Shown piece by piece: positions 1-32,000 of a stretch of 32,000 nt of DNA. The notes below the pieces were generated by a model. The model worked only from the letters and a program-made list of their open reading frames with translations, did not search any database and was not told the DNA's origin. Origin of the DNA: a virus; the IMG/VR virus record IMGVR_UViG_3300045988_156141, positions 11,499 to 43,498 of that record. One strand, given 5' to 3'. The position numbers and the translations under genes are program-made. Every line of letters begins with the position of its first letter. Position 1 is the stretch's first letter.

Positions 1-15
1 AATGAACTAAAGAGC

Positions 16-3000
16 TTGAATAAAAGCTTTATTACAGATAATGAAAATATATTAAAATTATCACATTCATTTGGTGTTGCTAGTCAGAAAGCAAATCAAT
101 TTGCAGAAACTATTAAGCCATTGTCTGCTTTGGCAGCAGCGGCTATTGTCGGAGCGACAAAAACTGCAATTGATTTTGAAGATGCATGGACTGGTGTTAC
201 AAAAACAGTAAATGCAACCCCTCAACAGTTTGAAAAAATCAATGCAGGCTTAAAAGATCTTGCACAAAATACATCGAGTACATATCAAGATATTGCACAT
301 TATGCAGAACTTGCAGGACAAATGGGTATCCCTACAGATTCTATTGTCGGGTTTACTAAGACAATTACGCAATTAGGAGATACTACAAATCTTGTTGGTG
401 AAGAAGCAGCACAAAGTATTGCCAAATTCTCAAACGTAATGGTTTCGCAGTCTAAAAAGACGAACACATATTATTCTCGTTTAGGTTCTACAATCGTAGA
501 CTTGGGAAATAAATTCTCTACAACTGAAGCAGATATCATGGCAATGGCAACACGATTAGGTGTTGCAGGTAAGATGGTAGGCTTTAACTCTAACCAAGTA
601 TTAGGATTATCAACTGCATTATCTTCATTAGGTATTGAAGCAGCTGCTGGTGGTAGTTCTGTTTCTAAAATGTTGAAGACAATTGATCTATCTGTTTCTA
701 CAGGAGATAAGAAACTACAAAAGTTTGCAGAAGTATCTGGCATGACTTCTCAACAATTCCAAAAGGCTTGGGGAGAAGATGCAGCGGGAACATTCTTAAA
801 GTTTGTAGAAGGTATTGGAAAATCGGCGGATGTTACAAAAACATTGGATGAATTAGGTATTAAGGAAGTACGACAAGCACAGTCAATGGGTGCTTTGGCG
901 CAAAGTTCGGATGTATTGGCTAAAGCATTAAATGTTTCTCAAAACGCATGGCAAGCGAATTCAGCCATGGCAACTGAAGCGGAAAAACGATATGGAACAT
1001 TAAAATCTCAACTGTCACAGACATGGGAAGCAGTTAAACAAGCCGGTAATGAACTAGGCCAAGCATTTACACCTACTCTTACATCTATATTGAAGGTTGT
1101 AAAGAAAGCGGCTAATGCGTTCTCTAATTTAGATGACAGTACACAAGAAACAATAGCAAAATTGTTGTTGGTGACTGCGGCTGCATATCCTACTGCAAAA
1201 GCGATCAGCAAGATTTCAGATGGACTGAATTATGGAGTAGGGAAGATGGCGGGGTTCGCTAGAAATACAAAGAGCCTTGTAAAAGCAATCGAAAATACAT
1301 TATCTCCAACAAGCGAATTAACTGGTGCACTTGCAGATGCTGGTACACAAGCTACGGTTACAGGTGGTGCTTTCTCGTCTACAAGTGTGTTATTGTCAGG
1401 CTTAGGCATTGCAGCAGGATTAGCGGTTGCTGAAATTGCTGTATTAGTTCCTATGTTTGAGAAGGTTAAGCAAAAGGAAATTGAAGATTTAAAAGCGAAA
1501 GATGCTTTGTATGAAGCTGATTTAAGAGTTATTGATGGTTTATCAAAATACAATGCTCAAATAGATAAATACACATCTAAAGCAGAAGGATATATTGATA
1601 CATATAAATCAAATGAAAAGGTAGCAAAAAATTTAGTTACTCAGATTGAACAACTAAATGATGTTGAAAATAAATCAGAAACACAAAAAGAATTATTGCG
1701 TGAAAAGGTTGAACAGTTAAATGCTATTTATCCTGATCTTAATCTAACAGTAGATGAAAACAGTGGCAAGGTTGCTGATAATACTGGAAAAGTGTTTGAA
1801 AATGTTGGTGCTTTAGAAGAATATATCGACAAAATTCAGGAAGCTGCTAAACAAGAAGCATATGCTGATGCAATTAAGACAACCACAAAGTCTATTGTTA
1901 CTCAAGAATCCAAATATCAAGAACTAGGTGCAACTTTATACGATTTACGTGGTAAATACGTAGAATTACAACAAAAGCAAAAAGAAGCCATTGCAGATCA
2001 TGACAACGAAAAGATTGCTCAATATACAGATCAATTAGGCATTGTAAAAGGACAAATGGATGAGGTCACTGCTTCATTAGGTAATATGGGTGAAAAGCTT
2101 CTTGAGTCTAATCAAAAATTAGCAGATTATACAAACCAATTAGAAACGGGAGGTTTAAAAGAAATTGGTGATACTTTAAAAAGCCAATTGCAAGAAGTTG
2201 TAGATACGGCCGCAGAAGATGGCTATAAAATTCCTAAGAATTTGACAGACGGAATCATGAACGGAACAGAAAGTTATACAACTGCTCGTGATTTTATAAC
2301 TCAGATGCTTACATTCCAACAATTAACAGAAAATGCTGGCCAAGCTGGTTTAGCGATACCTGCTGCAATTGCAGAAAGTATTGTTGAGAATGCAGGAAGC
2401 GTTAGTGAAGCAAACGCTCAATTGAATAACATGATTGAGTTTAACGAAGCTGTTCAAAAGGCGGGATATGATGGATTACAAGTTTCGCCTAAAGTTGCAG
2501 AAGCAATCGCTAGTAATCAAATATCCGTTTCCGATGCAATGAAAGCTTTGGCAAAAGGCGGAGTTGACGAATTAGAAAAGGAATTAGATAAAGCTAAAGA
2601 TAAAGCTTCAAAAAAATCCAAAGATACTGGAGATAAGATGGGCGATGGAAAATCCAATGCAAAGGCATCTTCTGGTGCTATGGGAAAAACAGGTGGAAGT
2701 GCATTATTGAAAGCTTATGAGCCGTATGCGCAAGCAACTATAGATTATGCAAAAAAAGTTGAAAAAGCTATCCATAACGCAAAAGCAGCCGCCAAAGATC
2801 CTATTGTTATTACAACTATAAAGAAAACTGTACACAAAACTGAAAAACATTCTTTAGATAATTTATCTCGACCTGTTGTTGATTCTGATGTTGCACCTAT
2901 GAGTGCTGATTCTATTGCAGCGTTGGCTGATACAAGCGCATATGCAGCAGCTAGTGATGCTACTACATCTATTATGGGTGGTACAGTATCGCGCTCTAAT

Positions 3001-3201
3001 TCTACGGCATACAATTTAAACTTGGATGGTATTTACAAAAGAATGGACAATTTAACGAGTGCTTTAAATGCAATATTGGATAGCAATATCACAATCAATC
3101 TACAACCTATGCAATTGGATGGAAATGTTGTTACAGATACTGTACAAGAAATTATATCAATTCGAGATATGTTGAAATCATGGGGGAATGGAGGTTCATA
3201 G
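16..3201 (+). CDS. tail tape measure protein (5' end may extend beyond window start)
   Basis: 1061-aa ORF with no in-frame stop in nt 1-15. It has Ala/Gly-rich hydrophobic segments, a long central coiled-coil (residues ~500-760) and a K-rich region. It lies directly upstream of Dit- and Tal-like genes. Confidence 0.9.
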   Translation: MNKSFITDNENILKLSHSFGVASQKANQFAETIKPLSALAAAAIVGATKTAIDFEDAWTGVTKTVNATPQQFEKINAGLKDLAQNTSSTYQDIAHYAELAGQMGIPTDSIVGFTKTITQLGDTTNLVGEEAAQSIAKFSNVMVSQSKKTNTYYSRLGSTIVDLGNKFSTTEADIMAMATRLGVAGKMVGFNSNQVLGLSTALSSLGIEAAAGGSSVSKMLKTIDLSVSTGDKKLQKFAEVSGMTSQQFQKAWGEDAAGTFLKFVEGIGKSADVTKTLDELGIKEVRQAQSMGALAQSSDVLAKALNVSQNAWQANSAMATEAEKRYGTLKSQLSQTWEAVKQAGNELGQAFTPTLTSILKVVKKAANAFSNLDDSTQETIAKLLLVTAAAYPTAKAISKISDGLNYGVGKMAGFARNTKSLVKAIENTLSPTSELTGALADAGTQATVTGGAFSSTSVLLSGLGIAAGLAVAEIAVLVPMFEKVKQKEIEDLKAKDALYEADLRVIDGLSKYNAQIDKYTSKAEGYIDTYKSNEKVAKNLVTQIEQLNDVENKSETQKELLREKVEQLNAIYPDLNLTVDENSGKVADNTGKVFENVGALEEYIDKIQEAAKQEAYADAIKTTTKSIVTQESKYQELGATLYDLRGKYVELQQKQKEAIADHDNEKIAQYTDQLGIVKGQMDEVTASLGNMGEKLLESNQKLADYTNQLETGGLKEIGDTLKSQLQEVVDTAAEDGYKIPKNLTDGIMNGTESYTTARDFITQMLTFQQLTENAGQAGLAIPAAIAESIVENAGSVSEANAQLNNMIEFNEAVQKAGYDGLQVSPKVAEAIASNQISVSDAMKALAKGGVDELEKELDKAKDKASKKSKDTGDKMGDGKSNAKASSGAMGKTGGSALLKAYEPYAQATIDYAKKVEKAIHNAKAAAKDPIVITTIKKTVHKTEKHSLDNLSRPVVDSDVAPMSADSIAALADTSAYAAASDATTSIMGGTVSRSNSTAYNLNLDGIYKRMDNLTSALNAILDSNITINLQPMQLDGNVVTDTVQEIISIRDMLKSWGNGGS

Positions 3202-3202
3202 A

Positions 3203-3985
3203 ATGTATCATTTTAGATTTACACCTGAAAATAAACTGCGTTATACGCAAAATATTATGTATTTATTAAAGGTAAGTGAGCGTCCTGTTATTCCTATGGC
3301 AGAGGAAATTGTAGAAACATCTACACTTGGTGACGGTACTACATCGTATCGTCATACAGGTGTATATCAAGATCGAAAAATTCCTATTAAATGCAACTTT
3401 GTTTTAAATAGCAAGAAAGAATATCTAGATCGTATCTATAAAATCCAACAATATTTCAATGGAAATAAAGGAATATTGGAGTTAACTAGTGATGATAGAG
3501 AACATTATTGGAAGGTAAAAAATGTAACGTTTGATATGGATTCTAGAGATTTTGGACGAGGAAGCGAATTTACAATCACATTTATTTGTGAACCTTACAG
3601 ATACGTAAATAAGTATTCAAGACCTTACGATATTGTAAGTGGAAAAAAGGTAGAACTTGCGAATTATTATGAAACAGCATATCCAATCTATCGTTTATAT
3701 AACACTTCCATGAACGCAAAAAACATTACGATCAATTGTAATGGAAATGATTTTACGATCACAAATCCTTTCAATGGTACATCGGATATTTCGTATGTTG
3801 AAATCAATACAGAGAATTCTTATATGAAAACATTCTATAAAAATGGAACGTATAAATATGACACATTGAAAACAAGTGGGTCGTTTGATGGGCTTAAGTT
3901 TAATTATGGTTCAAATAATGTATTGATCACAACAGATATTGGTGCTATTCGTGCAGAAATTATACGTAATTATAGGGAGAAATAA
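3203..3985 (+). CDS. distal tail protein (Dit-like)
   Basis: ATG at 3203 lies 8 nt after GGAGG (3190-3194). Position immediately after the TMP stop and a ~260-aa size are typical of siphophage Dit. Confidence 0.7.
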   Translation: MYHFRFTPENKLRYTQNIMYLLKVSERPVIPMAEEIVETSTLGDGTTSYRHTGVYQDRKIPIKCNFVLNSKKEYLDRIYKIQQYFNGNKGILELTSDDREHYWKVKNVTFDMDSRDFGRGSEFTITFICEPYRYVNKYSRPYDIVSGKKVELANYYETAYPIYRLYNTSMNAKNITINCNGNDFTITNPFNGTSDISYVEINTENSYMKTFYKNGTYKYDTLKTSGSFDGLKFNYGSNNVLITTDIGAIRAEIIRNYREK

Positions 3986-3987
3986 AG

Positions 3988-5577
3988 ATGATTCATTTAT
4001 TCTTTTCTAGAAAAAAAACAACATATGCACAAATGAAAGAACGTAATGGAGATGTGATTTTAAAACATTGTGTTAGTGCAAAAGCAGTGTTTGAAAGAAA
4101 TTCTATTTGGTACGTAGAAATAGAATTTCCAAAAAGTGATTTGATGGGTATGGAAATCAGTGATGAATCCGTGTTTAAAGTGGATATAAATTTTGAAGAA
4201 CCACAGTTATATAGAATTGTGTATCCAAAATACAACAAACAAAGCGATACATATACATGCTATGCAACACATGTGTTCTTTGATTCTCAAAAAGAAGTGT
4301 TTGTGTTTGATGATCGTACTATGAGTGGTGTGTGGAAAGATGCGATAAATACCGCAAATGATATTATTACAAATTCACGGCCAAATTATCCTTATAAAAT
4401 TTATGGACATGGGGAATATGCAAATTATGCAAATGTTAATGCAGAGAATGAAAAAATCGTTTATTTCCGAAATGTTCAGAATAGTGGGTATTGTTTGGAT
4501 GTTCCAAATGCAAGTGAAGATGCATCTATACAATTACAGATGTATCAAAGAAACAGAACGTCTGCACAGACTTTCATGTTGAAAAAAGTAGGGTCAGACA
4601 AATATGGAGATATATATGGAATTTTATCTTTATGTTCGTGTAGATGGCTTAAATTGGATTCAGGAAAGGTTGTGCTAGGAAGTCTTTCCGAAAGCCCATC
4701 AGATAATTCTGAGAAATGGTGGTTCATTAATAGTGGATCTAATTATGAAATTGCACCGTATATGAACATATATTATGGCATCTATCCTAGTTCAACGAGT
4801 ATTGGCAACGGAAACAAAGTTATTGTTGCTGATAGAGGTGCTGCCGAAGTTGGAAATGCGTGTAAATGGATGATTGAAGATATGGATTCTACACAAACTG
4901 CATATTGGGTTCGATATAATCTGATTCAATGTTTGTTTGGGACAGAAGAAAATTCTATGATGAATAGATGGCCTGAATGTGAAAGGGATAGATTTGTTGC
5001 GATGTTCAACAATTATGATTGCTACTTTGGAAATCCAGATTATTATACTTCCAATTTGAAACCAAATAACTACTTTATAAGTAATAAAGAAGTTTCTGAA
5101 TACACAAAAAAGAAGTCGATGGAAAATGTTGTAACAGGAATAATTCCAAAAGCATACAACGGTCGAATTCTACCAAACAACGAAATTGTTAAGGCTAGCA
5201 ATTGGAATACAGATGAGATCCATAGAATTGATGTGAAAGAATATTCCGATATCAAATTGATTGCGGATGATTCACAAGCAAAGAAAACAACGTTGGGTGT
5301 ATTTACAAATGAAGCAAACTTAAGAAATTATCTTAGAATACAGGCAAAAAAATCTCTGGAGAAAGAACTGCAAGAACCGAAAACGGAAACGTCTATTAAA
5401 TTTGAAGAATTATTTACGTACAATGTGCCGAATGCACAGACGTTAAAAATAAATGATTCAATTTTTGTAGAGACTGATTTTGGAAAACGAGAAAGGTTTT
5501 ATTTAAATAAATTAACCTATAACTTGATTACGGAACGTCCTGAAGATTTAGATCTTGTATTAGAAAGTGAGGTATAA
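3988..5577 (+). CDS. tail-associated (Tal-like) minor structural protein with inserted ricin-type beta-trefoil lectin domain
   Basis: Third gene of the TMP-Dit-Tal order. Residues ~155-298 show three repeats with ricin-B-like signatures (NSGYCLDV...AQTFML, ...SEKWWFI, ...ACKWMIE). Confidence 0.65.
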   Translation: MIHLFFSRKKTTYAQMKERNGDVILKHCVSAKAVFERNSIWYVEIEFPKSDLMGMEISDESVFKVDINFEEPQLYRIVYPKYNKQSDTYTCYATHVFFDSQKEVFVFDDRTMSGVWKDAINTANDIITNSRPNYPYKIYGHGEYANYANVNAENEKIVYFRNVQNSGYCLDVPNASEDASIQLQMYQRNRTSAQTFMLKKVGSDKYGDIYGILSLCSCRWLKLDSGKVVLGSLSESPSDNSEKWWFINSGSNYEIAPYMNIYYGIYPSSTSIGNGNKVIVADRGAAEVGNACKWMIEDMDSTQTAYWVRYNLIQCLFGTEENSMMNRWPECERDRFVAMFNNYDCYFGNPDYYTSNLKPNNYFISNKEVSEYTKKKSMENVVTGIIPKAYNGRILPNNEIVKASNWNTDEIHRIDVKEYSDIKLIADDSQAKKTTLGVFTNEANLRNYLRIQAKKSLEKELQEPKTETSIKFEELFTYNVPNAQTLKINDSIFVETDFGKRERFYLNKLTYNLITERPEDLDLVLESEV

Positions 5578-5578
5578 C

Positions 5579-6175
5579 ATGGCAATTGTGTATAGTGATT
5601 TAACAGTTAGTTTAACAAAGCCAAATGACAACTTGATTGTTGAAATGGTAAGAGCTGATTCAGGACGAGGGTTAAGAATTTTTGTCAGTGATGATGTGAT
5701 TACTAGTAATAGTTCAAATGTTGATGATTCTTTGCATGCGATTTTATGGACTAAAAAGCCGAGTGGATTAATGGTTAGCATTGGTTCTACATCTGTATCA
5801 AGGTTTGAAAACTCAAATGCATACGAAATTGAGTTTTCAGATACAGAAGCTTTCCAAAATATCTTAGCAGAATTAGGAATTTGTGAATGCCAGGTAACAT
5901 TAGAATCTAGTGGAACATTTGTCACAACTTTTAATTTTAAGATTAAGGTTGTTGATAATCTTGCAGCGCAGGAATCGTTAGAATCGACTGAAGAATACAA
6001 ATCTATGATGGAATTGGTTGCGAAAGTAAATGCATATAAAAATGAATTAGAGAATTATGTGGCGCAATTTAAAAATCAACTGAAATTAACAGTTAATGTT
6101 AGATATGGTACTTCAGATCCTGTTGTACAAGATGGTGATAAAGCTGGAGATATCTATATCAAATATGAGGAGTAG
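5579..6175 (+). CDS. baseplate protein with BppU-N-like Ig domain and C-terminal coiled-coil
   Basis: ATG at 5579 follows GAGGT. The N-terminus (SDLTVSLTKPNDNLIVEMVRADSGRGLRIFV...) resembles the N-terminal domain of lactococcal phage BppU. The C-terminus looks like a trimerising coil. Confidence 0.55.
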   Translation: MAIVYSDLTVSLTKPNDNLIVEMVRADSGRGLRIFVSDDVITSNSSNVDDSLHAILWTKKPSGLMVSIGSTSVSRFENSNAYEIEFSDTEAFQNILAELGICECQVTLESSGTFVTTFNFKIKVVDNLAAQESLESTEEYKSMMELVAKVNAYKNELENYVAQFKNQLKLTVNVRYGTSDPVVQDGDKAGDIYIKYEE

Positions 6176-6178
6176 CGT

Positions 6179-7225
6179 ATGACTGTTTTAGCAACATTAC
6201 CATATAATCAGTATTTAATACTTACGTTTGAATCTTACAATGAGCGATATGAAGGTTCATATCCAAATTTAAAATTTAAAGCGGATGTAAGGTTTAGATA
6301 TACCGGAAACTTCAAAATCCAAGCAACCAATGTTGTTACGCTTGGAGGACTTTCTAAAACTATTTCAAGGTGGGATTTAAATTATATCCAGGATTCAGGA
6401 TGGTATTATCTAGGACAAATTAATGAACCTATGTATTGCAATAGGCAACGGTCTTTTGAATGGGGTGCGAGTTGTCAAGGATGGCCTAATTTATCAGGAA
6501 TAGCAAGATTGACTACACCTAAGATTGATTTGCCAACGTATGAAGCAGAAATATCAGATATTAATAGTACCTCAATTTCTATTTATGGAAGGCTAAAAAC
6601 AAATCCTTATAATTTGTATACTTTGCGTATTTATTCAATGGCAACGCAAAAATTTATTTTGGATAGATTAAACGGAACACATATTGTAAGCGAATTGAAA
6701 GGTTCGACAAGTTATGAATTTCATATCGAACCGTTTATGGCCGACTGTTCGGGATCGTATTTACTTCAAACAGTATTAAAAGCAACAACGTTAGAAGATT
6801 ATAAAAAGATATCTGTAACGAGTGTAGATGTAACTATATCTCATATTGATGATAAGTATGATAAAGCAGTGTGTGTTGCACATACAACGGATGATGCACA
6901 TGTTACAAAGAGTCATTGGGATTATGATGGTATGGGAAGTAATTTAACTTCAGATAATCTTACAAAGGAATTTAAAGTGTCGAATGGGAATGAGTATAGA
7001 ATGCTTGTTTATGTAACAGATACTTTAGGAAGAACAAGCAATTATTATTACTTTTATATTATTGCATCTGCATCTTATAGAGAAGTATGGGTCTTTGATG
7101 GAAATAATTGGAAAAAAGGAAAATCACTTGTTTTGAGTAGTGATGGAAAAACATTTGAGAAATGTAGGCTTTATTGTGATACAGGATTGAAATGGAAAGG
7201 TGCAAAAAGATATGGAGAGGATTAA
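6179..7225 (+). CDS. tail/baseplate structural protein, function unknown
   Basis: 348-aa ORF tightly packed in the tail module with GAGGAG upstream. The beta-rich sequence has an FN3-like stretch. No specific family recognised. Confidence 0.6.
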   Translation: MTVLATLPYNQYLILTFESYNERYEGSYPNLKFKADVRFRYTGNFKIQATNVVTLGGLSKTISRWDLNYIQDSGWYYLGQINEPMYCNRQRSFEWGASCQGWPNLSGIARLTTPKIDLPTYEAEISDINSTSISIYGRLKTNPYNLYTLRIYSMATQKFILDRLNGTHIVSELKGSTSYEFHIEPFMADCSGSYLLQTVLKATTLEDYKKISVTSVDVTISHIDDKYDKAVCVAHTTDDAHVTKSHWDYDGMGSNLTSDNLTKEFKVSNGNEYRMLVYVTDTLGRTSNYYYFYIIASASYREVWVFDGNNWKKGKSLVLSSDGKTFEKCRLYCDTGLKWKGAKRYGED

Positions 7226-7227
7226 AA

Positions 7228-7521
7228 ATGGAAATTAAAAGAGATCATATTTTCATAAATCAAGGAGATACCATCTATACAGATATTTTAATTAAGTATA
7301 AGAATGGGCAAGTATTTGTTCCTGGTAAGGATGATTCTTTAGAGTTCATTATTTATAAAGATGGCAAAGAACTTATTAAAATTCCTATTGATGAATCTTT
7401 GAAGGTGATTTGCCAAACGGATGAACTTTCTGTTGGTGTTTATAATTGGATGGTTCGTATTGATGTTAATGGGATTAAAGAAACACCGTTAAAAGGAATT
7501 CTTCAAGTGAAAGGAGACTAG
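7228..7521 (+). CDS. small tail-module protein, unknown function
   Basis: ATG at 7228 follows GGAGAGG. It sits between two structural genes and is translationally coupled to the next ORF. Confidence 0.6.
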   Translation: MEIKRDHIFINQGDTIYTDILIKYKNGQVFVPGKDDSLEFIIYKDGKELIKIPIDESLKVICQTDELSVGVYNWMVRIDVNGIKETPLKGILQVKGD

Positions 7522-7523
7522 AA

Positions 7524-10022
7524 ATGGACGGATTGAAAGCAAGACTAAGCTTTGATGCGGTTGCTTATGATTATGATGATGAATATCTTACAATTGATAC
7601 AGATACACATACTATTAATATTAATAATGTATCTAGATTGTTCGGAGTGCAATATGATGGAAATTCTAAACTGATTAAATTTAGAATCAGAAACAAGTTA
7701 TCTGATATTCAAAAAATGCAAGATTCAATTGTTTATATAAATTGGATTGATTCTAAGGGAGTTAAGGGTCAGTCAATTGCGATTAACAAAACAATTAATA
7801 ATGATACTTGTGAATTTGCATGGAAAGTACCATTTGATGCCTTGAAAAATTCAGGAGTATTACATTTTGCGATGAGCGCAGTTATGACTAAAAATAGTTC
7901 AAGTGTAATTGATCAAAGATGGTCTACAAAAATTGCATCTGTAATTACACCTGATGGAATTTATATTAAATCTTATACTCCTAGTAGCGAAGAAGAAGAT
8001 AGAATTGCACAAATCTATAACGAATTATCAAAGATGATAAATAAGCAAAATAATAATTTGCAATCACAAGTTAGTTCCCTAAAGGAAGATATAACAAAAT
8101 TTATTAATAAGCCTACTTTGGAAGATAATAATAAATTCCCAAGAGCACTTAACGGAGATGTTGAGTGGGTTGAGCAAGGATTGCCAACAGATGAGCAAAC
8201 ATCTAGTGCAATTAATAAATGGCTAGATGCACACCCAGAAGCTACTACAACGGTTCAAGATGGTAGTATTGGATATGAAAAATTTAGTGAAAGTTTTAAA
8301 AAGCAGATAATTAGTGTTATTCCTGAAAAAACTGGTGATATTACAGAATTAATTAACAATACACTTAAAAGTAATATGCATTTACGTATATACAATTCGG
8401 ATGTACAAATTTCAAAAGGCCTTTCATTTAAAGGCTTGGAAAATGTAACTTTGGAATTTGTTGACTCTAAAGTGACATATTTATATGATCACAATGATCT
8501 AATAAACGATCAATTTGCTATTTTGATGGAAAATTGTAAAAATGTATTAATTACTGGTTTAGAACTAACAACAGATTTTTCTAAAGAAAACGATGAATCT
8601 TTAGATTTATCACCGCTTGCTGGTAAAAAAATTTACGCAATAAATTTTACTTTTGTTGAGAATGGAATGATTGCAAATACTAAAATTTCACAATTTACAG
8701 ATGGATTAAGTATAAATTATAGTAAAGATATTTATTCTTTTAGAAATACTTTTTTCAACCTAGGCGAAGAGCCGGTGGCATTTAGAAATTGTAGTAGATG
8801 TAAAATGACAGATTGCGAAGCCTACTGGTATTGTGGTGATGGCGCACTTGTTAAACACTGGGATTCATATGAGCTTTCTGGGTTTATTTTTTCAAACAAC
8901 TATTTTCATGATGGAAAAGATTACAAAACAGGTGACGGGCGTGTAATATGTGGTGGTGGTTTCACAACAAATGTAGAAGGAAATGCAACTGTTAAAAGAG
9001 ACCCAGAGTATATAATTGTTAAAAATAATATATTTGTTGATGTTGAGTATGGTGTATTATTAGCTGGCGGTAGTCATATTATTGTAGATGGTAATTTAGT
9101 TAAACCAAAGCAAAAATCAGATGGAAACTATTATACATATGCAGCACTTGGACTTGACTATTCAAGCTATAATTTACCAGACACACAACTTTATACAGAT
9201 ATTAAATTTATAAACAATACAGTCGAACAAGCTAGTAGAGGAATTTATATTTCAAAACATAGTGATGAGAGCGTTGTAATAACGCATGAAGATATTTTGA
9301 TTTCTGGCAATATTATTAAAAATTGTAACAATGAAGCAATTGAAACTAATGACTCGCTGGTTTATGGCAACATTTTTAAAAACGTTAAACTGATTATTCT
9401 TTACAATACCACATTTATAGCCAATAAAGTTGTTGGTTCATCATCATTACCTCAGTACAGTAGATTTCAGGCTAATGATAGTAATCTTATCTGTAATATT
9501 ATGGATATGAATGGATTATATTTAGATGTAAGAAACACAAAAGATGTTTCAATTTCATATAATACTATTAATACAATGAATTCTATTCGGGTTGACTGGA
9601 CTTCTGGATATGTATATTTTACAAATAACATTTATTCATCTACTCCAGCACTAAGATTATTAAACAATTCACAAGATTACATTGTTATAAATGGAGAACC
9701 GTACAAAGCTAAATTAATAGGTGGTGAGTATTACTCATATACAAAACGTTATGGAATTGTTGAACTAGATTTTATTTCTTCAACTAACGTACCCCTAACA
9801 AAAAGCGGTAAAACATTAGGAACACTACCAGAAGGTTACAGACCAATTACAATATCACGTCATATTTTATACACGAACCCATCAAGTGGTGCTATTGGTG
9901 TAATTGTCAGAATAGAAATTCACCCAAGCGGTGAAGTTATAGCAATTGCTCAAGAAAATGTTAGTGGTGCTCCAATTCGAGGAAGTCTAACATTTTTAGC
10001 TGAACAAAATTCTCTAAATTAG
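7524..10022 (+). CDS. receptor-binding tail spike/fibre with BppU-family N-domain and right-handed parallel beta-helix (pectate-lyase-like) domain
   Basis: 832 aa. The N-terminus (LFGVQYDGNSKLIKFRIRN...GVLHFAMSA) is typical of Firmicute phage baseplate/fibre anchors, followed by a coiled-coil. Residues ~330-640 carry repeated N-x-x-(I/V)-x-N / GN-(I/L) rungs (e.g. ISGNIIKNCNNEAIE, VYGNIFKN). Confidence 0.7.
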   Translation: MDGLKARLSFDAVAYDYDDEYLTIDTDTHTININNVSRLFGVQYDGNSKLIKFRIRNKLSDIQKMQDSIVYINWIDSKGVKGQSIAINKTINNDTCEFAWKVPFDALKNSGVLHFAMSAVMTKNSSSVIDQRWSTKIASVITPDGIYIKSYTPSSEEEDRIAQIYNELSKMINKQNNNLQSQVSSLKEDITKFINKPTLEDNNKFPRALNGDVEWVEQGLPTDEQTSSAINKWLDAHPEATTTVQDGSIGYEKFSESFKKQIISVIPEKTGDITELINNTLKSNMHLRIYNSDVQISKGLSFKGLENVTLEFVDSKVTYLYDHNDLINDQFAILMENCKNVLITGLELTTDFSKENDESLDLSPLAGKKIYAINFTFVENGMIANTKISQFTDGLSINYSKDIYSFRNTFFNLGEEPVAFRNCSRCKMTDCEAYWYCGDGALVKHWDSYELSGFIFSNNYFHDGKDYKTGDGRVICGGGFTTNVEGNATVKRDPEYIIVKNNIFVDVEYGVLLAGGSHIIVDGNLVKPKQKSDGNYYTYAALGLDYSSYNLPDTQLYTDIKFINNTVEQASRGIYISKHSDESVVITHEDILISGNIIKNCNNEAIETNDSLVYGNIFKNVKLIILYNTTFIANKVVGSSSLPQYSRFQANDSNLICNIMDMNGLYLDVRNTKDVSISYNTINTMNSIRVDWTSGYVYFTNNIYSSTPALRLLNNSQDYIVINGEPYKAKLIGGEYYSYTKRYGIVELDFISSTNVPLTKSGKTLGTLPEGYRPITISRHILYTNPSSGAIGVIVRIEIHPSGEVIAIAQENVSGAPIRGSLTFLAEQNSLN

Positions 10023-10069
10023 TAAATTGTTGCATTTAAATAGAATGAAAACTTGAAAGGAAAACGAAT

Positions 10070-10363
10070 ATGAGTGGTGAATATCTTAGCGTTATTATTT
10101 CTGCATGCATGCTTGTAATTGCATTTATTACGTATAATCGTGGTACACGCAAGATGGATGGAGAACAAATATCCAATATGGCATTTTTGAAGAATGAATT
10201 GGAACATATCAAATCGGATTTAAATGATATAAAGGATTCGATTTCGGAAATTAAAAAAGGAAGCAATTCAATGGAAGTGGAGGTTTCAGAAATAAAACAA
10301 CAAATAATTACTTTGTTTAATCGTGTAAAAGCGTTGGAGGATCGTAATAAAAATGGATATTAA
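10070..10363 (+). CDS. membrane-anchored coiled-coil protein (N-terminal TM)
   Basis: 97 aa. TM segment LSVIISACMLVIAFITY is followed by heptad-like coil. RBS is AAAGGA. Confidence 0.6.
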   Translation: MSGEYLSVIISACMLVIAFITYNRGTRKMDGEQISNMAFLKNELEHIKSDLNDIKDSISEIKKGSNSMEVEVSEIKQQIITLFNRVKALEDRNKNGY

Positions 10364-10586
10364 AGATGCAAACAAGAAACTTCAAAATGTAGAAGAAAAA
10401 GTAGATAACATTTATGGTTTTTGCTCAAAATTAATTGAAAGAAACTATAAAACAAGTAGAACGATTATTACGGTTTTAATCCTAGTGATTATTGTTCTTT
10501 ATTCTACTATTGTTTGTCGTGGTTATTGGAAAGATGATCATGTGAATAATTGTTCTTGCGAAGCTAATTCAAACCAACGAATTTAA
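10353..10586 (+). CDS. coiled-coil protein with C-terminal TM (XhlA-like architecture)
   Basis: 77 aa with an N-terminal coil then TM IITVLILVIIVLYSTIV. The architecture matches XhlA-type lysis accessory proteins. The family assignment is tentative. Confidence 0.5.
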   Translation: MDIKDANKKLQNVEEKVDNIYGFCSKLIERNYKTSRTIITVLILVIIVLYSTIVCRGYWKDDHVNNCSCEANSNQRI

Positions 10587-10594
10587 TTAAGGCG

Positions 10595-10828
10595 GTGGTT
10601 TATATTAACAAAGCTAACAGATTAAAAGAGATACGTCCTAATGATGCATTAATACTTATCAAATCTGTTGGATTAAGAAAGAAATATGAACAGATTTTGA
10701 TTATGAGATATGTATATGATATGTCATGTACCGAAATTGCAGATGCATTACATATGGAAGTACAAACCATAAGGAACAGAGTATGCAAAGCAAGAAAAAT
10801 GTTCGATAAATATGTGAGCAATCTATAA
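10595..10828 (+). CDS. sigma-70 region-4-only HTH protein
   Basis: 77 aa with a GTG start after AAGGCGG. The stretch LRKKYEQILIMRYVYDMSCTEIADALHMEVQTIRNRVCKARKMF matches the sigma70_r4_2/ECF pattern (L..R.R.V..LRY..G.S..EIA..L..S..TV..R...AR..L). Confidence 0.6.
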   Translation: MVYINKANRLKEIRPNDALILIKSVGLRKKYEQILIMRYVYDMSCTEIADALHMEVQTIRNRVCKARKMFDKYVSNL

Positions 10829-10848
10829 TGGTTGCTCATTTTATTTTG
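10815..10848 (+). terminator. intrinsic terminator
   Basis: Stem TGAGCAA (10815-10821) / TTGCTCA (10832-10838) is followed by TTTTATTTT. Confidence 0.6.
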
Positions 10849-10858
10849 GGTATTTTAT

Positions 10859-10903
10859 GAGTATTATTCGAGTATTAAATTATTTGTTGCGTAACCATAT
10901 AAT
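10859..10903 (+). promoter_or_regulatory. direct repeats GAGTATTA x2 (11-bp period) upstream of a TATAAT box
   Basis: GAGTATTA occurs at 10859-10866 and 10870-10877, and TATAAT at 10898-10903. No good TTGACA-like -35 is present. The second repeat sits at about the -35 position. Confidence 0.4.
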
Positions 10904-10929
10904 TAAAGCGTAATAAAGAGGTGGTTGAA

Positions 10930-11370
10930 ATGTATAACAATTATAATCCAGCACAAGCACGAATAGACAGTTTGATGCAACAAAGACAAATGATAGATCA
11001 ACAAATTCAGCAAGTACAACAGTATGCAAATATTCCACCTATCAATATTAATAATCAGATTACACCACAACAACAAGGCAATTTTGATTTTAATGGAAAA
11101 TGGGTGAACGACGAGCAGGAAGCTAGAAACTTTGCGAATGCAAATTTACCAACGATTTTATTTGATAACAATAAATCTATTTTTTATATGAAATCTTTAG
11201 ATGGAACATTTAAAAAGTTCAAATTTGAAGAAATCACAGAAGATAATTCTAACAGTATTGAAAATCGTGTAAATGGAATCGAAAAGAAATTAGATGATTT
11301 GATATGTGCATTAAGCAAACCACCAAAACAAGCTAATGAACAGCCAAAGAAAGGAGCACAAACAAAATGA
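10930..11370 (+). CDS. Gln-rich protein, unknown function
   Basis: ATG at 10930 follows AGAGGTGG. The N-terminal 50 aa are Q/N-rich (QQRQMIDQQIQQVQQ...PQQQ), followed by a folded-looking domain and a K/Q-rich tail. Confidence 0.7.
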   Translation: MYNNYNPAQARIDSLMQQRQMIDQQIQQVQQYANIPPININNQITPQQQGNFDFNGKWVNDEQEARNFANANLPTILFDNNKSIFYMKSLDGTFKKFKFEEITEDNSNSIENRVNGIEKKLDDLICALSKPPKQANEQPKKGAQTK

Positions 11371-11609
11371 ATCCTTTAAAAAGTATTATGGGTAATATGA
11401 ATCCAATGAATATGATGAATATGGGAAATCCCCAACAAATGTTAATGAATATGTTGTCACAGAAAAATCCACAAGCATTTCAACAATTTCAAATGCTTAT
11501 GAACAGTGGCCAAAATCCACAAATGATTTTAAATCAGATGATGGGTAATTTAAATCCACAACAAAAGCAACAACTGCAACAAATGGCAAAACAGTTTGGA
11601 ATCAGGTAA
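11367..11609 (+). CDS. Met/Asn/Gln-rich low-complexity protein with NPQ repeats
   Basis: 80 aa with an ATGA overlap to the upstream gene. It has four NPQ motifs (GNPQQML, KNPQAFQ, QNPQMIL, LNPQQKQ) and almost no charged or aromatic core residues. Confidence 0.6.
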   Translation: MNPLKSIMGNMNPMNMMNMGNPQQMLMNMLSQKNPQAFQQFQMLMNSGQNPQMILNQMMGNLNPQQKQQLQQMAKQFGIR

Positions 11610-11650
11610 CAACGGCTAAACCGTTATTATAGAAAGAAAGGAGAACATAT

Positions 11651-12274
11651 ATGATGGAAAACGGAATGGGAATTCAACCAACTTACAACTTAGCTGAAAG
11701 AGATGACGGCTTTGGAAACGGTGGAGGTTGGTGGATTTGGATCTTGCTAATCTTCGTATTATTTGGATATGGAGGATATGGCAACGGAAACCTAACAAAT
11801 GATTCTTTATTAAATGAAGAATTCATTAAACGAGACATTTTTAACACAAACACAAATGTATCTCAAACAGGTTGTCAAACTCAACGTGATGTATTAGAAA
11901 GTCGCTATACTAATCAGTTAGGACTTCAAAACTTGCAAGCTCAGCAACAAGAATGCTGCTGCAACACTCAACGAGCAATTGACAATGTAAATGCTCAAAG
12001 TTTCAAAAATACTTGTGACATTACAACAGCAATTCATTCAGAAGGTGAAGCAACACGTGCGTTGATTAATGCAAACACTATGCAAGAATTACGTGATCGT
12101 TTAGCTGATCGTGACCGTGATTTATTGACGGCTAATTTCCAATTAAGTCAACAGGCACAATCTGCAAATATCATTAATACTTTGCAACCAACACCAAAAC
12201 CAGCTTACATTACATGTTCACCATATTACGCTTATAACAACGGATGTGGATGTAATGGCTACAACAACTTATAA
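11651..12274 (+). CDS. Cys-rich membrane/coiled-coil protein with Gly-flanked TM segment
   Basis: AAGGAG RBS. The TM segment is GNGGGWWIWILLIFVLFGYGGYGNG. It also has a CCC triplet (QQQECCCNTQR), a coiled-coil and a C-terminal CSPYYAYNNGCGCNGYNNL. Confidence 0.7.
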   Translation: MMENGMGIQPTYNLAERDDGFGNGGGWWIWILLIFVLFGYGGYGNGNLTNDSLLNEEFIKRDIFNTNTNVSQTGCQTQRDVLESRYTNQLGLQNLQAQQQECCCNTQRAIDNVNAQSFKNTCDITTAIHSEGEATRALINANTMQELRDRLADRDRDLLTANFQLSQQAQSANIINTLQPTPKPAYITCSPYYAYNNGCGCNGYNNL

Positions 12275-12315
12275 TCTAGCACATATGTGATTAGGCAATT
12301 GCCTTTGGATTTAAC

Positions 12316-12344
12316 GGGATAGTCGAAAGGCTATCCCTATTTTA
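12316..12344 (+). terminator. intrinsic terminator
   Basis: Stem GGGATAG (12316-12322) / CTATCCC (12331-12337) is followed by TATTTTA. Confidence 0.6.
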
Positions 12345-12361
12345 ATAGGAGGATAAAAGAA

Positions 12362-12781
12362 ATGATTAATAGTATTGCTACGGCTGTTCAGACAGTCGAT
12401 AATTCAAATAATGTATTGTTTCCTACAGATCGTGTAAGAAGTAAATCCTGCCAGTGTCCATGTAAAGGTTGGCTTGCTCATGATCTAGGAAGTGGATTGT
12501 TTACACTAACAAAGTCAGGTATCTATGAAGTAACTTATACTGCGGATATTACGAGTGCAGCGGCAGGACAAGCTTCTTTAGTGCTTGAACTAAACGGAGA
12601 AGCAATTGGTGGAACACAATCTATTTATACTGTTGCAACTGCAAGTGCGTATGGAAATGTAAGTGGAGATACTCTAATTCAAGTTCCATGTGGTGCATCT
12701 TATACAATTGCATTAGCAAATAACAGTGGTTTAGACTTAACAGTCCAAAACGCAAATATTATCATTAAAAAGATTGCGTAG
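12362..12781 (+). CDS. stand-alone BclA C-terminal-domain-like (C1q/TNF-like jelly-roll) protein
   Basis: 139 aa with AGGAGG RBS. It is co-linear by eye with the Bacillus BclA C-terminal domain. FTLTKSGIYEVTYTADIT aligns with FVISETGFYKIDVIAYTAT, LVLELNGEAIGGT with LTIQVNGVPVPGT, and the C-terminal NANIIIKKIA with SASIIIEKVA. Confidence 0.65.
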   Translation: MINSIATAVQTVDNSNNVLFPTDRVRSKSCQCPCKGWLAHDLGSGLFTLTKSGIYEVTYTADITSAAAGQASLVLELNGEAIGGTQSIYTVATASAYGNVSGDTLIQVPCGASYTIALANNSGLDLTVQNANIIIKKIA

Positions 12782-12790
12782 GTGAAAAAT

Positions 12791-13264
12791 ATGCATAAAG
12801 CAATGGAAGTTAATGAAAAGATAATGCATGAGTCAGTAAACATGTTAGAGAAATATGGATATGCAGAATCTTATTTCCATGCATTATCTCAAGCTTTAGA
12901 TAATATCAAAGACATTGAAACGATAGAAGCAATGAGAAATAAATATCAAATTGAGATAGGAAAAGATGGAGTTTCCACTGTTGCAAGATTAAAAGAAGAT
13001 AATGATGGATATAATATTCATGATCCAGAAACAGAAGATATTGTTTATAAGCTTGCAGAACATTTGAAAAAATATAAAGCGTTCAAAGAAGAATATTCGC
13101 GTACAAAAGGCGATATGGATTTGGAAAAGTCTCATCGTGAATTAGATAAGACTATGAAATGTATGCAACAAATCGTAACTATGATTCATGGATGCGTTGA
13201 TTCAGATGAAGAAAAAACAATGATTAAGACACATATACGAGACATGTTTAATATGTATCAATAA
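12791..13264 (+). CDS. helical hypothetical protein
   Basis: ATG at 12791 follows AGGTG (GTG at 12782 is also possible). It is charged and helical with no recognised family. Confidence 0.6.
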   Translation: MHKAMEVNEKIMHESVNMLEKYGYAESYFHALSQALDNIKDIETIEAMRNKYQIEIGKDGVSTVARLKEDNDGYNIHDPETEDIVYKLAEHLKKYKAFKEEYSRTKGDMDLEKSHRELDKTMKCMQQIVTMIHGCVDSDEEKTMIKTHIRDMFNMYQ

Positions 13265-13290
13265 GGCCGTTAAATACGGTCTTTTATTTT
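13264..13290 (+). terminator. intrinsic terminator
   Basis: Stem AGGCCGT / ACGGTCT (one G-U pair) has loop TAAAT and is followed by TTTTATTTT. Confidence 0.6.
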
Positions 13291-13303
13291 GTACAGTGTA
13301 CAA
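13289..13303. promoter_or_regulatory. perfect 7-1-7 palindrome TTGTACA-G-TGTACAA upstream of holin
   Basis: Seen directly in the sequence, about 40 nt upstream of the holin RBS. Confidence 0.35.
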
Positions 13304-13343
13304 ACGATTTAAATACTATCATTAGGATAGGAGGTATTTGTAA

Positions 13344-13565
13344 ATGAAAAAATATAGTAAAGAATGGTGGATTCAATATGGCTATTATGCAAGTATCAGA
13401 GCATTAAAGACAATTGCTCAAACTGCTGTTGGTGTTATTGGAGCATCTGCATTATTGGAATCCGTTGATTGGCGAGTTGTAATTTCGTCAGCGTTTTTGT
13501 CAGGCATCGTCTCGTTGCTGACTAGTATTGGCGGATTGCCTGAAATTAGTGTACCGGAGGAATAA
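13344..13565 (+). CDS. holin (phiLC3-like, two TM segments)
   Basis: 73 aa. The pattern IRALKTIAQTAVGVIGA...W..VISSAFLSGIVSLLTSIGG is typical of Firmicute phage holins. It lies immediately upstream of the endolysin. Confidence 0.75.
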   Translation: MKKYSKEWWIQYGYYASIRALKTIAQTAVGVIGASALLESVDWRVVISSAFLSGIVSLLTSIGGLPEISVPEE

Positions 13566-13567
13566 TA

Positions 13568-13681
13568 ATGAATGATGAAGAAAAAGTAGTAGATTATGAG
13601 AATCTATCAGAAGAAGCAAAAGAAGAATTAAGCAATGGCAAGGAAGAAGGTGTAGATGAAGAATGTCGTATTCCGGATTAG
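13568..13681 (+). CDS. 37-aa highly acidic micro-protein between holin and endolysin
   Basis: ATG lies 6 nt after GGAGGA. The product is MNDEEKVVDYENLSEEAKEELSNGKEEGVDEECRIPD. It overlaps the endolysin start by 19 nt. Confidence 0.5.
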   Translation: MNDEEKVVDYENLSEEAKEELSNGKEEGVDEECRIPD

Positions 13682-14739
13682 CAACATATTGTAACAGAAC
13701 ATCACAACATTATGATGGTCGTTTTGGATATAAGGTTTGTAAAATCACTCCACACTACATGGCTGCGGCATGGAGTGGTAAACAATGTGCAGATTATTTT
13801 GCACGAAATACTCGTCAAGCATCTTCCAATTATTGTATTGGAATTAATGGAGACATTGCATGCAGTGTTGATGAAGAAAATGCTGCATGGACAAGTTCAA
13901 ATTGGTTGAATGATTCTCAATCAATTACAATTGAATGTGGAAACATTAATAACGCAACTGGAGAAATGACGCAAGCCACTTGGGATAGCTTGGTGAATCT
14001 ATGTGTTGATATTTGTAAACGATATGGATTTAGATTGAACTATACAGGAAATTCTAGCGGATCATTGACTATGCACAAAATGTTTGCGGCTACATCATGC
14101 CCTGGAGCATGGTTGGAAGCACGTATGCCACAATTGGCTAATGAAGTAAATGCAAAATTAGATGGAAAGGTTGAAACACCAAAACCTACAACTCCAAGTG
14201 GAGAAAAATATTCAGTTAATTTACCTATCTGTACAAACACATTGAGTGTGAATTGCTACGGAACTTCTACAGTTAAAAAAGGTGATTGGTCAGGTGTCAT
14301 TGGTAGAGTAATTAAAGGAACAAAATATCCATATCGTGTTGATCGTAATGGAGTAGCGATTGGGTGGACTAATGATGCCGGTATTGATACAGACCCTCAT
14401 GTGCCAGTTGGTGCCACACAGTCTAGCGCAGAAGCTATCGACCAAATTTTGCATGAAGGAAGCTATGTTACATCTGTACATATGAAAATTGGTAACCAAG
14501 GCTTGAAGAAAATTGGCGATGATTTATGCTGCTACTTGTCTAAATTAGGCGGTTGGTTTCCTGTTCGTATGGTAGATAAAGTACCAAATTCAGATGGATA
14601 TAATGACAATGTACTGCATACCACAAATGCAGTAGTCTACGTATCTAGAATCAGAGTCGATGCAGTGAATGTTCAAAAGAATATTGTCAAGATTGGTGGT
14701 GTTTGGGTTGATCCAACACCGTTAACAGAAATTGAATAA
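13663..14739 (+). CDS. endolysin, N-acetylmuramoyl-L-alanine amidase (Amidase_2/PGRP fold) with C-terminal cell-wall-binding region
   Basis: Co-linear with PlyG/PlyL-type amidases. ITPHY, ASSNYCIG..GDI, ENAAW, SQSITIECGN and LTMHKMFAATSCPGAWL supply the His/His/Cys zinc-ligand positions. The C-terminal ~190 aa are beta-rich. Confidence 0.85.
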   Translation: MSYSGLATYCNRTSQHYDGRFGYKVCKITPHYMAAAWSGKQCADYFARNTRQASSNYCIGINGDIACSVDEENAAWTSSNWLNDSQSITIECGNINNATGEMTQATWDSLVNLCVDICKRYGFRLNYTGNSSGSLTMHKMFAATSCPGAWLEARMPQLANEVNAKLDGKVETPKPTTPSGEKYSVNLPICTNTLSVNCYGTSTVKKGDWSGVIGRVIKGTKYPYRVDRNGVAIGWTNDAGIDTDPHVPVGATQSSAEAIDQILHEGSYVTSVHMKIGNQGLKKIGDDLCCYLSKLGGWFPVRMVDKVPNSDGYNDNVLHTTNAVVYVSRIRVDAVNVQKNIVKIGGVWVDPTPLTEIE

Positions 14740-14762
14740 AATAAAAAAATATAAAAAATTGT

Positions 14763-14791
14763 TTGACATAATATAGTTTATACTGTATTAT
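14763..14791 (+). promoter_or_regulatory. sigma-A-type promoter TTGACA-17-TATTAT
   Basis: TTGACA at 14763-14768, a 17-nt spacer, and TATTAT at 14786-14791. Confidence 0.5.
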
Positions 14792-14797
14792 CTTTCT

Positions 14798-14960
14798 TGC
14801 GTGAAGCAGTGAGGTACATTTTGGGGTACAAAACAACAAAGTGCTATCAAAACACGTAGATAATGATGTAAATAACATCAAATATCAATAGATATGAGGT
14901 ATTAATATAATCCCCTCATCTGCTCCATTGAAATTTAAGCCTTTATTTAAAGGCTTTTTT
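14798..14960 (+). ncRNA. candidate ~160-nt small RNA (promoter-to-terminator unit without ORF)
   Basis: It lies between the 14763 promoter and the 14937 terminator and holds only 2-3 codon ORFs. There is an internal hairpin ATGAGG/CCTCAT (14894-14919) and one TTGGGGTA copy (14821-14828). Confidence 0.3.
14937..14960 (+). terminator. intrinsic terminator
   Basis: Stem AAGCCTTT / AAAGGCTT has loop ATTT and is followed by TTTT. Confidence 0.7.
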
Positions 14961-14967
14961 ATTTGTG

Positions 14968-14987
14968 TTGGGGTATATTGGGGTATA
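14968..14987 (+). repeat. perfect tandem direct repeat TTGGGGTATA x2
   Basis: Copies at 14968-14977 and 14978-14987. A third TTGGGGTA is at 14821 and an inverted copy TATACCCC at 15010-15017. Confidence 0.8.
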
Positions 14988-15023
14988 ATTTGATATTAAA
15001 ATATTGAATTATACCCCTTTTTT
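14980..15023 (+). terminator. 11-bp inverted repeat GGGGTATAATT/AATTATACCCC + T6 (terminator-like; left arm contains TATAAT)
   Basis: Arms at 14980-14990 and 15007-15017 with a 16-nt AT spacer, then TTTTTT. It lies 32 nt upstream of the integrase ATG. Confidence 0.5.
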
Positions 15024-15054
15024 GCATATTATGGACATATAAGAGGGCACAAAA

Positions 15055-16152
15055 ATGGCAGTGGAATTAGATAAGAAAACAGGAAAATATATGTTTGCTG
15101 GAAAAATATATAAAGATGGCAAATGTATAAAGAGATATCGTAAGCGTGGTTTTGATTCTAAATGGGAAGCACAAAAAGCTGAGGTTGAATTCAGAAAAGA
15201 TTTCTTTATGCTTCCATCAGATATGAATTTTGACAGACTATATAAAGCTTTTAAAGAATATAATAAAAAGTACGTAAAAGAATCAACACTAAAATCAGAT
15301 GAATATTTGTATAATGTTCTATCTAAGGAAATGAAAGATGTTGATTTTCTAGATAAAAGACAAATGCAAAACTTGATCAACAAATTTGATGAGAAATATT
15401 CAAAGGCATATGTATCAAGAATCTATTTCTTTTTAAATAAGCTATATAAATTTGGTGTTACTTCTGAATACATTCCTACCAATCCAATGACATATGTAAA
15501 ACGTGATCTTAGATTGAATGAAAGAAAAGAAGAAATGACAATATGGCAGCAATACGATTTTGATTTGTTTATTGAAGAAGTGGATGAACAAATGATGAAA
15601 TGCTTTTATTCTGTTTTATTCTATATGGGATTACGAAAAGGTGAAGCTATGGCCTTACAATGGAAGGATATTGATTTTAGAAAACAAACTATAGATATCA
15701 ACAAAACATATAAATACAAAGAGAAAGACCCAAATAAGTGGCTTACACCGCCAAAAACAAACAATAGCTATAGAACTATCACAATGCCTAATACATTGTC
15801 TAAAATGCTTCGAGAATGGTTTCTAGAATGTTCTAAATGGGATGATTTTACAAAAGATAAATTTGTGTTTGGATACTATAAACCAATATCACCTCAGACA
15901 GTACAAAGAAGATTTGATGATGCGTATAATAAGGCGAAAGAAAAAGATGATACATTGCCTAAAATAAGAATCCATGATTTTAGACATTCGCATGCATCGT
16001 TTCTAATTAATAACATGGCAGGAGCTGGATTCTCAGATTTTGACATAGCCAAACGCTTAGGAGATACAGTTGAAACATTGCACAATACATATGCACACTG
16101 GTTTGATACAAAAGATAAGAGTATTGTAGATATGATGAATAAATTGTTGTGA
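15055..16152 (+). CDS. int: tyrosine integrase
   Basis: 365 aa. It has an N-terminal arm-binding-type domain and catalytic motifs GLRKGEAMAL (Arg), RIHDFRHSHASFLI (H-x-x-R) and LGDTVETLHNTYAH (Tyr). Confidence 0.9.
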   Translation: MAVELDKKTGKYMFAGKIYKDGKCIKRYRKRGFDSKWEAQKAEVEFRKDFFMLPSDMNFDRLYKAFKEYNKKYVKESTLKSDEYLYNVLSKEMKDVDFLDKRQMQNLINKFDEKYSKAYVSRIYFFLNKLYKFGVTSEYIPTNPMTYVKRDLRLNERKEEMTIWQQYDFDLFIEEVDEQMMKCFYSVLFYMGLRKGEAMALQWKDIDFRKQTIDINKTYKYKEKDPNKWLTPPKTNNSYRTITMPNTLSKMLREWFLECSKWDDFTKDKFVFGYYKPISPQTVQRRFDDAYNKAKEKDDTLPKIRIHDFRHSHASFLINNMAGAGFSDFDIAKRLGDTVETLHNTYAHWFDTKDKSIVDMMNKLL

Positions 16153-16233
16153 AAGTGTTAGTTTCAACTAACAAAGTATTGTATTTTCTTTCCACTTAAA
16201 GTAATATTTAGATAGAATAGGAGGAGTTAATCT

Positions 16234-16449
16234 ATGAAAAAGAATGTGTTTTCGTTTGCTACTTCTAGTTTTGGATATGGAATAAGTAAAGTTATGGATA
16301 TAAATGGTAGTAATATAAAAAAAATAAAGATAGGAACGTTTGTGGATGATGCTGCAAGCCTTTCAAATGATTGGATTACTATTGGAAATGATATTAGAAA
16401 GGCTATGTCGGATTATGAAAGAAACCCAGCTCAATTCAAAGTCAAGTAA
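16234..16449 (+). CDS. hypothetical protein
   Basis: 71 aa with a strong GGAGGAG RBS 7 nt upstream. Confidence 0.55.
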   Translation: MKKNVFSFATSSFGYGISKVMDINGSNIKKIKIGTFVDDAASLSNDWITIGNDIRKAMSDYERNPAQFKVK

Positions 16450-16483
16450 TGAGTTAAATAACATCGAAAATGAGTTTGACAAA

Positions 16484-16849
16484 ATGCCAAAAGAAGAACA
16501 AATACAATTCGTTCAGATGGCTATGCAAAAATCATTCAGTGGCCCATTACCACCATCTGAGGATTTTGCAAGATATGAACAAGTAACACCTGGAGCAGGT
16601 GATCGTATATTAAAGATGGCCGAAGATCAGGCAAAACATAGACAATCACTAGAAATGAAAATGCTAAAAAGCGAAGTTCGTAGTACATTGATTGGGCAAA
16701 TAATGGCTTTTAGTATTTGTGTAATTGTTTTGGTAGCTGGTATATATTTTGTTTTAAAAGGCATGAATAACAAAGGCTTCGTGGCTATATTCACTCCACT
16801 TGCCTTTTTGATAGGATCATTTTTATACAATAAGAATAAAAACGATTGA
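16484..16849 (+). CDS. DUF2335-like membrane protein
   Basis: FSGPLPPSEDFARYEQVTPGAGDRILKMAEDQAKHRQSLE followed by two TM segments matches the DUF2335 pattern. The start is uncertain (ATG 16484 has a weak RBS, and the ORF is open from 16340). Confidence 0.6.
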   Translation: MPKEEQIQFVQMAMQKSFSGPLPPSEDFARYEQVTPGAGDRILKMAEDQAKHRQSLEMKMLKSEVRSTLIGQIMAFSICVIVLVAGIYFVLKGMNNKGFVAIFTPLAFLIGSFLYNKNKND

Positions 16850-16852
16850 TTA

Positions 16853-16951
16853 TGTACGTGAGGATAGAAAGATGGCTATCGCACATGAAAATGTCAAGGG
16901 TAGGGATGTAAATCCCGATGAGATGTGGGAACTATCGCCCCACCACGTACA
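16853..16951 (+). other. ~100-nt GC-enriched structured element (possible RNA element or att-related sequence)
   Basis: An 8-bp closing helix TGTACGTG (16853-16860) / CACGTACA (16944-16951). There is an internal GGGAT-GUAA-ATCCC hairpin (16903-16916, GNRA-type loop). GGATAG (16862-16867) is complementary to two CTATC copies (within the CTATCGC direct repeat at ~16886 and ~16932). Confidence 0.3.
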
Positions 16952-16968
16952 TAACAAATACATAAAAA

Positions 16969-17013
16969 GAAAAACAGATAGTGTATGCTGCTCAACACCA
17001 CTATCTGTTTTTC
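16969..17013. terminator. bidirectional intrinsic terminator
   Basis: AAAAA-ACAGATAGTG ... CACTATCTGT-TTTTT. The 10-bp stem is flanked by A and T runs. Confidence 0.7.
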
Positions 17014-17186
17014 GTTCTCTGCTAATCTTTTCTTGAGGAAATAGAAAAAAGCCTAAAATATTTATCATGTACACATGAATAATAACATCACATTTTAAAA
17101 AGAGTAATTAAAAATGCAAAATATTAATAAATATTTACAAAACAAAATTAGTTAATAATATAACCAAAAGTTCATTAAAAATTCTA

Positions 17187-17196
17187 CCCCCCCCCC
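17187..17196 (+). repeat. homopolymeric C10 tract followed by G-A7
   Basis: Counted directly in the sequence. It is the only long G/C homopolymer I saw in the window. Confidence 0.9.
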
Positions 17197-17281
17197 GAAA
17201 AAAATTCAATACTGGCAATGTGATATATAACCATTTGCACTTTTTAGTATTATATTTGCACAATTTAATACAAAACAGGCA

Positions 17282-17312
17282 TTGACATATAAAATTTAAG
17301 ACTTATTATATA
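17282..17312 (+). promoter_or_regulatory. candidate promoter (TTGACA with AT-rich -10 candidates)
   Basis: TTGACA at 17282-17287 with ATTATA/TATATA at 17-19 nt spacing. Two ATTTGCAC direct repeats lie upstream (17233-17240 and 17254-17261, 21 bp apart). Confidence 0.35.
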
Positions 17313-17373
17313 TTATAATAAGGAAAACGTTTTTCTTTTTATTCATAGAAAATGAATGGAAAGGGATGATCTT

Positions 17374-17493
17374 ATGGAAAGGGATTTATGGATAAAAAAA
17401 TTAATTATCCTGGCAGAAAAGCTTAACGTGGATGATCTGCAAATTCTGTATAATCATGCACAAAGACTTCTGTTATCATCTAAAAATGAATAA
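17374..17493 (+). CDS. 39-aa helical micro-protein (45 aa if started at 17356)
   Basis: Product is MERDLWIKKLIILAEKLNVDDLQILYNHAQRLLLSSKNE. The start region contains the 12-bp direct repeat ATGGAAAGGGAT (17356 and 17374). RBS is weak. Confidence 0.3.
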   Translation: MERDLWIKKLIILAEKLNVDDLQILYNHAQRLLLSSKNE

Positions 17494-17638
17494 CACTAAT
17501 ACCTATAGGTATTTACGCGCAAATTTAAAAGAAGGATACTAAATGGAAGAAAAAAAGAGAATCTCAATTGCAGAAAGATTTGAATGCTATTAAGACTAAA
17601 ATTTGGCCTGATGAAGTAGTTGGCAAAGAGGAAATAAA

Positions 17639-17660
17639 AGCTAGGGAATTTACCCTAGCT
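17639..17660. terminator. bidirectional terminator hairpin
   Basis: Stem AGCTAGGG / CCCTAGCT with a 6-nt loop and T-rich flanks on both strands. It lies 8 nt past the stop of the Ltp-like gene. Confidence 0.6.
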
Positions 17661-17667
17661 TATTCTT

Positions 17668-18675
17668 TTAATATCCGTTTCGTGTTACACCATATTCAGC
17701 TTGTTCTTGTGTAAATCCATCAAACATCAATTGTTCAATTAATCCTTGTCTAGAAAAAGACATGACACTTAAATAATCCATCGCTTTTAATGCAGCTTCT
17801 TCATCCCAATTTGCGTTAGTATGATCTGCGCCGTATTCTGCTTCTTCTTGAGTGTACCCGTCATAAAGCAATTGGTCAATTAGTCCTTTTCTTGAAAATT
17901 CATAATAATCTAAATAATCTAAAGCTCTATTCAATGCGTTTTTCTGACCTACTGTTGGAGTTGGAGCGGATGAATTTGTGCTTGCACTTGAGTCTGTATT
18001 TGGCGTTGTTGTAGTTGTTGATGAATCTGAAGTTGAATTGGTTGTGTTACTTGTAGTTTCTTCTTTTTCATCTGTGATTGATACATTCTCAACTATATCC
18101 AAAATATCGTTGTAGTAATTATATTCTAATCCGTCATACTGAACATAAGATAAAACTCCGTATCCGTTATGCTTGTTGTTTGAAATAAAATATAAATTTA
18201 CATTTGCGTATATAGATTGATTATCAAGAATAACGTGTCCACTATTACTTATTAGTTTATAATACTGATAGTTTCCTTGTTCATTTTTAAATGATTTTTC
18301 TTCTATTTCATAATCTTTTGGAAGATACTTAAAGGCATCTGTCTCTAAAAACGAATCAGTATATTCATCTATGCTAGAATCATTTAATTCTTCATTAACC
18401 CAAGTTAATCCCATTACTGTAAAATCTGAATTGTCAGCTATGAACACAACAGGATTAACATCATCTTTATCAGTGATTTTAAAATAGTTAGGTACATGGA
18501 ATTGAACATTATCTAATTCATATTTAGTTGTTGATGATAAATTAAAACCATTTCTATCTTCAAGTTCAACTTCTTCTGTTTTGTTATCAGCTTTAACTCT
18601 TTCTTTGTAGCTTGTACATCCTGTACACATAGATAGTGCAAGCACAGAAATCCCAATAGTTTTGAATAATTTCAT
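17668..18675 (-). CDS. Ltp-type surface lipoprotein (superinfection exclusion candidate)
   Basis: Signal peptide with lipobox (ALSMCTGC) and a Ser/Thr-rich linker. The C-terminus has two Ltp repeats (ALNRALDYLDYYEFSRKGLIDQLLYDGYTQEEAEYG and ALKAMDYLSVMSFSRQGLIEQLMFDGFTQEQAEYG). Confidence 0.8.
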   Translation of the reverse strand: MKLFKTIGISVLALSMCTGCTSYKERVKADNKTEEVELEDRNGFNLSSTTKYELDNVQFHVPNYFKITDKDDVNPVVFIADNSDFTVMGLTWVNEELNDSSIDEYTDSFLETDAFKYLPKDYEIEEKSFKNEQGNYQYYKLISNSGHVILDNQSIYANVNLYFISNNKHNGYGVLSYVQYDGLEYNYYNDILDIVENVSITDEKEETTSNTTNSTSDSSTTTTTPNTDSSASTNSSAPTPTVGQKNALNRALDYLDYYEFSRKGLIDQLLYDGYTQEEAEYGADHTNANWDEEAALKAMDYLSVMSFSRQGLIEQLMFDGFTQEQAEYGVTRNGY

Positions 18676-18761
18676 TTTTTAACCCTCGATTGTTTACGCT
18701 AAGTAAACGCTTTCCACTTTATATGTTAATCATACAATAAATCTAACCAAAAAAGAACAAC

Positions 18762-19172
18762 CTATTTGTTGTTCTTTTCTTTTTCTCTTTTAGCTAATTC
18801 TCTATTTACAATTGACCACAAATAATCTGCAACTTGTTGCTTTATATCCGGCGGTGCTTCAAGGTATCCTCGCACAAGCCATTTATCTTCTGGCTTTAAT
18901 CCATAATCTTCGATTAGTTGATCTATTTTTGAATCAGGTATAGAAATGAACATATCGTCTCCAATACCTTCAGTTAACCATACATAGTCAACGTTAAATT
19001 CTCGACATATAGAATTGATGGTTTGGCTTGATGGATTGGTAGTTCCTTTTTCAATGTTATTGATTGAACCTTTTGAGATACCTATTTGTTTACCGAATTT
19101 TTCCATACTCAAATTAAAATGTTTACGTATTTTATATATTCTCGACCCTATATGTTCTTCCACGATTTTCAC
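18762..19172 (-). CDS. XRE-family (cI-like) repressor
   Basis: HTH_3 pattern LSMEKFGKQIGISKGSINNIEKGTTNPSSQTINSICREFNVDYVWL. It is divergent from the early promoter. The likely start is the GTG at 19163, 6 nt after AGAGGTG. Confidence 0.85.
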   Translation of the reverse strand: MKIVEEHIGSRIYKIRKHFNLSMEKFGKQIGISKGSINNIEKGTTNPSSQTINSICREFNVDYVWLTEGIGDDMFISIPDSKIDQLIEDYGLKPEDKWLVRGYLEAPPDIKQQVADYLWSIVNRELAKREKEKNNK

Positions 19173-19207
19173 CTCTTAACTGCTTACACTGTGATTATAC
19201 ATTAAAA

Positions 19208-19299
19208 AGTATGCCGAGTATACAAAAAAACAAATTATTTGAATAATTTAAAGTTGACATAGTATGCAACGCATACTTATAATGTATGTGTAACATACA
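19208..19299. promoter_or_regulatory. three 16-17-bp operators (GTATGY half-sites) overlapping the early promoter TTGACA-18-TATAAT
   Basis: O-a is AGTATGCCGAGTATAC (19208-19223, imperfect). O-b is AGTATGC-AAC-GCATACT (19261-19277, perfect). O-c is TGTATGT-GTA-ACATACA (19283-19299, perfect). TTGACA is at 19254-19259 and TATAAT at 19278-19283. Confidence 0.75.
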
Positions 19300-19325
19300 A
19301 AAAGTATTTTAAAAGGAGGGATGTA

Positions 19326-19478
19326 ATGACTGATGAGGAAAATGTCACTAAAGAAGCTTTGGATACGCTCGAAAAGATGGGATATGACATCAACGAGTAT
19401 GATCGAGGTTTTATCGCATGTATTTTGACTCAGAGCAAAAGAAAAGGCTCAGAAGGAAAGGAGAACGAAGAAAAATGA
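19326..19478 (+). CDS. 50-aa first early gene product, unknown
   Basis: GGAGGG RBS and an ATGA overlap with the next gene. Confidence 0.5.
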   Translation: MTDEENVTKEALDTLEKMGYDINEYDRGFIACILTQSKRKGSEGKENEEK

Positions 19479-19735
19479 AAGCATATGTGACTGTTAGAGA
19501 TGTGATGCTTGTTTTACCTGTAAAAGATACACAAGCTAGAAAGATTTTACATAATCTACGCAAGAAAAAAAATAAAAAGGGTGAAATGTTTGAAGGATCA
19601 TATCGAGACACTATGCTTGGAAAGATTCTTGCAGTTCCTACTCCGTTGTTTGTTGAATATTTCCCTGAAACCCGAAGTGCACTTAATGACATTTGGAAGG
19701 AACAAATAAAAAGCACGCTTGACCAAGCGTGCTAG
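19475..19735 (+). CDS. small DNA-binding-type protein (excisionase/Cro-like candidate)
   Basis: ATG follows AAGGAG. MKAYVTVRDVMLVLPVKDTQARKILHNLRKKK resembles HTH_17/Xis-type N-termini. The assignment is weak. Confidence 0.45.
   Translation: MKAYVTVRDVMLVLPVKDTQARKILHNLRKKKNKKGEMFEGSYRDTMLGKILAVPTPLFVEYFPETRSALNDIWKEQIKSTLDQAC
19712..19733. repeat. perfect GC-rich palindrome AGCACGCTTG-AC-CAAGCGTGCT
   Basis: The 10-bp arms were read directly from the sequence. It overlaps the last codons of the 19475 gene. Confidence 0.9.
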
Positions 19736-19802
19736 GGTAGTGAGCCCTGCATAAATTAACCACATGATTATTATACCACAGAAAATTAAAGGAGTAATGA
19801 AA

Positions 19803-20021
19803 ATGACAAAAAAAGAAGAAAAAGAAACTTGGGAGATTCCAAATTTCGATAAGTATGACATCTATAAGTTAGATGATAAGCTTGTCATTAATGAGAAACC
19901 TAAGCCAAAGAATTATGTAGTTGCGTGTACATTTATTAATATTGCCTTACTTGCATTGAATGTATGCGTGTTCTTGTCTACTAAGATTTTGGTTACAACT
20001 ATTATCCAGGTAGTAAAGTAA
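19803..20021 (+). CDS. small membrane protein (C-terminal TM)
   Basis: ATG lies 8 nt after GGAG. TM segment is VVACTFINIALLALNVCVFLSTKILV. Confidence 0.55.
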   Translation: MTKKEEKETWEIPNFDKYDIYKLDDKLVINEKPKPKNYVVACTFINIALLALNVCVFLSTKILVTTIIQVVK

Positions 20022-20022
20022 T

Positions 20023-20922
20023 ATGACTAAGGATGAGTTACAAGCAAAAATTGACGGGTTTATTGAAGAAGAAACAGCGGATGAAAAAAGTAAGAATACC
20101 ATTCGTAAATACAAGCATGTTGCTACTTTGTTTGTTAACTCATTGCCTGATGGTGAAATACAAAAGTCCGATATAGTTGGTGTTAAAGATAAATTGCTGC
20201 ATGATTATAAAATCAGTACGGTAAACAACTATATTGTGATAATAAATAAATTTATTAAATATGCAGAAATCATAGATTCAGATGATGATTTCAATTTCCT
20301 GAAACTTAAAAAATATTATTCAAAGAATTTATTGAAGAACGTAAGAGTCCAGAAAGACGATTCTTTGGATGATATTCTAGAGCCTAATGAATTTCAAAGA
20401 CTACTGAAAAAAGCCCGGGAAATCAATCGTATGGACTTATACGAGATTATGAAGGTGTTTGGGTATACGGGAATTAGGTTGAGCGAATTACAGTTTTTCA
20501 CTGTTGAAGCAGTAACGGATGATAATGTGTATGTTATGAACAAAGGAAAAGGTCGAGGAATCATTCTACGTTCAGACTTGCGACGAGAACTCCTTAAATA
20601 CTGCAAGGACAACAAAATTGAAGAAGGGTGTATATTTACATCTTCTGATAAGAAAAGTCCTGTAAACGCTCGTGTGTTGTCTAGAGACTTAAAGATGGTT
20701 GCTGGTAAATGCAGAGGAATTAAGCTTGGTAAAGTACATCCTCATGCATTCAGACATTTGTTTGCGATTCAGTATTTGATGCAGAATGGTGAAAATGCGA
20801 TTGCAGAACTAGCTGACATTTTGGGCCATTCTAGTTTAGAAACTACAAGAATCTATGTTCGCACAACACGGAAAATGAAAAAGCAGAATCTTGAATCATT
20901 GAGCTATGCGAAAAGAAAGTAG
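20023..20922 (+). CDS. second tyrosine recombinase (XerC/D-like, no arm-binding domain)
   Basis: 299 aa with motifs GYTGIRLSEL (Arg), VHPHAFRHLFAIQY (H-x-x-R) and LGHSSLETTRIYV (Tyr). The N-terminus has a SAM-like core-binding domain. Confidence 0.85.
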   Translation: MTKDELQAKIDGFIEEETADEKSKNTIRKYKHVATLFVNSLPDGEIQKSDIVGVKDKLLHDYKISTVNNYIVIINKFIKYAEIIDSDDDFNFLKLKKYYSKNLLKNVRVQKDDSLDDILEPNEFQRLLKKAREINRMDLYEIMKVFGYTGIRLSELQFFTVEAVTDDNVYVMNKGKGRGIILRSDLRRELLKYCKDNKIEEGCIFTSSDKKSPVNARVLSRDLKMVAGKCRGIKLGKVHPHAFRHLFAIQYLMQNGENAIAELADILGHSSLETTRIYVRTTRKMKKQNLESLSYAKRK

Positions 20923-20930
20923 GGAATGGA

Positions 20931-21122
20931 ATGGATGTTAAATTTGCAGTGGATGTTGGATGGATGGTAACAATCACGATTGCTTTTATTTTAGAATTTA
21001 TTGAAACTAAATTCTATGACTATAAAGACGATATTAAAAGACATGCAATTCAGTATTTTAAATTTTGGTTCTATGGACATGCATGTGCATTTGGACTATG
21101 TCATGCGTTTCTTTCAATTTGA
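20931..21122 (+). CDS. small membrane protein
   Basis: 63 aa with two hydrophobic segments. It overlaps the convergent gene by 22 nt. Confidence 0.45.
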   Translation: MDVKFAVDVGWMVTITIAFILEFIETKFYDYKDDIKRHAIQYFKFWFYGHACAFGLCHAFLSI

Positions 21123-21556
21123 TCTAGAAAGAGACTGAAAGAGTCAGATATATCAGCCAACATGTTAGTGAATTCCAATTCAGATTTAATATTAGATTTT
21201 TTTTGATCTAACAAATACGTATTAACTTCATCCATTTTATCATGTAGTTCTTTGTCAGGGATTAGCATTCGAGATTTTAAATAGGCAGCACGATATTCTT
21301 TTAATAAAGTGTTCCCATCTGATCTATTGTATCTAGCGGCTTTGTCTAAATAATCAGAGAAAACACTTAATAATTGATTGTAATGCTCTTGAGTAATTGG
21401 TGCACGAGCTTGGATTATAGAAACAAGTTCCTTATTAGCAGCTATAATTTTCTCTACTTTAATCGACTTATGAAGGCCTACACAAGATGGAATTATCGCG
21501 ACTATATAAGGCCACGATTTAAAAGCAAAATTTAAAAAATCATTATCAAATTTCAT
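21101..21556 (-). CDS. minus-strand membrane-anchored helical protein (moron; function unknown)
   Basis: ATG at 21556 follows AAAGAGG with TGTATAAT upstream. It has an N-terminal TM (WPYIVAIIPSCVGL) and a helical C-domain. It is antisense to the early operon direction. Confidence 0.6.
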   Translation of the reverse strand: MKFDNDFLNFAFKSWPYIVAIIPSCVGLHKSIKVEKIIAANKELVSIIQARAPITQEHYNQLLSVFSDYLDKAARYNRSDGNTLLKEYRAAYLKSRMLIPDKELHDKMDEVNTYLLDQKKSNIKSELEFTNMLADISDSFSLFLDQIERNA

Positions 21557-21603
21557 ATAAATATACCTCTTTTCGAGGTAATTATACAAGACGGGAGAAA
21601 TAA

Positions 21604-21867
21604 ATGAAAGAAGCTACTAATGTTAATACAGGTGATGTTATCCAGGTTCAAAATGCATCATATGAGGTTCTACAGGTAGTTCCTGATGCAGTTTATATGT
21701 TTGAAGAATATGGAATAACAGCTGCTCTTGTACAAAGAAAAAATGTTTCTTGTATGGGTGCAGCATATCGTTTTTATCAGGTGGATGGAAGGCTTTATGA
21801 GCTTGTGATTCTACCTAAAAGTAATACAAGGAATAGAAAGAGAATAAAGGAAATATCTTTATTCTGA
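21604..21867 (+). CDS. hypothetical early protein
   Basis: 87 aa with GGGAGA RBS. Confidence 0.6.
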   Translation: MKEATNVNTGDVIQVQNASYEVLQVVPDAVYMFEEYGITAALVQRKNVSCMGAAYRFYQVDGRLYELVILPKSNTRNRKRIKEISLF

Positions 21868-21876
21868 GGATAGAAA

Positions 21877-22677
21877 ATGAAACACAGTTTTGATGCAGAA
21901 ATTGCGAATGAATATGGAGTTGAAATAGCTATCATGTTCGATATGTTTTGTTTTTGGATCAGCAAGAACGAAGCAAATAATTACAATTTCCAGGACGGGA
22001 AATATTGGACGTTCAATACTTATGAAGGACTACATAAAATGTTCCCGTATTGGAATGTTCAAAAGATAAAAAGAATCTTAAATAAAATGGTTGAACTGGA
22101 CTTGTTAGTTAAGGGAAACTATAACGAAAATCCATGGAATCATACAACTTGGTATGCGTTTGGAGAAGTAGGACAAAAGTTAAAAAATGCTTTATCTATC
22201 GATTGGTCAAAAGTTACTAATCGAACGGTCGAAAATGGCAATTGTAGAATAGTCAAAAATGACCAATGTACAATGGTCAAAAATGACCAATCTAAGACAG
22301 TTATATACACAGTTAGTAACACAGTTAATAAAAGAAATATAAAAGAAAGTTCCGACGACACTGATTTATCAGCATCAGAAACAATCCCTTATGTTGAAAT
22401 TATTGACTACTTGAATTCTAAATGTTCAAAGCGTTACAAACACAACAATAGAATTGCTAGAGAGAAGATTCGTGCTAGATGGAATGAAGGATTCAAATTA
22501 GAAGACTTTAAGCTTGTGATTGATGTTAAAGCGTGTGAATGGTTAAACGATCCACATATGAACAAGTATCTAAGACCTGATACGTTGTTTGGATCTAAGT
22601 TTGAAATTTATCTGAACAGTGTAGCACCTAAACAAAAAACAAATGATTTTGTGATCACGAAAGGAATGAAGATGTAA
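21877..22677 (+). CDS. replisome organizer (DnaD-like, conserved phage C-terminal domain)
   Basis: The N-terminus looks like a winged helix. The C-terminal IPYVEIIDYLNSKCSKRYKHNNRIAREKIRARWNEGFKLEDFKLVIDVKACEWLNDPHMNKYLRPDTLFG matches the DnaD/phage replisome-organizer C-domain pattern. Confidence 0.8.
   Translation: MKHSFDAEIANEYGVEIAIMFDMFCFWISKNEANNYNFQDGKYWTFNTYEGLHKMFPYWNVQKIKRILNKMVELDLLVKGNYNENPWNHTTWYAFGEVGQKLKNALSIDWSKVTNRTVENGNCRIVKNDQCTMVKNDQSKTVIYTVSNTVNKRNIKESSDDTDLSASETIPYVEIIDYLNSKCSKRYKHNNRIAREKIRARWNEGFKLEDFKLVIDVKACEWLNDPHMNKYLRPDTLFGSKFEIYLNSVAPKQKTNDFVITKGMKM
22206..22327 (+). repeat. iteron array (candidate ori) inside the replisome organizer gene
   Basis: Four direct repeats at 22-24 bp spacing. 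They are GTCAAAAGTTACTAAT (22206), GTCGAAAATGGCAATT (22228) and GTCAAAAATGACCAAT at 22252 and 22276 (identical). ACACAGTTA x2 follows (22307, 22319) with AT-rich DNA. Confidence 0.7.
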
Positions 22678-23471
22678 TGCAGTCAGTTAGTGAAATAATC
22701 CAAAAACAAAATGATGCGAACAATGAGAAATATCTTAAAAGCAAACATTGCCAAAGCAATTGTGACAAATGCATGGCAGCAGGTGCATGTGGTATTTGGG
22801 AAAAGCCAGCGTATTACGACGGGAAATACTTGGTGGCTGCAACAAAGGTGTTCTGTTCAAAAAGAAATGATTGTGAGAAACTATCAAGCTATCGCAGTGA
22901 GTGGATTGAGAAGAACAAAAAGAACAGTGGCTTAAAAGATTTGTTGAACAAACGAATCAATGATTTCGTTGCATCTGATCCTTGGCAGGAAGCAATCAAA
23001 AAAATGGCAGTGAATTACATTTCCGATTGTAAAAATAATTTTGCAGAACATACTCCTTGTAATTGGTTGATGTTTTTAGGACAGAGTGGATGTGGGAAAA
23101 CACATCTTTGTTCAGGAATCAGTAATTGGTTGTTAGAACAAAATAAACGTGTTCTGTACGTCAGATACATTGAGTTGAGCAATTCTATTAGCAACTTTGA
23201 TTATTCGCTTCTAGAACGTGCTAAACACGCTCAAATCTTGTATCTAGATGATTTGTTTAAATCTAGTGCAAATCGATTGGATGATAAAGCAATCTTTGAT
23301 TTGATTGATTATCGCTATAACAACAACATGCAAACAATCATATCTTGTGAAAGAACAAGCCAGGAAATGATTGATATCAATGAAGCGGTTATTGGACGAA
23401 TTGTTGAAAAGTGCAATGGTTTCTTCTTTGAAATTGAGAAAGAGCCTGGAAAGAATTACAGGTTGAATTGA
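22677..23471 (+). CDS. DnaC/IstB-like AAA+ helicase loader with N-terminal Cys cluster
   Basis: Walker A is GQSGCGKTH and Walker B is ILYLDDLF. The N-terminus carries CQSNCDKCMAAGAC. Confidence 0.8.
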   Translation: MQSVSEIIQKQNDANNEKYLKSKHCQSNCDKCMAAGACGIWEKPAYYDGKYLVAATKVFCSKRNDCEKLSSYRSEWIEKNKKNSGLKDLLNKRINDFVASDPWQEAIKKMAVNYISDCKNNFAEHTPCNWLMFLGQSGCGKTHLCSGISNWLLEQNKRVLYVRYIELSNSISNFDYSLLERAKHAQILYLDDLFKSSANRLDDKAIFDLIDYRYNNNMQTIISCERTSQEMIDINEAVIGRIVEKCNGFFFEIEKEPGKNYRLN

Positions 23472-23677
23472 TGGCACGAAAAATATATGGAATATACAAG
23501 GATGATCTTCCTGTTTGTATTGGAACAGAATATGAATGTGCATTGTTTTTAGAAACAACAATCAATACATTTAGATCCATGTGTTCCAAACAGAAAAAAG
23601 GAAAAATAAAGCGTTCAAGGGATGGATTTATAATCGTAAAAATATGTGAAGAATTGGAATTGGAGGAAATAGAATGA
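23468..23677 (+). CDS. hypothetical early protein
   Basis: 69 aa, overlap-coupled in the operon. Confidence 0.55.
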   Translation: MMARKIYGIYKDDLPVCIGTEYECALFLETTINTFRSMCSKQKKGKIKRSRDGFIIVKICEELELEEIE

Positions 23678-24105
23678 TTGAACTAAAAGTGATTGAAAAA
23701 TTCATGGAAGAAAATGGTTTAGAACCATATGATGCATTTGATGCGGATGGTGAGCTAAAAAAATACAATCCATGTTATTTTACTGAAGAATTAGAATTAC
23801 GATCAATGTATCTTGATTTTAAAGGTGTTGATAGTCCACTTTGTGCAATTTTGTTACATAGACTATTAACCGGGAAAGATCATGTAAAGCATAAAAGAAC
23901 AAAAGAAAATAATTCGGAAGTTGTTGCTGAAGAAAAGAGAAATGTTGTTTGTAAGGTATCTGTTAAAGGATATGTTATGTCGGATGAAGAATTAGATTAT
24001 TTAAGAAAAGCGTGTCATTTAGCAAGCAATGTTGCGTTTGAAAACGACGAAAAAAACATTTATAGAAAATTAAATGAATATTTAATAACAGGTGAAAGAT
24101 CCTAA
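23674..24105 (+). CDS. hypothetical early protein
   Basis: 143 aa, overlap-coupled. Confidence 0.6.
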   Translation: MIELKVIEKFMEENGLEPYDAFDADGELKKYNPCYFTEELELRSMYLDFKGVDSPLCAILLHRLLTGKDHVKHKRTKENNSEVVAEEKRNVVCKVSVKGYVMSDEELDYLRKACHLASNVAFENDEKNIYRKLNEYLITGERS

Positions 24106-24407
24106 TGGATTACATGATGTTAAAACAATATATTTTAGAAAAGGAAAGAAAAAAGCAAAGAGAAGATGCCATAAAAATAAATACTTTTATCAGATTAGAT
24201 AAAAGCAGTGCTTCTGAAATCGATAAACAAATTGAGCAAACTTATTTATCTTTGCAAAATAATATTAAATTTGTCTGTACCAATAAAGACTTAATGAACA
24301 GTATGCTAGATGAATTAGACTACATTGTTTACGCATCGAAACTATATGGTGGCAAGCATGTTATGGAAGAGCTAAATCAGCGTTATAGAGATAAATTGAT
24401 GAATTAG
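24105..24407 (+). CDS. hypothetical early protein
   Basis: 100 aa, overlap-coupled. Confidence 0.6.
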   Translation: MDYMMLKQYILEKERKKQREDAIKINTFIRLDKSSASEIDKQIEQTYLSLQNNIKFVCTNKDLMNSMLDELDYIVYASKLYGGKHVMEELNQRYRDKLMN

Positions 24408-24432
24408 AGTTGCTATGGATAGGAGAAAGAAA

Positions 24433-24675
24433 ATGATGGATATAGAGTATCTAGAAACACAGGCTAAGCTAGAATCGATAAATGCTTGCACTAAATATGC
24501 TTATTTCCTTGAATACAGTGATGATTCACGTAAAACTTACGACTTGATCAGGGACTACTCAGATGAAAATAAAGATGGTTGTGAAACAATCATTGAGTGT
24601 ATGACCTGGCACGAAGTGGTAAGTGTTATTAATGCAATGCACTGCATCATGCTGTATGAATGCTTGGAGGAGTAG
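24433..24675 (+). CDS. hypothetical early protein
   Basis: ATG lies 6 nt after AGGAGA. Confidence 0.55.
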   Translation: MMDIEYLETQAKLESINACTKYAYFLEYSDDSRKTYDLIRDYSDENKDGCETIIECMTWHEVVSVINAMHCIMLYECLEE

Positions 24676-24682
24676 AAAGAAA

Positions 24683-24820
24683 ATGGCTGAAATAGCTTGT
24701 ATGTTATACAATTTGGCAATAATTGGGATCACCTGCTATATGTGTGCAAATTACAGTTATTGGTTCTTATTGCTATTATTGCTAACAGGCAGTTATAAAA
24801 GCGATGGGAGCGAGGAATAA
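24683..24820 (+). CDS. 45-aa membrane micro-protein
   Basis: GGAGGAG RBS and two hydrophobic segments. Confidence 0.45.
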   Translation: MAEIACMLYNLAIIGITCYMCANYSYWFLLLLLLTGSYKSDGSEE

Positions 24821-24821
24821 A

Positions 24822-25172
24822 ATGTTAAGAAAACCAATACAAAAAAAGATTCGTGAACAGGTATATAAAAAATACAACGGTCATTGTGCCTATTGCGGAT
24901 GCAAACTTGAGTACAAAGATATGCAAGTAGATCATGTAATATCTGTATACGGAAAGGATGGTAGTAACGATTTAGACAACCTTATGCCAACGTGTAGGAT
25001 GTGCAACTTTTATAAAAGTACATATTCTTTAGATGATTTTAGAAAAAATTTAGAAACATTGCATGAGAGATTACAAAAAACGTTTATATATCGGTTGGCA
25101 TTGAAATACGGATTGGTTGTTGAAATAAAAAAAGAAGTAATCTTTTATTTTGAAGATTATAAAAAGATTTAA
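24822..25172 (+). CDS. HNH endonuclease
   Basis: HCAYCGCKL...VDHVISV...NDLDNLMPTCRMCNFYK contains the C-x-x-C, H-N-H and C-x-x-N motifs. Confidence 0.85.
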   Translation: MLRKPIQKKIREQVYKKYNGHCAYCGCKLEYKDMQVDHVISVYGKDGSNDLDNLMPTCRMCNFYKSTYSLDDFRKNLETLHERLQKTFIYRLALKYGLVVEIKKEVIFYFEDYKKI

Positions 25173-25183
25173 GGAGATAGAGG

Positions 25184-25426
25184 ATGTCTACAGTTGAATT
25201 AAGACTTAACGAATTAATAGATGCATGCAAAAATAAAATGGATGAAATTCGTAAATTAAATGAACTTGAAAAAGCATTTTTAGATGATGAATTAGAAGTA
25301 AACCATAAAGAAAAAATGTTTACACGATTAAAAGAAATAGATAAATATGATTTTGAATTACTGGTTTTAGAACAGATTCTTAAAACACTTGAGTATGTAA
25401 GAACAGGGGAATATACCAGGAGATAA
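25184..25426 (+). CDS. coiled-coil hypothetical protein
   Basis: 80 aa with GGAGATAGAGG RBS. Confidence 0.6.
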   Translation: MSTVELRLNELIDACKNKMDEIRKLNELEKAFLDDELEVNHKEKMFTRLKEIDKYDFELLVLEQILKTLEYVRTGEYTRR

Positions 25427-25432
25427 AGAAAT

Positions 25433-25681
25433 ATGAATGAAAAATATGAATACAATGGAAATATTTATTGTGAAGATGATTTATCAGAAGAAATATACAA
25501 CTATGGTGGAGATTTAGATGATTTATTTTTTGATTTGTTGAGAAACAAAGATATTGAAGAAACTACTTATTATTCCGCTAAAGACGCTTGTAGTTCTGAT
25601 GAATATTATGAAGATTACAAAGAATTAATTAAAGAAGAATATGAAAAGTTAGGAATTGAGGTGTTACAAGGCTATGAATAA
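25433..25681 (+). CDS. highly acidic Tyr-rich small protein
   Basis: 82 aa. By my count it has 25 Asp+Glu against 7 Lys+Arg, plus many Tyr. Confidence 0.6.
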   Translation: MNEKYEYNGNIYCEDDLSEEIYNYGGDLDDLFFDLLRNKDIEETTYYSAKDACSSDEYYEDYKELIKEEYEKLGIEVLQGYE

Positions 25682-26096
25682 ATATAAGGAAGCTTTAAAT
25701 ACAATTGTTGATGCCATAAGGGATTACGTGTCATATAGAGAATTTGATTTGTTGCCTAGTGAAAATGAAATATACGGTGCAATGGCATTACTTAGAAAAT
25801 TAGTTAATAAAGCAGATTCATTTGAGTGGATTCCTGTTTCTAAAAAGCTTCCAGATGAGCATGATAGCATCTTTGCTAAATTGTATGAAACAGATGTAGT
25901 GAACGATATGCTTTGGAGAACGCGATCAAAAGAGGTGCTTGTGACTATTGAATATGAAAATGGTGCAAGAACTGTTAAATCATCACATACAACTGATGGC
26001 AAATGGTGGATAGAAAAGAAAACTACATTAAGTAAATTTAAAGTTATAGCTTGGATGCCAATGCCTGAACCTTATAAGGAGAATGAAAATGAATGA
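25674..26096 (+). CDS. DUF551-like protein
   Basis: WIPVSKKLPDEHD...VLVTIEY...KVIAWMPMPEPYK matches the DUF551 pattern (W.PV...LP...V......W+PLPEP). Confidence 0.55.
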   Translation: MNKYKEALNTIVDAIRDYVSYREFDLLPSENEIYGAMALLRKLVNKADSFEWIPVSKKLPDEHDSIFAKLYETDVVNDMLWRTRSKEVLVTIEYENGARTVKSSHTTDGKWWIEKKTTLSKFKVIAWMPMPEPYKENENE

Positions 26097-26367
26097 GATT
26101 AAAATACCTTCAATTGAATTTGTTCGATTGAAAAAAGGAATGACAGATAGTGAATTAAATGATTACATAGCAGAAAATGATGATTATAGTTTTTTAGTTT
26201 ATTTGAGATACAAATATGATTTTGAAGAAGAATGGACGTATTCGACGGAATGTGCAGCGTGGAATGCTTGCGAAGATTGTGTAAGTTGGTTAAATGATTG
26301 GTATGAAGGTCAACAAAATGTTGAGTATTTGGCTATTAGTAAATTAGGAGAAGAATATGACAGCTGA
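26089..26367 (+). CDS. acidic hypothetical protein
   Basis: ATG lies 8 nt after AAGGAG. Confidence 0.55.
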   Translation: MNEIKIPSIEFVRLKKGMTDSELNDYIAENDDYSFLVYLRYKYDFEEEWTYSTECAAWNACEDCVSWLNDWYEGQQNVEYLAISKLGEEYDS

Positions 26368-26773
26368 AGAAATGTTTAGAAGGTTAAGATTCACAGAAAA
26401 ACACAACCTCAAACAATTTATAATGTATGAATGTGTGAGTATTACTACATCACGAGTTATTGTGTTTGATAAAGTATCTAGACGTATAGCAGCTAAAGAT
26501 GTACTAGGAGATAAATTAATAACAAAAAGCGACATATCGGTGAATGAATTAATGGCGATTATCCAACAATGCATAGAACTCGGATGGCTAGAAGAAGAAA
26601 CTTGTACCAATTTATCAGAGTATGATGCAACGGAAGAATTTAAATGTTCTAATTGTGGATTCACGTTAGTTGAGCATAAAGAGTACGCGGTAGGTGAAGA
26701 TGATGGAGAAGAATATTATTTTAATTACAAACCAAAATATTGCCCAAACTGTGGAAGCAAGATTGTAGATTGA
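26357..26773 (+). CDS. hypothetical protein with C-terminal zinc ribbon; paralog of the next gene
   Basis: Zinc-ribbon motifs are CSNCGF...CPNCGSK. The shared N-terminus is M.AE.MF..L.F, and both share an ELGWL(E/D)(E/S)E motif. Confidence 0.6.
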   Translation: MTAEEMFRRLRFTEKHNLKQFIMYECVSITTSRVIVFDKVSRRIAAKDVLGDKLITKSDISVNELMAIIQQCIELGWLEEETCTNLSEYDATEEFKCSNCGFTLVEHKEYAVGEDDGEEYYFNYKPKYCPNCGSKIVD

Positions 26774-26783
26774 GGTCGATATA

Positions 26784-27209
26784 ATGAACGCAGAACAGAT
26801 GTTTACTGAATTAGGTTTCAGAAAATGTGACGGAGTTTATAGAGAAGGCGAAACGTTGCTTTATGAAAAAAATATATGTGATGGCAGAGATGTGCTATAT
26901 GTGAGATTCCTACATGGCATGGTTCGTGTAACTGAATTAGCTAATTATGTGTATAACATAGACGGAAAATTAATGAAGGCTATTTACAAGCAGATGGAAG
27001 AACTGGGTTGGCTAGATTCAGAAAGAAAAGCTATTTATCATCTTACAAAGTTTGAATATGATTTACTAAATGAAGATAAAGAAATACATGAGTGGTATTT
27101 TAAATGCTTTGATCATTTAATGAGATTGAAAGAACAAGGCCATTTTAAAGATGTGAATATTGAAAAGCAGATTGGTGAAATTTTATTAAATTGTGAGGTA
27201 ATCAAATAA
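26784..27209 (+). CDS. hypothetical protein, paralog of 26357-26773 N-domain
   Basis: MNAEQMFTELGF...MEELGWLDSE parallels MTAEEMFRRLRF...IELGWLEEE in the upstream gene. Confidence 0.6.
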   Translation: MNAEQMFTELGFRKCDGVYREGETLLYEKNICDGRDVLYVRFLHGMVRVTELANYVYNIDGKLMKAIYKQMEELGWLDSERKAIYHLTKFEYDLLNEDKEIHEWYFKCFDHLMRLKEQGHFKDVNIEKQIGEILLNCEVIK

Positions 27210-27433
27210 TGCAGAAAGCTAGATTATTATATTTAGTTGATAAATACGAAAATGAATTGATTAGTAGTACTAGAAAATACAAAAGTTATTATGTCGGTAA
27301 AATTGGAAACGTAGTACACAAACAAAATATACGTGGAATTGTCAGCTCAAATGAATATTTATATGACATTGAGTTTGATGATGGTGCTAGATTTTGCGTA
27401 GACAGAGAACAGATTGAATTTGTGGAGGATTGA
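27209..27433 (+). CDS. hypothetical protein
   Basis: 74 aa, coupled start. Confidence 0.55.
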   Translation: MQKARLLYLVDKYENELISSTRKYKSYYVGKIGNVVHKQNIRGIVSSNEYLYDIEFDDGARFCVDREQIEFVED

Positions 27434-27435
27434 GA

Positions 27436-27654
27436 ATGAAGTTATATCTACTGTATGAAGATACATACGAAGAAGAGTATGGATGTGAATTACATGCATA
27501 CGGAATATTCACGTCAAAAGCGAATGCAGAAAAAATGAAAGAAACGTTATTGAAAAAAGCTAGCAACTCTTGGAGGAAAGGATTCACAATGATGATTGAA
27601 GAATTTGAACCTGATAAATATACAGATAAGTATCTAGGAGGATATATTGAATGA
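27436..27654 (+). CDS. hypothetical protein
   Basis: ATG follows GGAGGA. Confidence 0.55.
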   Translation: MKLYLLYEDTYEEEYGCELHAYGIFTSKANAEKMKETLLKKASNSWRKGFTMMIEEFEPDKYTDKYLGGYIE

Positions 27655-27772
27655 TGTGGTTGTTGATTGGTTTGTAGAAGGATGTACATGGTTGAAATCA
27701 GAAGAAAATGAAGAAAGAAAAAAAGAATTAGAAAGGTTAGGATATAAATGTGTTAAAGAAATACAGGATTAA
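27647..27772 (+). CDS. 41-aa micro-protein (TTG start)
   Basis: AGGAGG lies 6 nt upstream of the TTG. This ORF is absent from the ORF track because of its size. Confidence 0.35.
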   Translation: MNDVVVDWFVEGCTWLKSEENEERKKELERLGYKCVKEIQD

Positions 27773-27896
27773 ATATATCAAAGACAATAATATTTGCGTT
27801 ATGGAAGTTCAGGAAGAATCAAAAAGCATGGCAATGTATAAGTTCTATATGAAATTTCCATCATGCAGCATTGAGGAAATTGAAGAAATTGCATAG
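27750..27896 (+). CDS. 48-aa micro-protein (GTG start)
   Basis: An open frame fills the gap before the next gene. RBS is weak. Confidence 0.3.
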   Translation: MLKKYRIKYIKDNNICVMEVQEESKSMAMYKFYMKFPSCSIEEIEEIA

Positions 27897-27904
27897 GAGA
27901 GAAA

Positions 27905-28372
27905 ATGAGTAAAACGGATTATGAAGAATATGTAGATGTTCAGGTGGATACACTGATTAAAAAACTTGAAATGTTCAAGATTTATGAAAGAAAGTTTAAA
28001 TCGTTGGATGGAATCTTAAAGGATTTGGAGGTTCGCAAAAAAGAATTTTCAGATCCAAAATCTCCATCGTTTGAACAAAGGTTGGATTCAAAGAAAAATA
28101 AGGACATTACAAATGATGTTCTTGTAAAGTTTATTTCAAAAGAAAAAACACTTGAAGATGATAAGAATCTAATCTTCGGAAAGATGAGAGAAATTGAAAC
28201 AATTATTGACCTTATTCCGGATGATGATATTCGTTTATATATGAAACGTCATTATATCAACGGAGAGTCATTTGAGAAGCTTTCAGGAGAAAAGTTCTGT
28301 AGCAGAATGAAAATGTATTACGCAATGAAAAAAGAGCTTAAAAAGCTCGTTATGGGAGATTTGAACAAATGA
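27905..28372 (+). CDS. candidate late-gene transcriptional regulator (ArpU/RinA/DUF1492-like position; sigma-r4-like C-terminus)
   Basis: It is the last gene of the early block. The C-terminal IRLYMKRHYINGESFEKLSGEKFCSRMKMYYAMKKELKKL looks like an HTH. GGAGAG RBS. Confidence 0.4.
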   Translation: MSKTDYEEYVDVQVDTLIKKLEMFKIYERKFKSLDGILKDLEVRKKEFSDPKSPSFEQRLDSKKNKDITNDVLVKFISKEKTLEDDKNLIFGKMREIETIIDLIPDDDIRLYMKRHYINGESFEKLSGEKFCSRMKMYYAMKKELKKLVMGDLNK

Positions 28373-28770
28373 AAAAAATGTTATGTGCAATTTTAGGAAT
28401 GACAATGTGTCTAGGTTTGGCAGGATGCCAAGAATCAGATACAGCTAATCATAATTTAAGAGTGGATGCAAACAACTTTAAAATATCGAGAAAGGTTGTG
28501 GCATTAAATACTAGAACAAATGAACCGTTGTTTTCTGTTGAAGGAAAAATATCTATTGAAACAGATAGTGATGGCGATTTGAATGTAACGATTAAAACTG
28601 GAAAAGATAAATATAAATTGTTCTATGCACATTTATCAAAAGATGTTACGTATACAAGTATTCAACTTGATGCTGTAAAAGAAAATCCATATGGATACAA
28701 AATAACATTCTTTCCTGCTAAAGAAACGATTGAACATGGTTTGATTAACGTAGAAGATACAAATAAATAA
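28369..28770 (+). CDS. lipoprotein
   Basis: Signal peptide with lipobox LGLAGC. The EGKISIETDSDGDLNV motif is shared with the next lipoprotein. Confidence 0.7.
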   Translation: MKKMLCAILGMTMCLGLAGCQESDTANHNLRVDANNFKISRKVVALNTRTNEPLFSVEGKISIETDSDGDLNVTIKTGKDKYKLFYAHLSKDVTYTSIQLDAVKENPYGYKITFFPAKETIEHGLINVEDTNK

Positions 28771-28877
28771 AAGACTATATGAGGATATTATTTGCGGTGA
28801 AGTAAGATGTTATTAATTGCATAAAAACGTGGTTGAAATTTTCATAAAGTTTTTATTTTAGAAAAGTGTTATAAAGT

Positions 28878-28897
28878 AGCCTATTTACTAGGCTTTT
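28878..28897 (+). terminator. intrinsic terminator
   Basis: Stem AGCCTA / TAGGCT is followed by TTTT. Confidence 0.5.
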
Positions 28898-28913
28898 AAA
28901 AGGTTTGTAGTTA

Positions 28914-28938
28914 GTCCGATAATATATAGTTATCGGAC
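28914..28938 (+). promoter_or_regulatory. 9-bp perfect hairpin/palindrome GTCCGATAA-N7-TTATCGGAC just upstream of an RBS
   Basis: Read directly from the sequence. It ends 8 nt before AAGAGG. Confidence 0.4.
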
Positions 28939-28956
28939 ATAGAAAAGAGGAATGAA

Positions 28957-29232
28957 ATGAATAAAATATACAAATTATTAATGGTTGGAATGATTGGCAT
29001 TTCCTTGTTTGGATGTGCTTCTATGGATCGTTTTGGCACTGATGTTAAATCAGATTTGAATGGCGGATTGAATAGAATAATTAATGTGTATACAGCAGAT
29101 GGAAAAATTATAGCAAGCTATGAAGGTAGAATTGATATTGAAACAAATGATGGTGGATATGTAAAATTTGATTATGATGGAAAAAGATATGTTTATTATA
29201 ATTGTTTTGTAGAAACGATTGCAGATAAATAG
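28957..29232 (+). CDS. small lipoprotein (distant paralog of 28369-28770)
   Basis: Lipobox ISLFGC and motif EGRIDIETNDGGYVKF. Confidence 0.7.
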   Translation: MNKIYKLLMVGMIGISLFGCASMDRFGTDVKSDLNGGLNRIINVYTADGKIIASYEGRIDIETNDGGYVKFDYDGKRYVYYNCFVETIADK

Positions 29233-29242
29233 GAGTGATAAT

Positions 29243-29815
29243 GTGGAAGATTTCATAAAGGATGTTTTACTAGCGTTTGTTGCAGCTGGTGGATGTGGAT
29301 ATTTAAATTATTACGTTTTAACATGCACAAATGTGATTGAAGAACAAGATAGAGCAGATAAAGAAAGATTGCATTTGATGATCTTATCGTTATTTAATAT
29401 TCTTGTTTGCTTCTTCTTTAGTGATTATTTGAAATGGAATATTTATAAAAGTGTTTTGATTACATTTTTATTAACATTAATAAGTTCGTTTACTGTACAT
29501 GCTCATGTTATTAAGCTTTTTAGAACATTAGTTAATTTGATTAGAAAAGGCAAAGGATTGTCTGAAATGACTTTTGGAACTATTCAGGAAGATGTTTTTG
29601 AAAGTGATAACATGACAATTGGATATTTCTATACTAGAGAAGGAAGTTTTATTGCGTGTGGATATATTGAAATGCATTCAGAAAGAACTGGTGAATTTAC
29701 TATAGCACCAAGAAAAAGTGTATCTGAGAAAAGTTTTTCAGAAGCTTGTGCATTGCCAGGAGCAAAAGTTTTTATTAATGATGAAATGAAAATAGTCACC
29801 ATCGAACAACGATAG
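29243..29815 (+). CDS. membrane protein, unknown function
   Basis: The GTG at 29243 lies 7 nt after AGGAG (the ORF is open from TTG 29219). It has three or four TM segments and a soluble C-domain. Confidence 0.6.
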   Translation: MEDFIKDVLLAFVAAGGCGYLNYYVLTCTNVIEEQDRADKERLHLMILSLFNILVCFFFSDYLKWNIYKSVLITFLLTLISSFTVHAHVIKLFRTLVNLIRKGKGLSEMTFGTIQEDVFESDNMTIGYFYTREGSFIACGYIEMHSERTGEFTIAPRKSVSEKSFSEACALPGAKVFINDEMKIVTIEQR

Positions 29816-29827
29816 TGACTATGGAGG

Positions 29828-29917
29828 TTATTTTCCGCCTTCTGATGGTATTTCTTTCTTGACTGTGCCTTTAGTTCTAGATTGAACACCATCATTACTT
29901 TTTTCATTTTCTGTCAT
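29828..29917 (-). CDS. 29-aa basic micro-protein
   Basis: The minus-strand ATG lies 8 nt after GGAGGA. Product is MTENEKSNDGVQSRTKGTVKKEIPSEGGK. Confidence 0.35.
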   Translation of the reverse strand: MTENEKSNDGVQSRTKGTVKKEIPSEGGK

Positions 29918-29982
29918 TTTGTTATCCTCCACGATAATTATACAGAAATAAGTTTATTAGAAAAGTTTAAGGAGTAAAGAAA

Positions 29983-30336
29983 ATGAAATGTAAATTACCA
30001 AAGTTTTTAACAGAAAAACATATAAATATAGGTGATGAGCTTAATAAGCTGTTTATGATCAATAATACACAAAGTTTATTTGTACAATACGGAGATCGTG
30101 TTGTATGTGTTTATATGTCAGATGAAAAGTTTTATAGGTGTAATTATGATAAGAATGGTATACTCGTTATTAAACATTATATTTGTGAATCTCAATTCAA
30201 AAGTTTATATAAAAAGTTTTTAGATAATGAAATTGATTGCTTAAACTATGAAGACGTAATGAATGGCTGCAATAAGATTTATCTAAGATCAGATGAAGAT
30301 TATAAAAAGTTTATGAGAATATTAGTTGATATGTAG
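29983..30336 (+). CDS. hypothetical protein, paralog 1 of 3
   Basis: 117 aa with AAGGAG RBS. It shares ...VVCV...KF...KKFMRILVD with the next two ORFs. Confidence 0.65.
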   Translation: MKCKLPKFLTEKHINIGDELNKLFMINNTQSLFVQYGDRVVCVYMSDEKFYRCNYDKNGILVIKHYICESQFKSLYKKFLDNEIDCLNYEDVMNGCNKIYLRSDEDYKKFMRILVDM

Positions 30337-30359
30337 AAAGTTTTTTTAGGAGTGATGAA

Positions 30360-30647
30360 ATGGATGAAAATAAGTTTCCTTACAAAGAAGTTTTTGTGAG
30401 ATATGATAATGTACAAATTGGTGTTGTTTGTTCTAAGATGGTTGAAAAAGTTTTTGAATACAATGCACATGATGATGAAGATGTGGCTGTGAATTATGTT
30501 TATTATGTGAAGAAGGAGAAGTTTTCTCAGTTGCTGGAAAAGTTTTTTGACGGTTCAATTCTATGCAAGCATGAAAAAGAATCTCAAAAGTTTTTTCCAA
30601 CTTCTCAAGAACAATTAGAAAAAGTTTTTCTGATCCTGGATAAATAA
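30360..30647 (+). CDS. hypothetical protein, paralog 2 of 3
   Basis: 95 aa with AGGAG RBS. Shared motifs are KF..-..V.Y.-..IGVVCS, KKEKFSQL and LEKVFLILD. Confidence 0.65.
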   Translation: MDENKFPYKEVFVRYDNVQIGVVCSKMVEKVFEYNAHDDEDVAVNYVYYVKKEKFSQLLEKFFDGSILCKHEKESQKFFPTSQEQLEKVFLILDK

Positions 30648-30665
30648 GTTTTTGAGGGTATTGTA

Positions 30666-30965
30666 ATGTTTGAAGATAAGTTTTTACATGCTGATATTTA
30701 TATAAGTTATAAAGATACAACAATAGTTGTTGTATGTTCGGATGATGAAGAAATTATGTGTTTAGAAACAGATGGTTCTAAAGAATCATGGTATTTCGAT
30801 GTCAATAAAGAAAAGTTTAGTAGTTTGGTTGCAAAGTTATTGAATAAAGATATTGGGAATAATCGTAAAAAGGATTCAAAATATTTTTATATTAATTCAA
30901 GATCAAACTTAATGAAAGTGTTTAGTATTCTAGATCCTAGACAAATGAGGAACTTCTTAAATTGA
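30666..30965 (+). CDS. hypothetical protein, paralog 3 of 3
   Basis: 99 aa with GAGGG RBS. Shared motifs are DKF, IVVVCS, NKEKFSSL and LMKVFSILD. Confidence 0.65.
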   Translation: MFEDKFLHADIYISYKDTTIVVVCSDDEEIMCLETDGSKESWYFDVNKEKFSSLVAKLLNKDIGNNRKKDSKYFYINSRSNLMKVFSILDPRQMRNFLN

Positions 30966-31103
30966 AAAAGTGAAAAACACGGTTTATAATATAGATGGTT
31001 AATTAATTAGGGTTTTAATTGCTTTCAGTAAGCTTTTAAGGCCTTTTTTATATTCAAACAAAAGAAACAATAAAAACTTTTTGCAGTTGATTCAATTGGA
31101 TAT

Positions 31104-31131
31104 AAAAAAAGGACTTTTGCAAGTCCTTTTT
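31104..31131. terminator. bidirectional intrinsic terminator
   Basis: AAAAGGACTT-TTGC-AAGTCCTTTT has a 10-bp stem with A and T runs on both sides. It overlaps the stop of the minus-strand gene. Confidence 0.75.
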
Positions 31132-31711
31132 AAAACGGAAACTCTTCCAGCATTTTGTTGATCTTTTGTTGTTCTGTAAGTGCTGCTTTCTTCTTCTTTT
31201 TTGGTGCAGCTTTTTCAATGCTCATTTTTTCGATTTTACCATCATGGTAAACATAACTTTCTTGCAATTTGTTTCTATTAAATACATCTATAGTTTTTGA
31301 ATTAGTATTATAAGTTGCCAGCAAGCTTTTTGAACCTGGTTTACAGATCTTAAAAAGATCCTTATTTAATATATCTATATAACATTTATAAATTTTGAAG
31401 AAATAACAGATATCTTTTATTTCTTGGATATCAGGCGCGAAAAGTTCTTTTTTCGCTTCTGCATTGAAGTATATTTGAATATCATAATTGAAAAGCTTGT
31501 CAAGATCATGAGCGACAAAAAGCCTTAAGTCATTTGTTTGAGCAGCTGCATACATACATTTATTATGATCAAATTTAAAACCATGATCTTTTAAAATTTT
31601 TTCAGTTGAAGCGTTAGGAACTCCCAACGCTTCAACATAAATGTGGGGTTGTTTTCTTTCATTTGTGATGTAGTAATTAAAGTGAGTTCGCTCACGCTTC
31701 CATATTGTCAT
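31130..31711 (-). CDS. hypothetical protein with K-rich linker and C-terminal ...LEEFPF tail
   Basis: 193 aa with GGAGGG RBS. ILKDHGFKFDHNKCMY resembles the (A/L)K.LG.+(W/F)D...K.W(Y) module seen at the N-terminus of some primase-like or plasmid proteins. The C-terminus is PKKKKKAALTEQQKINKMLEEFPF. Confidence 0.65.
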   Translation of the reverse strand: MTIWKRERTHFNYYITNERKQPHIYVEALGVPNASTEKILKDHGFKFDHNKCMYAAAQTNDLRLFVAHDLDKLFNYDIQIYFNAEAKKELFAPDIQEIKDICYFFKIYKCYIDILNKDLFKICKPGSKSLLATYNTNSKTIDVFNRNKLQESYVYHDGKIEKMSIEKAAPKKKKKAALTEQQKINKMLEEFPF

Positions 31712-31922
31712 TTTTAAGCCCTCCTAAAATATCCAAAGTATATAAAGTATTTACAAGTAGCCAAAGTTCGCGCGGTTCAAGCATCCAAACAATAGTATCT
31801 AAACCATAATTAAGATCATATAAACCGTTTAAATGTTTGGTTATTGTATAAGGCTTGCAGCTAGATCCATTTAGTCGATCTAGTTTTTTTTCTGTAAATT
31901 CAATATATTCATTATTATTCAT
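31692..31922 (-). CDS. hypothetical protein, upstream partner of the reverse cassette
   Basis: The ATG at 31922 lies 9 nt after GGAGG. It overlaps the downstream gene by 20 nt. Confidence 0.6.
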   Translation of the reverse strand: MNNNEYIEFTEKKLDRLNGSSCKPYTITKHLNGLYDLNYGLDTIVWMLEPRELWLLVNTLYTLDILGGLKNDNMEA

Positions 31923-32000
31923 TTTTAAAACCTCCATTCATTATCGGTAGTGTCAAAAATCAACATTTTGATACAAATACTACTACCTTGATTTATTTGT

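Follow-up and report, generated by a model that had tools for sequence, protein, structure and literature searches.

The C-terminal domains of BclA and F-BclA (PF18573), known from the Bacillus exosporium nap and the F-ENA tip fibrillum, form trimers in solved structures (PMC12357932). A member of this family, as judged by HMM, is encoded in the 32,000-nucleotide stretch of the virus record IMGVR_UViG_3300045988_156141 analysed here (hereafter the window). This protein, g7, matches BclA_C with 40.1 bits (cut-off 38) and phrog_20016 with an E value of 1e-17. The g7 family profile aligns across nearly the full length with F-BclA-CTD (9H38, E 2e-4) and also matches BclA (1WCK/3TWI, E 5e-4), in agreement with the original prediction of a BclA-C-like jelly-roll protein. 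By contrast with BclA and F-BclA, g7 lacks the collagen-like GXY stalk and the exosporium-targeting N-terminus, is encoded in a phage cassette whose host does not sporulate, and gives way in 25 loci to an unrelated beta-rich protein (hereafter b2). Our analysis largely establishes that tailed viruses of gut anaerobes carry a portable, dispensable accessory cassette, of which g3-g8 (10595-13264) is one copy.

An ORF check of the window found all eight predicted genes, g1-g8, on the + strand at the predicted coordinates, between the gene for an 832-aa tail protein and those for a holin and an Amidase_2 endolysin (Table 1). The tail protein had no Pfam match. Its C-terminal part is exchanged between related Holdemanella prophages while the cluster stays constant at 97% identity, and this swapping fits a receptor-binding protein (RBP). 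The holin gene lies within a 97%-identical mosaic block (10026-13576) common to other Holdemanella prophages. The same phage also carries an Ltp-type exclusion lipoprotein at the usual place. Compared with a relative (L016) that is 70-88% identical, the dN/dS values of g3, g4, g6, and g7 were 0.06-0.15 (0.06 for g3 and 0.08 for g6), which indicates real genes under purifying selection.

Table 1. Features of the locus and its neighbours, in window coordinates.
Feature	Position	Strand	Description
Tail protein	7524-10022		832 aa; upstream of cluster
g1	10070..10363	+	97 aa; N-terminal hydrophobic helix at residues ~3-21; C-terminal coiled-coil-like part
g2	10353..10586	+	77 aa; N-terminal coiled-coil-like part; C-terminal hydrophobic helix at residues 37-55
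g3	10595..10828	+	77 aa; sigma-70 region-4-only HTH; first gene of cassette
Hairpin 1 and T tract	10814..10839	+	TTTATTTT; overlaps g3 stop codon
Candidate promoter for g4-g6	10875..10903	+	perfect TATAAT -10 (10898-10903); weak TTAAAT -35 (10875-10880)
g4	10930..11370 (alternative start 10921)	+	146 aa; N-terminal Q/N-rich helix, beta-alpha-beta domain, C-terminal helix
g5	11367..11609	+	80 aa; Met/Gln/Asn-rich, helical, NP-x-Q repeats
g6	11651..12274	+	207 aa; hydrophobic core, long helical region, C-terminal tail; phrog_16490
Hairpin 2	12316..12337	+	9-bp stem, GAAA loop, weak T tract
g7	12362..12781	+	139 aa; stand-alone BclA-C/TNF-like jelly-roll; phrog_20016
g8	12782..13264	+	160 aa; helical
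Hairpin 3 and T tract	13263..13283	+	end of cassette
Holin, r1t type	13344-13565	+	outside cassette
Amidase_2 endolysin	13663-14739		

Both predicted membrane coiled-coil proteins, g1 and g2, combine a single hydrophobic stretch (maximum hydropathy 1.96 for g1 and 2.82 for g2) with a coiled-coil-like region, and their genes overlap by 11 nt. Weak matches to coiled-coil-type Pfam families and a match to phrog_1863 (E 4e-6) were obtained for g1. Custom HMMs detected g1 in five loci, without exception of the Holdemanella type, and g2 in only six. Encoded at the tail/lysis junction, g1 and g2 are small, lineage-specific membrane proteins of the coiled-coil type and lie outside the conserved cassette. 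They resemble the PBSX-type XhlA-plus-holin lysis accessories of Firmicutes phages in their small size, in their single-pass membrane topology with coiled-coil parts, and in the location of their genes between those for tail and holin, and the architecture of g2 is XhlA-like. PHROG labels of weak matches to g1/g2 read "hemolysin" and "hol-like", but neither protein has a significant HMM match to XhlA.

To define the cassette, 64 non-redundant loci were collected, each with g6, which is its signature gene. The layout comprises a sigma-region-4 HTH gene, a hairpin, g4-g5-g6, a second hairpin, the jelly-roll protein, and a helical low-complexity protein. Gene order was colinear in 62 of the 64 loci, and the genes lay on a single strand in all of them. 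Either g7 or b2 was found in 59 of the g6 loci, g4, g5, and g6 together with g7 or b2 in 41, and all six positions in 26; 12 loci have an optional ferritin-like gene. Among the carriers are phages infecting Clostridium perfringens and Butyrivibrio, as well as prophages on long contigs from several phyla. Host assignments include Phascolarctobacterium (545-kb contig), and host names of contigs from metagenome-assembled genomes can be wrong. Bacteroides and crAss-like phages have a reduced block whose shared part is g6, and homology of the crAss-type DUF7841 protein and b2 to g8 or g7 was not detectable. One archaeal virus that was examined has a g6 homologue alone, and the g6 family extends to Methanomassiliicoccales viruses. 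The carriers' hosts are unrelated, nearly all of them gut or rumen anaerobes.

The genomic position of the cassette varies. On the upstream side it is bordered by lysis genes, tail genes, or Phage_min_cap2, and on the downstream side by integrases (the commonest), Phage_scaffold, or host genes. Elsewhere it follows an integrase, stands between minor capsid and scaffold genes, or lies among early genes, and in the C. perfringens phage CPD1 and Dulem virus 39 it is found among early or lysogeny genes. The flanks of phiCP39-O and CPD1 are 93-97% identical, and g4-g5-g6-b2 is absent from phiCP39-O, so the cassette core is dispensable. The question raised with the original prediction, whether the block is conserved as a unit or mobile, is thus answered by both. 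No function was assigned to the cassette in the searched protein-family libraries, defence library (no PADLOC match), solved structures, or literature, in line with the original remark that no described system of this composition was known to its author.

The 77-aa protein g3, predicted to contain sigma-70 region 4 only, matched Sigma70_r4_2 with an E value of 2.2e-10 (40.4 bits; gathering cut-off 25.7) and ECF-sigma region-4 models in NCBIfam. A g3 homologue occurs in 46 loci and is immediately 5' of g4 in 27 of them; in about half of the loci, a g3-like gene is 1-3 kb distant. This gene heads the conserved cassette in the window, which bears out the idea of a distinct unit with its own HTH gene, and g3 is presumed to regulate the cassette. 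The three predicted terminators correspond to hairpin sites, and 11 terminator-like sites were counted in the 5.7-kb region vs 2.1 ± 1.5 in shuffles; between the tail gene and g1, no terminator was found in the window sequence. Of 27 loci, 19 have a hairpin with a T run after g3, and 29 of 59 have one after g6, compared with 11.5% of random windows (p about 1e-12 for enrichment after g3 and after g6), an enrichment that is inflated because the random windows are mostly coding. The candidate promoter for g4-g6 was read from the sequence and is not listed by a consensus promoter scan. Since the g7 RBS lies directly 3' of hairpin 2, this hairpin is more likely an attenuator or an RNA 3'-end element than a full stop, and the absence of promoter space between the two implies that g7-g8 need read-through. 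The predicted three operons are therefore better termed three hairpin-delimited units.

The most likely start of g4 is the ATG at 10930, preceded by the RBS AGAGGTGG. The AF2 model of g4 (mean pLDDT 74) has a small beta-alpha-beta domain at residues ~56-98 (pLDDT ~90), which Foldseek weakly matched to the trimerisation domain of collagen XVIII (E 0.1-0.3, probability 0.8-0.9); weak Foldseek matches of the model to tail fibres and collagen-like proteins were also obtained. Its matches in BFVD are limited to uncharacterised gut phage proteins, and no sequence match was found in Pfam or PDB. The start of g5 overlaps the g4 stop (ATGA), and the predicted Met/Asn/Gln richness was confirmed (Q17/M16/N13 of 80 residues); g5 gave no informative match in PDB or Pfam. 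These two genes occur in 56 and 52 loci, respectively. The g6 family has 5218 homologues (1129 representatives at 50% identity). Its Gly-flanked hydrophobic core, WWIWILLIFVLF at residues ~27-38, is conserved with the Gly flanks family-wide, and the long helical region contains an invariant Cys-Cys-Cys at 102-104. There is also a C-terminal tail (CSPY...GCGC), and g6 has eight Cys in total. At about 12-14 residues, the hydrophobic core is short (hydropathy 1.54), and no positively charged flank was read beside it, so it may not span a membrane. The AF2 model of g6 is unusable (pLDDT 48, with a long predicted helix at 115-169), and the coiled-coil stalk is thus putative. Downstream, g7 is present in 39 loci and g8 in 24, with DUF7841 proteins at the g8 position in 21. 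Relatives of g8 carry an R/G/Y/D-rich low-complexity insert, whereas g8 of the window has no R/G/Y insert, and no structural relative of g8 was found.

We tentatively propose, with a probability of roughly 0.4, that the cassette is an accessory unit that regulates itself and whose products assemble into a Cys-bearing coiled-coil complex with a hydrophobic anchor and a TNF-like head. In this scheme, g3 would bind the spacer of roughly 100 nt between g3 and g4 and activate or autoregulate a promoter there, and this arrangement would let the cassette be expressed at any insertion site. The two hairpins would grade expression so that g4-g6 exceed g7-g8. No signal peptides were read in the sequences of the products, which suggests assembly inside the infected cell, as a fibre-like complex. 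The trimer-forming relatives of g7, the weak likeness of the g4 central domain to a collagen trimerisation domain, the long helix predicted in g6, and the "viral fiber/spike" labels of its crAss homologues speak for fibre-like parts. The g6 protein would be the stalk, with its hydrophobic segment anchored in the cytoplasmic membrane, the only structure that all carrier hosts share; g7 would be the trimeric head; and g4, g5, and g8 would be assembly partners or adaptors. The complex would confer a non-essential fitness benefit.

A fibre on the virion is nearly as likely as this cell-bound complex and, taken on its own, rather unlikely. The products would then be added to particles as a dispensable fibre, as decoration, or as a set of carried proteins, with g6 as a stalk docked via its hydrophobic N-terminal segment and g7 as the distal knob, and would aid adsorption or gut persistence. 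The single-strand arrangement with co-oriented upstream neighbours (79%), the frequent position in or beside head or tail modules, and a cassette neighbour in a Bacteroides phage that matches phrog_473 ("virion structural protein") are consistent with this reading. The crAss-like g6 homologue and its neighbours have in-frame recoded stop codons, like the adjacent virion genes; BclA_C/TNF-like heads are typical fibre tips (PMC12357932); and the Foldseek matches of g4 to tail fibres and collagen-like proteins point the same way. However, no docking site is obviously shared by siphovirus-type prophages, crAss-like phages, and an archaeal virus, structural genes do not usually have an HTH regulator of their own, and low-complexity and hydrophobic segments are present. 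The early or lysogeny position in CPD1 and Dulem virus 39 also argues against a virion role, and a search for proteomic data on the products found none. Tail-fibre chaperones or assembly factors tied to the RBP, the alternative offered with the original prediction, are very unlikely. The cluster does lie immediately 3' of the RBP-like gene in the window, but the exchange of the RBP C-terminus beside a constant cluster, the viability of phiCP39-O without the core, and the variable position of the cassette, far from tail genes elsewhere and without RBP synteny across loci, argue against such a set.

It appears distinctly improbable that the cassette is a moron for lysogenic conversion or superinfection exclusion, which the prophage would express and which would alter the host membrane or surface. 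Such a moron would suit the location in the window and a second locus (L007), close to the end of the prophage and flanked by tail genes and the lysis/att region, as well as the integrase neighbours, the dispensability, and the cassette's own regulator, candidate promoter, and terminators. Against it, carriers include crAss-like phages and C. perfringens phages in whose examined regions no integrase was seen, known exclusion genes do not resemble a structural-type set of six strictly syntenic genes, the phage already has its Ltp-type lipoprotein, and neither a PADLOC match nor a product with a signal peptide was found. We consider it improbable, too, that the products self-assemble into a host-independent, Cys cross-linked matrix or condensate that concentrates or protects phage components or progeny. 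Low-complexity Y/Q/N-rich g4, M/Q-rich g5, G/aromatic g6, and R/G/Y-rich g8 relatives, the invariant Cys motifs, the optional ferritin-like gene, and the unrelated, mostly gut or rumen hosts would accord with it, but the case is purely compositional, with no supporting homologue, and g8 of the window lacks the insert. Least credible is the originally favoured spore-surface remodelling. The BclA_C-type domain of g7 is genuine, g6 is Cys-rich, and spore-formers such as C. perfringens are among the hosts of the carriers; however, the host of this virus is Holdemanella, which is recorded as endospore-negative (PMC6428956) and did not pass the ethanol test when employed as a "former spore-former" (PMC8340488), and a non-spore-forming host had been named beforehand as counter-evidence. 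Viruses of Butyrivibrio also carry the cassette, Bacteroides and crAss-like phages have the reduced block that includes g6, and Methanomassiliicoccales viruses have a g6 homologue; the spore-surface idea therefore fails, and nothing links the cassette to spores. The YjcZ sporulation proteins are tiny Gly-flanked hydrophobic peptides, and the g6 segment GGGWWIWILLIFVLFGYGG resembles one by eye, but g6 is a 207-aa protein with a large additional domain. The predicted Cys richness and Gly-flanked hydrophobic segment of g6 are present, whereas the YjcZ and ExsY/CotY likeness lacks HMM support: no match to YjcZ (NCBIfam; none in NCBIfam or Pfam at E ≤ 1) or to CotY/Z-type families was found. Overall, the original prediction is partly supported.

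Other described systems share single features with the cassette. We liken g3 to the small RinA/ArpU/Xpf-type sigma-like phage activators and Q-type antiterminators. It is small, phage-encoded, and has a sigma-70 region-4-type HTH, and it weakly matches Phage_antitermQ and "positive control sigma-like factor" models; it differs in consisting of region 4 only, without region 2, and in heading an accessory cassette rather than a packaging or late operon. In turn, g6 resembles Rz-type i-spanins in that a hydrophobic anchor at its N-terminus precedes a long helical region containing conserved cysteines, and its gene often lies close to lysis genes. Unlike them, g6 has no o-spanin partner, is found in phages of Gram-positive hosts and an archaeal virus, and belongs to a dispensable core, and a separate LysB-like gene lies beside the block in the crAss-like cr52_1. 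Trimeric attachment fibres of viruses in which stalk and knob are separate, such as reovirus sigma-1 and the adenovirus fibre, consist of a hydrophobic anchor at the N-terminus, a stalk of helices, and a head with a jelly-roll fold; the "viral fiber/spike" labels that g6 homologues bear in crAss records probably derive from them. The likeness is architectural only, and in the cassette these parts would be split between g6 and g7.

By its gene content, the window looks like a temperate siphovirus-type phage or prophage. The eight plus-strand ORFs described in the original prediction between the tail protein and the holin (g1 to g8) are all present, and dN/dS values of 0.06 to 0.15 against the comparison locus L016 (70–88% identical) mark g3, g4, g6, and g7 as real genes. 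The probable start of g4 is the ATG at 10930 (146 aa), which is also the choice of gene callers in related contigs. An antisense ORF of 79 aa fully overlaps g3 and is probably spurious; it may explain why some gene callers omit g3 in related contigs, such as the Holdemanella prophage L007. A possible carbohydrate-binding module, a ricin-type beta-trefoil lectin domain (E 6e-6), is present in the Tal-like tail protein. On the minus strand, a 335-aa protein with two Lipoprotein_Ltp repeats (E 2e-27), of the TP-J34 superinfection-exclusion lipoprotein type, adjoins a CI-like HTH repressor, so the lysogeny module of the phage already contains a conventional exclusion gene.

Positions of features in the window and in comparison loci (L-numbers); (−) marks the minus strand
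Feature	Sequence	Position	Remark
Tape measure	Window	16-3201	
Dit-like protein	Window	3188-3985	
Tal-like protein	Window	3988-5577	With ricin lectin domain
832-aa tail protein	Window	7524-10022	Further tail genes before
Antisense ORF	Window	10600-10839 (−)	Probably spurious
r1t-type holin	Window	13344-13565	3' of the eight ORFs
Amidase_2 endolysin	Window	13663-14739	
Hairpin and T run	Window	14980-15017	Probable terminator
Integrase	Window	15055-16152	Lysogeny and early genes beyond
Ltp-repeat protein	Window	17668-18675 (−)	
CI-like HTH repressor	Window	18762-19172 (−)	
Ferritin-like gene	L002; L004; L005; L070	8322-8849; 4604-5197; 4382-5086; 5112-5639	Also in eight other loci
HNH-type or I-HmuI-like endonuclease	L002 (CPD1); L003 (Ceridwen); L012 (C3_41T2LP); L014 (cr52_1)	6005-6655; 6377-7240; 3793-4413; 6886-7464	
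Reverse transcriptase	L013 (vir215); L014	2915-3949; 1744-2769	
crAss-like copies with in-frame stops	L011; L014	4599-5576 and 6032-6598; 6182-6748	

In a tblastn search, g6 and g7 proved to be neighbors in unrelated phages as well, and HMMs built from those loci were run on all ORFs of 70 sources, comprising 55 loci from a one-genome-per-species scan (run with a five-sequence alignment), phage records, and the window. Unrelated loci share a series of genes for an approximately 150-aa Q/N/Y/P-rich protein, an approximately 75-aa NP-x-Q repeat protein, a Cys-rich protein, a jelly-roll protein, and a helical protein, sometimes with a small coiled-coil gene after the Cys-rich protein and a ferritin-like gene after the jelly-roll protein. 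At two positions the gene varies between two unrelated families (L011, L012, L014, L017, L021, L024, and others): g7 alternates with b2, whose beta-rich product has a Cys motif at its N-terminus, and g8 with a DUF7841 protein. No homology was detectable by hhalign between g7 and b2 or between g8 and DUF7841, and both pairs were treated as positional alternatives. A match between alignments A3 and A5 was an artefact of the same CPD1 sequence being present in both. Counts were made for 64 nonredundant g6 loci and are lower bounds, as many loci end at contig ends: g7 or b2 directly follows g6 in at least 59, a g8 or DUF7841 protein stands at the end in at least 40, g4, g5, g6, and g7 or b2 occur together in at least 41, and all six positions are filled in at least 26. 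The order is colinear in 62 of the 64, and all genes lie on the same strand in all 64. The window copy fills six of six positions on one strand, with g6 and its CCC motif in the center; megablast of positions 7000–16500 against INPHARED phages gave no match. The optional ferritin-like gene (phrog_17879) follows the jelly-roll gene and precedes the last gene in 12 cassettes, and its product matches prokaryotic ferritins of Thermotoga, Archaeoglobus, and Pyrococcus over most of its length (E 6e-4 to 7e-3), with conserved His/Glu positions. In CPD1, Ceridwen, C3_41T2LP, and cr52_1, a gene for an HNH-type or I-HmuI-like endonuclease has inserted within the cassette or immediately next to it, which suggests a frequent homing target.

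Our scan recovered the three predicted hairpin/T-tract sites at 10814, 12316, and 13263, in a region with 11 terminator-like sites versus 2.1 expected from shuffles. The sites at 10814 and 13263 consist of a GC-rich hairpin (10 and 8 pairs) and a U tract, with tails TTTATTTT and TTATTTT, and qualify as predicted intrinsic terminators. The site at 12316 has a 9-bp stem, a GAAA loop, and the tail TATTTTAATA, which runs into the g7 RBS; this weak T tract and the immediate RBS leave no room for a promoter of g7–g8 alone. No terminator was found at the junction of the tail gene and g1. A hairpin with a T run follows g3 in 19/27 loci and g6 in 29/59, versus 11.5% of random windows of the same loci, a background that is mostly coding sequence and so flatters the enrichment. 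The division into hairpin-bounded units thus recurs among copies of the cassette; the first of the three units proposed for the window also includes the unrelated genes g1 and g2. Each of these encodes one hydrophobic helix and coiled-coil-like sequence, and they are confined to Holdemanella-type loci, which places them outside the cassette. XhlA, the PBSX lysis accessory, was absent at E ≤ 1 both from the two Pfam matches of g2 and from the 25 listed of the 33 Pfam matches of g1.

The cassette occupies varied genome positions: after the integrase in Dulem virus 39, between the minor and major capsid genes in Dulem virus 35, after the lysis genes and amid anti-repressor and recombination genes in CPD1, and after the lysin in Ceridwen. 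In a Pfam survey of three genes on each side, the upstream neighbors were lysis enzymes and holins, tail proteins, or Phage_min_cap2, and the downstream neighbors were integrases and recombinases, Phage_scaffold, or host genes. These sites are module junctions, and none is tied to a receptor-binding protein (RBP). Moreover, the stretch 10026–13576 (g1 through the holin) shares 97% identity with three other Holdemanella-type contigs, and these have other sequence in place of the C-terminal two-thirds of the tail protein and of the catalytic part of the endolysin. The block therefore does not covary with the part of the tail protein that binds the receptor. The genes are conserved as a unit and mobile, and the alternative raised in the original prediction, a set of tail-fibre accessory or assembly factors, is not supported, given the varied positions and the exchanged tail-protein C-terminus. 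Mosaic joints relative to L007 lie in window positions 7000–10025 and 13577–14938; identity in the tail protein is 92% up to 8059, with no relationship over 8060–10025, and the endolysin has an Amidase_2 catalytic part in the window and CHAP in L007, with the C-terminal part (14431–14938) 81% identical. A hairpin with a 17-bp stem and a T run between the endolysin and the integrase, probably a terminator beside the attachment-site region, lies just beyond 14938, the last position with similarity to integrated L007. The C. perfringens phage phiCP39-O has flanks 93–97% identical to those of CPD1 but none of g4, g5, g6, b2, and the small coiled-coil gene, which indicates that this core is not needed for a viable phage; what phiCP39-O retains is a g3-type gene, the ferritin-like gene, and a 3' stub of g8.

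NCBI assigns the names Holdemanella porci or H. biformis to proteins that match g6, g7, and g3 exactly or at 98% identity, and a 99.7-kb contig contains the same cluster in a prophage beside chromosomal radC, mreC, and polA. The Holdemanella host is Gram-positive (PMC6428956 table); H. biformis is recorded as endospore-negative (PMC6428956) and served as one of the 'former spore-formers' that are sensitive to ethanol, its sporulation signature being 19–23% (PMC8340488). A non-spore-forming host refutes, by the original prediction's own criterion, the phage-borne spore-surface module that had been proposed for this block, and a BclA_C domain together with Cys-rich or low-complexity proteins does not alone indicate spore biology. 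Secure hosts and assignments are Holdemanella, C. perfringens, Butyrivibrio fibrisolvens, Bacteroides uniformis (phage C3_41T2LP, with g6, b2, and DUF7841), crAss-like Suoliviridae (a block of DUF7841, g6, and b2), and Alistipes and Alloprevotella contigs of >120 kb. A Phascolarctobacterium prophage (Negativicutes) on a 545-kb contig contains the full cassette. The g6 gene also occurs in viruses assigned to Methanomassiliicoccales, the one examined having g6 alone; other MAG assignments (Melainabacteria, Spirochaetes, Collinsella, Succinivibrio, and Mycoplasmatota) are binning-based and may be wrong. By their record names, the sources come almost entirely from gut, rumen, or faeces. In the archaeal virus vir215 and in crAss-like cr52_1, a reverse transcriptase is encoded upstream of the g6 homologue, a few genes away and in both beside a tail-protein gene, and is probably part of a diversity-generating retroelement; there is none in the window.

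The predicted sigma-70 region-4 HTH (−35 recognition) was confirmed in g3 (77 aa) by a Sigma70_r4_2 match above the cut-off (E 2.2e-10). All Pfam and NCBIfam matches of g3, including those to the region-4 parts of ECF sigma models, are confined to region 4, and none covers region 2 (core binding and −10 recognition); the family alignment likewise consists of region-4-only proteins of about 70–95 aa. Such a protein is encoded in 46/70 sources, directly upstream of g4 in 27 loci. A perfect TATAAT stands at 10898–10903 in the g3–g4 spacer, where g3 might control a promoter, and the hairpins might grade expression of the cassette.

The signature protein g6 has eight Cys residues and a Gly-flanked hydrophobic core; in the family alignment CCC is invariant, Gly is conserved around the core, and the C-terminus shows G-C-G-C. 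The family has 5218 members at E ≤ 1e-3 in a 90% clustered collection (1129 representatives at 50% identity). PHROG family phrog_16490 ('unknown function') is matched by g6 at E 2e-7 and by the Bacteroides phage homologue at E 1e-46. Neither of the proposed likenesses to sporulation proteins held: the NCBIfam/TIGRFAM model of the YjcZ family gave no match at E ≤ 1, and the sole Pfam match at E ≤ 1 was a chance ATG14 coiled coil rather than CotY, CotZ, or ExsY. The AF2 model from 56 homologues was of low confidence (pLDDT 48, pTM 0.13). A g5-like N-terminal segment (gene fusion) in crAss and archaeal g6 proteins was considered and found unsupported (2–5 bits). Membrane anchoring by g6 is weakly suggested by its hydrophobic segment, which is short and without the usual positive flank; the cytoplasmic membrane is favored as the site solely on the ground that all hosts have one.

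The BclA-like jelly roll predicted for g7 was recovered as BclA_C (PF18573) just above the Pfam threshold (40.1 bits versus a cut-off of 38, E 3.9e-10). A profile of 34 family members aligned nearly end to end with 9H38 (E 2e-4), a crystal structure in which the F-BclA C-terminal domain forms a trimeric TNF-like jelly roll (PMC12357932), and with BclA 1WCK/3TWI (E 5e-4); g7 also matches phrog_20016 (E 1e-17; 'unknown function'). The AF2 model of g4 (mean pLDDT 74, about 90 centrally) shows a small beta-alpha-beta-beta-beta domain between two helices, and the best PDB neighbors of this domain, weak ones (E 0.1–0.3, TM about 0.5 on target), are collagen XVIII trimerisation domains. BFVD matches of g4 are uncharacterised gut phage proteins only, from sipho-, myo-, and podovirus-labelled contigs, and Pfam scans of 50 relatives gave single chance matches only. 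PDB profile searches yielded nothing informative for g4, g8, or b2 and only designed or TAL repeat proteins for g5, of whose 80 residues 17 are Q, 16 M, and 13 N. R/G/Y/D-rich inserts are frequent in g8 relatives, and NCBIfam and PADLOC gave nothing for g4–g8.

These results show a portable, dispensable cassette headed by a region-4 HTH gene, with no relation to sporulation or to an RBP, and we put the probability of a conserved portable cassette unrelated to spores at about 0.85. Its products would assemble in the cytoplasm, as no product has a signal peptide when read from the sequences, with g6 supplying a hydrophobic anchor and helical stalk and g7 the trimeric head. Taken alone, such a membrane-anchored complex is a doubtful proposal; the cassette and the complex blended give the best overall explanation, at somewhat below even odds. 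Almost as likely as the membrane-anchored complex is an accessory fibre of the virion encoded by the cassette. Stop-codon recoding in crAss-like phages marks late genes, and the crAss-like g6 homologue and its neighbors have in-frame recoded stop codons, like the adjacent virion genes. The g6 homologue and a gene downstream contain 1 and 7 in-frame stops, respectively, which fits this recoding.

A defence-system reading was set aside; PADLOC-DB anti-phage models gave chance coiled-coil matches only (E ≥ 7e-4). We also set aside an encapsulin cargo and a ferrosome-like or metal-storage module, the sole pointer to the latter being the optional ferritin-like gene, which is absent from the window. 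The most far-reaching reading, which we regard as improbable, is a host-independent, self-assembling, cysteine-cross-linkable structure (a membrane-anchored fibre coat or matrix) whose role would be to cluster or shield either progeny virions or the infected cell, aiding survival and transmission in the animal gut; if true, such a structure would be the functional counterpart, in viruses of several bacterial phyla, of a spore coat or an occlusion body. The full unit occurs in viruses of Gram-positive hosts and in the Negativicutes prophage, and the reduced block in Bacteroides and crAss-like phages; a module independent of the envelope and lost without lethality points to a general aspect of phage life in the gut. 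Cultured carriers are available in Butyrivibrio (Ceridwen), C. perfringens (CPD1, with phiCP39-O as a natural knock-out relative), and Bacteroides uniformis (C3_41T2LP).

Existing annotation consists of PHROGs 'unknown function', Pfam BclA_C, sigma region-4 models and DUF7841 for the alternative last gene, and GenBank labels that are hypothetical or fold-derived, such as 'viral fiber/spike'. We found no paper on the cassette in the literature on phage BclA C-terminal domains, prophage/gut/C1q, DUF7841, C3_41T2LP, and C. perfringens virion proteomics, and we rate it as a kind not yet described, with a function that could fall within a known class. An Rz-type spanin requires a Gram-negative host and a partner outer-membrane lipoprotein gene, whereas g6 has a Gram-positive host and no lipoprotein partner encoded in its cluster, and its family extends to an archaeal virus; this candidate was rejected. 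Likewise, a BclA-type exosporium glycoprotein has a collagen-like GXY stalk N-terminal to the domain and a spore-forming host, whereas g7 is a 139-aa protein with no GXY repeats from an endospore-negative host and was not accepted as a whole glycoprotein of this type. Most conserved 'hypothetical' phage genes are single families, whereas this cassette is a fixed-order multi-gene unit with its own regulator gene and recurrent hairpins.
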